Of a stretch of DNA of 64,000 nucleotides, positions 1 to 64,000 are shown in pieces (position 1 is the stretch's first letter; every line of letters starts with the position of its first letter). Origin of the DNA: Myxococcota bacterium (GTDB taxonomy: Bacteria; Myxococcota_A; SURF-8); assembly GCA_965140415.1 (NCBI GenBank), contig OZ223209.1, positions 2,112,001-2,176,000 of the forward strand. Reading direction: 5' to 3'. A program made the position numbers and the translations under genes. The notes beneath the pieces are model-generated. The model did not search any database. It was not told where the DNA came from and saw only the letters and a program-made list of their open reading frames with translations.

Positions 1-156
1 CTCACAAATGCGTTCGAAGATCTTGGCACGACGGATTTCCGGCTCTTTGTCGAGCACCGGAAGGATGGATTCCCGAACTTCTTCAACGGCCTGAAGAAAT
101 TCCTTCTGTTCGGGATTACGATTGATGACCGCTTGAATATCCACTTCTGCCGACAT
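1..156 (-). CDS. gdhA: NADP-specific glutamate dehydrogenase, N-terminal part (runs off the window start)
   Basis: Manual translation from ATG at 156: MSAEVDIQAVINRNPEQKEFLQAVEEVRESILPVLDKEPEIRRAKIFERICE, matching the GdhA N-terminus (xEFxQAVxEV...FERxxE). AAGGAGG RBS upstream. Confidence 0.85.
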   Translation of the reverse strand, partial: MSAEVDIQAVINRNPEQKEFLQAVEEVRESILPVLDKEPEIRRAKIFERICE

Positions 157-451
157 GAATCCACCTCCTTGAATGGTTGGATAGCGCGTGGCGGCACACG
201 AGGTGCGCCTTGATTTGGGGAACAGGACTTGATCGAAAATCACACATGTATTCAATCCTGTAATGAACCTGCTCGCCTCGGTCTGCCAGGATAGAGGCGG
301 GGAAGTTCGGTAAGCTCCGGTTTTGTTCTCACAATCTCACAGGGAAGTCAACGGAATTTTTCGATGTTTTTTATAAATTTTTAGCAGAGGCGAAGTTTGG
401 AAATTGCGGATAAATTCGGTGTTGGTTGAATTGACAGCGAAACGGTGACAA

Positions 452-1195
452 TCAGTCGCGTAAACTCTTCTGTCTGTAAGCTTCGGAAAGCACGACTCCC
501 CCTGATACTGCCACGTTCAGAGATTCGATTCGACCGCAGCTCGGCATGGAAACCAGTAGGTCGCAAGCCTTCTTGACGAGGCGGCTCATGCCTTCTCCCT
601 CGTTTCCCAACACAAAGGCGCAGGGGGCGGTTAAATCGGTCTTATACAGGCTGGCAGGAGCATCCACTGCCGTTCCGATAATCCAATAGCCGGATTGTTT
701 TAGGGTGTCCAGGCAACGCACCAGGTTGGTTACTCGAATAACAGGCAATATTTCCGAAGCTCCGGCGGAGACGCGGGCCACGACTTCCGTGACCGATACC
801 GAACGATCTTTGGGCAAGATCACTGCGCCGATACCAAAAACCTCCGCGCTTCTCAGTAACGAGCCGAGGTTATGCGGATCTTGAACGTGATCGAGAATCA
901 GCAGGTCCGGCGCAGGCTTGTTCGCGTCGAGCTGCTTTAGCCACTGATCCAGATCCGCATATTTAAAATCGGTGACGCGAGCCAGCACACCTTGGTGATT
1001 GCCGCCCTCGCTTAGGCGCTCCAATTCGGCAACGTCGGCGAAACGGGCGGTAATTCCTGCTTTTCTGGCAAGGGAAAGAACCTGCTTGATGGCCTGGCTG
1101 GATTCTCCCTTTCGAACGAGCAGCTGTTCGATGCTTTTCGGATTGGACTGTAACAATTCCCGGACAGGATGCAGACCATAGGTAAGTCTGGACAT
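452..1195 (-). CDS. rlmB: 23S rRNA (G2251-2'-O)-methyltransferase, SpoU/TrmH family
   Basis: YGLHPVRE N-terminus, NHQGV, LDHVQDPHNLGSLLRS, GNEGEG, ESLNVAV SPOUT motifs. Start MSRLTYG overlaps the pyrF stop codon. Confidence 0.93.
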   Translation of the reverse strand: MSRLTYGLHPVRELLQSNPKSIEQLLVRKGESSQAIKQVLSLARKAGITARFADVAELERLSEGGNHQGVLARVTDFKYADLDQWLKQLDANKPAPDLLILDHVQDPHNLGSLLRSAEVFGIGAVILPKDRSVSVTEVVARVSAGASEILPVIRVTNLVRCLDTLKQSGYWIIGTAVDAPASLYKTDLTAPCAFVLGNEGEGMSRLVKKACDLLVSMPSCGRIESLNVAVSGGVVLSEAYRQKSLRD

Positions 1196-1929
1196 CAGAT
1201 TTCTTCCATCTGACCTGCGATCTCGCGCGCGGCGGCGGCGGGATCTTCGGCAGCGATGATCGGTCTGCCTATTACTAGGTAGCTGGCTCCAGCTTTGCAA
1301 GCGTCCGCAGGGGTCATCACCCGTTTCTGATCGTCGTTTTGAACGCCACCCGCCGGACGCACGCCCGGTGTGACGATCAGAAAATCCGGGCCGGTGGCTT
1401 CGCGGATCAACTGGATTTCGCGCGGTGAGGCGACAACGCCATCCAGGCCGCAATCAAATGCCAGCTTTGCCAGCAAAGCGACTTGCTCGGACGGTTTGCG
1501 CTCGATGCCGATCGAGGCGAGTTGTTCCTCGTCGATGCTGGTCAACACCGTCACTGCAATCAGCTTGGGAGCCGGAATTCCCAGTTCAGCGGCAGTTTGT
1601 ATAACGGCTTCCCGCGCTCGTTTCATCATTACCGGTCCGCCTGCCGCGTGAACGTTGAGCATGGAGCAGCCCAGGCGCACCGCTTCACTACAGGCTTGCG
1701 CTACGGTGTTGGGAATGTCGTGGAATTTCAGATCCAGAAAAACCTTGTGCCCAAGTTCGCACATCTGCCGCACTGCTTCCGGTCCATGGCGCGTGAACAG
1801 GCGTTTGCCGATTTTCACCATTCCCACGTCACCGGCGAAGCTTCGTGCGACTTGTTGCAACTCCGTGAGGCTCCAGTCGCCGTCCATGCCGACGATCAGT
1901 CGTTCGTGAGCCTGCATCTCACTCTCCAT
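1195..1929 (-). CDS. pyrF: Orotidine-5'-phosphate decarboxylase
   Basis: FLDLKFHDIPNTV active-site signature, AVTVLTS, VTPGVRP, DDQKR, VIGRPI. Confidence 0.96.
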   Translation of the reverse strand: MESEMQAHERLIVGMDGDWSLTELQQVARSFAGDVGMVKIGKRLFTRHGPEAVRQMCELGHKVFLDLKFHDIPNTVAQACSEAVRLGCSMLNVHAAGGPVMMKRAREAVIQTAAELGIPAPKLIAVTVLTSIDEEQLASIGIERKPSEQVALLAKLAFDCGLDGVVASPREIQLIREATGPDFLIVTPGVRPAGGVQNDDQKRVMTPADACKAGASYLVIGRPIIAAEDPAAAAREIAGQMEEI

Positions 1930-3673
1930 CCGGCTGACAGGCTTTGTACAGATCCCGCAGGGTATCTTTGACTTTGGCGACGACGTTATCGAAAGGCACC
2001 ATTTCGATGTCCTGGCTGCCGCGCAGTTTGAATTCCACCGCGCGTTGCTCCAAGCCCTTCTTGCCGATGGTGATGCGGATGGGCAGACCCAGCAAATCGG
2101 CGTCTTTGAATTTGACTCCGGCGCGTTCGTCGCGGTCGTCCAGCAGGACTTCCACTCCGCGAGAGACCAATTCTTTATAGATGTCGTTGGCGGTCTGTAC
2201 CAACTGTTCGTTTTTCATCATCACCGGTAACAGATGCACCTCGAAAGGCGCAAGCGGCGCGGGCCAGATGATGCCGTCATCGTCGTGATTCTGCTCGATG
2301 GCGGCGGCTACCGTGCGAGTGACGCCGATGCCGTAGCAGCCCATCGGACAGGCGACCGAGTCGCCGTTTTCGTCCAGCACGGTGGCTCCCATCGGTTCAC
2401 TGTACTTTTTGCCCAGATAAAACACCTGGCCGACTTCGATGCCGCGGCGGGCCTGATACACTCCCTTTGCACAACGGGGGCAGGTTTCGCCTTCTTGTGC
2501 AAGACGGATGTCTACAAAACGTTCGATTTCAACGTCTCGCTTGAGATTGACGTTGATCAGATGCGTATCGCCCTTATTTGCGCCGGTAACGAAGTTGCGC
2601 ATGCTTTCGACGGTTGTATCGGCAACTACCGGAATCTGTAGGCCGACCGGACCGGCAAAGCCGACCGGCGCGCCGGTGACACGGATGACGTCGGCATCTT
2701 CGGCCAGGAAGATGGCGGAGACGCCCAGTGCTCTACGAAGTTTCATTTCGTTCACGTCATGATCGCCACGAATGCAGACCGCGTAGAATTTTTCCTGATC
2801 GTCGTGATAGATCAGGGTTTTGCACAGATCCGCAGGGCTGACCTTCAAGAACTCCGAGACTTCTTCGATGCTGTGCTTGTCGGGGGTTGAAACCTCTTCC
2901 ATCGCTTGCATTTCCGAGCGAGCAGCTTGGTCCGTTTCCAGCGGTGTCACCGGACCGACGGTTTCGGCCATTTCAACATTGGCGGCATATCCGCAGGAAT
3001 CGCAGGATAGAATCAGGTCTTCGCCGGAGTTGGCCAGTACCTGGAACTCGTGAGAGCGCGAACCGCCGATTGAGCCGGTATCCGCTTCCACCGCACGGAA
3101 TTCCAACCCGCAGCGTTTGAAAATGCGCGTGTAGGTGTCGTACATCACCTTGTACTCACGCATGCAGTCTTCTTCGGTCAGGTGGAAGGAGTAAGCGTCT
3201 TTCATGATGAACTCGCGTCCTCGCATCAAGCCGAAACGGGGGCGGACTTCGTCGCGGAATTTATCCTGGATCTGGTACAGATTGATCGGCAGTTGTTTAT
3301 AGGAGGAAATCTCCTTGGCAAAGAGAGTCGTGATGACTTCTTCGTGTGTGGGTCCAAGACAGAATTCGGCGCCTTTGCGATCCTTGATGCGCAACAGTTC
3401 CGGCCCATACTTCTGCCAGCGACCGCTTTTTTCCCAGATTTCGGCAGGTTGTACCATCGGCATCAACAACTCGATGGCTCCTGAGCGGTTGAGTTCCTCG
3501 CGGACAATGGCTTCAACCTTTCGGATGGAGCGCAGCCCCAGCGGGAGATAAATATAAATGCCTGCGGCCAGTTTTCGTATCATACCCGCGCGCAGCATCA
3601 GGCGATGGCTGATAACCTGGGCGTCGGAAGGTTCTTCTTTCAAAGTCGGAATCATCATCTGCGAATATCGCAT
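1919..3673 (-). CDS. proS: Prolyl-tRNA synthetase (bacterial type, with editing insertion)
   Basis: MRYSQ..PTLKE, LGPTHEE, KFRDEVRPRFGLMRGREFIMKDAYSF, GIEVGQVF, MGCYGIGVTR, GVKFKDADLLG. Confidence 0.97.
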   Translation of the reverse strand: MRYSQMMIPTLKEEPSDAQVISHRLMLRAGMIRKLAAGIYIYLPLGLRSIRKVEAIVREELNRSGAIELLMPMVQPAEIWEKSGRWQKYGPELLRIKDRKGAEFCLGPTHEEVITTLFAKEISSYKQLPINLYQIQDKFRDEVRPRFGLMRGREFIMKDAYSFHLTEEDCMREYKVMYDTYTRIFKRCGLEFRAVEADTGSIGGSRSHEFQVLANSGEDLILSCDSCGYAANVEMAETVGPVTPLETDQAARSEMQAMEEVSTPDKHSIEEVSEFLKVSPADLCKTLIYHDDQEKFYAVCIRGDHDVNEMKLRRALGVSAIFLAEDADVIRVTGAPVGFAGPVGLQIPVVADTTVESMRNFVTGANKGDTHLINVNLKRDVEIERFVDIRLAQEGETCPRCAKGVYQARRGIEVGQVFYLGKKYSEPMGATVLDENGDSVACPMGCYGIGVTRTVAAAIEQNHDDDGIIWPAPLAPFEVHLLPVMMKNEQLVQTANDIYKELVSRGVEVLLDDRDERAGVKFKDADLLGLPIRITIGKKGLEQRAVEFKLRGSQDIEMVPFDNVVAKVKDTLRDLYKACQPDGE

Positions 3674-3974
3674 CACAAACCTCCAAAATGGGAAATGCGT
3701 TCTCACCTTCAGGAAGGGCATGGTTATAGCTTACCGCAGACAAGCATGCAAGCAAAAGCTGCAATTCCGGTGAACTCCGAATTTGTAAGGAATCAATCGT
3801 TTCGTAATTATAAGAAAGATGAAAACACCGTGAATTTTACTCGTTTTCAAGTGAAGTAATTGAAAAATGCACCGATATCGTCATTGTAATCTTGTATGAA
3901 AACAGTGGGAATTCATTGCCGTTTCTGGTATACTTACACGTTGTTTGCATACGATTTCTCCCCCGCATGGAGGT

Positions 3975-5507
3975 ATGATGAGGGAACTACTTTTCGTCGG
4001 TCGATGGCTACCTGTCCTTGTGATTGGAGTGCTTTGCTGGTCGGTTGCCGGGTGTCATAATGAGTGTGAACTCGTTCCGATCGGCACGATGGTCGATGGC
4101 GATACCGGGCAGGGCGATCCGGACCAGAATACGACTACCGATGGCGATATTTTCATTCCCCCGGCAGATCAAGACGACGATTCGGATATGACGGATGCGG
4201 ATGTCGATGCGGATGATGTGGAATCCGATGGCGATTCGGATGCACAACCGGACGGCGACGTGGATGGCGACTGGGACTACGATTATGCCGATTTTCAACC
4301 GGACGGGGATCTGGATTGGGCCGATGGAGATGTTGTGGAGGATGATCGTCCCCCCGAAGAGAAGATTCTGCCTTTCGATGACAGGGAATTGCTGGAAGTA
4401 AGCCCGAATGGTTTTTGGGAATACACGATGGAAAACGGCAATGCGGTGGCCACGTTGCGAAAAAACTTGGAAGATGAGCAACCGCTGTTTACGAATGAAG
4501 GATTGGACTACACTTCGAATCCACCGATAGAACCTTCCATGATCCACATTTCCGATCGTCTGGCCTGGGCGGTCTATCGGCCTTTCAATGCCGATGGCCG
4601 GGTGCCGGAAGGCGATCAGGTCATTATTCGCAAGGAGCGACCGGGAGCGGAAATCGGGACGGCAACCATTACCTACCATACGGTTGAACTCCCGGCTACG
4701 GGAAAGGGGCGTTTGGTCCAGGTTGGAGTGCTGCCCACTCAGGAAATTTCCGATACCTCGCATGTGGAATTTTTAGCGGCGTATATCTGGGAAACCACAA
4801 GCAGCAGCGCGTTTCTCATGGTCTATAAATATCGTGCGAGGTTATTATCGCAAAGCGTATCTATTACTCAGGTCGGAACGGAAGATTACGTCCGCTTGCC
4901 TAGTGGCTATCGCGACCGCACGCGCATGCGTATTCTGTCCTCGGCAACCGGTATCTGGATCAATGCCGGCAACGGGGTACATAATTTCACCAATTCCGGA
5001 GTGTATGTAGCCAGTTATCCTTTGCAATACGGTGAAGGCGATTACGAGCGTTTCGATGTCGTCGATTTCGCGTTGTCGCCCGATGGAGATATGCTGTCGG
5101 TTATTGCCAGTATCAAGTTGCGTAATCAGGAAAGGGAAACCGTTTGGCTGATTCACGAAATCGACGATCTTGCGGTGGAAGATCCTGTGGTGCTGGTCAA
5201 AGAGTTCAGCTTTGAGTATGAATTCGATCTGTATCGGACGGTGATCAGTGCCGATGGAAAGTATGCCTTCTGCATCAACCCGGACCCGAACATATTTAAC
5301 GATTTCTACTACATGGATCTTGATAGCGTTCGAAAGCGAGTGATGGCCGTGCAGCAGAATAGCTGGGGACGTCCGGTTGCGCTGGATAACCCGTCGAGAT
5401 TGCTGCTGGCTTTGCCGGTAAGCACGGACGATTTTGTAACCATCCATAATCGCTTGACGATTCGTAACGTGAGCGAAATCGTTTCCGGTGGCCAGGGGGT
5501 CGAGTGA
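3975..5507 (+). CDS. Putative lipoprotein with acidic DGD-rich linker and beta-rich C-terminal region
   Basis: GGAGG RBS before ATG 3975; hydrophobic leader ending VAGC; several DGD motifs in the first ~130 aa; stop overlaps the next gene's GTG. Confidence 0.7.
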   Translation: MMRELLFVGRWLPVLVIGVLCWSVAGCHNECELVPIGTMVDGDTGQGDPDQNTTTDGDIFIPPADQDDDSDMTDADVDADDVESDGDSDAQPDGDVDGDWDYDYADFQPDGDLDWADGDVVEDDRPPEEKILPFDDRELLEVSPNGFWEYTMENGNAVATLRKNLEDEQPLFTNEGLDYTSNPPIEPSMIHISDRLAWAVYRPFNADGRVPEGDQVIIRKERPGAEIGTATITYHTVELPATGKGRLVQVGVLPTQEISDTSHVEFLAAYIWETTSSSAFLMVYKYRARLLSQSVSITQVGTEDYVRLPSGYRDRTRMRILSSATGIWINAGNGVHNFTNSGVYVASYPLQYGEGDYERFDVVDFALSPDGDMLSVIASIKLRNQERETVWLIHEIDDLAVEDPVVLVKEFSFEYEFDLYRTVISADGKYAFCINPDPNIFNDFYYMDLDSVRKRVMAVQQNSWGRPVALDNPSRLLLALPVSTDDFVTIHNRLTIRNVSEIVSGGQGVE

Positions 5508-6283
5508 GCGATTCCCTGAAAACCGAGTCGGATATCGTTATCCGCTACGAGGGGGTGTGCAAGGCGTTCAACTCGAATGTCGTGCTCGATAACGTTTCCT
5601 GTGAAATTCATCGCAACAAGATCACGGTGATTGTCGGTCCTTCCGGCGTCGGAAAGAGCGTGTTCATCAAGCATCTGGTGGGATTGATGGAACCGGATGC
5701 CGGTGTGGTGACGGTCGATGGCGTGGATGTCACGAAACTTCGCGGCAGTGAACTTTTCAAGCTGCGGAAACGATTTGGAATGATGTTTCAGGATGGTGCG
5801 TTATTCGATTCGATGACGGTGGGAGAGAATGTCGGCTTTCCACTGGCGCGTCATACCGACTACAAACCGGATCGCATCGCTGAAATCGTGGCGGAAAAAC
5901 TGGCGGCAGTCGGTTTGCCGGGAATCGAGCACCTGTTTCCCTCCGAGCTTTCGGGAGGTATGAGAAAGCGGGTCGGGTTCGCGCGGGCCATCGTGATGGA
6001 ACCGGAGATCGTGTTATTCGACGAACCCAACAGTGGGCTCGATCCGGTTATGGCCGATGCCATCGACCGGCTGATTCTGCGTATGCAGCGCGAACTCGGG
6101 ATCACGTTCCTGGTCATTTCTCACGATATCGCAAGCACCGCCATGATTGCCGATTATGTCGGGATGCTATACGACGGGCGGCTGATTTCCTTTGGACCGC
6201 GTGAGGAGGTGATGCAGTCGGACAATCCCATACTGCAACAGTTTTTCTCCCGTTCCGCCGAAGGACCGATTCGCGTCGTGTGA
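5504..6283 (+). CDS. mlaF: MlaF/Mkl-type ABC transporter ATP-binding protein
   Basis: GPSGVGKS Walker A, FQDGALFDSMTVGENV, ELSGGMRKRV signature, FDEPNSGLDP; adjacent MCE gene. Confidence 0.85.
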   Translation: MSDSLKTESDIVIRYEGVCKAFNSNVVLDNVSCEIHRNKITVIVGPSGVGKSVFIKHLVGLMEPDAGVVTVDGVDVTKLRGSELFKLRKRFGMMFQDGALFDSMTVGENVGFPLARHTDYKPDRIAEIVAEKLAAVGLPGIEHLFPSELSGGMRKRVGFARAIVMEPEIVLFDEPNSGLDPVMADAIDRLILRMQRELGITFLVISHDIASTAMIADYVGMLYDGRLISFGPREEVMQSDNPILQQFFSRSAEGPIRVV

Positions 6284-6394
6284 TTTTCAGGATGTTTCAC
6301 TGTTCTCAATCAAAATGAATTTCCGCTTGCCTTGCGTGCTTTTCCGCCGTAAGGTTGGAGCCGATTTCCGATTGATTGTCTTTCATACTGCCTT

Positions 6395-7417
6395 ATGGGG
6401 TACCATTGGATGTCAAGAAGCTTCCGAAATGAAGTCCTGCTCGGGATTTTCTTTGTTTTCGTCATCGCATTGCTGATTTACATGTTTCAGGTGGTTGGCG
6501 GAAAAACCATTGCCGATCAAATCGAAATTACCGCCGATTTCGATTCCGCTGCCGGTCTGGTGCCTGAAAACTTCGTGATGGTCGCCGGGGTTCCAGTGGG
6601 TTCGATCAAACGCATCGACGTCGATTTCAACCGCGCCCGAGTTCGTATGCTGATCAACCGGGCCGCGCACATCCGGCAGGACGTTCAGGCGCGTATTCGT
6701 GCAAAGAGCCTGTTGGGTGAAAAATACGTGGAGTTGGTTCCTCAAAGCCGGGACGCGCAGGAAATGGCCGATGGTGGTCATATTCAGGCCACGAGCGTAC
6801 CGGTGGAAGTGGATGAAGTCTTCACTGCGTTGCGTCCGTTTCTGGAAAAGCTCGATCCCATGGCGCCCAAGATCGAAGGTGTGTTAACGGAGTTGGAGAC
6901 GTTGCTTGGCCAGTTGAATGAGACCGGACGTGAGAAAAAGGAAACCGTCGCACGCATTATCGAGCAGACCGACGAATTACTCTCGCAGGCCAACCAATTG
7001 GTTCGCAATAACGAAGCCAAGCTGACACGCACGATGGATCAGATGGACCGTCTGACGAACACAGCGGTTCAGCGCACACCGGCATTATTGGCAAAGGCCG
7101 ATGAAACCCTGCAACGCATCGACCGTATCGCTCAGGCGGTGCCGGTGGAAACCTTGCAGCGTGTACCCGCCACCTATGACAAGTTGGATGATGCCATCGA
7201 ACAGGTGGCCGATCTGACGGGGCGGCTGAATCGCTCCGGCGATCGCATCGAGCGCATTCTCACCAATCTGGATATTCTGTTCGGGCGTTTGCTGGCGGTG
7301 GATGAATTGGCGATAAGAAAGTTCCTTCAGCAAGAGGGCGTCAATATCAATCTCACCCAAGACGAAGCCTCAAAGAAACGTATCCGGGAGTTGGAGCAGA
7401 GCCAGTCGAAACCTTGA
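6395..7417 (+). CDS. mlaD: MlaD/MCE-family protein with long helical C-terminus
   Basis: N-terminal TM helix; FDSAAGL, AGVPVGSI, SLLGEKYVEL MCE motifs; start may be ATG 6410. Confidence 0.85.
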   Translation: MGYHWMSRSFRNEVLLGIFFVFVIALLIYMFQVVGGKTIADQIEITADFDSAAGLVPENFVMVAGVPVGSIKRIDVDFNRARVRMLINRAAHIRQDVQARIRAKSLLGEKYVELVPQSRDAQEMADGGHIQATSVPVEVDEVFTALRPFLEKLDPMAPKIEGVLTELETLLGQLNETGREKKETVARIIEQTDELLSQANQLVRNNEAKLTRTMDQMDRLTNTAVQRTPALLAKADETLQRIDRIAQAVPVETLQRVPATYDKLDDAIEQVADLTGRLNRSGDRIERILTNLDILFGRLLAVDELAIRKFLQQEGVNINLTQDEASKKRIRELEQSQSKP

Positions 7418-7469
7418 AGAACCTCACGGTGCATCATCAAGCAACCTTGTGTTCGAAATTCATAAAACT

Positions 7470-7507
7470 AAAAAACCGGGAAGCCTATGACGCTTTCCCG
7501 GTTTTTT
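7470..7507. terminator. Bidirectional intrinsic terminator between convergent mlaD and pgm
   Basis: AAAAAACCGGGAAGC-loop-GCTTTCCCGGTTTTTT hairpin with A and T tracts. Confidence 0.8.
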
Positions 7508-7527
7508 GTTGAGGTAGAATGGTTTCG

Positions 7528-9321
7528 TTATTCGATGGTCATGGCCAGTTCGGACATGGTTTTAAGTAAATCCTGCACGGCCTGCCGCTGTTCGGTGCGG
7601 ATGGAGTCTAGATCGCCCGTAACCGGAGCGTACAGGCTGACGTAGAATTTGATTTTAGGTTCCGTGCCGCTGGGACGCACCGCTACCCAGCTTTTGTGAT
7701 CCTTTTCCAATCGGAAGATCAACAGATTGCTGGCCGGACCGTCAACCGAGTCGACAATCTTTCCTGACATATCCCGGATCTGACCGTTTTCACGGTCGAT
7801 GATGGCGAGGACTTCGTGGGGGCCGATGCTTTTTGGCGGATTCTCGCGCAGGGTCGCCATGATACGCGCCATGCGCTCGCTTCCTTTCGCCCCTTCCAGG
7901 TAGATCGCCGTACCGCCATCGGCAAAATAGCCGTATTTCCGGTAGGTCTCATCCATGAAGTCGAGAACGCTTTTGCCTTGCGCTTTTTGCGTTGCAGCCA
8001 GTTCTGCAAAGACCAGGGCGCCGATTGCGCCGTCTTTGTCGCGAGTCTGCGGGCCTTTCATGAATCCGATGGATTCTTCCGAACCGAAGAGGAAGTCGTT
8101 GGGATCCGCCTGTTTTTCGATCTGTTCTGCGATCCATTTAAAGCCGACCAGCAGACTGTTATTGACTTTGAGTCCATAGCTGCGGGCGATGGTGGGCATC
8201 AACGGTGACGAAACACAGGTGCTGTAGACCGTGTGGTTGTTCTTCAGCGTTCCAGCCGCCTGCATTTGCTGGCCGATGAATTCCATCATCAGCGCTGCGC
8301 ACTGGTTACCGGAAAGAATGGTGAATTCTCCCGCCGTCCGGGACGGCACCGCCACCGCCAATCGGTCGGCATCCGGATCGGAAGCCATAACGACATCGGC
8401 TCCGATGGCTTTGGCAAGGGCGATGGAAGCATCCAGACCGGTCAGAACTTCGGGATTGGGTTGATGCTTGGGAACGTTTTTAAAGCGGCCATCCGGGTCT
8501 TTCTGGCTTTCCACCAGGTGAACGTCTTTAAAGCCTGCTCGTTGCAGGATCGGATAGACCGAATTGATGCCGGTGCCATGCAAAGGCGAGAAAACGATTT
8601 TAAGTTTCCTGTTGGATGTCAGCGCCTGGGAAATCACGGCGTCCTGATACTGGCGGTCGTGTTCCGGTCCGAGACGATGAATCAAGCCTTTGCCGCAGGC
8701 TTGCTCGTAACTCAACTCGTTGATTTCGGTGGCGTTCATGACTTCCTGGATCAATTCGCCATCCAACGGTGGAACGACCTGTCCGCCATCGCTCCAATAG
8801 GCTTTAAAGCCGTTGTCCTGCGGCGGGTTATGGCTGGCGCTGATTACGATTCCGGCATCGCATTCCAATGCTTTGATGGTGAAAGAGAGTTGGGGCGTGG
8901 AGCGGGGACCGTCGAACAAGTAGACATCGATGTCATTGCCTGCCAGCACACAGGCGGTTTTCAGCGTGAATTCAGGAGAGGTCAGCCGAGTATCGTAGCC
9001 GATGACGACTTTTGGGCGCCGATCCGTGATTTTCTTGCGCAATTTATTGGCGACTCCCTGGGCGCTTTCGGCATACGCGATTTCGTTGAGCCGATTGGAA
9101 CCCAAGCCTACTTTACCGCGTCGGCCACCGGTGCCGAAGGGGATGATCTGGTAGAAAGCGTCGTTGATTTCATCCCACATCTCTTTTTCGATCATGGACG
9201 CCAGTTCGTCGCGATAGCTGGCGTATTTCGGTTCGGTAAGCCATAAATTTACGTTTTTTTCAGCAGATTCGGATAGATTGCCCTGCAAGACAGCTTGCCG
9301 GACTCGCTCGGCTAGCGGCAT
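7528..9321 (-). CDS. pgm: Phosphoglucomutase/phosphomannomutase (alpha-D-phosphohexomutase)
   Basis: FGTGGRRG, SASHNP phosphoserine loop, DPDADR metal loop, EESIG, RPSGTEPKIKFY. Confidence 0.92.
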   Translation of the reverse strand: MPLAERVRQAVLQGNLSESAEKNVNLWLTEPKYASYRDELASMIEKEMWDEINDAFYQIIPFGTGGRRGKVGLGSNRLNEIAYAESAQGVANKLRKKITDRRPKVVIGYDTRLTSPEFTLKTACVLAGNDIDVYLFDGPRSTPQLSFTIKALECDAGIVISASHNPPQDNGFKAYWSDGGQVVPPLDGELIQEVMNATEINELSYEQACGKGLIHRLGPEHDRQYQDAVISQALTSNRKLKIVFSPLHGTGINSVYPILQRAGFKDVHLVESQKDPDGRFKNVPKHQPNPEVLTGLDASIALAKAIGADVVMASDPDADRLAVAVPSRTAGEFTILSGNQCAALMMEFIGQQMQAAGTLKNNHTVYSTCVSSPLMPTIARSYGLKVNNSLLVGFKWIAEQIEKQADPNDFLFGSEESIGFMKGPQTRDKDGAIGALVFAELAATQKAQGKSVLDFMDETYRKYGYFADGGTAIYLEGAKGSERMARIMATLRENPPKSIGPHEVLAIIDRENGQIRDMSGKIVDSVDGPASNLLIFRLEKDHKSWVAVRPSGTEPKIKFYVSLYAPVTGDLDSIRTEQRQAVQDLLKTMSELAMTIE

Positions 9322-9606
9322 ATTCGATCTCCTTTGTTTACTCGATGCATATCGGTAATACTGCACTCTCCTCTGTTCAATTACCAGACTTTGGAGGGAT
9401 TGACAACCGAAATCATTCCGTCAATCTGTTTGTTATTTGTTTGAAATCATTGATACAATTATATCAAGCGACAAGCCGCCTGAAATTTTTACTTGCATTT
9501 TTCGATTCCATACGTATGATTCCGCTCCTATGTTACGTTTGGCTGTCTCTGATTGTTGACTGATAGTTGGATCGGTCAATGAGTCATGGAAAGCGGTGAG
9601 GTTAGA

Positions 9607-9981
9607 ATGGCGTTCAAGAAAAAGGAATTGCAGCACTACAAAGAACTGTTGCACGAAAAGCGCGATGAAATCTTGAAGTCGATTCAAGAACGCAAAAAGC
9701 TATCATTCCAAAGTCAAGAGCAGATGGTCGAGGAAATCGACCAGGCGAGTCAGGCAAGCGAGCAGGCTCTGCATATGCGGCTTTTAGACAAGGACTTGAA
9801 ATTGCTGCGTGAGATCGACTTGGCGCTGGCGCGTTTCGAAGACGGTTCTTACGGCTACTGCATGGGCACCGGCGAAGAAATCGAGCGCAAGCGCTTGGAG
9901 CTTCGCCCCTGGACCCGTTATTCTTTGGAGCACAAGCAGGAACTGGAACGTAAGAAGAAGTTCCAGAAAATGCTGAAATAG
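9607..9981 (+). CDS. dksA: DksA/TraR-family RNA polymerase-binding factor (one-Cys variant)
   Basis: Coiled coil with EEIDQA tip, then IDLALARFEDGSYGYCMGTGEEIERKRLELRPW. Confidence 0.85.
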   Translation: MAFKKKELQHYKELLHEKRDEILKSIQERKKLSFQSQEQMVEEIDQASQASEQALHMRLLDKDLKLLREIDLALARFEDGSYGYCMGTGEEIERKRLELRPWTRYSLEHKQELERKKKFQKMLK

Positions 9982-10412
9982 GTTAGACCCTTTCCCTTCC
10001 GTGAATGCATGGACGGGTCTGCTCTTTACTGCTGCTTCTATCGGTTTCTATTCCATTTTGGGGACCAGTGCGCGATCAAACGGCGCTTGTTCCCGCATTT
10101 CTGCAACAAAATCATGAGGGGTTAAGTGAATTTCACCGCTTCGGTTGGAATTTTTTCTTGGTTTTCCGTGTCAATGGCATATGTGCTGGTTGTTGGACGC
10201 ACGTCGCTTTGTCTTTTGTACAGTTAAAGTATGGGACCATTAACTCTTTACAAATTCAGCGCGAAATGGTTCAATTCGTTAGAGAAACGTATTTCGTCAG
10301 TCCCAGTTGCGGGAGGGGTCAGTTTATTTCTGAGTTTAGCTCGATTCAAGTCGATTGAAACCTTTGTTTGAACATGACAAAGATAGCAACCTAAATGAAA
10401 AGGAGATGGATC

Positions 10413-11873
10413 ATGAGATTCACCCAGTTAACGGATTTTCCTTTTATTCTCAAGGGAGTAGTCGAGCTTTCGACCGATGGTCTGAAAGTTTTGGACGAAA
10501 AGCGCTTTCGAGGAGAGATCGTCGATGAATTGATTCTTTCTGCGGTATTCGGATCTTCCGAAGACGTGCGCGATGCTGCTCGCTGGATTATATGGGAAGC
10601 CGCTCACGAATTGGGCGCATTTGCCGCTTCGATCAACGACCTGTACTTTGCGCGCGGCCAGGAAAAATACAAAGACGTTTGTGTACCGGCGATCAATATT
10701 CGTGGCTTGACCTACGATACCGCTCGTATGATTTTCCGTGCCGCCGAAGACATGAACGGTGGACCGTTCATTTTCGAAATCGCGAAAAGCGAGATCGGCT
10801 ATACCATGCAGCGTCCGGCAGAATACACCGCTTGTGTATTGGCTGCTGCCATTCGGGAAGGCTACAAGGGACCGGTCTTCATTCAAGGTGACCACTTCCA
10901 GGTCAATTTGAAGAAATATCAGGAGAACCCGGATAAGGAACTGAGCGGAGTCAAGTCCATGATCGATGAGGCTCTGGCTGCCGGATTCTATAACATCGAC
11001 ATCGATACTTCGACGTTGGTGGATCTGGACAAGAAGACAATCAAGGAACAGCAGGAGTTAAATTATACCCTGTCGGCTGAATTGACCGCTTACATTCGCA
11101 AAAACGAGCCGGAAGGCGTGTGTGTATCCGTCGGTGGTGAAATCGGCGAAGTCGGCGGGAAAAACTCGACAGTCGAAGAAATGGAAGCCTATATCGGCGG
11201 ATATCTGGAAACGTTGGCCAACCTCGCTCCTGGTTCGGTTGGGATCAGCAAAATTTCCGTGCAGACTGGTACTTCCCATGGTGGTGTCCCGCTGGCAGAC
11301 GGTTCCATCGCCGAAGTCGCATTGGATTTCAATGTTCTTGAGTCCTTGGCCAAGGTTGGTCGCGATAAATTCAAGATCGGCGGCACCGTGCAGCACGGCG
11401 CCAGCACCTTGCCTGATACCGCTTTCCACAAATTCAAAGAAACTCAGGCCTGCGAAGTTCATTTGGCGACCGGCTTCCAGAATCTGGTTATGGATCACGA
11501 GCAATTTCCGACGGAACTGCGTGAGCGCATCTATGCTTGGTTGACCGTTAACTGTGCAAAGGAACGCAAAGACGGGCAGACGGAAGAGCAGTTCCTGTAT
11601 AAGTCCAGAAAGAAAGGCTTCGGTCCTTATAAATGGGAAACCTGGACGATGCCTGAAGCATCATTGGCTGCGATTCTGGATTCGCTGAAGGAAAAATTCA
11701 CCTTCCTGTTCGACCAGCTTGGAATTCGCGACAGCAAGAAACTTGCGCAGGAGTTCATTAAACCGATACGTATCAGCGGACGGATTCCGCGCGCGTTCAA
11801 GCAGTTGATCGACGATCCGAACAAGTACGGGATGCAGAGCGGTGTGGAGGAAGATGCACCGGGAGCGGATTGA
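10413..11873 (+). CDS. Class II fructose-bisphosphate aldolase family protein
   Basis: VPAINI, FIQGDH, GGEIGEVGG, GTSHGG, VQHGAS metal-binding motifs; AGGAG RBS. Confidence 0.88.
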   Translation: MRFTQLTDFPFILKGVVELSTDGLKVLDEKRFRGEIVDELILSAVFGSSEDVRDAARWIIWEAAHELGAFAASINDLYFARGQEKYKDVCVPAINIRGLTYDTARMIFRAAEDMNGGPFIFEIAKSEIGYTMQRPAEYTACVLAAAIREGYKGPVFIQGDHFQVNLKKYQENPDKELSGVKSMIDEALAAGFYNIDIDTSTLVDLDKKTIKEQQELNYTLSAELTAYIRKNEPEGVCVSVGGEIGEVGGKNSTVEEMEAYIGGYLETLANLAPGSVGISKISVQTGTSHGGVPLADGSIAEVALDFNVLESLAKVGRDKFKIGGTVQHGASTLPDTAFHKFKETQACEVHLATGFQNLVMDHEQFPTELRERIYAWLTVNCAKERKDGQTEEQFLYKSRKKGFGPYKWETWTMPEASLAAILDSLKEKFTFLFDQLGIRDSKKLAQEFIKPIRISGRIPRAFKQLIDDPNKYGMQSGVEEDAPGAD

Positions 11874-11905
11874 TCTTTTAGCTTTGGTTCCAAGTTCGTT
11901 CTATT

Positions 11906-11937
11906 ACGGCCCGCCATTCGGTGGGCCGTTTGTGTTT
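11906..11937 (+). terminator. Intrinsic terminator after the aldolase gene
   Basis: ACGGCCCGCC-ATTC-GGTGGGCCGT hairpin followed by TTGTGTTT. Confidence 0.7.
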
Positions 11938-12021
11938 ATGGAAGTGCAACAACGAAAACGATCGCTCGTCAAAACGGGCGGTCGTGTGAAATTCTCCATT
12001 ATTTCAAAAAGATGGAGCCGG

Positions 12022-12744
12022 TTACTCCTCTTCCTCTTTTTCCGCTTTCTCTTTCGTGTCGTCGCCTTCTTCCACGGGAAGTTGTTCCGAAGAGCGCTGT
12101 AGATACTCGAGCAGTTGCTTCCTGCTTTCCGAAGAAAGATCGAGAAAATGCAGTCCGACTCCGCTGGGAAGACCGAGTTTCTGGGCGGACAGCGGTTGCA
12201 GCATGTGAATGACGCGAGCCTTGGCGATCAGGGGCTCTTCGCTATCCGGCAGGCGCATACTGATGGATACCATTTCTCCGCGATACGGGGGAGGTAGTTC
12301 CGGCATACGGACGAATGCACCGCCAATCGACACGTTTTCCGTGAGCAACGGTCCCGCCTCCGGGTTGGAGATCAGATCGATCGGCAGCCGTAGAGGAATG
12401 CGTTTCTGGTCTTTGCGACGATTACTGTCGTATTTGACCATTTCTACCAGGCGAGCGTGATCGGGGTCCACCGCCATGTGGCGCAGCCCGTAGCGATACA
12501 GTCCTTTGGCGAGCTTGCTGCCGATCGCCGGACGCCACCAGCGAACCTCGGAGAGGTAATGGAAAACCTCTTCTTCCGGGGTGATGATGCGAATGGAAAT
12601 TTCATCTCCCATATTGAGTCGATATTTCGCCCGGATTTCCATACCCTCGTTGGACAAGTTGGTCATGAAGCCATCGACCTTCTGTCCATCGCAGCGAATG
12701 ATCGCAGCGAAGCGCCGGTTCCATCGTTGTGCACGTTCTTTCAT
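12022..12744 (-). CDS. Tandem PilZ-domain protein (putative c-di-GMP receptor)
   Basis: Two RxxxR...NxSxxG motif pairs: ERAQR/NLSNEG and RRKDQKR/NVSIGG; GVGLHF. Confidence 0.85.
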   Translation of the reverse strand: MKERAQRWNRRFAAIIRCDGQKVDGFMTNLSNEGMEIRAKYRLNMGDEISIRIITPEEEVFHYLSEVRWWRPAIGSKLAKGLYRYGLRHMAVDPDHARLVEMVKYDSNRRKDQKRIPLRLPIDLISNPEAGPLLTENVSIGGAFVRMPELPPPYRGEMVSISMRLPDSEEPLIAKARVIHMLQPLSAQKLGLPSGVGLHFLDLSSESRKQLLEYLQRSSEQLPVEEGDDTKEKAEKEEEE

Positions 12745-13030
12745 TGGATAACTCCTTGCGTTTATCTGAATAGTTATTCTAACAGAAGCGCACTTTCCAC
12801 CAAAAGTTTTTTTCTGTGTTGATAAAAAATCAAAGTGAAAACCTGCTAGGAAAAGGGGGGAAAGAAGAGAATACAATCCCTTTCAAGTTGACTTTATGGT
12901 CTCAGGATTGGGGCTCTTGAAGTGGAAATGAGCGCTGGATTTTTTCGATGGAAAAAACTTGCATCCGGCGTAGAGGTATGATAGCTATGCTATCCACGTT
13001 TTCGTGATGCACGAAGTGACAAGTTGAGTT

Positions 13031-13117
13031 GCCGAAGTGGCGGAATTGGTAGACGCGCTAGGTTCAGGGTCTAGTATTCGCAAGGATGTGGGGGTTCGAG
13101 TCCCCCCTTCGGCACCA
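13031..13117 (+). tRNA. tRNA-Leu (anticodon CAG)
   Basis: GCCGAAG/CTTCGGC acceptor stem plus ACCA; D-arm GGCGGAATTGGTAGACGC; anticodon loop TTCAGGG; long variable arm; T-loop TTCGAGT. Confidence 0.96.
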
Positions 13118-13118
13118 T
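13060..13118 (+). repeat. att core, left copy (59 bp, tRNA-Leu 3' portion)
   Basis: AGGTTCAGGG...GGCACCAT identical to 43051-43109. Confidence 0.95.
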
Positions 13119-13128
13119 TGATATCATT

Positions 13129-13156
13129 AGGCTTTCCGGCTTTCGGGAAGCCTTTT
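13129..13156 (+). terminator. Element-supplied terminator downstream of the tRNA
   Basis: AGGCTTTCCG-GCTTT-CGGGAAGCCT hairpin followed by TTT. Confidence 0.75.
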
Positions 13157-13178
13157 GTAGTTTATGAAATCAGCATCC

Positions 13179-13198
13179 TGTGGCAGATTGTGGCAGAT
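13179..13198 (+). repeat. Tandem TGTGGCAGAT x2, putative integrase arm-type sites
   Basis: Related GTGGCAG pairs at 42894-42914 and 44416-44435, each near an att site. Confidence 0.7.
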
Positions 13199-13217
13199 TT
13201 TCGAGCTTCAGTATTTT

Positions 13218-14423
13218 TCATGCGCAAACCTGTAGAGTTAGTAGGGCCAGTTCACGCACAGACGGGTCATCATGGTCAACGAGCTTTTGAGCGAGGTCGG
13301 TAGCCTTTGGGATTAGAGGGTGATGTAAGGGTTGCACCCGAGTTCGTGCATGAACCACAGCTTTAAGATCTGCATAGACATCGATGGTCATCTGAATAGA
13401 TGAATGACCGAGGGCGGCGGATGCAAAGGCCATCCCGTGATTGATTACCCAGTGGGTGCCGCAAATATGTCGGAGGTCATGCAAACCGATTACTGGTAAT
13501 TCTTCTCGTTTGCAGGTTCTTTTAATAGCCTGATGGATGTTCCTTTGGAATGCAGGATAGATGAATTCAGTAGGATCTTTCCTCTCAAACAACTCTTTCA
13601 TCATGTTTAGTGCATCCTCAGGGACATCGGGCATGATTGGAACGATTCGTATACTACCTGCTTTGGGTGGCCCTATGTGTTCCTCAATGCCGTTTGGTCC
13701 ATCGGATATAGATTTGGCCTTGTGAACATCGACTTGCATGACATCGGGGGACAAGTTGATATCCTTGTACTGGAGGGCCATGATTTCACCACGCCTGAGG
13801 CCACAGAATGCGGCTAATAGGGCCGCTGGACGGTTATTGAGGGGTAGGGCATGGATGAGTAGCATAAGCTCATTCTGGGTCAACGTTGGGACGTTTTTCT
13901 TTACTCTCTTGTTTCTGCTATATTTGAAAGGGGACTTTGCTAAAAGCCCTTTCTTCACCGCAGCGTTCAGAATGGTACGGATAAATACAGCAGTATGGTC
14001 CCGTTGAGAAGGGGCATCGATTTCATCCAGTTCGCTTTCAATATCCTCCTGGGTTAATTTGTTTAATGGCGTATTTCGGATGTCATCACTGAATTCCCCC
14101 CAGAAATATTTTTCAATATTCCATGTTGATTTAGCGAGTCTCTTTTTTCTTTCCGGTTTGAGGTGTTCGTACCATGCCTCTAAAGTAATGCTTCGGGTAC
14201 TTACCAATGGATCATTGCTAAGGTGCTTTTCCCTGAGTAGCAAAGCAACTTCGTACGAAAGCTCGATATCCGTGCCTAGGGTTTTCCTAATACGTTTACC
14301 CCGTTTTGACAGGGCAAACTGAAATCTTCCCGAATCAAGACGATACTCAATACGAGCTGGGTTTAAGCGGCGATTCATTTGTTCCAATCGCCGTTGCTTT
14401 GACTTGGGAAGTTCGGATGCCAT
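13218..14423 (-). CDS. int: Tyrosine recombinase (site-specific integrase)
   Basis: Catalytic set intact: GLRRGE (R), PPKAG (K), HDLRH, LGH, DVY. Confidence 0.93.
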   Translation of the reverse strand: MASELPKSKQRRLEQMNRRLNPARIEYRLDSGRFQFALSKRGKRIRKTLGTDIELSYEVALLLREKHLSNDPLVSTRSITLEAWYEHLKPERKKRLAKSTWNIEKYFWGEFSDDIRNTPLNKLTQEDIESELDEIDAPSQRDHTAVFIRTILNAAVKKGLLAKSPFKYSRNKRVKKNVPTLTQNELMLLIHALPLNNRPAALLAAFCGLRRGEIMALQYKDINLSPDVMQVDVHKAKSISDGPNGIEEHIGPPKAGSIRIVPIMPDVPEDALNMMKELFERKDPTEFIYPAFQRNIHQAIKRTCKREELPVIGLHDLRHICGTHWVINHGMAFASAALGHSSIQMTIDVYADLKAVVHARTRVQPLHHPLIPKATDLAQKLVDHDDPSVRELALLTLQVCA

Positions 14424-14435
14424 TACAAAATGTTC

Positions 14436-14675
14436 TTACAGGGGGCGTACTTGTTCACCGCAGAGGACATCAAGTAAGCTTTCGCGAGTTACAAATAGTC
14501 TCCCACCGATTCTTCGAATATCCAGCCCCAATTGACGTTTATAGGAACTGCCATGGTTGTATATATCTTGCCGTGAAATAACTTTACCGGATGCATTTTC
14601 GGCCTGTTTAGGGGTCAATAGCGGTGGGAACTCTTTTAGAATATCCAGCCAGTCAGATTTTAATTTGTCGATCAT
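14436..14675 (-). CDS. Small HTH protein, putative excisionase
   Basis: 79 aa immediately upstream of int; LLTPKQA..., RRIGGRLFVTRESLL wing motif typical of Xis/MerR-like HTH. Confidence 0.65.
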   Translation of the reverse strand: MIDKLKSDWLDILKEFPPLLTPKQAENASGKVISRQDIYNHGSSYKRQLGLDIRRIGGRLFVTRESLLDVLCGEQVRPL

Positions 14676-14967
14676 CGTTTTGCCTTTGAGGAATGTGAAT
14701 AAATATAATTTGGAACAATCATGATAACGTTCCCTTACTTTTTACTTTACCCAGCGAAATCAAACTAAATTCGAAAAAAATGGAAAAACATTACAATCTC
14801 GCAAATTGTTTAACTCATTGAAATTGCTTTAAATTGTTTATACACCAGAGTTGAGGTAATTTAAAGTCATATGTTTTTGCTTTTTGAAAGATCACGCATT
14901 TTTACAGAAACCGGATGTGCCAATTAGATACCTATCATCCACATACAGTAGTAGGAGGTAACGTATT

Positions 14968-15312
14968 ATGCAGACTAATAAACTGGAACTGGAATACAAC
15001 TGCGCCGGTTTGAGCCTAGATAAGACAATGAATACCCTCATCCAGATCATCAAGCGGGACGATCCTAAGGGCAGATTGCATCTTATAGAGATGGTTATTG
15101 CGAAGGTAACAGCGGTTCAGAATCTGGATGTCATACTACTGCCAGAGGATATTCGAGAGCGGGTCCAGCATCTGTTTGACCATATTACGGAAGAGATAGA
15201 ATTCGGGGATTATACAAGATCCGAGGCCCATGAGCTACTCGGCATCGTCACTTCGGCGGTATCGAACCTCATGTCCATCATGGATGAACGGTTAAATGAT
15301 AATCACAGATAA
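14968..15312 (+). CDS. Hypothetical helical protein
   Basis: 114 aa ORF with strong AGGAGG RBS. Confidence 0.6.
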   Translation: MQTNKLELEYNCAGLSLDKTMNTLIQIIKRDDPKGRLHLIEMVIAKVTAVQNLDVILLPEDIRERVQHLFDHITEEIEFGDYTRSEAHELLGIVTSAVSNLMSIMDERLNDNHR

Positions 15313-15974
15313 TCAGCATCGCTATCCAGATCATCCCCATCGCAAGCACCATCAATGCCACTGATACACGCGAATGTTCGTGCTGTAAGATGAGGTGTAG
15401 CCCCCATAATGGACTCTGGCCACGATTCCGAGAATACGTAATCCAATGAAATCAAACCGCATTTAACGAGCCTCTGCACCATGTCCCTACCATCGGACCA
15501 ACTCTCAAGGTTTTTAGGGGTCGTGATAATCGTCAGAATGTCCTCGACGCTCAGGGGCACCATATGCCCTAGGTCGGCCACGGCCCGATTCATCATCAAA
15601 GGTGAGATGCCAGCGATAGTCAACAGGGTTAATAGCATCCGTTCATTACCGGTGAGGGAGTGTATGGATTCTAATTGCTGGATACCCAAATGATGATCGC
15701 CGTAGGTGCTGCGGGTGATGGATAAGCGGCCATCGATGCTGTCCCGAATGTGTTGCTCGGTGGTGATGGCTTTGTCCAATAGCAATTGGAGGTTGTCTGT
15801 CTGGACCTTACGGGATTCTCCGACGATGGTTCGGTTCTCTGTTTGCGCTTCGGGTGAGGTCAGATCCCGAAGACGGATCTGGATATACAACCGGTTGCAG
15901 CGGGCGGTGAGATATTCGACCTCTGCTTGTAAATATTCGAGGTCGCTGTCGAAAGGAATTTTGTTGGTTTTCAT
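15303..15974 (-). CDS. Hypothetical protein
   Basis: ~223 aa ORF, GGAG RBS before MKTNKIPF; co-oriented with and downstream of the primase-helicase. Confidence 0.65.
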   Translation of the reverse strand: MKTNKIPFDSDLEYLQAEVEYLTARCNRLYIQIRLRDLTSPEAQTENRTIVGESRKVQTDNLQLLLDKAITTEQHIRDSIDGRLSITRSTYGDHHLGIQQLESIHSLTGNERMLLTLLTIAGISPLMMNRAVADLGHMVPLSVEDILTIITTPKNLESWSDGRDMVQRLVKCGLISLDYVFSESWPESIMGATPHLTARTFACISGIDGACDGDDLDSDADYL

Positions 15975-16082
15975 GGTAAACTCTCCATGTTTGATCAAGA
16001 AATAGTTGTTTAAATACGTGTACTTAGTGTTATTACACTGGAATCAGGAGAGTTAAAAGAAAAAGTGGCCGGAAAAATTCAT

Positions 16083-19000
16083 TCAACCATCCGTACCGGT
16101 GGTCTTAAGAATTTCAATAATGTTTATCTCGATGTTTTCCTCGTTCTCCACAATGACAGGTGGCGGGCTTTCAAGCGAATCAAAGTGGACCACTCTGTCA
16201 CCTCGTATGACTTTGTTCATTCGTTTACTCCACGTCATCATTTGTTCCCAATGCTCGATGTCCAGGTTGTAAATCATAGGGCGGGCGGTCTTACCATTCA
16301 CCGTGACAGATTTCTGTTCTGAATGAGTTTTTAATCCAAAAAATTGGAAACACTTCCCGAGTACCGCCACCGGGTTGGACTCTAGTTGTTTCATATTGAT
16401 GCCGGTCCCCTGCAAGGCATAAAGTGCATTCGGGACTTTCCCCATGACCCGGTTCACCCGCTCTATGCCGCCACCGGCAACCAGCGAGTGCTTATTCCAT
16501 TGGATTGTTAGGGATGGATGCAAAGGGGCCGGATCAAATATATATAGGATATTATCTCTTGGTACCGCCCCTTTGCAGTTGGGTAATGTATTGTTATCAT
16601 TAGATAATAAGGGTGCAAATAGGCTATCCGCAAATTCTTTACAAAGTAGGGTCTGTATGATCGCTTTTACCAACACCATCCTAAGTGTGTGAGCCTTGGA
16701 ATGCGCTCGATAGCCAGTCAGCATTGTCATCTGATCCTGATAGGTAGCTGCGTCACGTAATCGATCCATCATTAATCCGCATTGAATGATCCGCATGATC
16801 TTTTTGGAAAGATTCCGGTCTTTGTCCATCAGTACCAGATCGGCATCCACTTCTCCGAAAAATCCTAGGATCCTCGCCCGTTCCACTTCCAACTTTTCCT
16901 CCGGTGTTTTCTCTCGTTTGATTTTCAGTTTCCCATACTCATCCAAGGTCAATGGCTCAGCCATTGCAATCGATATGGCATATTCCTTGTCAGTTTGGTT
17001 TCTCAGATCCTGTATTTCTCTGCGGATCCATCGCCGGTTTGCATCCGAGGTAGGTGTTGCTTCGCTTTGTTTCGCCCCCTTTGATTCCCACCACCACTTC
17101 CAAACAGCGGGAACATTATGCCAACCCTTTCGTCTATAAAGTTCAGCCGATATGGAAAATCTGAAATGTGCGCTATCATCTACGTCATAGACAGGTTTCC
17201 CGCCCTTCATTAAAAACCGTCCTGCAAACCTGCTTGTATGATGATGGACGGACAATAATTGTTTTTCAACGTCCTTCAGGTTAAGAGGCTGATAATTACG
17301 AAATCCGGGGCTAATCCAATAGTGAATGGTTTTCATCTCACGGCAACGATGCCGCATCTGTAGCAGGGTACGGACATTCATCCCCGCCACCCTTTCGCCG
17401 ATAAAAAACAGGTGATCGAATCTGTCTGATGGATCCGATGGATCGTAGCTGATACCTGTATCCAACGTGGGTGTATACATCAATAGATCCACCTCTTTCC
17501 AGTGCTCTCCCACATTCGAAAGCATCTTTCGAGTGCTGTCATCCGTCTCTTTATGATAGGCAAGGATGGCTATGGGTCTGCTCTCACCCGAGGTTTTGTC
17601 GGTAATATCGAAAAACCATTTTCTGAAAAACCTCTCTAGACCTTTCAAGTACTCCTTTGAGGTGCAGGCAACGACACAGCGCTCACCGGCATTCAATTTC
17701 TGGATAACCTGATAGACGATATCCTCTTTCTTTTTATATTCGATGCTCTCATGGTCATCGAGGGGGATGCTATGTTGAATTACATCAATGTCCTGATCGG
17801 TAAGACCCGCCATGTCCCGAATCACATTTTCAGTGAAATCCGATGCGAAACCATCCGTAGCAATGATTCTTCCTCCACTCATCACCGAGGCTTTCAGTAA
17901 TAGACTCAAATGATCATATACTTCGCCAGTATTGGCTCTATACCCCCGTGCGCTCTTCGGGATTGTCCCACCGTCCATATGCAACATGACACTTTCAGAT
18001 TCTTCAATGATTACAAGATCAAATCCATTACCAACCCATTGATCATTCTCATATCGGATTGGAGGGATACGTGTGATTGAATCCAGACAGATCACAACAC
18101 GATCCTCGATAATGTCTCCCTCTTGCAAGTCCTGATAGCATACCAATCCAAATTCTTTTGAAAGGGATCGTGCCAGCGATACCCTGTGGACGATAGCGAG
18201 GATTCTTTTATGCTGTGGATTGTCTTGAATCAGCTTCTGCAATTGGTAGGTTTTACCGGTGCCGGTATCAGCGGCAATAATGGTAAACGCTTTCTGCAAA
18301 TTGATGGGGGGCAGATACCGAGAGCATGATGCCAGATGCGAGGACGGGGGAGCCTTGATGGAATATTGATCGGCATCGGATACAAACCAGAATTCTTCAC
18401 AGCTAAAACAATGAATAAAGGGAGAACCATTGGGAGTAAGCCCCAAAGATGCGGATGGCGTGTTCGTATTCATATGAAATGGGCAGAATACGGACAAGGT
18501 GCTCCCCCCCGCTGTCAGACTGGATGCAGCTTGTTCAACAGTGGTGGTTGTCCCATCTGCCAGTCTGACAGGTGTGGAACCGGGGATACTTTCTCCCTTT
18601 GTATTTATTGGGTTACTTCCGGTTTTCTCAGCCTTTACATGTGACGGACTCCTCCTGCTATCATCTAGCAGATCTGCAAGTTCGCGCTGTTCATCATTAA
18701 TAGTAAGGTTCTTCCGTAATGTCTTAGCCAAATCAAGACATTCCATCCCCCGCTCGGTCTCATTGGTTTTTGATGCAACCTTTTCCATTCTCTCCGCTTC
18801 GGATATCGCATCAAAGGCCAGATCAACATCCGTAACGCCCCGTGCGGCAAGGAGAGATTGTAATTTTTGCAGAAATACTTCTGGTGGGTAGGGATGATTT
18901 TGGGCATAAAGGGATGTCTGGATGCGGACTGGACCGGTTTCCTCATGATAGGAATTGTATCCAAGGACACCGGATGTTCTCATCAACCGATCCGGGTTGG

Positions 19001-19646
19001 TAATCCTAGAATCCGAACCGAACACAACCACTAAGTGGCGCTGTATATCATCAAACAGCTTTACGTCATCCTCAACCCCCATATCCAATAGCCGATCTGA
19101 TACAAAGAATCCATGTACGCTCTTTCCCGGTACCACCCGTTCCGGTTGAACCTGAGCCGCCTTTATGGATTCTTCTCGCCTGTCCCCCGAAAGAGTAAGC
19201 AGGGTTGGTAATAAACCCGTGGCAGCTACGAATTCATTGATGGATTGAATTTGGGACTCGATACTTGCATGATCCGCCTCAAAAGGAAAAGCGGACACAT
19301 ACCTTATATGAGACTTGGATAATCCTGCTCGATATTTAATTGCCGTATCACCGACCTCATTATATCGGCTTCTGACATCCAATGGATCGTAGAGGTTGCC
19401 GCAGAAATAGTGTCCGGTCAAACCGGGCAGATGACCGAACCAAAACAGGAGGTCTCCATTCTTGGATATCGCCGAGTTACCTTTTGGATCGGTCCCGAAA
19501 TATTTTATTTTATTCCTCAGATGCCGGTACAGTTCCGTGAATGCGGTCTCTGGTGAGATCGCCCCGAAAATGGGCAGGTTATCAGGATCAATAAGTTTCG
19601 ATTGAGTAATACTTTGGCTATTATTCTGGGTATTATAGATAGACAT
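16083..19646 (-). CDS. Primase-Zn finger-SF2 helicase replication protein (origin-binding/CyRepA1-like helicase)
   Basis: N-terminal FEAD, GKSVH, NPDRLMR primase-like motifs; CPFH...CFSC; ADTGTGKT, VHRVSL, IIEESE, YTPTLDTGIS, QMRHRCR. Confidence 0.8.
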   Translation of the reverse strand: MSIYNTQNNSQSITQSKLIDPDNLPIFGAISPETAFTELYRHLRNKIKYFGTDPKGNSAISKNGDLLFWFGHLPGLTGHYFCGNLYDPLDVRSRYNEVGDTAIKYRAGLSKSHIRYVSAFPFEADHASIESQIQSINEFVAATGLLPTLLTLSGDRREESIKAAQVQPERVVPGKSVHGFFVSDRLLDMGVEDDVKLFDDIQRHLVVVFGSDSRITNPDRLMRTSGVLGYNSYHEETGPVRIQTSLYAQNHPYPPEVFLQKLQSLLAARGVTDVDLAFDAISEAERMEKVASKTNETERGMECLDLAKTLRKNLTINDEQRELADLLDDSRRSPSHVKAEKTGSNPINTKGESIPGSTPVRLADGTTTTVEQAASSLTAGGSTLSVFCPFHMNTNTPSASLGLTPNGSPFIHCFSCEEFWFVSDADQYSIKAPPSSHLASCSRYLPPINLQKAFTIIAADTGTGKTYQLQKLIQDNPQHKRILAIVHRVSLARSLSKEFGLVCYQDLQEGDIIEDRVVICLDSITRIPPIRYENDQWVGNGFDLVIIEESESVMLHMDGGTIPKSARGYRANTGEVYDHLSLLLKASVMSGGRIIATDGFASDFTENVIRDMAGLTDQDIDVIQHSIPLDDHESIEYKKKEDIVYQVIQKLNAGERCVVACTSKEYLKGLERFFRKWFFDITDKTSGESRPIAILAYHKETDDSTRKMLSNVGEHWKEVDLLMYTPTLDTGISYDPSDPSDRFDHLFFIGERVAGMNVRTLLQMRHRCREMKTIHYWISPGFRNYQPLNLKDVEKQLLSVHHHTSRFAGRFLMKGGKPVYDVDDSAHFRFSISAELYRRKGWHNVPAVWKWWWESKGAKQSEATPTSDANRRWIRREIQDLRNQTDKEYAISIAMAEPLTLDEYGKLKIKREKTPEEKLEVERARILGFFGEVDADLVLMDKDRNLSKKIMRIIQCGLMMDRLRDAATYQDQMTMLTGYRAHSKAHTLRMVLVKAIIQTLLCKEFADSLFAPLLSNDNNTLPNCKGAVPRDNILYIFDPAPLHPSLTIQWNKHSLVAGGGIERVNRVMGKVPNALYALQGTGINMKQLESNPVAVLGKCFQFFGLKTHSEQKSVTVNGKTARPMIYNLDIEHWEQMMTWSKRMNKVIRGDRVVHFDSLESPPPVIVENEENIEINIIEILKTTGTDG

Positions 19647-19713
19647 TAGATTTAAGTTTCTCTCTGTAAAGCCCCTGCCTGATATGTGGACATCAGGTGG
19701 GGGCGAATTGCTT

Positions 19714-19947
19714 CTAGTTCATGTTTTTCAAAGCTTCAATAACTGCATCCACCTCGAATCGAATTGTTTTTACGCCGATTCGGATTACTGGAATTCGTCC
19801 CTCGGTGGCCATTTGTAGCACCGTCTTCCTGCTAATCTTTAGCAGTTGCCCCATTACTCTTGCATCCACAAGTTCACAGTGATCAATTCGATCCATCTCG
19901 TTTGCTTCCGTCATGTTCATCTTTGAAACCTCCATATAAAAGTTCAT
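19714..19947 (-). CDS. Excisionase-family HTH DNA-binding protein
   Basis: LLKISRKTVLQMATEGRIPVIRIGVKTIRF; likely start ATG 19920 after GGAGG. Confidence 0.8.
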   Translation of the reverse strand: MNFYMEVSKMNMTEANEMDRIDHCELVDARVMGQLLKISRKTVLQMATEGRIPVIRIGVKTIRFEVDAVIEALKNMN

Positions 19948-20425
19948 AAATCATCCACCATCCATAGAGATGGCGCATACCGAATAGCGGGGATTGGTTA
20001 ATCCAACCCCGCCATTATTAATACCCATAAAATTTAATGAATAACCGAGGTGAGATGCTAAAAAACATCAATCCGGCGAAAAAAACGTGACCAAAAAAAA
20101 CCGAAGCGAAACCGTAAAACCAACCCTAGCACTTCCGCATAATCCGATATTCCATAATGATGACATATAGTTACTGATAGTCTATTAGGGGATGAATGCG
20201 GGCGCTTCGCATCGGTTAGGGATTGGTACCGATTCATAAAGTATTTTCAGAAATATTTTTCATGGGAGGAAAAAGGGTACCAATATAGGTTGCCTCTAGG
20301 GGACTTGCAGTTGGATACACGATCCCGGTGGCCAAGACTTCCCCTATATATATAATGATAGGCTGAAACCATGCAGTCCGATCCACAAACCCCTGTTAGC
20401 CATAGCAAGGGCTCTACCACTCTTT

Positions 20426-20457
20426 AAACCTCAGATTTTGTTTCAAATCTGAGGTTT
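20426..20457. terminator. 13-bp-stem hairpin in the divergent intergenic region
   Basis: AAACCTCAGATTT-TGTTTC-AAATCTGAGGTTT. Confidence 0.55.
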
Positions 20458-20719
20458 TCTTTGCTAGAATTTATTCGTCCATAGCAGACCTGATTCCATC
20501 CCGCCCCGTGGGACTGACGGACTGACTACCCGTGATCGGATGAATCGGAGAGGTTGTGGACAGACAAACAGCCAAGCTCGACGCGCACCCATATGCGCTC
20601 GTGCTAGTCACACGTGCGCCTCTAGGGCGGGGCGCATGGAATGGGCTTGGCTGGTTCTGTGTTGCCCCGTTATTGTTTTATGGGGCACTTACCAATCCAT
20701 TGCTGCCTGGGGTGTCGTC

Positions 20720-23335
20720 ATGAAAAGTATTTTCTTCATTTCTCTTGCAATATTAGTTCTAAACGGATGCAGCTCATCATTATCAACATCCTCACATTAT
20801 TCAGATGGAGATGAATGTTCTACAGGCTCACTCGGTTGCCCCTGTTACGGTAACGGCACCTGTGATAATGACCTCTCCTGCGTGGACGACACTTGTGTAG
20901 ATCCGACAAACCTTGATGGTGATCTGGATTATGATCATGAATCCTATGCCGATGCTGAGAATGTATTAGACAGTGATACCGATAATCTACTGTGTGTGAG
21001 TGGAGAATGTTGTCAAGACGGCCTCCCTGTACCAACTGGTGAACCCTGTCTTACCGGGCAGGATTCATTAGATTGTACCGATGATGTTTGCAATGCCAAT
21101 CATGCCTGTGTTCACAACCTGCAAGAAGGAAAATGTCTGATTCAAAATATCTGTTATGACTCCAACGAGGATAATCCATCGAATTTCTGTCAATATTGTG
21201 ATCCGTTGGACAATCCCAACGAATGGCAGAATAAACAGGATTCTCTTTCCTGTGATGATGGGGATCATTGCTCAACAGCTAGCGTATGTCAGAACGGATT
21301 TTGTACCGCTACAGAATGGGTGGAGAATGATTGTTCTGTATATATGGAATGCGGTCTAAGCCCCTCCGGTTGTTATAACTGCGGAACTTGCGATGCGGAA
21401 ACACAGATTTGTTGGGAGTGTGATTCAACGATTCAATCGTGCTGGCCAGGAGAGGGAATCGATACACAGGTTTGTGCACCAGACAAAGGAGGATCGTGTG
21501 GGGATATGAGTGGCTTGCAGGAAGGGAGCCCTTGGCCGATGTGGACAGGAAGCCCAACCAACCAGTCCCGGTCTTTATTTGTTGGTCCACAAACCCCTGT
21601 TCTTAAATGGGTTCTTTCATCAGATCAATGTGATAATTGCTATCGAAGCACAGTTATTGGAAATGATGGAACTTTGTACTCAAACCTAAATGATTTATAT
21701 GCACTGAATCCCAACGGTACTGTAAAATGGGTTTATTCGTTTGATTCTATTTCCGCAACATGTCCAGCAATAGCTGCAAACGGGGATATTTTAGCGGCTC
21801 AACCGGGAGAGATAGTTTCCGTATCGAGATTTGGAAAATTAAATTGGTCGTTTTCTGCAGGAGGCGATCATGCTGCTGGGATATCTATTGGTGAGGATGG
21901 AACAGTTTATGCCTGTGGTGGTGGAGGCAGCTCAAATATTTATGCCATTTACCCTGATGGTTCAGAAAGATGGACATACAACACAGGTGGACATACATGG
22001 GGAGTTCCTGTACTTTCCCCTGATGGAACCATTTATACAACTACACAAAGCCACAATCGAATTATTGCATTGAATCTAGACGGAGAACGTATTTGGCAAA
22101 GGGACAACGATGGATATTCCCATCTCGTTTCGCTTGGGTATGATGGAACAATATACTCGCCTCAAGCTGGAGGTATATTAAGGGCTTTGGAACCCGGGAA
22201 TGGTGATACAAAATGGATTACTCGATTAGAAGAAAGTCCTGGTGGACTTGGAGCAATAGGAAATGATGGAACAATCTATTCGGCAACGAGAAACGGTGGG
22301 GGAATGTACGCCATTCATCCCGATGGACAAATTAAATGGAAAAATGAAGAGTTAAAGGATGCCTATTCCTCGATAAGTGTAGACTCTGATGGCAATTCCT
22401 ATGTAGGCACTCAAGAGGGAAAAATTTATGTTTTCGATGTTGCGGGTAATACCAAGTGGTCCTATCAGACAGAGGCCCCCATTCGAAGCATACCTTCTAT
22501 TGATATGGAAGGAACTCTCTATTTTTCAAACGATAGGGCTTTATATGCATTCCAAGACGGTTGCACTCCCAACGAATCATGGTGTGGTGCGGACAACCTC
22601 TATACCTGTAACGAAACCGGGGATGGCTTGGCTGGCGATCCGGTAGATTGTCCCGGTGGATGCAACTGGGGAAGTTGCATGGATAAAGGGTCTATGCTTT
22701 CAGAAATTCGATATCACGGAGCAAGCATTCCCGTTTCCGATTCCATTGGATTTGACAGTCTGAATTTGACGATAGAATTTTGGCTGAAAACCGGATACCC
22801 CAAAACAATTCTTTACAAGGGCGAATATTTCAGAGACTCAACCAATTACACGGTTCGATTGCTAGATTGTGCCGATGATGATTCTTGTAATCTATTCTTT
22901 GGGATGCGTTACGAAGGGGTTGACTATTCATGGAGGGCACCGGTAGAAAAAGACCAAACGGTCTGGAGACATTTTGCTGTTGTGGCTGACAATGAAAGTC
23001 AGAGTCTGAAAATGTTTATGAATGGTAGTGAGCTTACATTAACCGAGTTTCCTGAAAACTGGCCAGCAGGTATGCTTCGAACAAACGAGGCACTAAAGAT
23101 AAATATGCTGGAAGGAATTTACTATATCGACGAACTCCGTATTTCCGATGTCCCACGCTATTCAGAGAATTTCATTCCACCCCTACGTCATGTACCGGAT
23201 GGCAATACCCAATTGCTACTTCACTTTGATGAGGGCACGGGGGATGTAGTCCACGATTCTTCTCCCTATGAGAACCACGGAGAATTGACAGGCAGTGCTT
23301 CTTGGTCGGAGGATGTACCGGGTGGTACGAGATGA
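20720..23335 (+). CDS. Lipoprotein: Cys-rich repeats, PQQ-like beta-propeller, LamG-like domain
   Basis: MKSIFF..VLNGC lipobox; CDDGD-type Cys repeats; repeated (D)GTIY...LYA..P.G..KW blades; LTIEFW, WRHFAVV, IDELRIS, LHFDEG. Confidence 0.82.
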   Translation: MKSIFFISLAILVLNGCSSSLSTSSHYSDGDECSTGSLGCPCYGNGTCDNDLSCVDDTCVDPTNLDGDLDYDHESYADAENVLDSDTDNLLCVSGECCQDGLPVPTGEPCLTGQDSLDCTDDVCNANHACVHNLQEGKCLIQNICYDSNEDNPSNFCQYCDPLDNPNEWQNKQDSLSCDDGDHCSTASVCQNGFCTATEWVENDCSVYMECGLSPSGCYNCGTCDAETQICWECDSTIQSCWPGEGIDTQVCAPDKGGSCGDMSGLQEGSPWPMWTGSPTNQSRSLFVGPQTPVLKWVLSSDQCDNCYRSTVIGNDGTLYSNLNDLYALNPNGTVKWVYSFDSISATCPAIAANGDILAAQPGEIVSVSRFGKLNWSFSAGGDHAAGISIGEDGTVYACGGGGSSNIYAIYPDGSERWTYNTGGHTWGVPVLSPDGTIYTTTQSHNRIIALNLDGERIWQRDNDGYSHLVSLGYDGTIYSPQAGGILRALEPGNGDTKWITRLEESPGGLGAIGNDGTIYSATRNGGGMYAIHPDGQIKWKNEELKDAYSSISVDSDGNSYVGTQEGKIYVFDVAGNTKWSYQTEAPIRSIPSIDMEGTLYFSNDRALYAFQDGCTPNESWCGADNLYTCNETGDGLAGDPVDCPGGCNWGSCMDKGSMLSEIRYHGASIPVSDSIGFDSLNLTIEFWLKTGYPKTILYKGEYFRDSTNYTVRLLDCADDDSCNLFFGMRYEGVDYSWRAPVEKDQTVWRHFAVVADNESQSLKMFMNGSELTLTEFPENWPAGMLRTNEALKINMLEGIYYIDELRISDVPRYSENFIPPLRHVPDGNTQLLLHFDEGTGDVVHDSSPYENHGELTGSASWSEDVPGGTR

Positions 23336-23486
23336 AATCAGATGCCGCCCTGTTAAAAATCAAAATCCTGAGTTGCGTACAATCCTTGGAACCCGCAACT
23401 CAGCTACCAAGTATCAGATACTTACATCCCCAGATCATGCCCATAGGCGTAGGATGAGTTGCGTCTTTCACATTCTTACTTGAAAT

Positions 23487-24104
23487 CTAACAGGTGATGG
23501 ACTGTACAGCAGTCAGAATGTCATCGGTCGTAGGATGCGTATAGATCGCCGTTGTCGAGGGAGAGGAATGTCGAACAGCGCTTTGTACGAGGCGTAGATC
23601 CCCGGTAGCTCTCCATAAGGCTGTGGCGTATGTGTGCCTAAGGGCATGAAAATTATGAATCCGGTCAAATCCAGATCTCTTCTGCCATCTATGAAACATA
23701 TGCTGGATAGTCCTGACACTGATACGTCCACCGGATTTCTTGCTAGCAGGACCGCCGCCTCTTGATAGAAACAGCGGAGCATTGGGTTCAAGACTCTCAC
23801 CGATGGCTCTCTTATAGGTAATGTACCTTGAAACTTTCCTTCTCAGGCGATCAGGCAGGGCAATCACACCGCCCTTGTTGCCTTTGGTAATCTCCGGTCT
23901 GAGGTTCCAGATACCCCGGACGCCCTTCCCGTTAAGCACATCCCCGATGTTGAGACCTACGATCTCACTCACCCGTAATCCACAGCCTAAAGCAATACTC
24001 AGGATTATATGGTCCCTTATATCAGCCTCAGCCCTTCCGGTTGCCTGCAAGAGAGCCTTTACCTCGGCATCCGTCAATGTGCTTGGTGTTTGGGTATGTC
24101 TCAT
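23487..24104 (-). CDS. Small tyrosine recombinase (catalytic domain only)
   Basis: 205 aa; GLRVSE, TKG, HALRH, RHSS, AIY. Confidence 0.88.
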   Translation of the reverse strand: MRHTQTPSTLTDAEVKALLQATGRAEADIRDHIILSIALGCGLRVSEIVGLNIGDVLNGKGVRGIWNLRPEITKGNKGGVIALPDRLRRKVSRYITYKRAIGESLEPNAPLFLSRGGGPASKKSGGRISVRTIQHMFHRWQKRSGFDRIHNFHALRHTYATALWRATGDLRLVQSAVRHSSPSTTAIYTHPTTDDILTAVQSITC

Positions 24105-24340
24105 GTGCTGCCTTTCAGATGATCCCTCTATATATAGTTACACCAATATACTCACAATTTAAAGTATTATTTTAAAGCCATACACCAATAGCTCGTAACC
24201 GCAGGGTAAACCCAATGATCGGGGACCCGACCCCCAAAATCACCAATTTAGTCTCCACCCATTTTCTCTCTATCGATTTTGAAACGGTCCCCACCATCGG
24301 TATAGGCTTTATAGGAATGGTCTTGATAGGAGGTACTATT

Positions 24341-24658
24341 ATGTCAGAATACCGCAGCATAAAGAGTCAGGAAAAGTTGGACAGAATCCTGCATGACCTT
24401 TTTGATTTTATCCGCAATGAACCCGATAAGACCCGTCAATCATTTGTATCATGGCTAGTAAAGGAACTCGGATTCAGGTTCGATATGGATGTAAAAGTCA
24501 TGCCACCACAGGACATCAGCAAGCTGATAACATACCAGCGAAACACACTCTGGACTTTCAAATCCCTGTTGGAGAACCCGGCCATGCGGGGACAAGCATA
24601 CGAGCAAATCCATGAGCTTCTGCATGATTTGCTAAACTACATGCAGAGGAATCGGTAA
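24341..24658 (+). CDS. Hypothetical protein
   Basis: AGGAGG RBS before MSEYRS; 105 aa. Confidence 0.6.
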   Translation: MSEYRSIKSQEKLDRILHDLFDFIRNEPDKTRQSFVSWLVKELGFRFDMDVKVMPPQDISKLITYQRNTLWTFKSLLENPAMRGQAYEQIHELLHDLLNYMQRNR

Positions 24659-24869
24659 AACGAACTCTCTCCACTCTTGACAGAGCTTTCCTGTGAACTT
24701 AGAAACAATACAATCTGCTTATAATATCCCCCTCGGAAAACACTTGAAACATTAAGGTCTTATCCGACAAGGATGGCTTTTTACTCAATATTGTGCTATC
24801 TTGACCCTAGATGATCTGAGACATTTTTGCTGTAATTCAATCAATTTAATCGGGGTGGAGACGGTTGAT

Positions 24870-26510
24870 ATGCCTAAAACTTCGAAATCCAATGCGAAAG
24901 TAAAGTCAACGGGAACCAAGCAAGACAAGATCGTAACTCCCAAATCTCGTACAAGCGCTTGTATCAACTTTCCAAGTCCCGATAGATACGCAGCAAAAGC
25001 AGCGAGAGTAATCATCCGCATAGAAGAGATTGCTGAAAAAAGCAGCATGTCAAAAGCACTGGAAATCGGTCGTTTTCTATTGGACGAATATTTTGGGGGA
25101 TCGGTCCAAAAATACAAGCAACGGGTGAAAAAAGCGGATTCCGCAAGCAATATTCAGTTTGATTATCTACTGTCCCTACCGAAACTCCAGGCGATTGGCT
25201 TGTCTCCTGTAACGTTGCGAAACTACATCAAAGTCGCTGGATATTATCCTGATTATCCGAAAGGAATTCGAGAGAACCTCCCCCTCGGAATTCAACAGGA
25301 ACTGGCGAGGATTACAAACAAACAAAAGCGCTTGGCTCTTGCAAAACGTGCGGTTGAAGAGAACTGGACATTTAGAAAAGCCAAACAAATTATAAGTGGT
25401 GAAAACGAAAACCATCGAGGCGGGGAAACAACCAATAGGGAATTCGATTTGGATTCCATCGACAAAATGATGCTCCGAATATGGGATAAATTGATATCTA
25501 CACAGAATGAACAATTACTCTCCGAAGCGCTTGGCAGAATAACCTTGCTCAATAAGCAGTTGCAGGGGGGACAACAGGTTTTATTGCATTCCTCTCCAAT
25601 CATTTTGAAATCCCAACCTCCAAAGAACAAACTTCCCATACCGTTCAGCTATTTCGGGGGAAAAAGCAAGGTCTGTAATTACTTGATTGATTGTATTAAA
25701 AGCTACTACGAGAAAACAGGAAAGGATTGGAAACTTTGTGAGGTCTTCGCTGGTGGTTTCTCTGTCTCTCAAGCAGCATTGGCTGATGGCTTTGTTGATA
25801 AGGTCTGGCTTAATGACCGAGATCCCCTCAATCAAGCATTTGTGAATTCCATTTACTATGACCATGAAAGATTGATCGAGGCTGTGTTGGCGGTCGAGGT
25901 GACCCACGAAACGCTCAGAGATAAAAGACTAGCCTTGAAAACAGGACTCTATGACAGCTGGTATTACGACGAATCACATGTTTACGACGAAGTGGTTTCA
26001 AGACTCATCATGTGGGAATGCAATATTATGAGCAAACCCGAAGGAATAACCTGGCAGGAGGGAGATCCTTCCAGATGGAATCCTGAACGAGTAGCAAATA
26101 GCATCGAGAAATTGCATTATATGCTACAGGGGCATATCGATGGAAGAGAGATTTCAGGTAGGGATTTTCGAGATATCCTTTTAGGAGACGCAATGAAAGG
26201 GAACCAAGATCTTTTTTTGTATCTTGATCCTCCATATATCCGATCCAAGTACCGACAGTATAAACACAATCTAACGGATGAGGACCATAAAACACTGGCG
26301 AGTATTCTCAATAAGGTCAAAGCCCCTTGGTTGATGACCATAGACGACCATCCAATGGTCGCCTATCTGTACCATCTCAATCACCGCGTGGAATGGATAA
26401 AAAACCGGGGAGAATATTGGATATGCTCTGGTTTGCATGAAAGCATTCTGGATCCAATTCTGAAATATGCTCAAATAAGTGAGGAGTCACCAGAATCGGG
26501 AGTGGCGTAA
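24870..26510 (+). CDS. Dam/D12-class N6-adenine DNA methyltransferase with ~250 aa N-terminal extension
   Basis: PFSYFGGKS, EVFAGG (motif I), LND, DFRDI, YLDPPY (motif IV). Confidence 0.85.
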   Translation: MPKTSKSNAKVKSTGTKQDKIVTPKSRTSACINFPSPDRYAAKAARVIIRIEEIAEKSSMSKALEIGRFLLDEYFGGSVQKYKQRVKKADSASNIQFDYLLSLPKLQAIGLSPVTLRNYIKVAGYYPDYPKGIRENLPLGIQQELARITNKQKRLALAKRAVEENWTFRKAKQIISGENENHRGGETTNREFDLDSIDKMMLRIWDKLISTQNEQLLSEALGRITLLNKQLQGGQQVLLHSSPIILKSQPPKNKLPIPFSYFGGKSKVCNYLIDCIKSYYEKTGKDWKLCEVFAGGFSVSQAALADGFVDKVWLNDRDPLNQAFVNSIYYDHERLIEAVLAVEVTHETLRDKRLALKTGLYDSWYYDESHVYDEVVSRLIMWECNIMSKPEGITWQEGDPSRWNPERVANSIEKLHYMLQGHIDGREISGRDFRDILLGDAMKGNQDLFLYLDPPYIRSKYRQYKHNLTDEDHKTLASILNKVKAPWLMTIDDHPMVAYLYHLNHRVEWIKNRGEYWICSGLHESILDPILKYAQISEESPESGVA

Positions 26511-26512
26511 TG

Positions 26513-27334
26513 CTAAATACATAATTCCCATTCACATTCTTGACTATCCAGTATATTCGCTGCAAGTTGAAAACGGATTAGCCAGTCAATGTGTTCTTGA
26601 TTTAGAAATTGAAATTCCTCCTTAAAAGTAAATCTCTGATCTAAAACCGAAGATATTTCTCGTGAAGACGTTACAATTTGAAGTTCAAATAGCCCAAGGT
26701 TGTCTATATTAATTACGAAATGAACAGCTCGATAGGGATCCTGATGATAACGAGATCTTGGATTGAAATAATAGTTTCGACACCGTGAAATGTAATCAAT
26801 ATCGTGCATCCAGATAGAAACGCTCAAATCCAATAAAGCTTGAAGAGATGGAACAACAATTCGATATCGTACTAAATCCCAGAACGGAATCACAAATTCT
26901 CGTATCTGATCGGGAATCCGGTTACCTTTAAATTTCTTTGCTACTGATTCTGCGGATTTTAAACCACCATACCAGCAAACTATTGCTTCTCTAGGAACAT
27001 ATCCAATGTATGATTCAACCCGCTGATGAGCGGCTCTATCAACCTCACGGCGATGGTCCATATCGTACAACATATTCAACCATATTCTCGAATATGAGCA
27101 TAGAGGCTTCATTCCCACTTCTTGGACTCGTACAAACTGTCGTCTAACTCTATCCGTTTCATGAGCATGGATTGAATTAAGGATTTCCGTATTTTGTTCT
27201 GCTGTTTTGTCAATCATCAAAGCACGATGAAAGAATTCTTCGCGCCTTATTGGCGATCTTCCTTCCAATAACTCGCTGAAATTGTAATCTTTTGTTTCCA
27301 GGAGTTTCAAATGATTTCGTAAGTAGCTTTTCAT
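26513..27334 (-). CDS. Single-domain RelA/SpoT-like synthetase (SAS-like), divergent
   Basis: LKSAESVAKK, DLVRYRIVV, YRAVH, FELQIVT in the order and spacing of RelA/SpoT synthetase motifs. Confidence 0.75.
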   Translation of the reverse strand: MKSYLRNHLKLLETKDYNFSELLEGRSPIRREEFFHRALMIDKTAEQNTEILNSIHAHETDRVRRQFVRVQEVGMKPLCSYSRIWLNMLYDMDHRREVDRAAHQRVESYIGYVPREAIVCWYGGLKSAESVAKKFKGNRIPDQIREFVIPFWDLVRYRIVVPSLQALLDLSVSIWMHDIDYISRCRNYYFNPRSRYHQDPYRAVHFVINIDNLGLFELQIVTSSREISSVLDQRFTFKEEFQFLNQEHIDWLIRFQLAANILDSQECEWELCI

Positions 27335-27346
27335 GAGTTTTAATAT

Positions 27347-28252
27347 TTACGATAATTTCCCTTTTAATTTAAGTACATGCTCAACTCTAGGAACCAAACT
27401 TATTAGCGTAATTCTCTCTCCCATCACACGCATACGTAAAAAACCTTGATACATTAGCGTTTTCGCTCGGTAATACAGTTCATCTGCAATCATTTCAGTT
27501 ACGGGGCCTTGATTAATCATTCCTATAGATAGGTTTATTCGCTCAAGCAGGTCATCAACCGAAATCTCATCTCCTTCTGCTTGGCTATTGATGAGCTTTA
27601 TAATTTGTCTTTGGGTTCCAGTCATATCGCTCCATAGTTCGAGAATAATTCTTTCGTATTGCGGGTCATCAACTTTTGGAATTCTGAGAGTGGAATAGGA
27701 ATCGTGATAATTCGGTTCCGGCACCTCGGGAACTTTGACAGTGGAGACCAAGTGCCAAATCGATTTGGCGAAAGTTTCGAGTTTATCACGTCCATCTATT
27801 CCTGTATTTGTTCTTCCCCTCATTTGGTGCCAATCCAGGTATAATCTTGAAAGTAGATCTTCCTTCCATGTCTTAACATCATCACCACAAAATCCTTCAG
27901 TATTATTCACATCTATATAAAGTATGGGTAATATCAAATCGGATCTTCCTATTAATCTCTCTTGTTCTCTAAACCACAAGTATTCCTTATGACACCAATC
28001 ACTTTGAAAGTAGGTTGGAGAAAGAATTGGTACCATGCAACAACTTGTACTGATAAGGTGATGGATCCTAGTTTCTAGGTTTTGACCGTGTCTAACATTG
28101 AGACTGTCAATCATTAGATTTATTCTAGAACCGTGCAGCACTTCGATTGCTTTATGCAATCGATTCCTTAGGCTAGTTATCTCATTCTTATCATAGTCAT
28201 CAGCTGTCCTAGAATAACTCCAAAAAACCGAACCGAATTTTGGGGTATCCAT
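27347..28252 (-). CDS. TIR-domain protein with C-terminal winged-helix-like domain
   Basis: VFWSYSR, VPILSPTYFQSDWCHKE (catalytic Glu), ILPILY; C-terminal MTGTQRQIIK...ELYYRAKTLMYQGFL; AGGAGG RBS before ATG 28252. Confidence 0.85.
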   Translation of the reverse strand: MDTPKFGSVFWSYSRTADDYDKNEITSLRNRLHKAIEVLHGSRINLMIDSLNVRHGQNLETRIHHLISTSCCMVPILSPTYFQSDWCHKEYLWFREQERLIGRSDLILPILYIDVNNTEGFCGDDVKTWKEDLLSRLYLDWHQMRGRTNTGIDGRDKLETFAKSIWHLVSTVKVPEVPEPNYHDSYSTLRIPKVDDPQYERIILELWSDMTGTQRQIIKLINSQAEGDEISVDDLLERINLSIGMINQGPVTEMIADELYYRAKTLMYQGFLRMRVMGERITLISLVPRVEHVLKLKGKLS

Positions 28253-28265
28253 CAGCGCCCTCCTC

Positions 28266-29189
28266 TTAACATTTCGCAGCATATTTTAAAGTATGAATAA
28301 ACAGTTTGTGCTGAACTAACTTAAGATCTCTCAGTAATGATGGATAAGGCATGTCACAATCATTAGGCCTAATTGACGAATGGATTGTGCAATTTCTATT
28401 TGCGACCTGTGCTATCACCTCTGTTTTGTCGATAACAGCACGCAGAGCAACGGCAGTCTTCTCTAGATGTTTCACATAGTTGATTTTTAATGGAGAATTC
28501 CACAATCTAGCTCGTAACCATCTGTAGATCGTCCTTACTAACTCAAATTGAACAGAACCACCAGGGCCATGCTTTGGATCTGAAAAGGACTGGTCAGATA
28601 AAGCCCACCAACCATGTAAATACCTATCTAACTCTAATAGTTTGTTAAGATGCATAGGAACGGTATTCAGCATGGCTTTGTCAACTATCCTACAAAACTG
28701 ACTATATAATAAAGTATCCCCATCTGCAAGTTTACTGTTGGCGACGATCTGCCAAATTCTTCCATCAAGACAATCCTTTTCTAAACTCTTGACATCATAA
28801 AACAATACTGAAACTTTGCGATCTAATAAGTTGCTTAATTGTATCTTAATTTTGTTTCGCAATTCATCAGAATACAGTGGAGGAATCATATGAACGCCAA
28901 CTAAATCGATATCAGAATAATGTGATGGTGTCCCACGGGAGTATGAACCTGACAACAAAATAGTAATACTGTAGTTAACACATAAGCGTTTTATCTCAAG
29001 TGAAATTGCTTGTTGGGCTGATGCCAACAATGGTGCTACGATTCCATTGAAAAGAATAATGGCTTCTTTATAATAGCTATAATCGACAATTCTTTGTATT
29101 GTGGCTTGTACATGTGTAGAATTGAAAGAATTTTCTGAAAGGATCTGTGAAACATCTTGTTTTAAAGTGAGTTGGCAATTTTCGCCCAT
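28266..29189 (-). CDS. Pol-beta-superfamily nucleotidyltransferase, GlnD/GlnE/DUF294-like
   Basis: LSGSYSRG-x5-SDIDL signature; LADGD; DPKHGPGG..FE resembling the GlnD/GlnE KxxxGG motif. Confidence 0.75.
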   Translation of the reverse strand: MGENCQLTLKQDVSQILSENSFNSTHVQATIQRIVDYSYYKEAIILFNGIVAPLLASAQQAISLEIKRLCVNYSITILLSGSYSRGTPSHYSDIDLVGVHMIPPLYSDELRNKIKIQLSNLLDRKVSVLFYDVKSLEKDCLDGRIWQIVANSKLADGDTLLYSQFCRIVDKAMLNTVPMHLNKLLELDRYLHGWWALSDQSFSDPKHGPGGSVQFELVRTIYRWLRARLWNSPLKINYVKHLEKTAVALRAVIDKTEVIAQVANRNCTIHSSIRPNDCDMPYPSLLRDLKLVQHKLFIHTLKYAAKC

Positions 29190-29294
29190 GTTAATATCCT
29201 AAAACACTCGGAAGATCTGTTTAATACCAGAAACAGGCAATTCAACTAGTGGTCAAAAAGAATGCTCATCACCAATATCAATTAGTTAGCTAAT

Positions 29295-32200
29295 TCATAT
29301 AGAAACATCCAATACGAATGATTTTATCGTGTATGGTGGCTTGGAAAGATTTTTTGCTTCAGCTTCAAAATGCTTTATTGTCTGCTCCAAATCGTCATCG
29401 TGTTTGTGCTTCCCCATTTTTTTACGGTGTTTAGGGCAATCTTCATCCCAATCCTCACAGCAATACCAGCCAATAAGGTAAATTCCACTGGTGCAGGCGT
29501 ATTCATTGAGATACTGACCCAACAATTGATTTTCCATTGCTGTTTGCAAGTCTTTATTCCAGCATCCTTTGCACTCAATAATTACTGTTAATGGGTTTGA
29601 TTCATTTACACAAGGTACTTCTATTTTTATATCAGTTTTATCCTCTACATTTATAAGCGGTTCTCGATTGACAATAATATTTGATTGTTTTAGGTCATCT
29701 CGCAAATCGTTGGCGATGATTCTTGAAAATTCAAGTTCACCTTTGGATCTGTACGGCTTGTTGGTCCAAAAATCGAGATTGTGCCTTATCTGATTGTTTG
29801 ATATCTTTGCCTGTATTCTTGTAAGAGATTCTAGTACTATCGCTTGCAGGTCTTTTTCGGTGTTTACGATTCGCTTTTTGGGGTCTGAAAATAGAGCAAA
29901 CAATTCTCTCATTGTTGGGGGATTCCATGAATTCGCGATTAGGTTTTGTTTGGCAACTGGCACTCTCCATTTTAGCCAGTTTATTTCAGGAAACTCTTCT
30001 GAAAGTGTTTCGAGAATATTCACTCCAGCTTGAGTGTTTTTATTGTATATTTCCTCAAATATCATTTCACGAATTCTAGTTATATGCTGTCTGCTTGAAA
30101 CGATGCCATTTGGGGGAGGGGGATCTTCATTGTAAGGAAATATCTTGGTAAGGGAAATAAAGATTTTACCCAATATCTCTTCATCTGCATTTTCGAAGAA
30201 ATATTGGAAATATGAGCCGTGATTGTTTGCCAGTGACATGAAGAATTCTTTTCCAAACTCATCATTCCTGTTAATTGCATCAAGGATTTTTGTTACTGAT
30301 ACTATAGGGCGAAAGCGAAATAACGCCTTTGCGGCATATACAGCTATTCTCTGTAATGGATCATCGTTACTTGGAACTCGTTCGATAATGTCCAAAGCAT
30401 AATCCATCACTTCGGTACCGGATCCGTTTTCAAGTATTGTTTCTAAGATGTCAAAAAAGCATTCTGGACGTAGAGAATTTTCATATGCTTTTAAAGTTAA
30501 GGCTTTTTCGAAATCAGGATTCCATACCAGCTTGACCCGTTTAGGAACGGTTCTTGTCAAATCATTCCCATTACTATTCCCATCAATTATCGATATGAGG
30601 TAATCAGTCATTTTGGTTTTTGATATTGAGATAGCTTTTGTCAATAAGGGGGCAATTGCAACTTCATCGTCCCTGTTTCTTACTAACGGCATTTTCCACA
30701 GGACAGAGTTCCATTTTCTTAAAATATAGCCATCATTCGAATCCAGTATTTCTGGAGACACATCTGCAATTAGTTTTAGTGCAGCATATCCATAAGCCAT
30801 TTCGTTTGTAATATCTCTTGTTCTTATCCATTGGTCTGTTAGAGGATCTTGCTTTTCAAGATATTCAACTGCTATTTTTATATAACAGTCTCTCTCAACG
30901 CTATTAGCCGTGACCCAACCTGGTGATTGTGACAAATTCTTCAGTTTCTGAATGGATGGAGATGGAGAGGAGGATTTCGATTCTCGTGTTAACTCTGATG
31001 CGATGTTATTCCATAATTCGGTTTTCCCTTTGCTCTTAATATGTTTTAAGCAACGCTCAATTTTCTCTTTAGGATCAAGCCATTCCGATGTCATTTGAGG
31101 AATATGTGATATTTCTTTTTCAGATTCACGTTTTCGTGATTTAATTTCTTTCCCCGAAAAACAGCTAAAAATAGATGCAAGAGTATTGTCATCTTGAAAT
31201 GTACTGTACAATTCTTGTTTTTGCTCATCCTTGAAGTGACGGAAAATGTCCCTTAGTATAATTCCCCATTTCTCCCTTTCATTATGGGTATGTATTGAGC
31301 TTAGCTTTTCAATGGCCCAGCCAGAGTCTTCCGTTAATAAAACAAAATGATAGGTGTGATAGTTTTGCTCTGGAGAATATTCTGTTCTTTGCACCAATTC
31401 AGAAAACAGAATTCGTCTCGCTTTGCTATCTTCTTTTAGTATATCAGCGACTACATCATTATTTATGAACCTCCACTGATTAACAATTGTTTCTCCTTTC
31501 AATAATGTTTCAGCTAGTTTCCCTGCGACCTGCTCGTTTTCGATAAACTTCAATGACTTTTCGAAAATCTGTTCTGGTAGTCTTGCATAGTCGGAGTTGT
31601 CCCATTTATCAATTAATTGAGTCCAGAGAAGTGCATATATGAAATCCTCCTCTTTTAATTTTTCAGGTAGTTCATAGAGGAAGCTACGGTAGCTACCGCT
31701 GAATCTATTGTTTTTTATTGGAGTTATTAAGGTGAATAATTCTAAGGTTGAAAGTGTGTTAGGCCACAGTCGATTAAATACATTGCCCTTTAAAGTATCA
31801 TTAAGATCGGAGTCTGAATCTTCTTCAATGAGGGGTTTAAGGTTTAGTAAACTATCTTCACTGCCTATCTTGCAGATCGTTTCTGAAGCAACACAGCGAA
31901 TTTCATAGACCTCATCTTTATTGAGGGCGACCTCCAAGATATCATTCTGTATATCTAAGCAGTTACACTGCTTTGCAAATTCAATAGCAAAATACCTTGT
32001 ATCATTGTCTATCGCCTTATTCAGGAATACAGCCTTTAATTGTTCACCAAGTTTAGCATGTGAAAGAAGGTTTAAGTTGGTATAATATGTTGGATGAGTG
32101 ATTTCAACATTGTCTATGGATTCCAGCAAACGATCTACAATCTTTTCTTTTTCATCGTCTGAAAATACTTTCGGATCAATTCGAATAAGGACATCAGGAT

Positions 32201-33470
32201 TGTTGGCTATGATATCATTACGTAAATCAGGTAAAAAATTCGCTAACCATGTTGCAACGTGGCTTAATTGAGGAATAATTTTACCTGAATTGTGAAACAA
32301 CAGACCTTGAAGTTGTTTGTTAGGAATTTTCTCTTCTTTGCAATGCCATGCTGCAAGAAATTCAGCGTATATCCTGTGTGACCAGACAAAGCGATTTTGT
32401 CCAAAAGATGTGAACAGAGGAGTGTCAAGAACCTCTATGTATTGCCGAATTCTTTCCTCATTGTTCTCAACAATTTCTAGTTCAATAAGTTCATTGAGTG
32501 AAAAATCGAAATCTTTTAATTGTTGGATATTATTACCAAGCGAAACAGTATTCTTACCTGAAAAAAGCATTATGGCTGCAATATTTGCAGCCATCTTCAT
32601 TCTTTTTTCGGGTGAAACTTTCCCGGAATGTCCACTGCTAATTCTGCTATCATTCTGTTCTTTACAGAAGTTTATGATCTGACTTTCAAACAATTCCTGT
32701 CGACTGTCGGGTATCTGGCCATTTATTTTGTAATGCTGAATCAAAGAAACTAACTTAAATGGTGTGTTTGCGAAAGCTATCGCATCTTTAGCTATGATTT
32801 CGTCTAAAAACTTTATATCATCAAACCCTTCTTGCTTGGCAGCATGAAGCACATTTCTTGATTGGAGACTACCTAATTTGAATTTTGCGTATTGTTCAGG
32901 ATCATCCAGTAATTCAGGAAAACTTTTATCAAAAATTGTAGGCCAGACCGCAGGACGACAAGCGATTCGTAAATAAAAGCGATTCCAGTCAATTTTATTA
33001 TTTCTCAGAAAATCGATTATAATCTGAGCGGCTTTATTCACATCAATCAATACTTCATCAAAACTATCTAGAAAAACATACAGAGAATGTGATCCATTGA
33101 CCCATTCGTTATAGTCTTGATTATCGAAAATTTCATTTTTCAGGTTTGTACGATCTTCAATTGAGTTAAGATCGATCAGTTTAATATAATCACCATTGTT
33201 TTTGTATATTGGTTCAATACGTTTGATTTCTTCTCTGATTGCATCTGTTTTTCCAGTTCCAGGTTCTCCAAGTAGTCCTAAAATCTTATAATGATTGATT
33301 TCTTGTATCGTTTTAAGCTTTGACTTAGCAGATTCAAACACACCAAATTCTGTTAGAAAACCACTGAAATTGTGTAAGTCAGATTCAAGATACTCAGACT
33401 TTCCTTCGTCTTCAATCCAATATCTTGTCCAATCATAATGCGTTTTGGTTATCATATCCATGCCCAACAA
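29295..33470 (-). CDS. NACHT/STAND-like NTPase with helical repeats and C-terminal PD-(D/E)xK-like nuclease
   Basis: LLGEPGTGKT Walker A, FLDSFDE Walker B, IACR, WSHRIYAEFLAA; C-terminal REP..KTDIKI..IIECKG; start could be 33461 or 33455. Confidence 0.8.
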   Translation of the reverse strand: MLGMDMITKTHYDWTRYWIEDEGKSEYLESDLHNFSGFLTEFGVFESAKSKLKTIQEINHYKILGLLGEPGTGKTDAIREEIKRIEPIYKNNGDYIKLIDLNSIEDRTNLKNEIFDNQDYNEWVNGSHSLYVFLDSFDEVLIDVNKAAQIIIDFLRNNKIDWNRFYLRIACRPAVWPTIFDKSFPELLDDPEQYAKFKLGSLQSRNVLHAAKQEGFDDIKFLDEIIAKDAIAFANTPFKLVSLIQHYKINGQIPDSRQELFESQIINFCKEQNDSRISSGHSGKVSPEKRMKMAANIAAIMLFSGKNTVSLGNNIQQLKDFDFSLNELIELEIVENNEERIRQYIEVLDTPLFTSFGQNRFVWSHRIYAEFLAAWHCKEEKIPNKQLQGLLFHNSGKIIPQLSHVATWLANFLPDLRNDIIANNPDVLIRIDPKVFSDDEKEKIVDRLLESIDNVEITHPTYYTNLNLLSHAKLGEQLKAVFLNKAIDNDTRYFAIEFAKQCNCLDIQNDILEVALNKDEVYEIRCVASETICKIGSEDSLLNLKPLIEEDSDSDLNDTLKGNVFNRLWPNTLSTLELFTLITPIKNNRFSGSYRSFLYELPEKLKEEDFIYALLWTQLIDKWDNSDYARLPEQIFEKSLKFIENEQVAGKLAETLLKGETIVNQWRFINNDVVADILKEDSKARRILFSELVQRTEYSPEQNYHTYHFVLLTEDSGWAIEKLSSIHTHNEREKWGIILRDIFRHFKDEQKQELYSTFQDDNTLASIFSCFSGKEIKSRKRESEKEISHIPQMTSEWLDPKEKIERCLKHIKSKGKTELWNNIASELTRESKSSSPSPSIQKLKNLSQSPGWVTANSVERDCYIKIAVEYLEKQDPLTDQWIRTRDITNEMAYGYAALKLIADVSPEILDSNDGYILRKWNSVLWKMPLVRNRDDEVAIAPLLTKAISISKTKMTDYLISIIDGNSNGNDLTRTVPKRVKLVWNPDFEKALTLKAYENSLRPECFFDILETILENGSGTEVMDYALDIIERVPSNDDPLQRIAVYAAKALFRFRPIVSVTKILDAINRNDEFGKEFFMSLANNHGSYFQYFFENADEEILGKIFISLTKIFPYNEDPPPPNGIVSSRQHITRIREMIFEEIYNKNTQAGVNILETLSEEFPEINWLKWRVPVAKQNLIANSWNPPTMRELFALFSDPKKRIVNTEKDLQAIVLESLTRIQAKISNNQIRHNLDFWTNKPYRSKGELEFSRIIANDLRDDLKQSNIIVNREPLINVEDKTDIKIEVPCVNESNPLTVIIECKGCWNKDLQTAMENQLLGQYLNEYACTSGIYLIGWYCCEDWDEDCPKHRKKMGKHKHDDDLEQTIKHFEAEAKNLSKPPYTIKSFVLDVSI

Positions 33471-33514
33471 TACATCACTTCATGAGAAAATATGTCTGTA
33501 TTTCAAATTCCACC

Positions 33515-33601
33515 CAGGAGATTTCCATGAATCATAACCCATGATGTTAAGGATTCCAAGATCGTTTTGATTTCCCAGAACGTTCTGGTTGGCCGTTCCA
33601 C
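33515..33601 (+). repeat. 87-bp non-coding direct repeat, copy A
   Basis: Ungapped manual alignment with 42550-42636: 68/87 identical. Confidence 0.85.
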
Positions 33602-33794
33602 AAAAACTGATCAGGATTAATTGTAATTCAACAGTAATGGTTTAATAACAATCACTGGCAGCTGCATCTGTATAGAGTTATTTTACACTATAGTTAATAA
33701 AAAAACTCTTGACTTAGATAATGCTCCATACTAATTCTGATTAAGTATTCAGCCAATCCCTGCAATCCAGTTGATCCTTAACGAGGAGACTCAA

Positions 33795-36700
33795 ATGAAA
33801 TTCAAATACCAATTCCAAACCAATGCAATGTTACTTGTTGTTGTATTATTGGTGGTAACGGCTTGTAAAGTAACAATAGAAAAGCCAGATGGGGACACAT
33901 ATACCGCAGGTGAAGAAATACATTTCAAGGCAGAATACGATGGAACCGGCGAAATAAAATGGAAAAGCGAATATACTTCTCCTGAAGCAATAACACAGAC
34001 CATAGGTGATAGTGAATTTAAACAAGGGGTAAGAGAGACTGGCAAGGGATATCCCTGGGAATTCTATAAATCAGACCTTCCTATTGGGGTTCATAAAATT
34101 ACCGCATATAAAAACGATACAGACATGGCGGAAGTTACAATCACCATTCGCTCATTTTGTGATGTACCGGGGACTGATTGTTCTTCATTCGGTGATGGAT
34201 TATGCGTAGAAGGCGTTTGCAGTTATGAGGCTAATGCCTGTATCTCTAGATCATTACCTGATGGAACGAGTTGTGATGATGGTGATCCTGCTACCTATGG
34301 AGAACTATGTATAAGTGGAGAGTGCGCCGCTGAATATGGGATATTAAGTACTGACTTTCAGGATTTCGGTGTCGACTATATAAGCTCGGAAGCACGGAAA
34401 CCTTTTATTATGGATCAGGCAATATCGAAATTGAGTTTATATTCCGGAGAAATTATCGAAGATGAAAAGGAACTGCAATTAAAGGGGCGTGGAATAGATT
34501 TCTCAATTAAACGGTATTATCGTAGTGGTGTAATTCATAAGGAAAGCGCCGTTTTTGGAAATTGGGATGCAGAGTTTAACGAATATCTCATTTCATCTGA
34601 TCTTGGAAATGAAATGAGTTACTATAAGGGTACGGGCTTAATTTATGAGCTTAAGAAAGTCCAAAATCAACCTCGTACTTGGATTTCAACCAATGATGGA
34701 TTTTCAGGAATATTCCAGGAAAAATCAGGCGCTGTCTACAATGTGCCTAGTGGATGTACCGTTGCGTCTGTACGGCAATCTGGATTCGGGCAAATCGTAA
34801 ATGGTATCTGGTTACGGGAAGCAGATGGAACAAGGAAGTTCTTTATACCTACAGAAACCTATTATGGAGAACAACATAATGGAAATATTTATCGGTTAGC
34901 AAAAACAATCGATATAGATGGGAACGCAATATCTTATTATTACCAAAATGTGACAGATAGCGACAGAAAAAGGGTTTGGTGTATTGTAGATACGATGCTG
35001 CGTCCGATTTCTGTTGAATATGAAAATGAGTATTCAAGGAACATATCGAAAATCGAATACTTCGATGGGCGTACTGCCAAATATTTGTACAATGATAACG
35101 GTCAATTAGCTACTGTCCAACTTCAAGAACCCACAGACAATACTGGCCAGCAATTCTTTAATTACCTTGTCTATACTTATCATGTGAATGAGGCCAATAA
35201 TCCTTTGGCCAGCATTCAGACTAGTGATGATATTGAGGCGGGGCGAGAGGCTAGCCAAACCTTTGAATATGATGAAAACTACCGACTTTCCACCTGGAAC
35301 GTTAGAGATTCATATGAACAAGTTGGAACTTACACGTTGACCTATGAAAAAGCATACGTCTCAGATTTGCAAGACCGAGATGCTTTACACAATCAAACAA
35401 CACAAATAGATCCATCTGGAGTTACAACGACATTTAGGTTCAATAAAGATGGTCTTATGAGAGAAAGGCAAATTTTCGATGATTTGCATGTAGGTGCTAA
35501 TGATTCAGCCTTTTCCGTTACAGAAAGCGTTGAATTCCGGTACTTTTGGGACAATGAAGGCAATTTAGTAGAAGGTATAAAGCCGGAAGGGAACTCTGTT
35601 GTTTACGAATATACAAACGCCGCAGGAGTGTATAGTGAACAAGATCGGATAGATGAATATTGGATCCAGAATTGGCAAAAACGCTACCATATTCACAATA
35701 TTACACAGAAAACAGAGAAAGCAGGGCCGCGTGGAGATGGTTTTGGCGGTTATGCCACAGACAAAGTAACAAGATATTATTACGAACCCATTGCCAACAA
35801 GCTGTACAAAAAAGTGGATCCAATGGGCCAAGTGAGAAAAACAATATTCGATTATCAGGAGAGTTCCGAAGGAGACGTTCGCAACCATTTTGAAGATCCG
35901 ATTATTATGAATCAAACTCCAAGTGTTAGCCTGGTATTTCCTGAAAGCATGGAATTTGGTTTGGGAGATATTAACCACAATGATGAACTCGATCCAATGC
36001 GGGCTCATGCCATCAAGATTCAGATGGGCATTATTGAGCAGGATGATGGTTCCAGCCAAGATGTATCCAAGGAAATGGAATATGATTTCCATGGTCGCGT
36101 CATAAAAATGTACGATGAAATCGGGGTGCTTACCGAATATAGCTATGGCAAATTACCAATTAGCGATAATGCATCAACACTGGGGCAAGGGTATCTCGCT
36201 GAAGTATTGATCGACGCAAATTATCTTGAAAGAGCGCTACCTTTTGAGGCTCTACATGAAAGAACTTCATATGAAGTTAATGATTCAGGCATAGTTGTAA
36301 AAGAAGTCAAACCAGATGATTCTGTGAAACGGTATTATTTCAATTCTTGGACACTGAATAATAATTTATGTGTCTATGAATTCACACCGCTTACTGGAGG
36401 AAAAGGATTCTATTCCTATGAAAACTACGAATATTCTAGGATGGGTCGATTGGTACGTAGTTCCAAGTATGTAGGGGGAATCAACAGCCACGAAGTTGGG
36501 GATTATCTTGTAGCGAGTTATTCCTATGACAGCATGGGGCGAAAAACAAGACAATGTAAGTCGGTGACCGAAAGCATCAAGGCTTGCAATAATTATGAAT
36601 ATGATGCGCTTGGGAGAAAAATACAAACGGAAACACCGGAAGGTGTCGTAACGAACTACATCTATAACAGCTTTGGAAAACTGTACAAAACAGAACGTGG

Positions 36701-39700
36701 TTCAGGCAACAGCTTAATTCGTGTTATGCGCTACTATGACAGTAACGGCAACATGACTTCAAGACGAGAAGATGTAGATAACAACAACGACGGTATGCCT
36801 GATGGTCCAGTGTTTGTATTTGATGGATTTGATCGTTTAGTACAAAAACAGTTCGAAGATGGGACTGCATACCGCCGTCGATATAACAAATTGGATAAAA
36901 TGACGCTGGAAAGATATGTGTCGGATGACAATTCGAGTCTATCCCGAGTACGGTACGAGTATGATAGCTTTAGCCGCCGAACCAAAGTTTTAGCGGATGT
37001 ATATGATTTGGAGGGAGGAACCGGCTTGATCGACACGCTGGAATGGAAATACGGGTATGATGCAACAAGTCGAATTCTGCGTGAGGTTTCACCATCCGGC
37101 GATTATACAAGGTGTGATTATGATGGTGCGGGTCGCATAGCGGCTTGTTTTGACTCTGAAGGTAATCGAATCGAGTATTTCCGTAATGAAATTGGACGGG
37201 CCGAGGCAATTGAAATTACCAATATTACCGATCCGGAGGTTACGGAAGCTGAAACAAGAAGCTATCGCTGGGAATATTCGTACAATGCTTTGGGAAAAAT
37301 CACGGAACGCAGACGCGTCGATACCGCAGACAATGATAATTTCCTACTTGAAGAATATGAGTATGACAATCTAGGTAGATTAGAAACCTATACGAATGCA
37401 GACAGACATACCACTTTTTACTATCGCGATTTGCTTGGACATTTACTTCGAGTAAAGAAACCCGTCCTGGCTGATGAAAACAATCCCGATGGTTATGTCA
37501 TGATGTGTACGGATTACGATCTGGACGGTAACGTTGTTGCGAAATATCCGGATGGCAATATCGGTTGTGCTCCAGATCCAAATATCGAATACACCTATAC
37601 GGAAACTGGCCAGTTGTATGAAGCCATTTATCCGGATGGAAGTTTCACCAGAAGATCCTACAACAAGGGAAATCAGCTAGCTCAATTCATCGACCGGAAT
37701 GGATCCATTATATCCAACAGTTATGATGCTCGCGAACGATTAACAGGCAGATCTGTCACACGTGGTGTTAATGTTGTGGGTACGACCGAAGAATCATTCG
37801 TTTACGATGGATTAGGTTTTCTTACAAGGGCCATTACCAACAACGATCCCGAAACAAATGATGACGATGTGGTTGTTAATATGGAGTACGATTCTCTTGG
37901 TCGTCTCTTGCATGATAACGTGAATGGCGATGTAACAGCCTATGAATACTCGGGTGAGTTCATGAACCGGGTCACCTATCCTTCCGGTAGAGTACTGGAT
38001 CTTGGAAGGGATCAAAAAGGTAGGATAAAATCCCTACAATTCGCAGCGGAAATGAATCCTGTTGCACGTTTTGACTGGCTTGATGGTTCCTATTGGGCGG
38101 GGCAATTTGGAAACGGAACGGAAGATGCCGTAGACTATGACGAGTTTGGACGCCTCAATCGTCTCTCTGCGTGGGATGGTGAAGGATCTAGTCTTTTAGA
38201 TTTCAGCATTTTGCGAAACGGAATGAATCGCCCGACAGAACGGATCGACTATTTGCTTAGTACCTCGGAGCAATCTGTCGGTGACCAGTTCAATTTGGAT
38301 GAACTCAATCGAATCAGGGGCGTCAAACATAACATAGCGCTGGATACCCCTGCTGCCCTGCCGGAATGGGGAGAAGAGTATGGGTATGATGGAAGAAACA
38401 ACATTGTTGAACAGAATATCAATGGGGTTGAGTACGAATTTTCCGTAAACACCCTTGATCAATACATATCCCGGATCAATCGAAACACTGGGGAGCAAAT
38501 CTCCTACTCTTACGATGATGCAGGCAATCTGATAGGAAAACAGGGGGCGAGTGAGAATGAATTGTTCTCATTCAACTTCCGAAACCAAATCAACTATTAC
38601 TCAAAAACATCCGAGAACTTAGATGTCAAATACATCTATGATGCGTTAGGAAGAAAACGTTCCAGAATCGCTGCCTCTAACATGGGGAACGTTGATGAAA
38701 GCATTAGTGAAACCATCTATCGGTACCTGAAATGGGAAATTGTCGAAGAGGAAACGAATCGGGATGGCTCGTTTTCAGAGGGGCGTATCTTTATTCCTGG
38801 TACGAGCATTGACAGTGTCCTGCGTATGGACGTGCTGGATGGCAGTATGCTCGATCAAGAATATGAGAGCTATTACTATCACTATGATCAGAGTGGCAAT
38901 GTCCATTCTCTGACGGATCAATCCGGTGAGATCGTTGAAACCTATGACTACACAGCATATGGTTTAGCGACTCTGAATTTGACGCCCGGCAAGACTAGTC
39001 CCGGAAATAATATCATGTTCAAGGGTATGCGCTACGATCCGTACATGAGTTTGTATGATAGTCGCCTACGGTGGTACGATCCGAGCATAGGACGCTTCAC
39101 GTCGGTTGACCCCATTGGGATTTGGGGAGATACAAGCAACCATGGAAACGGATATGGTTTCTTAGGACTGAATACATACTATGGTTCCGATCCTTTTGGG
39201 CTAATGGGAAGCATTTATTCTGATGTGTGGTCTCCAGAAGACTGTAGAGAGAATCGAAATATACACGGAAGGATGGGAGCTGGTGAGAATGCAGGAGGAA
39301 CAGGAGGAGCAGCAGTTCCCGATGTGCTCATGATATTTATGTACAATAACTGTGGTCATAGAGATGACGCATCGACTGGAGATGAGAATATAGGGGATGG
39401 TGGATATACTGGGATTACAGAGGATGGTGCAGGTTATACTGGTGATGCAAGTGGTGATTATGATGAAGATAATGACGATAATGACGATAATGACGATGAT
39501 GATGATGATGATGATGAAAGTAACGATCCAGATGATGAGAACGAAGAATGCGAAGATGGTAACTGTCCAGATGAGGAATCAGAAGAAGCTGACGAGCAAG
39601 AAACCGATGGAGGGGAAGGCTATCCCGCTGATCCAACCGAAGAGAATGTCAGTAACTTTGATTTAGCAAAGTTAATGCGGGCGCTATTTGGCGAAAGTGA

Positions 39701-39971
39701 TGAAGAAGGAAGTTGGCAGGATGGAGAAATAAGCGATAGCGATGGGATTCGTGTTGATTTTCATGGTGTTATCAATCCCCCGAAATCGTCCGATGATGAA
39801 GATAGTGGGTTTTATTTCGAGGCCGATGACACAGGGCATGTGTGGATAATCTGGAACACGATGAATGAGGATGTTGGACCTTTTGATGATCTTACAACAG
39901 CTGAAAAGATCATTTTATCAGGCTTCAACGGTGGAGAGTTGGGGCCACGTCCCGAACTCATTTCAAATTAA
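33795..39971 (+). CDS. RHS/YD-repeat lipoprotein with acidic C-terminal tip
   Basis: GAGGAG RBS; VVTAC lipobox; many YDxxGR repeats; core RWYDPSIGRFTSVDPIG...SDPFGL. Confidence 0.9.
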   Translation: MKFKYQFQTNAMLLVVVLLVVTACKVTIEKPDGDTYTAGEEIHFKAEYDGTGEIKWKSEYTSPEAITQTIGDSEFKQGVRETGKGYPWEFYKSDLPIGVHKITAYKNDTDMAEVTITIRSFCDVPGTDCSSFGDGLCVEGVCSYEANACISRSLPDGTSCDDGDPATYGELCISGECAAEYGILSTDFQDFGVDYISSEARKPFIMDQAISKLSLYSGEIIEDEKELQLKGRGIDFSIKRYYRSGVIHKESAVFGNWDAEFNEYLISSDLGNEMSYYKGTGLIYELKKVQNQPRTWISTNDGFSGIFQEKSGAVYNVPSGCTVASVRQSGFGQIVNGIWLREADGTRKFFIPTETYYGEQHNGNIYRLAKTIDIDGNAISYYYQNVTDSDRKRVWCIVDTMLRPISVEYENEYSRNISKIEYFDGRTAKYLYNDNGQLATVQLQEPTDNTGQQFFNYLVYTYHVNEANNPLASIQTSDDIEAGREASQTFEYDENYRLSTWNVRDSYEQVGTYTLTYEKAYVSDLQDRDALHNQTTQIDPSGVTTTFRFNKDGLMRERQIFDDLHVGANDSAFSVTESVEFRYFWDNEGNLVEGIKPEGNSVVYEYTNAAGVYSEQDRIDEYWIQNWQKRYHIHNITQKTEKAGPRGDGFGGYATDKVTRYYYEPIANKLYKKVDPMGQVRKTIFDYQESSEGDVRNHFEDPIIMNQTPSVSLVFPESMEFGLGDINHNDELDPMRAHAIKIQMGIIEQDDGSSQDVSKEMEYDFHGRVIKMYDEIGVLTEYSYGKLPISDNASTLGQGYLAEVLIDANYLERALPFEALHERTSYEVNDSGIVVKEVKPDDSVKRYYFNSWTLNNNLCVYEFTPLTGGKGFYSYENYEYSRMGRLVRSSKYVGGINSHEVGDYLVASYSYDSMGRKTRQCKSVTESIKACNNYEYDALGRKIQTETPEGVVTNYIYNSFGKLYKTERGSGNSLIRVMRYYDSNGNMTSRREDVDNNNDGMPDGPVFVFDGFDRLVQKQFEDGTAYRRRYNKLDKMTLERYVSDDNSSLSRVRYEYDSFSRRTKVLADVYDLEGGTGLIDTLEWKYGYDATSRILREVSPSGDYTRCDYDGAGRIAACFDSEGNRIEYFRNEIGRAEAIEITNITDPEVTEAETRSYRWEYSYNALGKITERRRVDTADNDNFLLEEYEYDNLGRLETYTNADRHTTFYYRDLLGHLLRVKKPVLADENNPDGYVMMCTDYDLDGNVVAKYPDGNIGCAPDPNIEYTYTETGQLYEAIYPDGSFTRRSYNKGNQLAQFIDRNGSIISNSYDARERLTGRSVTRGVNVVGTTEESFVYDGLGFLTRAITNNDPETNDDDVVVNMEYDSLGRLLHDNVNGDVTAYEYSGEFMNRVTYPSGRVLDLGRDQKGRIKSLQFAAEMNPVARFDWLDGSYWAGQFGNGTEDAVDYDEFGRLNRLSAWDGEGSSLLDFSILRNGMNRPTERIDYLLSTSEQSVGDQFNLDELNRIRGVKHNIALDTPAALPEWGEEYGYDGRNNIVEQNINGVEYEFSVNTLDQYISRINRNTGEQISYSYDDAGNLIGKQGASENELFSFNFRNQINYYSKTSENLDVKYIYDALGRKRSRIAASNMGNVDESISETIYRYLKWEIVEEETNRDGSFSEGRIFIPGTSIDSVLRMDVLDGSMLDQEYESYYYHYDQSGNVHSLTDQSGEIVETYDYTAYGLATLNLTPGKTSPGNNIMFKGMRYDPYMSLYDSRLRWYDPSIGRFTSVDPIGIWGDTSNHGNGYGFLGLNTYYGSDPFGLMGSIYSDVWSPEDCRENRNIHGRMGAGENAGGTGGAAVPDVLMIFMYNNCGHRDDASTGDENIGDGGYTGITEDGAGYTGDASGDYDEDNDDNDDNDDDDDDDDESNDPDDENEECEDGNCPDEESEEADEQETDGGEGYPADPTEENVSNFDLAKLMRALFGESDEEGSWQDGEISDSDGIRVDFHGVINPPKSSDDEDSGFYFEADDTGHVWIIWNTMNEDVGPFDDLTTAEKIILSGFNGGELGPRPELISN

Positions 39972-40079
39972 ATGGTGGCGCATGGTGAAACAATTAACTA
40001 TACTGCTGGTAGATTGACGCAGAAGAGGTGTGATACAAGGACTTGGAAATCGTGTCCATATTCCAAGAAGGTGATTTCA

Positions 40080-40970
40080 ATGAAAGCGTTTCTGATCCTG
40101 TGTTCCCTGTGGATTATGCTGTTTGCATCTGGTTGTCCGTCCTCCGATTCCGATCCTGTAAATGGTGATCAGGATATTTCTTCAACGGAAATGGATCGCG
40201 AGCAGGAACTCCAGCCGGGCGATAACGATACGGATCAACTCCCGGTCGATGGCGATTTGGACGTGGATGAACGTGATCAAGCTGATGAAGATCTCGATCT
40301 CATAGCCGATGGCGATCTGACCGAAACGGAGCAAGTGGAATTGGATGCGGATGTGTCTGTTGATGGTGATAAGATCGAATACGACCTCGATACGTCGGAA
40401 ATAGACTCCTCCGACTCGCTGGAACCTGATAGTGAGGGAGATGGAGACGGAGACGGAGACGGGGACACGGAGAGCATTGCCGATGGGGATTCAGAAGAAG
40501 TGGAAGACGATTCAGATCTTATGGAAACCGATTCGGAGGAGGAACTAGGGTGTATCCGCGGTGAAGAATGGTGTAGCTGTTTACCGAATGATGAATGTTT
40601 GGACGAGGAAAACATATGTAGGGATGGAATTTGTGAATACTGTGCTCCTGGTCATCATTATTGCCCTTGTCGTAGCGAATGGTGTCTTTATGACCGAATT
40701 TGCTACGAAGGTATTTGCTTAGATGAGAGCGAAATCGATGGCGATGAAGAAATCGTTTGTCCTGGAGGCATGAATTGTCCCTGCTATCCGGATGAGACCT
40801 GTCAGGAAGGGTTGGAGTGTCGATTGGGCACAATATGTCTGGAGGAGTGCTGGCCTGATCATCTTGGAACCTATGGCTGCATGTGTGCAGGAAATTTCTG
40901 TTACGATGTCGAAACTACCTGTGTAAACGACATCTGTATTCCCAAAGCCTGGGTGGATGGGGATCAATAA
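40080..40970 (+). CDS. Lipoprotein with DGD-rich acidic stalk and four Cys-rich modules
   Basis: MKAFLI..ASGC lipobox; repeated DGD; four 5-6 Cys repeats. Confidence 0.8.
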   Translation: MKAFLILCSLWIMLFASGCPSSDSDPVNGDQDISSTEMDREQELQPGDNDTDQLPVDGDLDVDERDQADEDLDLIADGDLTETEQVELDADVSVDGDKIEYDLDTSEIDSSDSLEPDSEGDGDGDGDGDTESIADGDSEEVEDDSDLMETDSEEELGCIRGEEWCSCLPNDECLDEENICRDGICEYCAPGHHYCPCRSEWCLYDRICYEGICLDESEIDGDEEIVCPGGMNCPCYPDETCQEGLECRLGTICLEECWPDHLGTYGCMCAGNFCYDVETTCVNDICIPKAWVDGDQ

Positions 40971-42380
40971 ATGCCGGTGGACGAAACACACATGCAGGAG
41001 GAAAGCGCTTCTCTCCCTTCACCTAAACGCGGTTACTGGGCAGGATGGAAAACAATAAAGGAAACAAACCGCTCTCTCTGGTTGTTTATTCTATTGTTGT
41101 CTGTAAATGAGATCGCCGTTCAATCTATCAAGCAACTTTATCTAATACCGGAATTGAAGGGATTTAACTTATCTAGTCAGAGTTTACTTTCAGGAAATAT
41201 TCTCCTTTTTTTCAATCTGATTTTTATCGTAGCATTGGGAACAATCGCAGATTGGCTGGGTATACGGCGTGCTATGATAGTTGCCGTATCTGGATTATTA
41301 CTACTTCGGTCTACTTTACTCGCTTGTTGGTTAATCAGTGACCAAGAACTTTGGATGCTTTCATTCGAAACTATCTACTACCTTTCGATCCCATTTATGG
41401 CGTTGATCGTTATTGTAGAAAAGCAGGCAATCCGGAGATATACAACGCCAAGAAGTCGTCCTCAAGTATTGCCTATACAGTATGTGATTGTAGCCGTTCT
41501 TGGTGCGGGAGGAACCGTTGCAATAATTCCTGCTATTTCTTCAGCGACCGCTATTTGTAGTGTTTCGGCTAAGCTGGTCGTTGCTATCTTGGCAAATGCA
41601 ATTGTATTGATTCTATGCTATTTCTACTTAAGGGCTGAATTGCAGCTTAAGGTGGAGAATGGTCAAAGAAATGCAATACCCACAACAATTGCAAAAAGTC
41701 CGTTTGCCGGCTGGATCGAACTTCTTAAAAATGTAGATATTCATCGCGCATTCCTACTTACACTGATCACGATTCCTCTTGGAGGATATGCTATTGCTGG
41801 CAACACACTACTGAGCCAATATAGCCAGACGGGAGAATGGTTAACCGATCAACAAACGGGCCTGATTCTGGGCATCTATGGTGTGGGTTATATTGTTGCG
41901 TTGTTGTTTGTACCTGTAATGGGAAAGATTGATATTGGACGTATGATGCGTTGGTCAGCCCTATTGATCATCATTGGTTTACTAATACTGTTTATTCCAG
42001 TAGGCAATTCATCAAGTCTAAATACGAAAATGATTGTTGGCCTTGGCATTGTTGGAAGTGCTCATTTACTTCTCAGCATCCGCCTTTTCGAATATTGCAT
42101 TTCTGCTGTTGTCCCTGGCCGAGAAGGTAGTATGGCTTCAATTGTAGGTGTTGCTTGGCTGGCCAGTCCTGTTTTTCATTCCATTTTAGAGAACAGTATT
42201 GAGAATTCACAAAATGAGGAATGGCTGCAAACACTAATGCATTCAATTGGCGGATTCGGACCACCTATTCACATACTATGGCTTTTCATTTTGATTCCTG
42301 CACTAATTAGCGCGGCAATCATTTGGATATTCAGAAGTTGGTTCTTTGATAAACCTTCATGGGTAAAAAACTCAGTATAA
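40971..42380 (+). CDS. MFS-type membrane transporter
   Basis: About 12 hydrophobic segments; motif A GTIADWLGIRR; ATG directly abuts the upstream TAA. Confidence 0.75.
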   Translation: MPVDETHMQEESASLPSPKRGYWAGWKTIKETNRSLWLFILLLSVNEIAVQSIKQLYLIPELKGFNLSSQSLLSGNILLFFNLIFIVALGTIADWLGIRRAMIVAVSGLLLLRSTLLACWLISDQELWMLSFETIYYLSIPFMALIVIVEKQAIRRYTTPRSRPQVLPIQYVIVAVLGAGGTVAIIPAISSATAICSVSAKLVVAILANAIVLILCYFYLRAELQLKVENGQRNAIPTTIAKSPFAGWIELLKNVDIHRAFLLTLITIPLGGYAIAGNTLLSQYSQTGEWLTDQQTGLILGIYGVGYIVALLFVPVMGKIDIGRMMRWSALLIIIGLLILFIPVGNSSSLNTKMIVGLGIVGSAHLLLSIRLFEYCISAVVPGREGSMASIVGVAWLASPVFHSILENSIENSQNEEWLQTLMHSIGGFGPPIHILWLFILIPALISAAIIWIFRSWFFDKPSWVKNSV

Positions 42381-42549
42381 CCCATTTTCACCTTGAATAA
42401 TCAGCGACTACCCGTTATGCCGATGGTCACTGATTATATGAAATGGCTGTTTGAAACACAGGCAAGTTAGATTCGAATGTCATTCTGGTGAAACTGCCTA
42501 TGCAGTGAGTTCTACTTTAGAAGCGAATGAGTCTTTCCTGTTTTCAGGT

Positions 42550-42636
42550 CAGGAAATTTTCGAAAATCTTAACCCATGAGGTGAAGTATTCCAAGATTGT
42601 TTTGATTCCTCAGGACGCCCTGGCTGGTTGTTTCAC
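42550..42636 (+). repeat. 87-bp non-coding direct repeat, copy B
   Basis: 68/87 identical to 33515-33601. Confidence 0.85.
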
Positions 42637-43050
42637 GGCAGATGACACCCAACCCTCAGAAGCTTGTTAACGCGGCTCAGAGGCGAAGTTTGACAGCCTG
42701 GGGGTTATTTCTGATCTGGGTGACATCTGATTAGAGGGAAACCCATAGCAATTCAGCCTGTTAAAGTTTCATCTTGACCACAGCCTACTCAGGCCGGATA
42801 ATCCTCCCATCAAACTCACGGTTCTTTGAATCATTGTCCACATACTTTTTGGTGTTGTGCCTAAATATTTTCTCTCACAAGGTTCCCATTTTCCGTGGCA
42901 GATTCGTGGCAGGTTTGCTGGAATTTAGATGATTTTAGACAAATTATTCCTATCACGAATCGACGACCAATTCTTGTAATTCTTATGTAATTACAAACAT
43001 CTAGCCGAAATTTCGGTCACATGTTAATTGTGCTAAAATATAGTCGATAA

Positions 43051-43109
43051 AGGTTCAGGGTCTAGTATTCGCAAGGATGTGGGGGTTCGAGTCCCCCCTT
43101 CGGCACCAT
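43051..43109 (+). repeat. att core, right copy (displaced tRNA-Leu 3' portion)
   Basis: Identical to 13060-13118. Confidence 0.95.
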
Positions 43110-43117
43110 ATAAAATC

Positions 43118-43150
43118 AGGCACTTACGTTAATTCGTAGGTGCCTTTTTT
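43118..43150 (+). terminator. Terminator hairpin after the att site (copy at ~44366-44398)
   Basis: AGGCACTTACG-TTAATT-CGTAGGTGCCT-TTTTT. Confidence 0.8.
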
Positions 43151-43352
43151 GTGGGTGATCTTTAGGAGCGGGGCTGAAACGGGGTTGGAAAGTGGGTCTA
43201 AGATTAAAGACATCAATCAAAGATAATACCGCCTGCTAAACAACCCCCTACTTTCTTCAGGTTAATTACTTGAATTAATTTTCATAATGGCTATTGTAGA
43301 CGCACGAAACATCAGGAATTGATACTCATCGAGTAGTTGAGGAGGAAAACCC

Positions 43353-44312
43353 ATGGCCCGTAGCTTTATGTTATTATTGATGTTTGCAGTCCTTTCTTTA
43401 AGTTTTGTTGCTGGTTGTGACAGTAGCGATGATACCGACGGAGACACCACCGACGGAGACACCATCGACGGAGACTCCATTGACGGAGACTCCATTGACG
43501 GAGACACCATCGACGGAGACTCCATTGACGGAGACTCCATTGACGGAGACACCACTGACGGAGATACCATCGACGGAGACTCCACTGACGGAGATACCAT
43601 TGACGGAGACTCCATTGACGGAGACACCACTGACGGAGACACCATCGACGGAGACACCATTGACGGAGACTCCATTGACGGAGACACCACTGACGGAGAT
43701 ACCATCGACGGAGACTCCATTGACGGAGACACCACTGACGGAGATACCATCGACGGAGACTCCATTGATGGAGACTCCATTGACGGAGACACTCCCGATG
43801 GTGATGTAGATGGAGATGCTGCCGATGGCGATGTAGATGGGGAAGACGAAAATGAAGCAGACGTTGTCGTAGCTCCTGGTGAAAACTGCACAAACCCGAT
43901 CGTAATTGACGCGATTCCATACAATAACGCATCGAATGCAATCGTGAACTTTGTCAATGATATTGATTTCGCCAACAACGGCGAATCATGCACGGGTTAC
44001 TCCAATATCGGTTGGGACAAAGTGTTTTCCTATACCGCCACTTCAAATATTAACCTGACTGTTTCAATGACTTCCTACGGCTGGGACGGTGCTTTGTATA
44101 TGCTCAATACTTGTGTAGATGGAACTCAGGCCCAAGCAAACTGCCTATACGGAAGTGACAGCCATGGTGCAGACGTTGCAGAATGGATTGATTTCTCTGC
44201 TACGTCAGGAACTACGTACTATTTCGTAGTTGACATTGCCGCAGCAGAATACGCTCCTAGCGATCAAGGTTCTTTCCGTATGCAACTTCATGAAAATGCT
44301 GGCGGCAAGTAA
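43353..44312 (+). CDS. Lipoprotein with 24 DGD[TS]x pentapeptides and C-terminal PPC-like beta domain
   Basis: GGAGG RBS; FVAGC lipobox; C-terminal GENC..P...DKVFSYT...GTTYYFVVD. Confidence 0.85.
   Translation: MARSFMLLLMFAVLSLSFVAGCDSSDDTDGDTTDGDTIDGDSIDGDSIDGDTIDGDSIDGDSIDGDTTDGDTIDGDSTDGDTIDGDSIDGDTTDGDTIDGDTIDGDSIDGDTTDGDTIDGDSIDGDTTDGDTIDGDSIDGDSIDGDTPDGDVDGDAADGDVDGEDENEADVVVAPGENCTNPIVIDAIPYNNASNAIVNFVNDIDFANNGESCTGYSNIGWDKVFSYTATSNINLTVSMTSYGWDGALYMLNTCVDGTQAQANCLYGSDSHGADVAEWIDFSATSGTTYYFVVDIAAAEYAPSDQGSFRMQLHENAGGK
43437..43796 (+). repeat. 15-bp coding tandem repeat x24 (GACGGAGAC-WCC-AYY consensus)
   Basis: Counted directly: 360 bp. Confidence 0.95.
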
Positions 44313-44694
44313 AATGTTCCTTTAAGCAGACCCGGAGCGATTCCCCTTCGGCACCATATAAAATCAGGCACTTACGTTAATTCGTAGGTGCCTGTTTTGC
44401 GTTTGGGAACATCCCTGTGGCAATCCGTGGCAGATTTTAAGGTTCAGTTGTCCCGGCCAGATTGATGGGCAATGCGATTGCCCATTCTATGATGCTATAG
44501 GCACTATTATTCAATTCTGTCCATCGAGTAATTAGGATGTGCCATGGTCTCACGGAATGGAAATTCCGGGAGGCCGTGTGTAACCTAATGAAAACACACA
44601 GCCTTCCACGATCTTCGATCGCTTAAGACTATGGCACAACTTCTTGGAATCGGTGGCGAAAAATATCTAATACCTGATGTACTGTCAGTGAAAA

Positions 44695-45483
44695 TTATTG
44701 TCCGTCGCGCATGCACCTTACATAGTAAGGTTCAGTCTTGCCATACTCTCCCATGCTGCCGTTTCTGAAGGCCACAGCCCATGCTCGGTAGTCCAGGTTA
44801 GTTCTGGACGAAGACCAGAACCAGGAGCATGTTCCACCGATTTCTTCCGGCCAGTAACAGTCATCGGAAGGCCCGCCGTTTACAACGCATCCGCTACAGT
44901 CTTCACTCCAGCAAGTATTTACAACACAAATATCGCCAGAATCGACATTGCAAGCCGAGCATTCATCTTGTACGCCACATAATCCATCGGTTTCAGTTTC
45001 TGTGCATCCTCGAATTATCGTGCGAAGTTCACTAATGTTTGGCAGCCTCCAGTCCTCATGGCCATCAAGAGACAGATCCGCACAGTGTGCCTCGGCCTCC
45101 TCCAAACCCATTTCACCACCCGTAGGAAGCCATTGCCATGTGAACCCTGTGGATGTGTCAGTCCATGTTAAAGGAACCGTGTCAGAATCCCGCTCGACAT
45201 ATTCCAGATCTCCGTCGACAACTTCAGTGGTATCACCATCAACTGTTTCGATGTCTCCGTCGACAACTTCAGTGGTATCACCATCAACTGTTTCGATGTC
45301 TCCGTCGACAACTTCAGTGGTATCACCATCAACTGTTTCGATGTCTCCGTCGACAACTTCTGTGGTATCACCATCCGTACTGGTGTCTCCATCGGTGTCG
45401 TTACTACCATCATCACAGGCAGAAATCGCTAGTATCAGAGTCAGAACAAAAATGATCATAAGGAAAAGACGCAGGGGTTTCAT
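44695..45483 (-). CDS. Lipoprotein with DGD repeats and DUF1566/Lcl-like C-terminal domain
   Basis: GGAGG RBS; ISAC lipobox; WTDTSTGFTWQ, WRLPNISEL, FWSSS, AWAVAF, YVRCMR. Confidence 0.85.
   Translation of the reverse strand: MKPLRLFLMIIFVLTLILAISACDDGSNDTDGDTSTDGDTTEVVDGDIETVDGDTTEVVDGDIETVDGDTTEVVDGDIETVDGDTTEVVDGDLEYVERDSDTVPLTWTDTSTGFTWQWLPTGGEMGLEEAEAHCADLSLDGHEDWRLPNISELRTIIRGCTETETDGLCGVQDECSACNVDSGDICVVNTCWSEDCSGCVVNGGPSDDCYWPEEIGGTCSWFWSSSRTNLDYRAWAVAFRNGSMGEYGKTEPYYVRCMRDGQ
45209..45375 (-). repeat. 45-bp coding tandem repeat (~3.7 copies; DGDTTEVVDGDIETV)
   Basis: Visible directly in DNA and protein. Confidence 0.9.
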
Positions 45484-45570
45484 GATGTCCTCCAAAGAAC
45501 AGAATGTGCATTGATCGTTCTAGTGGGGATACAACTACCACGGCGGAGGTGGTTCTCCTAGAAAGTTCTG

Positions 45571-45930
45571 TCACCCACAAAACTGAAGTGCCAACAACGC
45601 CAGTTCCCGCACAGACGGGTCGTCATGATCAACGAGCTTTTGAGCAAGATCGGTAGCCTTTGGAACGAGTGGGTGATGTAAGGGTTGCACCTGAGTTCGT
45701 GCATGAACCACAGCTTTTAGATCAGCATAGACATCGATGGTCATCTGGATGGATGAATGACCGAGGGCGGCGGATGCAAAAGCCATCCCATGATTGATTA
45801 CCCAGTGGGTGCCGCAAATATGCCTGAGATCATGCAAACCAATTACTGGTAATTCTTCTCGTTTGCAGGTTCTTTTTATAGCCTGATGGATGTTCCTTTG
45901 GAATGCTGGATAGATGAATTCAGTAGGATC
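45571..45930 (-). pseudogene. 5'-truncated integrase; close copy of the last 360 bp of the unit-1 integrase
   Basis: Colinear with 13218-13577; HDLRH, LGH and Y retained; similarity ends abruptly after ATGAATTCAGTAGGATC. Confidence 0.92.
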
Positions 45931-46024
45931 ATTGCGTATATATTTTGTCGAGCGCTACAACCAACCAGGCACAGATCGTTCTCCGAAAATCGTACAGTTT
46001 TCGAAGGTATTTAACATGTTGGAC

Positions 46025-47878
46025 TTACAAGAACTTAATAGCCATATGGTCGGCGTGTTTTTCCCTGGCGCAGTCGGGACAAAGCAGGCGGGCCAGTTCA
46101 CGCTTGCGCTCGGCATCAACGACGCGTTTGATGTATTCCATCATGCGTTTAGTAGTGAACAACTTCCCACAACTGGAGCATTGCAGCAGTTCCAGCTTGG
46201 CCAGTGTCGCACCGCACTTGACGAGTTTGCGTGTATGGCCTTCGTCGACAATCTGTATTGCTCCAGTCGGACAGACGTTGGCACAGCTTCCGCAACCGAT
46301 GCAGCGATCCTGCGGGCGCAGCATGTCGGCGATGACTACCCGGTCGCCTCCTGCATCAACGAAACGCAAAGCGTCAACTTCGACTTTACTGCGACAGATA
46401 CGGGCGCACTCACCGCAACCGATGCACAGATCGCAGCGCAGGCAGCGACGAGCTTCATCGCGTGCGCGGTCTTCGTCCCATTCGCCTTCGATCTGCTCGA
46501 AACTTAGAATCCGTTCTTCAACCGGTAACAGCGGAATGGGAGTCGGTGGGATACGGACCTTGTCTTTGGCTTCCAATTTTACGGTTTCCACCTTTAGCCG
46601 AGGAGAAATGCGAGGTGGGCGGTCAGGAAGAGGTAAACTGCGAATGAAGCGGTCGATGGAAGTTGCCGCCCGTTTGCCAGCCGCGACAGCTTCGATTACC
46701 GTCGCCGGTCCGGTAACGGCGTCGCCACCGGCAAAAACATCCGGGATAGAGGTCTGTTGGTTGTAACGATTGATCACGGGATTACCCCATTTAGTCAATT
46801 CCATGATCTCCCCGGTATCGAGCCAGTCCATATCAGGGCCTTGTCCGATGGCGACAATCACACCATTCGTTTCGATGGTGAATTCCGAACCTTGCTTCGG
46901 AACCGGGCGTTGACGGCCTGATTGATCAGCCGCTCCCAATTCCGCTTTAAGACATTCGATCCCGGTTACGTTCACTCCGTCGCCAACCACTCGTGTTGGA
47001 ATGGTCAGGTAATGGATGTGAATGCCTTCTTCTTCGGCCTGCTCGATTTCCTCTTCGAGGGCGGGCATTTCCAGCCGTGTGCGGCGATAGAGCAGGTGGA
47101 CGTCCGTGCTGCCGAGCCGGATGGATGTGCGTGCAGCGTCGAATGCGCTGTTACCGCCACCTACAACGACGACTCGCTGGCCAAGTCGTTCGCGGTGGCC
47201 AATCTGCTGGCTTTTCAGAAATTCGGTGGCACTGACGACCTGCGAGTAGTCGCTTTCGCCATCCATGCGCATAACATTCGAACGGTGGGCGCCGGTTGCG
47301 ATGAAGATGGCTTGATATCCATCTTCCCGGAGGCTTTTCAATGTCACATCTCCACCGACAGGCGTATTGAGGCGGATTTTAACTCCATAGCTTTCAATGG
47401 TCCGGATTTCTTTTCGTAACACCTCGCGCGGCAGGCGGTAAGCTGGAATGCCAACGGCCATCATCCCTCCCGCCACCGGAAGCGCCTCGAACACCGTCAC
47501 GCTGTAATCCATCTGTGCCAGATAGCAAGCAGCTGTCAGACCAGCGGGACCGGAACCGATGATGGCCACTTTTCCCGTATGGCGTACCGGTGGATGGTAG
47601 ACCACTTCGCTTTCCATTTTCTCCACAGTCGAAGCAGCGAAGCCTTTCAATGCGCGAATCGAGATCGGCGCGTCCTGATATCCCTTTACGCAGGCAGACT
47701 CGCAGGGATGCGGACACACAAGACCGCACACCCAGGGAAAGGGGTTATCTTTGCGGATCAGGTCAACGGCCTCTCGATAACGACCGTGGGCGATCAGGGC
47801 AACGTAGCTTGGAACATCGATTCCAGCCGGACAAGCGGCCTGGCAGGGTGCGGGTGTGTTCGTATCGTTCGGGTTCAT
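46025..47878 (-). CDS. GltD/SudA-like FAD/NAD(P)-dependent oxidoreductase with C-terminal 4Fe-4S dicluster
   Basis: PCQAACP, CGLVCPHPCE, IIGSGPAG, VGGGNSA, FAGGD, two CxxCxxC motifs. Confidence 0.9.
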   Translation of the reverse strand: MNPNDTNTPAPCQAACPAGIDVPSYVALIAHGRYREAVDLIRKDNPFPWVCGLVCPHPCESACVKGYQDAPISIRALKGFAASTVEKMESEVVYHPPVRHTGKVAIIGSGPAGLTAACYLAQMDYSVTVFEALPVAGGMMAVGIPAYRLPREVLRKEIRTIESYGVKIRLNTPVGGDVTLKSLREDGYQAIFIATGAHRSNVMRMDGESDYSQVVSATEFLKSQQIGHRERLGQRVVVVGGGNSAFDAARTSIRLGSTDVHLLYRRTRLEMPALEEEIEQAEEEGIHIHYLTIPTRVVGDGVNVTGIECLKAELGAADQSGRQRPVPKQGSEFTIETNGVIVAIGQGPDMDWLDTGEIMELTKWGNPVINRYNQQTSIPDVFAGGDAVTGPATVIEAVAAGKRAATSIDRFIRSLPLPDRPPRISPRLKVETVKLEAKDKVRIPPTPIPLLPVEERILSFEQIEGEWDEDRARDEARRCLRCDLCIGCGECARICRSKVEVDALRFVDAGGDRVVIADMLRPQDRCIGCGSCANVCPTGAIQIVDEGHTRKLVKCGATLAKLELLQCSSCGKLFTTKRMMEYIKRVVDAERKRELARLLCPDCAREKHADHMAIKFL

Positions 47879-47890
47879 TTCACATCCCCA

Positions 47891-48355
47891 TTATTTTGCT
47901 TTGTTTTCGCCTGGTTTTTCGAATGTCAGGCAGCCTGTGACACAGTTTGCAACGCAAGCCGGTTCAAGACCTTGGTCGATGCGATCCTTGCAGAGATCGC
48001 ACTTGACGACTTTATGCTGTTTTTCGTCATACTGAGGTATACCCCAGGGACAGGCATGCATGCACAGTTTACAACCGATACAGGCATCGGATTCAACATA
48101 GACGATGCCGTCTTCCGGTCGTTTCCGCATGGCTCCGGAGGGACAGGCTGAGACACACCAAGCCTTTTCACAGTGTAGACAGGTCATGAAAATGAAGGCG
48201 ATTTTCGGAATACCTTCGTCCCATGTGGGACCGTGCTGGAAGATGCGGCAAAGCCTCGGACCTTCGCATAACTTCTTGTTCGCCTTGCAATGTATTTCAC
48301 AGGAGTAACAGCCGATACAGCCTTCGACATCCTGGTGAATATGATACTTTTTCAT
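47891..48355 (-). CDS. 4Fe-4S dicluster electron-transfer subunit (DmsB/PsrB-like)
   Basis: CIGCYSCEIHC, CLHCEKAWCVSACP, CIGCKLCMHACP, KCDLC..PACV. Confidence 0.9.
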   Translation of the reverse strand: MKKYHIHQDVEGCIGCYSCEIHCKANKKLCEGPRLCRIFQHGPTWDEGIPKIAFIFMTCLHCEKAWCVSACPSGAMRKRPEDGIVYVESDACIGCKLCMHACPWGIPQYDEKQHKVVKCDLCKDRIDQGLEPACVANCVTGCLTFEKPGENKAK

Positions 48356-48365
48356 CTTGTATCCT

Positions 48366-50456
48366 TTATAATGCGATCTTTCGTATTCGCACAAAGGTTT
48401 CCTGGTTGGCGATGCCGCCACCAACCGGATCAAAGTCGCTTAGTTTTCCTTTGCATAGACGCTGATCCGCCATGCCGCAGGTATAGGCTCGTTTGAGAAT
48501 CGGGACCGTACGGCCAAAACCATGGTAGGTGAAGACCGCGTCCGGATGAATGGCGTCGGTCACAAGAGCTTGAATCTTAAAACGTGTCGCTCCTCCCATG
48601 CAACTTACCAGAATCTCATCTCCGGAACGAATGTCCATTTCCGCAGCTTTTTCAGTGTTTATCCACAAGGAATTGTGCGGCATGACTTCGTGCAAATACT
48701 CATTGTTTTGTGTATGTGCATGAGCATGAATGGCATGACGACCGAATATCAGACGGAACGATTGCTCCTGAAGTATCTCTGGTTCCTGGTATGGCGGTAA
48801 GGACTCGAAACAGGCATCCTCCAGTTTTTTAGAATCGAATTCGATTTTACCGCTGGGGGTTTTATACTTTATGACGTTTTGATCCTGCACAATTGCATTG
48901 TCGGCCAAGAGAACGAAACCTGTCTTTTCGAAATCTTCAATGCATATACCTGTACCTTCCAGTTGGAAGCGCCACAAATCTTCGATGGTTTCGTACGGAA
49001 AGGCATCACCATGGCCAAGTCGTCTGGCGAGTTCTCTGAAAATCCACCATTCCGGTTTGCTGTCATGGACCGCCTCGATGACTTGTTGCCGTCGTATGAG
49101 CATCGGTTTCGCGCCCTTCTTGACCGCAATCGGAGAATCTTTTTCAAGATAAACCGAATTCGGAAGAATAACATCGGAATACCAAGTGGTTTCGCCATAC
49201 TTGGCATCGATGGAAACCAGCAGATCCAGTCGATCGAGCATGGTTAATTGTGCTTCACGGTCGGGGAAACAGACCAGGGGATCGTGCCTGTAAAAAATAT
49301 AGGCTTTCAAGGGATATGGCTGCCCGGTCATGATTGGGTTCTGGAAAAGCTGGAACAGACCTGGACCCGAATCGAAATGTTTGTATTTCCAACCGACACC
49401 GTCGGCGCGCTTATCAGCAGGGGAGGGCAAAGCATCGGCCAGGCTATTTAGTCCAGGGTATCCTGTATCCCCCATACCCTTGTTCAGGATCTGTCCGCCC
49501 TCAACCTCGATATTGCCCATCAGAACGTTCAGGATATGCAAGGCGCGACTGATGTAGAAGCTGTTGCGGTAGCGAGAAAACATCCAGCCTGGATGAAAAA
49601 TCACCCGCGGTCTTTGTCCGGCGATTTCACGGACGAACTCCCGAATCGATTCTGCTGGAACGCCGGTTTGTTTTTCAGCCCACTCCGCAGTGTAATTCTG
49701 TGTTGACTTCTCCAGAAAGGTTATTCCATCCGTGTATGCTTCGATGAACTCCGCGTCATAGGCTTTCTGCTCTATGATTTCCCGAATGATTGCCAATAGC
49801 AGGGCATAGTCGGTACCGGGGCGAACCATCCAGAAACGCGAAGCCTTGCTGGCGGTCACTGTCGCGCGAACGTCGATGTAGGTTAGCTTCATACCGTTTT
49901 TTATGGCATTCATCACCGTTCGTGCTTCACCTACCTGCAAAGATTCAAGCAGATTACGGCCCAGCAATACCAGGTGTTTGGCGTTCTTGATGTCGTATCC
50001 GAAACCCTTGCGGCCAAGTCCGTACACGGACTGGCTGGCATGATGGACGTTGATCCCGCAGGCCGCATCGTGGTTGGTGTAGTTGGGAGAACCCAACGCC
50101 TTCATGAAGGCTTTTGGTAAATCCTGAAAAGGGCCGCCCCGGCAACTGAAGAGGAGTGAGCGGCCGCCGTACTGCTCAATGATCTTTTGGAGTTTCTCAG
50201 CGGTGTAATCCAGGGCTTCGTCCCAGCCAACCCGTTTCCATTGACCGCTTCCGCGCTTTCCTTGACGGATCATCGGACCCTGCGGGCGTTCTTCCCGGTA
50301 GGTCATATTCGGACCGGCTGAACCTTTTCCACATAAGGCGCCCTTCAGAATATGGGGATTGCCCTCAACCCAGACAACGCGGCCATCCTCCACCTCGGCG
50401 CGGATCGGACAACGTACCGAACACATGCCACATAGCGTGTATATCGATTTTTTCAT
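48366..50456 (-). CDS. Molybdopterin oxidoreductase catalytic subunit (PsrA/PhsA-like), no Tat signal
   Basis: CGMCSVRC...LCGKG FS0 motif at the very N-terminus; WDEAL, RPGTD, SDVILP, TPSGKIE. Confidence 0.88.
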   Translation of the reverse strand: MKKSIYTLCGMCSVRCPIRAEVEDGRVVWVEGNPHILKGALCGKGSAGPNMTYREERPQGPMIRQGKRGSGQWKRVGWDEALDYTAEKLQKIIEQYGGRSLLFSCRGGPFQDLPKAFMKALGSPNYTNHDAACGINVHHASQSVYGLGRKGFGYDIKNAKHLVLLGRNLLESLQVGEARTVMNAIKNGMKLTYIDVRATVTASKASRFWMVRPGTDYALLLAIIREIIEQKAYDAEFIEAYTDGITFLEKSTQNYTAEWAEKQTGVPAESIREFVREIAGQRPRVIFHPGWMFSRYRNSFYISRALHILNVLMGNIEVEGGQILNKGMGDTGYPGLNSLADALPSPADKRADGVGWKYKHFDSGPGLFQLFQNPIMTGQPYPLKAYIFYRHDPLVCFPDREAQLTMLDRLDLLVSIDAKYGETTWYSDVILPNSVYLEKDSPIAVKKGAKPMLIRRQQVIEAVHDSKPEWWIFRELARRLGHGDAFPYETIEDLWRFQLEGTGICIEDFEKTGFVLLADNAIVQDQNVIKYKTPSGKIEFDSKKLEDACFESLPPYQEPEILQEQSFRLIFGRHAIHAHAHTQNNEYLHEVMPHNSLWINTEKAAEMDIRSGDEILVSCMGGATRFKIQALVTDAIHPDAVFTYHGFGRTVPILKRAYTCGMADQRLCKGKLSDFDPVGGGIANQETFVRIRKIAL

Positions 50457-50467
50457 CACTAACCTCT

Positions 50468-50977
50468 TCAGATTCGGCATTGCGTACGGCCGTATCCGCT
50501 TTTACCTAGTGACTTAATCGCGTTGGCGTACACGATGTAAAGTGCAATGTAGGTAATCACAAGCGGAGCAACATTACTCAATCCATTTTCGAAACCTGTC
50601 AACGGTAGCCGGATTCCGGTGAAGCGTGAATCGATCCAACCGGCGGCAAAAAACACGGGCCACAGGCTGGCGGCGCTGATGGAAATGCCCATGAAAAAAG
50701 CTTTTCCGAATGCCTCGTTAGCCAGTCCGTTGACGCCGGAACGATCATGGCGTGCTTCACCGTTTTTAAGCATGCCCAGGTATGTGTTTTCGAATTTCCG
50801 TGCATCCTGTACATGCTGATTTAGAAAAGCCCCGTTGGCATACATGGCGATTTTCACTGTTGACTGGCCCAGCAACAGGCTGACCAGCGCCAGGATGGCC
50901 GAGCCCAGCCAGAAAGCGGTGACAGGCTCGGCCAGCAGGCGAAACGGAAGGATAGCGATCGAATCCAGCGATGACAT
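50468..50977 (-). CDS. Small membrane protein
   Basis: Three hydrophobic segments; in operon between TauE and the Mo enzyme. Confidence 0.7.
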   Translation of the reverse strand: MSSLDSIAILPFRLLAEPVTAFWLGSAILALVSLLLGQSTVKIAMYANGAFLNQHVQDARKFENTYLGMLKNGEARHDRSGVNGLANEAFGKAFFMGISISAASLWPVFFAAGWIDSRFTGIRLPLTGFENGLSNVAPLVITYIALYIVYANAIKSLGKSGYGRTQCRI

Positions 50978-51000
50978 GATCGACACTCTCCAGTTATGAA

Positions 51001-52359
51001 TCAGAACGGTGGAAGAATGCTGTAACCAAGGAAACCCTTGGTGCAATAGCGAATTCCGACGTAAAACGCGAGAATGATGAACAGACGCTTGAGCCAGATG
51101 TCCGGGATGTATTTCTGAGTACGAGGTCCGATCATCGATCCCACAAAAATGCCGATCAGCTCAACTCCGATCAAGCTCCAGGGAACGACGACACCCTTGC
51201 CGACAACATATGTAAAAATACTGACGATCATTCCAACAAGGACGGCAAGGGCGCTCGTTCCTGCAACCAGGAACATCGGAAGTCCGGCTACGCTGGTAAG
51301 GAAGGGAACCAGCAGAAACCCGCCTCCAACGCCGAGGAAACTGGCGATGGCAGCAATAAAGAAGCCGCCGATTGCAGGAATATAGGCTTTAAATGCGAAT
51401 TCGACGCCGAAAAACGTAAAGCGAATATGCTTATTGGGTAGAAAGAACATTAGCACAAGACCGAAGGCAACGATAGCGTAGCTGACGTATAAAGCGCCGC
51501 TGAAAAGATGCTCGCCCAGATTGCCGAATAATACACCAACCAGCACCAGAATCAGCGAGGCGAACATCATCCCGATGCTGCCTTCCAGCACCTGCACGCC
51601 TTCATTTACACTGTCATCGTTCTCATTTTTCTCTTTCTGAGCCTTTTCAAACGCTTCGGCTGCGGCTTTGGCGGCTTTCTGCTTTGCGCGGCCACGTTCC
51701 GTGGTTTGATAGAAAAGGTAGCAGCCGAGCACTAAAACGATTAAGCCGAAGAAGCCGAGATAATCTTTCAGGTTAACCTGTCCTGCGGTCAGTCGCGGTG
51801 CGAGATAGGAACCGGCTACCGAACCGACAGCCAGACTGACAGCGATCGGCAACACCAGTCGTTTCATTCTATAGTAATTGAAACTTGAAATTGCACCGCT
51901 AATTCCGACCAGCCATTGATTGCTGACTCGGATGCTGTCGGTCATCAATTTGTTTAGTGGGTTGCCGCTGCCGAAACTTTTGGCGTAGTCACCCAATCCG
52001 AAGATCGTGATATGTCCGACGCCTGCCATGATCCCTCCGAATGCTCCAACAGTGGAAAAAATCCAGCCGACCCAGATGGCCCATAAAAAACCTAAAAGAT
52101 AGGATGGACTTGGCGCGCCAGGGATACCGAACAGCCCGGGTTTTGCATCCGCTTTGATGACTTCCTGTGTTTTAGCGGCATGATTGGGGTCCGCAACGGC
52201 GCTGCTGATCGCAGCCTTGATCTGGTCTGGCATCTCGCTACGCAGCAGATTTGTGGCCTGCTCGCCGGTTTGGGCATGCAGGTCAAAGAAAGAACTGGTG
52301 GACAGCACCAGAACAGCTGTCAAGGCGACAAGTACAAGGATGTTTATGGTGTTTCTCAT
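51001..52359 (-). CDS. TauE/SafE-family sulfur-compound permease
   Basis: GAFGGIMAG and LGVGGGFLLVP...AGTS repeats; multi-TM. Confidence 0.88.
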   Translation of the reverse strand: MRNTINILVLVALTAVLVLSTSSFFDLHAQTGEQATNLLRSEMPDQIKAAISSAVADPNHAAKTQEVIKADAKPGLFGIPGAPSPSYLLGFLWAIWVGWIFSTVGAFGGIMAGVGHITIFGLGDYAKSFGSGNPLNKLMTDSIRVSNQWLVGISGAISSFNYYRMKRLVLPIAVSLAVGSVAGSYLAPRLTAGQVNLKDYLGFFGLIVLVLGCYLFYQTTERGRAKQKAAKAAAEAFEKAQKEKNENDDSVNEGVQVLEGSIGMMFASLILVLVGVLFGNLGEHLFSGALYVSYAIVAFGLVLMFFLPNKHIRFTFFGVEFAFKAYIPAIGGFFIAAIASFLGVGGGFLLVPFLTSVAGLPMFLVAGTSALAVLVGMIVSIFTYVVGKGVVVPWSLIGVELIGIFVGSMIGPRTQKYIPDIWLKRLFIILAFYVGIRYCTKGFLGYSILPPF

Positions 52360-52395
52360 GTTTTCTTCCTCTTGGGGGTTAGGGATGAATCTTTC

Positions 52396-53709
52396 TTACA
52401 GGCTAAACTGGAGTAGCAGCCGCAGTCGCATATCGCTCTGGGCATCCTTTGAAACATAGTCTTTCATGATCCAACTGGCATCGGTGGCGATCTTGACGTG
52501 ACGGCCAAACGGGTAGCAGTTGATTCCGAATGAAAGTTCATGCTCCACTTTCAGATCGCCGGCTCCTTTATAGCTGTCTGCTAATGTGGGATCGGCAGCA
52601 ACAATCGTCGCTGCGTTCGCTCGGGCATCATCGCGGAAGGTTTCGGTGGTGGTATTTCCGAAATAACGTACAGCGAATTCTAGGGGAATCGGTAACAGGT
52701 AACTTGCCTGTACGACGCCACCCAGAATGGCCAGGTCGATGTCGGAGTCCAGCCCGGATTCCATGTCATGATATGCGGTAAAGAAGGTGCCGAAGAAACT
52801 GAAGCCGTAGGCTTTCATCATGAATTCGAAAGCCGTGCGTGCTGCCGGGTCGCGAAACGCCTTGGGACGGAAGTCATAGGAAAATCCTAAACCAACGGAG
52901 AAACGAAAGTCGCGACGTTTCCAATCCGTTTCGGTAGTGACGTCGATCCCATTGAACAGGTATGCGTAATGGCCGATGATCTCCGGGTGAAACTCGTTGT
53001 ATGCATCCGCACCGCCCGACAACAACCCCGGCTCAAGCATTTTCTCTTTGCTGATCATCGTAATGCCCTTGGTGCAGTTTGATCGCCAGGGAATTCCGCC
53101 ATACACGCCGATTTCGTATTCGTGCGAGGTTTTCTTGCCGTAGCCGTTGTGTAGTGTCAGTCCGAGAGCTCGTTCGGTTCCGTAATAACGAGGTGCATTC
53201 GAGAAATCGACCAAAGCCTGATTTTTCCAGGAATTCATGCGCTTGCGGGAGAAACCAGGCTTATGGGCGCCCAAGCGGAGACGGGCTTGCTGGTGAAACT
53301 GGTAGTCCACAAACAAATCCATCAGGGTGATTTTTCCCGGAATGGTTTCCACCTGCAGTTTGTAGGTAAAGTCTTTACTGAATAGATGTCCGTTCAAACT
53401 GGTTTGGATGCGTTTGAAAGTAAATTTATGGTCGTGGTCTTGGCTTTTACCATTTTCTTCAGTAATATTCGTCCAATTGGAATCATATTGCAATTGGGCT
53501 GCAAAGCCGAGTTGTACCGAAGCCAACCCGTCCTCACTTTCAACCTTCAGCGGTTTTATTTTTTTCGGTTTTTCTGCTTTGACTGGAGCGGCTTGCGTTT
53601 CCTGTGCATTGGCCGGAACAGAAAATGCTATACTCAAAACAAACAGCAGCAGCACGGCGAATATGCGTGGATTGGTTAAAATTCCTAGAAAACATTTTAT
53701 TGAATTCAT
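52396..53709 (-). CDS. Outer-membrane porin (OprO/P-like anion-selective family)
   Basis: Signal peptide ending ANA; beta-strand pattern; C-terminal RLRLLLQFSL. Confidence 0.7.
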   Translation of the reverse strand: MNSIKCFLGILTNPRIFAVLLLFVLSIAFSVPANAQETQAAPVKAEKPKKIKPLKVESEDGLASVQLGFAAQLQYDSNWTNITEENGKSQDHDHKFTFKRIQTSLNGHLFSKDFTYKLQVETIPGKITLMDLFVDYQFHQQARLRLGAHKPGFSRKRMNSWKNQALVDFSNAPRYYGTERALGLTLHNGYGKKTSHEYEIGVYGGIPWRSNCTKGITMISKEKMLEPGLLSGGADAYNEFHPEIIGHYAYLFNGIDVTTETDWKRRDFRFSVGLGFSYDFRPKAFRDPAARTAFEFMMKAYGFSFFGTFFTAYHDMESGLDSDIDLAILGGVVQASYLLPIPLEFAVRYFGNTTTETFRDDARANAATIVAADPTLADSYKGAGDLKVEHELSFGINCYPFGRHVKIATDASWIMKDYVSKDAQSDMRLRLLLQFSL

Positions 53710-53732
53710 AATTGGTATCCTTTCCGCGACCT

Positions 53733-54140
53733 TTATGATGATTGTTTCAAGTGTTGGGTGTGCTCCGGTTTTGAAAGCAAACGCTCCACCGTAACCAGCA
53801 GTTGCTCTCGATCAAGAGGTTTTTGTAAAGTACTTAACTCACAGAGATCATTTAGCTTTTCTATTTCTTTTTTGCATCGTGTGCCCACCAGCAGCAGAAT
53901 AGGAAATTCATCCAGATGGTGTTTTAATAGCGAAGCGAATTGAGTGCAGCGCATTGTTTCCAGTTGAAAATCGATGATCAGTAGTTCACACCGCCCGGAT
54001 GCTTGGTTTAATGTGTCGATGGAGGCTTCCAAAGAATCCACTGCCAGAACCTGATACCCAGCGGATTGAAGGGATAAGGTCAACGAAACGCGGATGCTGC
54101 CTTGATGTTCCGCAACCAGAATGTAAGAATCGGTTTCCAT
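53733..54140 (-). CDS. Stand-alone response-regulator receiver domain (atypical)
   Basis: ILVAEH, LLIID, PILLL, LQKP. Confidence 0.7.
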   Translation of the reverse strand: METDSYILVAEHQGSIRVSLTLSLQSAGYQVLAVDSLEASIDTLNQASGRCELLIIDFQLETMRCTQFASLLKHHLDEFPILLLVGTRCKKEIEKLNDLCELSTLQKPLDREQLLVTVERLLSKPEHTQHLKQSS

Positions 54141-54190
54141 CTTGATCTCGCTTATGCGCAAAAGCGCCGTCAAAGTCGGTCGGTTACTAA

Positions 54191-54207
54191 AGCAATCCGA
54201 GTGCCAG
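54191..54207 (-). promoter_or_regulatory. Sigma-54 (-24/-12) promoter for the porin/TauE/oxidoreductase operon
   Basis: Minus strand reads CTGGCACTCGGATTGCT = TGGCAC-N5-TTGC. Confidence 0.88.
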
Positions 54208-54285
54208 CTTTACAAGAAGATGGAAACAATTGTTATTACAATGAAATAGCTATGATCAGTTGAAAGGAAAACAATAGCCGGTCAG

Positions 54286-54391
54286 TGGAAACTTACTTTC
54301 CAGATTTTATCATGAAATGGAAATAGTGCTGCTTGTTCGATAGGTTAGGTTTTAACGAAAACTAGTTTCCACTTTGTAAACTAAGTTTCCG
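54286..54391. promoter_or_regulatory. Three TGGAAA-N5-TTTCCA-like boxes, putative enhancer sites
   Basis: 54286-54302 (perfect), 54355-54371 and 54375-54391 (imperfect). Confidence 0.65.
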
Positions 54392-55799
54392 GTTCCAGGT
54401 TTTTACGAAGGCGCTTGTTCAATGCCTGCCGAGTCATACCCAACACTTGGGCAGCTTTGCTTTTATTGCCTTCGCAACGCAGGAGCGCCTCTGTGATCAG
54501 TAAATCTTTAGCGGTTTCGATGGTGGGTAACGAGGCGGGGAAAACGATCTGGTTCTGTCTGTCCTTAAAACAGTTGGCAAGAAGATGCATGGATTCAAGG
54601 TCGCTTTGATCATGCTGTCCAAGGCGCTCGGAGAGGATCTCAAGCGAACCGCTGGCGCAGGCATCGAAAATCATGGCGCGTAATTCCCGAACGTTGCCAG
54701 GAAATGGATAGACAGCCATTGCTTGCAGTATCGGTTTGAAATCCAACACGTGCCAATCGGGATGGCTACCTGCAATTTCCCTTTGGAAAGCTTCGATCAA
54801 TAGTGGCAGATCGCAGATCCGTTCGCGCAAAGCAGGCAATGCAATGTTGTGTGTGTCCAGGCGATAGAATAAATCCCTTCGGAAGAGACCGTTTTTCATC
54901 AAGTCTGTCAGATCTCGATTCGTGGCGGCGATAATCCGGATATCCGCAGTTTTGGGCTTATCTTCTCCCAAGGGAAAATATTCTCCCTCCTGAACCAGCC
55001 TAAGCAATTTAACTTGCGAGGCAACTGATACATCCCCGATTTCATCCAGAAACAGGATTCCGCCGGAGGCTTTGGCCACCAGACCTTCGCGCATTTGCTC
55101 TGCACCAGTAAATGCTCCTTTGCGATGTCCAAACAGGCTGTCATCGAACATCTGTTCTGAAAGTCCGGCAATATTAACTGCGATAAATGGTCCCCGACTG
55201 TCTCCCGCTTTGTGAATGGCGCGTGCCATTAATTCTTTGCCGACGCCGGTTTCACCGGTAATCAAAACCGGTTCGAAAGAATCGGCGATCGCTTCCGCAT
55301 ACTGGAACAGAGAAAACATCAGGCTGTGACCGGTTACAATATCTGAGAACGCCTCCGGGTTTTCCAGTTCAGGTGACTTGATACGACTCTGCAATCGTTG
55401 CATCTGACGGTGTAGCTCGTGGGATCTAAGCACGCGCTCGACAGTATGCAACAGCCGATCTTGGCTGACCGGTTTTACCAGATAATCGTCCGCCCCGCGC
55501 TTCATGCATTCGACGGCGCTTTCCACCGTATCGTTGCCCGTAATGATAATGACTGAAATATCGGGAAATTCAGCTTTGATCTCCCCCAACAACTGTTCTC
55601 CAGAAGGATTCGGCATGGTCAGATCGAGCAAAACCAATGACGGCATCCAGTCGCGGATAATCGTCAGTGTTTCCCGACTCTGCTGGTTTGCTGTGAGATT
55701 CGCATAACCGTCCATGCGCAAGGTCATTTCGTAACTACGTAAAATCTGGACCTCGTCATCTACCAGAAGAATCGGAAGGCTTTTCTGCTGTCGATTCAT
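54381..55799 (-). CDS. Sigma-54-dependent response regulator (NtrC/AtoC family)
   Basis: Receiver LLVDD/LLD; GETGVGKE, GAFTGA, LFLDEIG, FPGNVREL; C-terminal Fis-type HTH. Confidence 0.95.
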   Translation of the reverse strand: MNRQQKSLPILLVDDEVQILRSYEMTLRMDGYANLTANQQSRETLTIIRDWMPSLVLLDLTMPNPSGEQLLGEIKAEFPDISVIIITGNDTVESAVECMKRGADDYLVKPVSQDRLLHTVERVLRSHELHRQMQRLQSRIKSPELENPEAFSDIVTGHSLMFSLFQYAEAIADSFEPVLITGETGVGKELMARAIHKAGDSRGPFIAVNIAGLSEQMFDDSLFGHRKGAFTGAEQMREGLVAKASGGILFLDEIGDVSVASQVKLLRLVQEGEYFPLGEDKPKTADIRIIAATNRDLTDLMKNGLFRRDLFYRLDTHNIALPALRERICDLPLLIEAFQREIAGSHPDWHVLDFKPILQAMAVYPFPGNVRELRAMIFDACASGSLEILSERLGQHDQSDLESMHLLANCFKDRQNQIVFPASLPTIETAKDLLITEALLRCEGNKSKAAQVLGMTRQALNKRLRKNLEPET

Positions 55800-58390
55800 T
55801 GGTTTTCCTCATTCAGAAATGATCGCTCATCAATAGGCAAAAAGATTGATACCGTGGTTCCTTCTCCTGGAACGGAATCGAACAGCAATAGGCCTTCATG
55901 GTCTTTGATGATCCCATCCGAAATCGATAGTCCCAGGCCCGTACCGCCATTTTCGCGTTTGGTGGTAAAGAAAGGATCTTTGATCCGGCCCATGCTTTCC
56001 TCTTCGATGCCGATTCCTTCATCCCGTATCATCAACCGAACCTGCTTGTGTTCGCCTTGTAGATACTCGGTTGTGATGCTAATCGCCTTTTCCGGGTCGG
56101 GCAAGGCGTCGCAGGCGTTCAAAATCAGATTGACAATGACCTGCTCGATACGCTGGAAATTGCCTTTAAATGTCGGTAAGGGGTCGGCCAGATCCAGTTG
56201 CAGATGTTGCGTCGACTTTTTCAATCGATTGTTTGTCAATGTGATGGCGGAGCGGACGACTTCATTAAGATTCACATTCTGGTCCATCGAGGAGATATCC
56301 TGCCTGGCAAAATCCTTTAAGTTGGTAACGATTCCCTTGATACGTTCCGCGCCTTTGCCGATGTCTTCCAACAAGGTGGGCACCCAGTCCCGACAGGCGG
56401 CGTAGCTCATCTTGCCGATTTCGAAATCCCCGTTTTCCTCGAATTGGCGATCCAGATAGGGTTGCACGCCTTTCCAGATCTCCAGAATGATCGGTGTATT
56501 CAACATGATGAAGCTATTTGGATTGCTGATTTCGTGTGCCATACCTGCTACCAGGGTTCCTAAAGATGCCAGTTTGTCAGCTTGAATAAGCTGCTTTTGT
56601 CGTATTTCCGCAGACTTTTCCAGCTCTTTGCGGCGTGTGATATCGCGCTCGATAACCGCTGCTCCATGTTGACCGCCAACTTTTGGCCGAATGGGAGAAA
56701 CCAATAGAGAAACCGGGAAAATTCGCCCTTCTTTTGACTTGCGTAGTGTTTCGTAATTTCGAAAGGGTAGTCCATTTCGGATCGCCTGGTGGATGTTATC
56801 CAATTCTTCTTCCAGGCTTTCTTCAAGCAGCATACCGAGCGGTTGGCCGATGACCTCATGTTGACGATATCCGTACAAACGTTCTGCACCCAGATTCCAG
56901 GTTAGAATACGGCATTCGTGATCTACAGCAAGAATGGCATCGTTGGAGGATTCAACGATTGCGATCAGCAGGCGTTGTGCTTCCTCTATGCGACTACGTT
57001 CTTCGATAGCAATCTCGACCTTGTCGACGATCGATTGTACGGCGCGGGTGGCATCGGTGATGGAGTTCACTTCGTAGGTGCTGTCTTTAAAATCTCCTGT
57101 TTTATGGTCAATGGAATTGGAATCGGTTCCGTCGCTGGATGTGAGTAGCGTATTCACCTGTTTCTGTAGATGCGCCAACTCTTGCATAATGCCGGAGAAT
57201 GAGTTTTGCAAACGGCTGACGAACTCGTTGAACAGTCCAGCCAACTCGCCGATTTCATCCGTACTGGACGTAGTCAAGCGGCTGTTCAAATCGCCTTTTT
57301 CATATGCGATGTCATGTAGTCGTCCCATCATTTCCTGTAAAGGATTGGTGATGCGATGCCCGATCCACATCAGCGAAGCCGCCAGCAACAGAATCAAGGC
57401 GGATGTTACTCCAGCCACAGACGATCGGAATTGTCGCGTACTGGCCGCAGCCCCCGATTCATCCGTGATTAGTTCCACGACGCCTATTGGTTTGCCACTG
57501 AAATCAATGACGGGAAAGAATGTGTGGTATTCTTGCTCCATCCAGTACGAAATAAATCCCAGACTGCCATCGTCCAAATATCGTGAAACGAGATCGGAGG
57601 CTTGGGTGGAAGGATCGCTGGCGGCCACCAGAATAAAGGCGTTGCTGCCTCCCTTAACCAAAGGATGTTGCTGTCGGTCATTGAATGCGGTCGTGATATC
57701 CGAGTACTTGGCATCCATAAATAAAGCGAAACGGGTATTGGCAGGATCGAGTACGTTGTGAAGAACGCGATCGTAGGAATACAGGATTTCAACAGAGCCG
57801 ACGTGCCGGTTATCCTCTAACCGGATTGGAACGATACCACGAATGGTAAAGCCACCTCTGCCCAGTTCAATGCCTTTAACAGGTTGATTTTCCCGATTGG
57901 TCTTAACGACAGTCTGCCGGAACTTATTCAAATCGTCGGACATATCGACCCAACGCCCCTCTCGCAGAGCCTGCCGTTCTCTCCAAACACGTAACAAGCT
58001 GCGGTTATTGGGCAGATGAAAATGCGCCTGAAGTTGAGAGGAACCCGAATACTCGGCAAATGCCGAAAGGTAGGGGGCTAATTTTCGCCGAAGATCTTCA
58101 CGGGCCTGTTGTACTGTCGAGTCGAAGGGGTTGTCGATGTTGGCGTTTCCGATGCGGTTAAAAATCGTTCTCACTTCAGGCAAAGTTGAAAGGATGCTGG
58201 AAACCTGCAGTGCGTGTTCGGCCAGCAAGTCTGTTTCGCGATCGATGGCAACGATCAAATTCTCATGACGGAGCTTGATACCTTGATTGATCGTATTCTG
58301 AAAAATCGCCGTGGCGATAAGGTAGATGATCAAGCCCAAACCGATCATGCCTAGAATAGCAGGTATCAGAAACTTGTTTCTCATGCTCAT
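55796..58390 (-). CDS. Sensor histidine kinase (Cache-like, HAMP, PAS, HisKA, HATPase)
   Basis: Two TM helices; DEIGELA HAMP; WNLGAERLYGY PAS; AHEISNP; NLILNA, DEGIG, GTGLGL. Confidence 0.93.
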   Translation of the reverse strand: MSMRNKFLIPAILGMIGLGLIIYLIATAIFQNTINQGIKLRHENLIVAIDRETDLLAEHALQVSSILSTLPEVRTIFNRIGNANIDNPFDSTVQQAREDLRRKLAPYLSAFAEYSGSSQLQAHFHLPNNRSLLRVWRERQALREGRWVDMSDDLNKFRQTVVKTNRENQPVKGIELGRGGFTIRGIVPIRLEDNRHVGSVEILYSYDRVLHNVLDPANTRFALFMDAKYSDITTAFNDRQQHPLVKGGSNAFILVAASDPSTQASDLVSRYLDDGSLGFISYWMEQEYHTFFPVIDFSGKPIGVVELITDESGAAASTRQFRSSVAGVTSALILLLAASLMWIGHRITNPLQEMMGRLHDIAYEKGDLNSRLTTSSTDEIGELAGLFNEFVSRLQNSFSGIMQELAHLQKQVNTLLTSSDGTDSNSIDHKTGDFKDSTYEVNSITDATRAVQSIVDKVEIAIEERSRIEEAQRLLIAIVESSNDAILAVDHECRILTWNLGAERLYGYRQHEVIGQPLGMLLEESLEEELDNIHQAIRNGLPFRNYETLRKSKEGRIFPVSLLVSPIRPKVGGQHGAAVIERDITRRKELEKSAEIRQKQLIQADKLASLGTLVAGMAHEISNPNSFIMLNTPIILEIWKGVQPYLDRQFEENGDFEIGKMSYAACRDWVPTLLEDIGKGAERIKGIVTNLKDFARQDISSMDQNVNLNEVVRSAITLTNNRLKKSTQHLQLDLADPLPTFKGNFQRIEQVIVNLILNACDALPDPEKAISITTEYLQGEHKQVRLMIRDEGIGIEEESMGRIKDPFFTTKRENGGTGLGLSISDGIIKDHEGLLLFDSVPGEGTTVSIFLPIDERSFLNEENQ

Positions 58391-58479
58391 TAACAAACCG
58401 CCTGCCGTACTTATAAACAGGAATTTCGACCTCGTTTCAGTGATATTACCCGAAAATCAGCCAAACGGCAATTTGCATA

Positions 58480-58679
58480 GCAGAGGATGTGGCGAGTCGC
58501 GCTGCGTACCGAGGGGTCGGCCCATGGCGCAACGACAGAAGATACCACCTGAAAGCGGCCATTAATAACGGCCTGTTACGTCATTATGGACTTATGAGCC
58601 TGCTTGATGAACATCGTCGACTTGCGAGTTTAACGTGAACCGACGTATACGGAACCGTACGTACGGTGGTGTGAGAGGT
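58480..58679 (+). mobile_element. 3' remnant of a class C group II intron (maturase C-terminus plus domain V)
   Basis: Frame from 58480: AEDVASRAAYRGVGPWRNDRRYHLKAAINNGLLRHYGLMSLLDEHRRLASLT*; then GAACCGACGTATACGGAACCGTACGTACGGTGGTGTGAGAGG. Confidence 0.85.
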
Positions 58680-59223
58680 TACGACGTATCGGATCTGCGC
58701 TGTTGGGCGCATTCCCACGCGGATATGAACTGCTTCTGGTCGTCGGAAGATGCTGACAGCATCGAACAGATGGACAACGGCGACTGGCTGGTCAGCATCG
58801 TGACGAACAGGGCCGGTAATTTCCGCGCCCGGCTGGACCTGTACGCACCCTGGCGAATCACGGTCGATCAGATCAAGATCGGTTTCCTGGCCAGCGTGGA
58901 GCGCGATGAGGTGTTGGAAAAGGAGTTGCGCGACAAGGTACACGCGCCCACCACACCTTGGGGACTGGTCTGGCCGGATGAAGAATTCGGTCTCGACTTC
59001 GGTCTGGATCGCCGCTTCAGCGAGCATTCCGGAGACATGCGACCCGATGACGACATCCTCACCGAACTGCAACGGGTCGGCCTGAATCCCGATCAGGCGG
59101 CGAAGTTGCTCGAAGCCGTCGAAGACTGGCAGGGCGACCTGGACGAGTTTTGGGGCATTCTGGATGGCATCCTCGGTGGTGATGGTCGGGCGGTGGATCT
59201 CTGGTCGGTGCTGCAGGTACTGG
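58680..59223 (+). pseudogene. Internal fragment of a JAB/MPN (JAMM) metalloprotease-like gene
   Basis: WAHSHADMNCFWSSED = HxH-x7-SxxD; GC-rich; no native start or stop. Confidence 0.65.
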
Positions 59224-60724
59224 GGGAGTGGGCCATTTTTAAAGTGCGCTCATGCCGCCTTTCTTATGGAATCAAAGACAGCTTCGGCGAACTTGGCTGG
59301 TCCCACCGATGATCTCAAGGCCCGCAAAGTCGCCATGCGTTGCGCGTTTTTCTTAGACCACATCATTCCAGACAATTTCATCCGCTTCTGCAAGACCGTT
59401 TTGTGTGAGCTTTCGATAGATCCACTGCCTATAGGCCAGCCTCGCTTTAGAAACTCCCGGTAGTTCAGGCGATTCCGATTCGACTCCAGATAGTCCAGAA
59501 ACTTCCTGAAAGTCAACGCTCGATTCTTGTCGATCTTCTTTCGCGGTCGATACGGAATATGCTCTTTCACAAGATCGAAAACCGCGTCTTTTTCCTTCCA
59601 GATCAGCCGATGCGTCAGGGCGTTCATGAAGCATGATGCCGCATCGCTATCCTCGCCATAAGCCTGATCCGCCGCAGCCTCTCCGTGTTCCACTACATGA
59701 TAAAAATCAAGCAGCTCAAGAGCTTGAGGACACAAACGATCCTTCATCTTCCAGATCCACGGCGCACCATCTGCAATCCAGAATACCTCCCGCTTTCTCA
59801 ATCTGGCGAAGCCCGGAGACTCCCTCAACTGAGATTCAAAACGATCCTTGTCTCCGGTCTCGGCAAAATAAACACGTTCGGTTTTGCCTATTGCCTGTAC
59901 GCTCATCAGCTTGGTTTCATGCCAGCCATCCGTATGCCGGATCATCGAACCGTCGACCTGAATCATGATCGGAGAATGTTCACGCTTCGTTCCGACAGGC
60001 AACTCGATCACCGGGCATGGGCGTTCACGATCCGCAAACGGTGCACTCTTGCGTTCGAAAACATGCTTGAGTTTGGTGGCTGACAAACGGATTCCGTGGT
60101 GCAGTTCCAGTCGTTCGCGGGACGCCTCGAAGGTATCGGTCACCACGAAATCCAATACCTGTTTCAAGACATCCCGCGAGAGATTGTCTTCGTCGAATCC
60201 CATTTCGATGTCCCGCGGATAAAAACCATGGCCGCAACGGCAGACGTGGTAATTGCGAAAGACAGCAACCTCGCCGAAGCGGGTTACAATCGTCCGTTTC
60301 ACTCCATATTTCTTCACCCACGCATTCATGCCGCATTTCGGACAGGCAACAGCCGCTGCCTTGCCCTCGGGATCCGACCACTTGCGGGAAAGCCTTACAC
60401 ATGCCTGCCGATGATAATCCAGAAGCTCGTCAACTTCCTCATCGTAGCTATCCTCGTAACCGGCGCGATCCATATCGTCTGTTTTTCGCCCCATCGTGTC
60501 CTCCTTCCAAATTCAGGCTTACACGATTGAACAAATCACACACTAAATTAATTCCCGCCCGACCTCAATCGTCTGTCCCTCCGTCGTCCACCCGTCCGGC
60601 GCTCGGGTCGCTCTCCAGCGGAGCCCTATCCTCCGGGCGGGGATGGCCAGTGTACCACGAAAAAGATGATTGGAAAGGCAACTTGTGCTACGATTCAAAC
60701 AGTCGAGCCGCATGGCTCATTCTC
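59224..60724 (-). mobile_element. Probable extent of the insertion sequence
   Basis: Imperfect terminal IR GGGAGTGGGCCAT / ATGGCTCATTCTC (10/13); no flanking target duplication seen. Confidence 0.45.
59250..60494 (-). CDS. ISKra4-like (UPF0236) DDE transposase
   Basis: CPKC...CRC, TRFGEV, VDG, IADGAPWIW, LDFYH, PIGSGSIES; GGAGG RBS. Confidence 0.88.
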   Translation of the reverse strand: MGRKTDDMDRAGYEDSYDEEVDELLDYHRQACVRLSRKWSDPEGKAAAVACPKCGMNAWVKKYGVKRTIVTRFGEVAVFRNYHVCRCGHGFYPRDIEMGFDEDNLSRDVLKQVLDFVVTDTFEASRERLELHHGIRLSATKLKHVFERKSAPFADRERPCPVIELPVGTKREHSPIMIQVDGSMIRHTDGWHETKLMSVQAIGKTERVYFAETGDKDRFESQLRESPGFARLRKREVFWIADGAPWIWKMKDRLCPQALELLDFYHVVEHGEAAADQAYGEDSDAASCFMNALTHRLIWKEKDAVFDLVKEHIPYRPRKKIDKNRALTFRKFLDYLESNRNRLNYREFLKRGWPIGSGSIESSHKTVLQKRMKLSGMMWSKKNAQRMATLRALRSSVGPAKFAEAVFDSIRKAA

Positions 60725-60984
60725 AACCCGGATTCTAACTCGTCAAGTGGTCCATACAACGGGGAGCAAAGCACCGATCCTGAGTTTTCAATTCTTCCTC
60801 ACCTGATAAACTCTCAAGTGGGGAGCTTAGAAAAATCCTTGCGTGTTCAAGGAAAACATGTAAGAATTATGCGCTTCTAGAGCCGATCTCGTAAAAAGAA
60901 GGTCGTAGGCCAACGGCAAAACGGGTGCGAGATGGGTCTTGCCGATTTTTTCAAAGTAGCGGATTGATTGCAGGAGGAAGAAGG

Positions 60985-62244
60985 GTGTTTGCCAAGCATA
61001 CCATCGTCGTCATCGTTGTAGCTTTATTCTGTGGATTGTTTCTATGGTCGGGTTCCGCACAAGCGGCCAAGCCGTTGGGCAAGTTGTTGTATCTGCCGAT
61101 TGTAGCCGGGCCCAACGTCGATAGTGACGACCTGGAAAAGATCGACCAGATTCTTAGCGAACGCATGAAGAAATTCATCAAGTTCGACGTTTACACTCTC
61201 AACGGTTTCGAAGACAAATACGGTCGGAAGAAAGCCCGTAGATTGATGCAGTGCGGCGTGGATCTCGGTTGCATCGATAAGCGCTTGCGTCGTGCGGACT
61301 ATCAACTGGTCGTCCTTGGAGAAGCCAAAAAGCATGGTAAAAGTCGCATCAAGGTTTCCTTTAAAGTTTACAATCTGCTCGACGGAAAAGTGAAGAAAGA
61401 CGAAACGTTCAAAGTTTCCGTACGCAAATTTGCAGATAATCCGTATGCCCGGAAATGGACGATCGCATTATTGACGCCTCCGGAAAGCCTGCTGTCCAAG
61501 GAAGAGGAACCGGAGCCGGAACTGTTCGAAGATGAAGAAGAACCGGAACCGGAGCCGAAACATGTGCGCAAACCGGAGCGCAAGAGTCGCAAAAAGTCTC
61601 GCAGCAGCAGACTGGCCAGCGAAAAGTCGGTGCGTTCGGGAATCAAGGCGGCGTATCTCTCCTTCGTCAGTGGGGACATTAACGAAGCCATCGGAAAAAT
61701 CAAGGATGTCACCCAGCGTCGCTGTGGTTGCGATGCCGACGGAAAAGCCTTTGGCATGAAAGCGATGATGGAAGCGTTTGCCGTTGCCGATGCCAAGGTG
61801 GACAAAGCCATGAAGCAGGGCGACAGTCGCACGATTATCGGCAACTTGGAAGAGATGCGCACCCTGGAAGGGGAGTTGCAGGAAGAAGGTCAACGCCTGG
61901 GTGTGGAAAAGAAAAGCCGTTACGCCGATGAGATGAACAGCAAGTTCGCCAAAGGCTATGCGCTTCAGGGCAAAGGCCAGATGAAACAACAGAATTACCT
62001 GGACGCCCGCGATAGCTTCAATAAGGCGCTGGAGTACGATCCGAACGATGCCGAGGCGAAGGAATTGCTGGCCAAGATTCCGCAGCAGGCCAAGCAACTC
62101 TACATGCAGGCGACATACATGGCGGATTACGCACCGGAAGAAGCGAAAAAGAAGCTTGAACAGGTGTTGGAATTGGTTTCCCAGGACGATCCGCTCTACG
62201 AAGACGCACAGGAGAAACTACAGGACATCGAAGATATGGAGTAG
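60985..62244 (+). CDS. Exported TPR-containing protein
   Basis: AGGAGG RBS, GTG start, signal peptide ending AQA; ARDSFNKALEYDPNDAEA TPR. Confidence 0.75.
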   Translation: MFAKHTIVVIVVALFCGLFLWSGSAQAAKPLGKLLYLPIVAGPNVDSDDLEKIDQILSERMKKFIKFDVYTLNGFEDKYGRKKARRLMQCGVDLGCIDKRLRRADYQLVVLGEAKKHGKSRIKVSFKVYNLLDGKVKKDETFKVSVRKFADNPYARKWTIALLTPPESLLSKEEEPEPELFEDEEEPEPEPKHVRKPERKSRKKSRSSRLASEKSVRSGIKAAYLSFVSGDINEAIGKIKDVTQRRCGCDADGKAFGMKAMMEAFAVADAKVDKAMKQGDSRTIIGNLEEMRTLEGELQEEGQRLGVEKKSRYADEMNSKFAKGYALQGKGQMKQQNYLDARDSFNKALEYDPNDAEAKELLAKIPQQAKQLYMQATYMADYAPEEAKKKLEQVLELVSQDDPLYEDAQEKLQDIEDME

Positions 62245-62295
62245 GTGCCTCCGGCAAGCGGAAGCTATCGACCGACAAAGGCAAAGGAGAGGGAT

Positions 62296-64000
62296 GTGCC
62301 CGGCAAGTATACGTGGACCGACCTCGGACGGCTTTGGGTACGAAATGCGGCGTGCTTGTTGCTTATGTGCTGCCTGTGGCTATCCTGTGGTGTTTCAGAG
62401 AGTTTCGCGAATTCATCCCAGGCTGCTACATTGGGGGTCGTCGATTTGCTCCCTCATCGCGATACTGTGTCAAAATTGGCGTTGGTTGATTTTCACAGCT
62501 TGCAGCACAACCAGGATTACAGTCGCGGTGTTCTGACTCTGATCGAGAATCGCCTTCTGGCTCACCCTGGCTTTGCCAAGAAATTGGAGTTATTACCGTA
62601 TTCGGAACTGCTGGATGCGTTACGAGCCGAAAACAAAACGGAATCCGTATCTCCATTGGATCTACCCTGGTTGACGCGTTTGATTGCCACGGATTGTCTG
62701 ATCTTTGTCGACGAACGCTTCAATGGGCGCGACTGGTACTGGCATGTACGAATCTATAGTGGTCGGTCCGGCGCTTTCTTGCATGCATTCGATGTTTCCC
62801 TGCATGAAACCCACATGATGTGGACAATCGATGAGTTTGTGGAGGGACTGCTAGCTGCTGTCTGCTATAAGAAAGTTCCTTCCAAGCCGCAAGTCCGAAC
62901 TGCCATTCAAGTGTTGCCCGGCAGCCTGGAGAGATTGGGAAAAATCGCATTGGATTGCAGTCGGGAGCGTTGTTTGCAGCGTCTGCCGGAGTTTAAATGG
63001 ATTCACGAACGGAATCCTGCCTTATTGCAACTATTGCTAAATAAGCCGAGCTATATTACTGCGCTATCAAATGAGACCGAAAGTCCGGTTGAGATGGCGC
63101 GTATCAATCTGCTGGAAGACAAGCCGATTGAAGTGTCGATCAAGCTGGAAAACAAGTTGGCCCAGGTTCGTTCAAGAGAGGAGAGGATTCGTTTCCTGTC
63201 ATTGATTGGCCGAGCGGCGGTGTTGCAGGGGCGACGGGAAAAGGCGGAAGAGGTCTATCTCGAATTGAAAAAGCTTTCTCCCAGGCACCCGGATCTTGCA
63301 TTGGGCTTCGCATGGTTGCAGGAAGCCGCCAAAAATTACGAAGAAGCCGTCCGTGCCTATCAGGATATTTTGCGTCGCGATCCGGATCAACTGGAAGCTG
63401 CGGAGCATCTGGTAAACGTTTATTGGGAACAGAAGAATAACGACGCGGCCTGGCAGGCGAAAGTGCAGGTCGCAAAGATTCTCTGGAACCGTGGGGATTA
63501 TCTGCGCAGCAATGTGCTGTGGATGGAATTGATCGACCATGCGTTTACAGTCGAATGGTTGCCCTATTTGCGCATCGAGTTACTTTCTTCCGTGGATCGA
63601 AAAAACTTGGCGACGATTCTGAATCAGCAAGGGATCGGCAAAGGCGGAAACGAAAAGGAAATCTTCTATCATCTGGCAAGGCTCAAATTGCAGTCCGGTG
63701 AGCAGGAGGAAGGTGGGCGCGTGTTGCAAGGTGTTTTGCAAATGGCGCCGGACGATCCGGCTCTGTTGATGTTGTCACTGGAACACCATCTATACAATTT
63801 GAATGACTTGGTCGCTGCACAGCGCATTCTGGATCAAATGCCTTCTCGTATCCGTCCGCCGATGATGGCGGCCTATGTGGCGGAGAAGCTCAATCGTTTT
63901 GCCGAGGCGGAACGCATTTTGGCGAAAGCGACATTCGATAAGGCTTTCGACTTTGAAGTTCTACTTTATCGGGGACGCTTGCTTGCTCTGGCGGGAGAAT
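62296..64000 (+). CDS. Exported TPR-repeat protein, runs off the window end
   Basis: Manual translation: open frame from GTG 62296 (AAGGAG RBS) to the end; signal-like leader; YEEAVRAYQDILRRDP TPR-like repeats; not in the supplied ORF track. Confidence 0.75.
   Translation, partial: MPGKYTWTDLGRLWVRNAACLLLMCCLWLSCGVSESFANSSQAATLGVVDLLPHRDTVSKLALVDFHSLQHNQDYSRGVLTLIENRLLAHPGFAKKLELLPYSELLDALRAENKTESVSPLDLPWLTRLIATDCLIFVDERFNGRDWYWHVRIYSGRSGAFLHAFDVSLHETHMMWTIDEFVEGLLAAVCYKKVPSKPQVRTAIQVLPGSLERLGKIALDCSRERCLQRLPEFKWIHERNPALLQLLLNKPSYITALSNETESPVEMARINLLEDKPIEVSIKLENKLAQVRSREERIRFLSLIGRAAVLQGRREKAEEVYLELKKLSPRHPDLALGFAWLQEAAKNYEEAVRAYQDILRRDPDQLEAAEHLVNVYWEQKNNDAAWQAKVQVAKILWNRGDYLRSNVLWMELIDHAFTVEWLPYLRIELLSSVDRKNLATILNQQGIGKGGNEKEIFYHLARLKLQSGEQEEGGRVLQGVLQMAPDDPALLMLSLEHHLYNLNDLVAAQRILDQMPSRIRPPMMAAYVAEKLNRFAEAERILAKATFDKAFDFEVLLYRGRLLALAGE

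Follow-up and report, generated by a model that had tools for sequence, protein, structure and literature searches.

The region between positions 26513 and 29189 of the window (here, the whole 64,000-nucleotide stretch of DNA that was analysed) is filled exactly by three long minus-strand open reading frames (ORFs). They encode a nucleotidyltransferase (NTase), a TIR protein with a winged-helix domain (TIR-wHTH), and a RelA/SpoT homologue of the small alarmone synthetase type (SAS-like). The three co-oriented genes, separated by gaps of 13 and 12 nt, had been noticed in a preliminary description of the DNA, and the ORFs confirmed the cassette as observed. The features of the cassette and of the surrounding island are as follows.

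26513..27334, minus strand: SAS-like RelA/SpoT-homologue gene, 273 aa
27335..27346, minus strand: spacer of 12 nt from the TIR-wHTH stop codon to the SAS-like start codon
27347..28252, minus strand: TIR-wHTH gene, 301 aa from the predicted ATG start at 28252
28253..28265, minus strand: spacer of 13 nt from the NTase stop codon to the predicted TIR start codon, carrying the Shine-Dalgarno (SD) sequence GAGGAGG
28266..29189, minus strand: NTase gene, ORF of 307 aa
29190..29294, minus strand: intergenic region of 105 nt from the upstream side of the NTase gene to the NACHT gene, possible promoter/operator region
13060-13118 and 43051-43109: 59-nt direct repeats of the tRNA-Leu 3' part, bounds of the island

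In its longest form, the TIR-wHTH ORF spans 27347-28282 (311 aa). The most likely start is the ATG at 28252, judging from the GAGGAGG 6 nt upstream, and this start would leave the 13-nt gap after the NTase stop codon. Upstream of the NTase gene, an AT-rich inverted repeat with arms of 11 nt (29275-29285 and 29290-29300) overlaps the NACHT stop codon. The cassette lies in the AT-rich part of the window, with a GC content of 36 to 40% compared with approximately 50% in the flanks, and inside a tRNA-Leu island of approximately 30 kb with an integrase; base composition and the 59-nt repeats thus agree with its earlier placement in an AT-rich stretch of a tRNA island. Its island neighbours are NACHT, methyltransferase, and integrase genes. 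A sample of 400 other genomes of the phylum yielded none of the three cassette genes. The cassette is horizontally mobile and rare.

The NACHT gene encodes 1391 aa on the same strand, 105 nt upstream of the NTase gene. It matches the NCBIfam models EruA (8e-70, 236 bits) and HyoA (9e-62, 209 bits) over residues 51-825, without reaching their respective cut-offs of 1000 and 1200. The stretch that separates the NACHT and NTase genes showed no terminator-like site, which leaves room for transcriptional read-through into the NTase gene, and the shared strand and short distance would suit a four-gene operon led by the NACHT protein as sensor, with the NTase, TIR-wHTH, and SAS-like proteins as separately encoded effectors. 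However, we consider such an operon very improbable. The same genome (G000) holds a full-length NACHT paralogue (41% identical, C1:4094402-4098562) beside a PglX-like methyltransferase gene and with no triad copy alongside, the triad genes being single-copy in the genome. Furthermore, of the 400 sampled genomes, 9 carry NACHT relatives and none carries the triad genes, and the one other triad that we found (locus L004, below) has no NACHT gene between its flanking H-NS and integrase genes. Since the NACHT gene and its paralogue occur without the triad, we consider the former a neighbour of the cassette; it was rejected as a cassette member and judged to be a separate one-gene system.

The motifs first pointed out in the three proteins (GSYSRG...SDID, WCHKE, and the SAS motifs) are all present. 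In the TIR-wHTH protein, a TIR domain at approximately residues 8-150, with S84, C87, and E90 (SDWCHKE), is followed by a low-confidence linker (approximately 172-195) and a winged-helix domain (approximately 195-301). The Pfam families TIR (PF01582; 1e-10, 42.2 bits, cut-off 21.3) and TIR_2 (PF13676; 2.5e-10, 41.4 bits, cut-off 28) were both matched above their cut-offs. A profile of the protein matched the TIR domains of TLR1/6 and flax L6 in the PDB (1e-6) with the Glu aligned. All three TIR-wHTH proteins share S84, C87, and E90, which align with SKWCLMEL of flax L6, where the aligned Glu is the catalytic residue; the call of a TIR domain with a conserved Glu thus holds. TLR TIRs, which are not known to be NADases, also have a Glu at this position of SxWCxxE. 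Comparison of the AF2 model upheld the winged-helix assignment as well. Its C-terminal blocks have a pLDDT of 70-86, all of the top 50 VIA-align chains map to residues 195-301, and the chains inspected are winged-helix domains (Orc1/Cdc6, Z 11.6; RosR, 11.1; ArsR/MarR, 9-10). Among defence models, the PADLOC ThsB models matched only partial stretches of the TIR protein (6.4e-4 and 0.017), and NCBIfam ThcB4 reached 19.5 bits (3.6e-4) against a cut-off of 220.

The SAS-like protein combines a family-specific N-terminal helical extension (approximately residues 1-85) with a SAS-type catalytic domain (86-273) carrying the motifs GGLK, DLVRYRIVV, YRAVHF, and ELQIV, which line up with those of 2be3 and 6fgk. 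The catalytic-domain residues comprise K126, D153, R156, R158, Y201, R202, H205, E217, and Q219. In an alignment of 81 relatives, K126, D153, Y201, E217, and Q219 are invariant (81/81), and conservation is at least 90% at G123, R156, R158, R202, and H205; we assume that the conserved residues have the functional roles known for synthetases from the literature. As a single sequence, the protein had no match in Pfam (E <= 0.1), NCBIfam, or PADLOC, and its membership is detected only by the family profile and the predicted fold. The 81-relative profile retrieved SAS/RelQ/RelP enzymes from the PDB at 5e-11 to 2e-8, and 61 of the 81 full-length relatives match Pfam RelA_SpoT (PF04607), the best at 9.8e-11. 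In the AF2 model (pLDDT 93, pTM 0.91), Foldseek placed SAS2, SAS1, and RelP on top (E 7.6e-6), which provided the fold confirmation suggested earlier. VIA-align gave Z scores of 12.6-13.5 for SAS1/SAS2/RelP, 11.5-11.8 for CapRel, and 8.7 for Tas1, with B. subtilis SAS1 superposing on residues 86-273 at Z 13.5 (rmsd 3.8 A, 173 residues). The sequence profile retrieved neither CapRel nor Tas1 at E <= 10. By domain, fold, and motifs, the protein belongs to the RSH superfamily and is of the small alarmone synthetase type, as had been proposed. The N-terminal region of approximately 85 aa had no structural match in the fold-search lists. The family comprises 148 representatives (approximately 150) at E <= 1e-10, a number that rises to 266 at E <= 1e-3; representatives are clusters at 50% identity. 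No fused TIR-SAS protein was found, which is weak evidence.

The NTase core (approximately residues 65-135) contains GSYSRG, SDID, and a third acidic residue in YDV; after it comes a C-terminal helical region of approximately 170 aa, of which the last 167 aa have no Pfam match. The domain assignment is sustained by Pfam NTP_transf_2 (2e-4, 22.1 bits, cut-off 21). Of the NCBIfam models, MntA (NF047752; 4.9e-4, 20 bits against 60) and ANT(4')-II (1.5e-3) were both matched far below their cut-offs. A two-sequence profile of the window and L004 copies retrieved MNT-type NTases and KNTase as top PDB matches, and the best matches overall are NTases of the MNT/MntA/HI0073/KNTase type. The NTase had been likened to the GlnD/GlnE class; this found no support, its nearest group being MNT/KNTase. 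The GlnE, GlnD_UR_UTase, and DUF294/DUF294_C models had no match to the window NTase at E <= 0.1, and genome-wide searches with PF08335 and PF10335 at E <= 10 left the locus untouched. The L004 NTase matches DUF294 at 0.045, the sole related match to GlnD/GlnE-type models. The two copies align over 169 aa (22% identity, E 1e-5) and share GS..R, SDID, and DV.S and, beyond the generic core, K206..GG..E216 and W224; this K..GG....E motif presumably resembles one of the GlnD/GlnE class. They differ in size (307 aa in the window, 228 aa in L004), and an Rx4H-like RNCTIH motif occurs only in the window copy. The rest of the genome yielded no further NTase homologue.

Beyond the window, the TIR-wHTH gene is followed directly by the SAS-like gene at two metagenome loci, so that the adjacent pair, in this order, occurs in three of the six SAS-family lineages with visible context. 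In L003 the TIR-wHTH gene (152-1045) precedes the SAS gene (1056-1892), and in L004 the two overlap (938-1780 and 1777-2631). Partners are 26-41% identical between loci. The full-length TIR-wHTH homologues are 26-28% identical to that of the window and the SAS partners 28-32% (P0004 included; 33% by tblastn for the L003 locus), which indicates a linkage long kept rather than one recent copy. In a quick tree, the TIR-linked SAS proteins fall into two separate, well-supported clades (SH-aLRT 100 and 98). The occurrence of homologous gene pairs in two unrelated metagenome contigs makes the association more than chance, and we take TIR-wHTH -> SAS-like, as a pair, to be the probable conserved core.

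The full triad was found once more, in L004, where its genes are the only ORFs of at least 80 aa in a GC trough of 26-39% within flanks of 52-62% GC, with an H-NS gene on one side and an integrase gene on the other. The L004 NTase gene lies downstream of the pair, is convergent, and overlaps the SAS gene 3' end by 18 nt, unlike the upstream and co-directional copy in the window. No NTase was seen in the 151-nt and 345-nt flanks of L003. The co-occurrence elsewhere that had been sought was therefore found for the pair at both loci and for the triad at one, and of the proposed three-gene unit the pair stood, whereas the NTase link comes down to one extra locus with another orientation and 22% identity. 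The remaining three of the six lineages have no TIR gene. The closest SAS-like relative (L002, 42% identity) has an IS5-type transposase directly upstream and no TIR or NTase gene within 3.6 kb; its presence on 11 contigs suggests that the enzyme is tolerated without a TIR partner or is silent there. In the L005-L008 lineage, an RsbW-like HATPase_c_2 kinase is encoded upstream of the SAS gene, together with ECF sigma/anti-sigma genes, and L001 is a truncated archaeal SAS-like copy. We take the RsbW-like kinase, an alternative SAS partner, as partner swapping in line with toxSAS-type modules.

Our favoured, though tentative, explanation is a mobile module of TIR-wHTH and SAS-like proteins acting as a toxin-antitoxin-like or abortive-infection (anti-phage) system, with the MNT-type NTase as a probable third component. 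The SAS-like enzyme would be the growth-arresting effector, transferring pyrophosphate from ATP to a nucleotide or a tRNA 3' end in the manner of toxSAS enzymes. The TIR-wHTH protein would be its dedicated partner and would use the winged helix to sense or regulate; since its catalytic Glu is preserved, it would probably also cleave NAD+. The NTase may restrain the TIR-wHTH or the SAS-like protein by nucleotidylylation, as MntA does HepT. We infer the defence role in this scheme, and likewise the assignment of sensor and effector, the SAS-like substrate, and any action of the NTase on a partner. A module is suggested by the short gaps with an SD before the TIR gene, the recurrence of the pair, and the intact catalytic motifs, and a defence-like setting by the tRNA-Leu island with att repeats and an integrase, the adjoining EruA/HyoA-like NACHT gene, and the failure to find any of the three genes in the 400 sampled genomes. 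Against this, only three TIR-linked loci are known, half of the six lineages with visible context have no TIR gene, and the enzyme is nearer to the housekeeping RelQ/RelP/SAS1.

That all three proteins preserve their catalytic residues speaks more for three working enzymes than for an antitoxin that acts by steric means alone, and it would also suit a Thoeris-like relay or joint pathway. Here the TIR-wHTH protein would detect infection and produce from NAD a nucleotide that activates the SAS-like enzyme or is extended by it. Activation could occur through the N-terminal helical domain, extension by 3'-pyrophosphorylation, with the NTase adding or removing a nucleotidyl group; in the reverse order, an alarmone from the SAS-like enzyme would activate the TIR NADase. 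The best TIR matches in the defence libraries, although weak, are ThsB-type and Thoeris type III models, and the SAS-like family has its conserved extra region of approximately 85 aa at the N terminus. However, SLOG, Macro, SAVED, CARF, and cNMP-binding sensor domains were not detected in the three proteins, the SAS family occurs without TIR in three of six lineages, and the wHTH fold binds nucleic acids or proteins and is not typical of nucleotide sensors, so that we regard a relay as unlikely. A more elaborate pathway is less probable still. In it the three enzymes would build a composite immune nucleotide: the TIR domain would cleave NAD+ to an ADP-ribose-type product, the SAS-like enzyme would pyrophosphorylate a free ribose 3'-OH on it, with this product rather than GDP, GTP, or tRNA as acceptor, the NTase would add or remove a nucleotidyl group, and the winged helix would be the phage sensor. 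Such a signal or toxin would be of a hitherto undescribed kind.

The differing position, orientation, size, and sequence of the two NTase copies raise the question of whether the TIR-wHTH and SAS-like pair alone is the system, with the NTase as an island passenger that stands beside it twice by chance. MNT-type NTases are common on mobile islands, and the weak match to ANT(4')-II and the PDB matches to KNTase/ANT would suit an orphan MNT-type antitoxin remnant or an aminoglycoside/lincosamide-type nucleotidyltransferase. Against this, the short gap of 13 nt, in which the TIR gene's SD comes right behind the NTase stop codon, argues for co-translation of the NTase and TIR genes in the window, and in L004 the NTase gene lies within the same GC trough and overlaps the SAS gene. 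Furthermore, the two NTases align past the generic core, and no homologues were found elsewhere in the genome or in the 400 others sampled. A passenger NTase is, in our opinion, doubtful. The kinship of the enzyme in sequence and fold with housekeeping RelQ/RelP/SAS1/SAS2, the RsbW-like kinase and ECF sigma/anti-sigma pair beside the SAS gene of L005-L008, and a wHTH fold typical of transcription regulators would also be consistent with stress signalling outside defence, where the SAS-like enzyme supplies the host or the island with (p)ppGpp-type alarmones and is regulated, transcriptionally or allosterically, by the TIR-wHTH protein. This is improbable for a gene on a strain-specific mobile island whose family was not found in the 400 other genomes sampled from the phylum. 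A partner with a catalytic-Glu TIR and NACHT, methyltransferase, and integrase neighbours are atypical of housekeeping alarmone genes, and the sharp GC trough of L004 marks foreign cargo.

Bacterial immunity based on nucleotides has among its main arms the TIR NADases and the toxic small alarmone synthetases, which have so far been described in separate systems. A conserved mobile TIR/SAS pairing with an NTase, if true, would raise the possibility that a toxSAS-type effector has a new sensor, that a Thoeris-like TIR sensor acts through a new effector, or that the enzymes share a pathway leading to a new nucleotide. The analysis also defines a distinct, uncharacterised SAS-like family, with an N-terminal domain of its own and partner genes that change, which offers a handle on why bacteria hold many orphan RelA/SpoT-type genes.

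The three-way combination had not been recognised in any named system, and accordingly no system model of PADLOC or NCBIfam covers the cassette and literature searches found no TIR and SAS system. Among known systems, the bNACHT proteins EruA and HyoA resemble the gene directly upstream over its first approximately 800 residues, but this gene scores far below their equivalog cut-offs. As in Thoeris, the TIR protein is free-standing, has an additional domain that is probably a sensor, and is encoded beside a second enzyme in a defence-type island; it weakly matches ThsB and ThcB4 models, far below cut-offs. However, Pfam, PADLOC, and NCBIfam searches detected no ThsA-type effector (SIR2-SLOG or Macro-TM) in the cassette or in the neighbours covered, and the second enzyme is a predicted pyrophosphokinase without a recognised ligand sensor. 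With MNT-HEPN (MntA-HepT, type VII), the cassette shares an MNT-type NTase with GS..R and SD.D, for which MntA is among the best NCBIfam and PDB matches. This NTase is two to three times the length of MntA, with a helical C-terminal part of no known family, and neither HEPN nor DUF86 matched in the neighbours or in that part.

In passages of PMC7229694 and PMC8832971, toxSAS-type modules are described with changing, protein-modifying or sensing partner genes; the word TIR does not occur in the main text of PMC7229694. The cassette partner differs from those of toxSAS modules in being a 300-aa TIR-wHTH protein with an intact Glu instead of a small antitoxin, SAH hydrolase, or Panacea-domain protein, and the enzyme is nearer to RelQ/RelP by profile and fold. 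Nevertheless, the cassette resembles toxSAS/CapRel systems (FaRel, FaRel2, PhRel2, CapRelSJ46) in its mobile SAS-fold enzyme, with a fold match to CapRel (Z 11.5-11.8) and all synthetase motifs intact, and in a close-coupled partner gene that varies by lineage. Our reading places the cassette among the abortive-infection modules of the TIR/toxSAS type, as a variant that is both rare and new.

The interval 26513-29189 of the window is filled by three long minus-strand ORFs, and ORF calling together with start sites confirmed the closely spaced three-gene arrangement proposed in the preliminary description. The genes, hereafter the cassette or triad, are as follows:

Genes of the cassette
28266-29189, minus strand: nucleotidyltransferase (NTase) gene, 307 aa, with GSYSRG...SDID motifs
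27347-28252, minus strand: TIR-winged-helix (TIR-wHTH) gene, 301 aa, likely start ATG 28252, with GAGGAGG 6 nt upstream
26513-27334, minus strand: small alarmone synthetase-like (SAS-like) gene, 273 aa

The NTase stop codon and the TIR-wHTH start (28252) are separated by 13 nt, and the TIR-wHTH stop codon and the SAS-like start by 12 nt. An additional in-frame ATG lies farther upstream, at 28282, but the one at 28252, with the GAGGAGG before it, is the likely start.

The SAS-like protein as a single sequence matched nothing in Pfam, NCBIfam, PADLOC, or PDB, so a family profile was needed to detect it. An exhaustive profile search retrieved 266 cluster representatives at E <= 1e-3 (148 at <= 1e-10), mostly of 260 to 300 aa. 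Pfam RelA_SpoT was matched by 61 of the 81 aligned full-length members, in which K126, D153, Y201, E217, and Q219 are invariant, and among solved structures the family profile reached small alarmone synthetases (5e-11 to 2e-8). In the AF2 model (pLDDT 93), residues 86-273 superpose on SAS1/SAS2/RelP (Z 12.6-13.5), with lower scores against CapRel (Z 11.5-11.8) and Tas1 (Z 8.7). Profile and predicted fold thus bear out the synthetase call made from the sequence. Residues 1-85 form a helical extension conserved in the family and without counterpart in the structure-match lists. A word-indexed search with the protein gave three relatives and no longer or fused forms, the latter being weak evidence.

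The middle cassette protein is a clear TIR (Pfam TIR, 42.2 bits versus 21.3). In a profile of three sequences, S84, C87, and E90 (SDWCHKE) are invariant and align to SKWCLMEL of the flax L6 TIR; the E90 position is presumably that of the catalytic Glu of TIR NADases. The whole model is of low confidence (pLDDT 56), and only its C-terminal domain was used: the last ~105 residues are predicted as a winged helix (pLDDT 70-86), the remainder being poor. A Foldseek-independent structure search agreed, as its top 50 chains all align to this C-terminal region, with winged-helix domains of Orc1/Cdc6 (Z 11.6), RosR (11.1), and ArsR/MarR (9-10) among the top chains examined. Both halves of the TIR-wHTH assignment therefore stand. 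The word-indexed homologue search with this protein returned no relatives, and complex prediction with the SAS-like protein scored 0.00, counting neither for nor against binding.

Genomic context is visible for few SAS-like relatives, in six lineages including the window. The metagenome scan yielded seven loci (L002-L008) in four lineages, and the species-genome scan one truncated archaeal copy. The latter (L001, an archaeal MAG contig, 790-1305) encodes 171 aa related to the catalytic core, truncated and ending in a C-terminal tail of unrelated sequence, and no ORF of at least 100 aa occurs in the 789 nt upstream. Viral contigs held no match to the SAS-like protein or TIR-wHTH, and plasmids and phages (tblastn) gave none in the hunt for cassette context. 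Two metagenome loci carry the pair: in L003, a TIR-wHTH gene (297 aa) stops 10 nt before the SAS-like gene, and in L004, a TIR-wHTH gene (280 aa) overlaps it by 4 nt at one end, and a convergent NTase gene (228 aa) by 18 nt at the other. The combination seen in the window therefore recurs elsewhere, as the pair at both loci and as the triad in L004. Identities to the window are 28-33% for the SAS-like proteins, and the full-length alignment of the three TIR-wHTH proteins shows 26-28%; in a quick maximum-likelihood tree of 84 SAS-like family members, the TIR-linked proteins are split between two clades, both well supported (SH-aLRT 100 and 98). Such low identities and two clades point to a pairing that is probably old and retained rather than one recent copy.

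Overall, TIR-wHTH is the upstream partner in 3/6 lineages, and the triad is present in two loci. The case for the NTase travelling with the pair is strongest in L004, where the triad comprises the only ORFs of at least 80 aa in a trough of 26-39% GC that lies between an H-NS gene and an integrase gene and is flanked by 52-62% GC. The short flanks of L003 contain no NTase; a downstream ORF fragment was considered for this role and rejected for lack of similarity. The closest relative of the window SAS-like protein (42% identity), found on 11 contigs, lies directly behind an IS5-type transposase in L002, whose 3.6 kb contain neither TIR nor NTase. An RsbW-like HATPase_c_2 gene (4.6e-26) stands 34 nt upstream of the SAS-like gene in L005 (838-2131), L006 (540-1833), and L007 (251-1544), and is followed after the SAS-like gene by ECF sigma and zf-HC2-like anti-sigma genes in L005 and L006, with the anti-sigma gene alone visible in L007. 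The RsbW-like protein of the L005-L008 lineage is a different partner of the same enzyme family.

The NTase domain call holds, on the GSYSRG...SDID motifs and a Pfam NTP_transf_2 match that barely reaches its cut-off (22.1 bits versus 21). Its placement in the GlnD/GlnE class was not upheld, as the GlnD/GlnE-type Pfam models searched gave no match at the locus; other best matches, all weak, were MntA, ANT(4')-II, HI0073, and kanamycin nucleotidyltransferase. The C-terminal ~170 residues matched no model. The window and L004 NTases align along 169 residues with 22% identity (E 1e-5), and positions common to both beyond the generic core include K206..GG..E216 and W224. Residues about 264-269 of the window protein (RNCTIH) form an Rx4H pattern resembling the HEPN motif; a HEPN reading was dropped, since no HEPN model matched and the motif is missing from the L004 copy. 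Atlas look-ups returned generic NTase and TIR families only.

The cassette lies in a ~30-kb integrated island whose att sites, at 13060-13118 and 43051-43109, consist of the 3' part of tRNA-Leu(CAG), repeated directly and perfectly over 59 nt. With 36-40% GC in the cassette and ~50% in the window flanks, its AT-rich placement within a tRNA island was corroborated. The other island genes considered are as follows:

Other genes of the island
13218-14423: integrase gene, within the ~30-kb island
15303-15998, minus strand: winged-helix (PF22977) protein gene
16083-19646, minus strand: 1187-aa protein gene, next after the winged-helix gene, weak ResIII helicase match
23487-24104, minus strand: second, short integrase-domain gene, 205 aa, phage-integrase catalytic domain only (1e-32)
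24801-26510, plus strand: 569-aa methyltransferase gene, weak ParB-HTH, D12 N6-adenine methyltransferase domain
29295-33470, minus strand: NACHT gene, 1391 aa, ending 105 nt upstream of the NTase gene
33771-39971, plus strand: 2066-aa protein gene, YD-type repeats and a very acidic C-terminal stretch (translation judged by eye)

The winged-helix and ResIII-type genes, without a PADLOC match, may be another uncharacterised island system, and the short integrase-domain gene could be a second integrase that has been truncated, which would mark the island as composite. The methyltransferase matches PADLOC PD-Lambda-5_B at 2e-27, and its stop codon lies 2 nt from that of the converging SAS-like gene. 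The gene for the 2066-aa product runs divergently from the NACHT gene, and the product resembles proteins of the RHS/polymorphic-toxin type. Where the 105-nt region between the NACHT and NTase genes begins, an 11-nt AT-rich inverted repeat (29275-29300; ATATCAATTAG / CTAATTCATAT, 91% complementary, 4-nt loop) spans the stop codon of the NACHT gene; it may be an operator bound by the TIR-wHTH winged helix, or a weak hairpin.

About the first 800 residues of the NACHT protein match EruA and HyoA, two NCBIfam antiphage models for whose names the literature search found no source, with scores far under the cut-offs; no Pfam family matches the last 251 residues. An operon led by this gene would fit the 105-nt distance to the NTase gene and the absence of a terminator-like site between them. 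However, elsewhere in the genome (G000:C1:4094402-4098562; L035 4900-9372) there is a paralogue, full-length and 41% identical, beside a PglX-like (BREX-type) methyltransferase gene, while the NTase, TIR-wHTH, and SAS-like genes are each single-copy. NACHT relatives also occur in 9/400 other sampled genomes of the phylum and the three cassette genes in 0/400, where TIR matches span the TIR domain alone. A NACHT-led operon is thus very improbable, and the NACHT gene was treated as a separate one-gene system sharing the island.

The sequence evidence favors a mobile module in which two or three enzymes are putatively active. Tentatively, we prefer a toxSAS-like abortive-infection or toxin-antitoxin module, in which the SAS-like enzyme would cause growth arrest, TIR-wHTH would be its sensing and regulating partner as well as another effector, one that depletes NAD, with the NTase as a possible MntA-like brake. 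This reading is favored by a TIR-wHTH gene that is tightly coupled and placed like an antitoxin gene, by an upstream partner that varies across the SAS-like family (a protein kinase in one lineage), and by the island context; it is disfavored by an enzyme more like housekeeping RelQ/RelP and by the L002 copy, which survives without a partner. Alarmone signaling outside defence is improbable. It is unlikely that TIR-wHTH and the SAS-like enzyme form a two-gene system with the NTase as an unrelated passenger. A relay of the Thoeris kind, or a nucleotide pathway shared by the enzymes, is similarly doubtful. ThsA-type, HEPN, SLOG, Macro, SAVED, and CARF domains were not found with Pfam, PADLOC, or NCBIfam.

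As the preliminary description had anticipated, the cassette corresponds to no complete known system in the libraries searched. PADLOC on the window, L003, and L004 gave weak single-domain matches only (TIR to PDC-S66 and ThsB, NTase to PDC-S09, SAS-like to none), and no NCBIfam 2026 antiphage model scored above cut-off. No TIR and small-alarmone-synthetase system was found in the literature search, and the main text of a toxSAS survey (PMC7229694) does not contain the word TIR; PMC7159879 and the bNACHT preprint yielded no relevant match. The cassette, with three known instances and known from sequence and models, is of moderate to high interest for defence-system research; it is rare, new against these libraries, and assembled from known kinds of parts.
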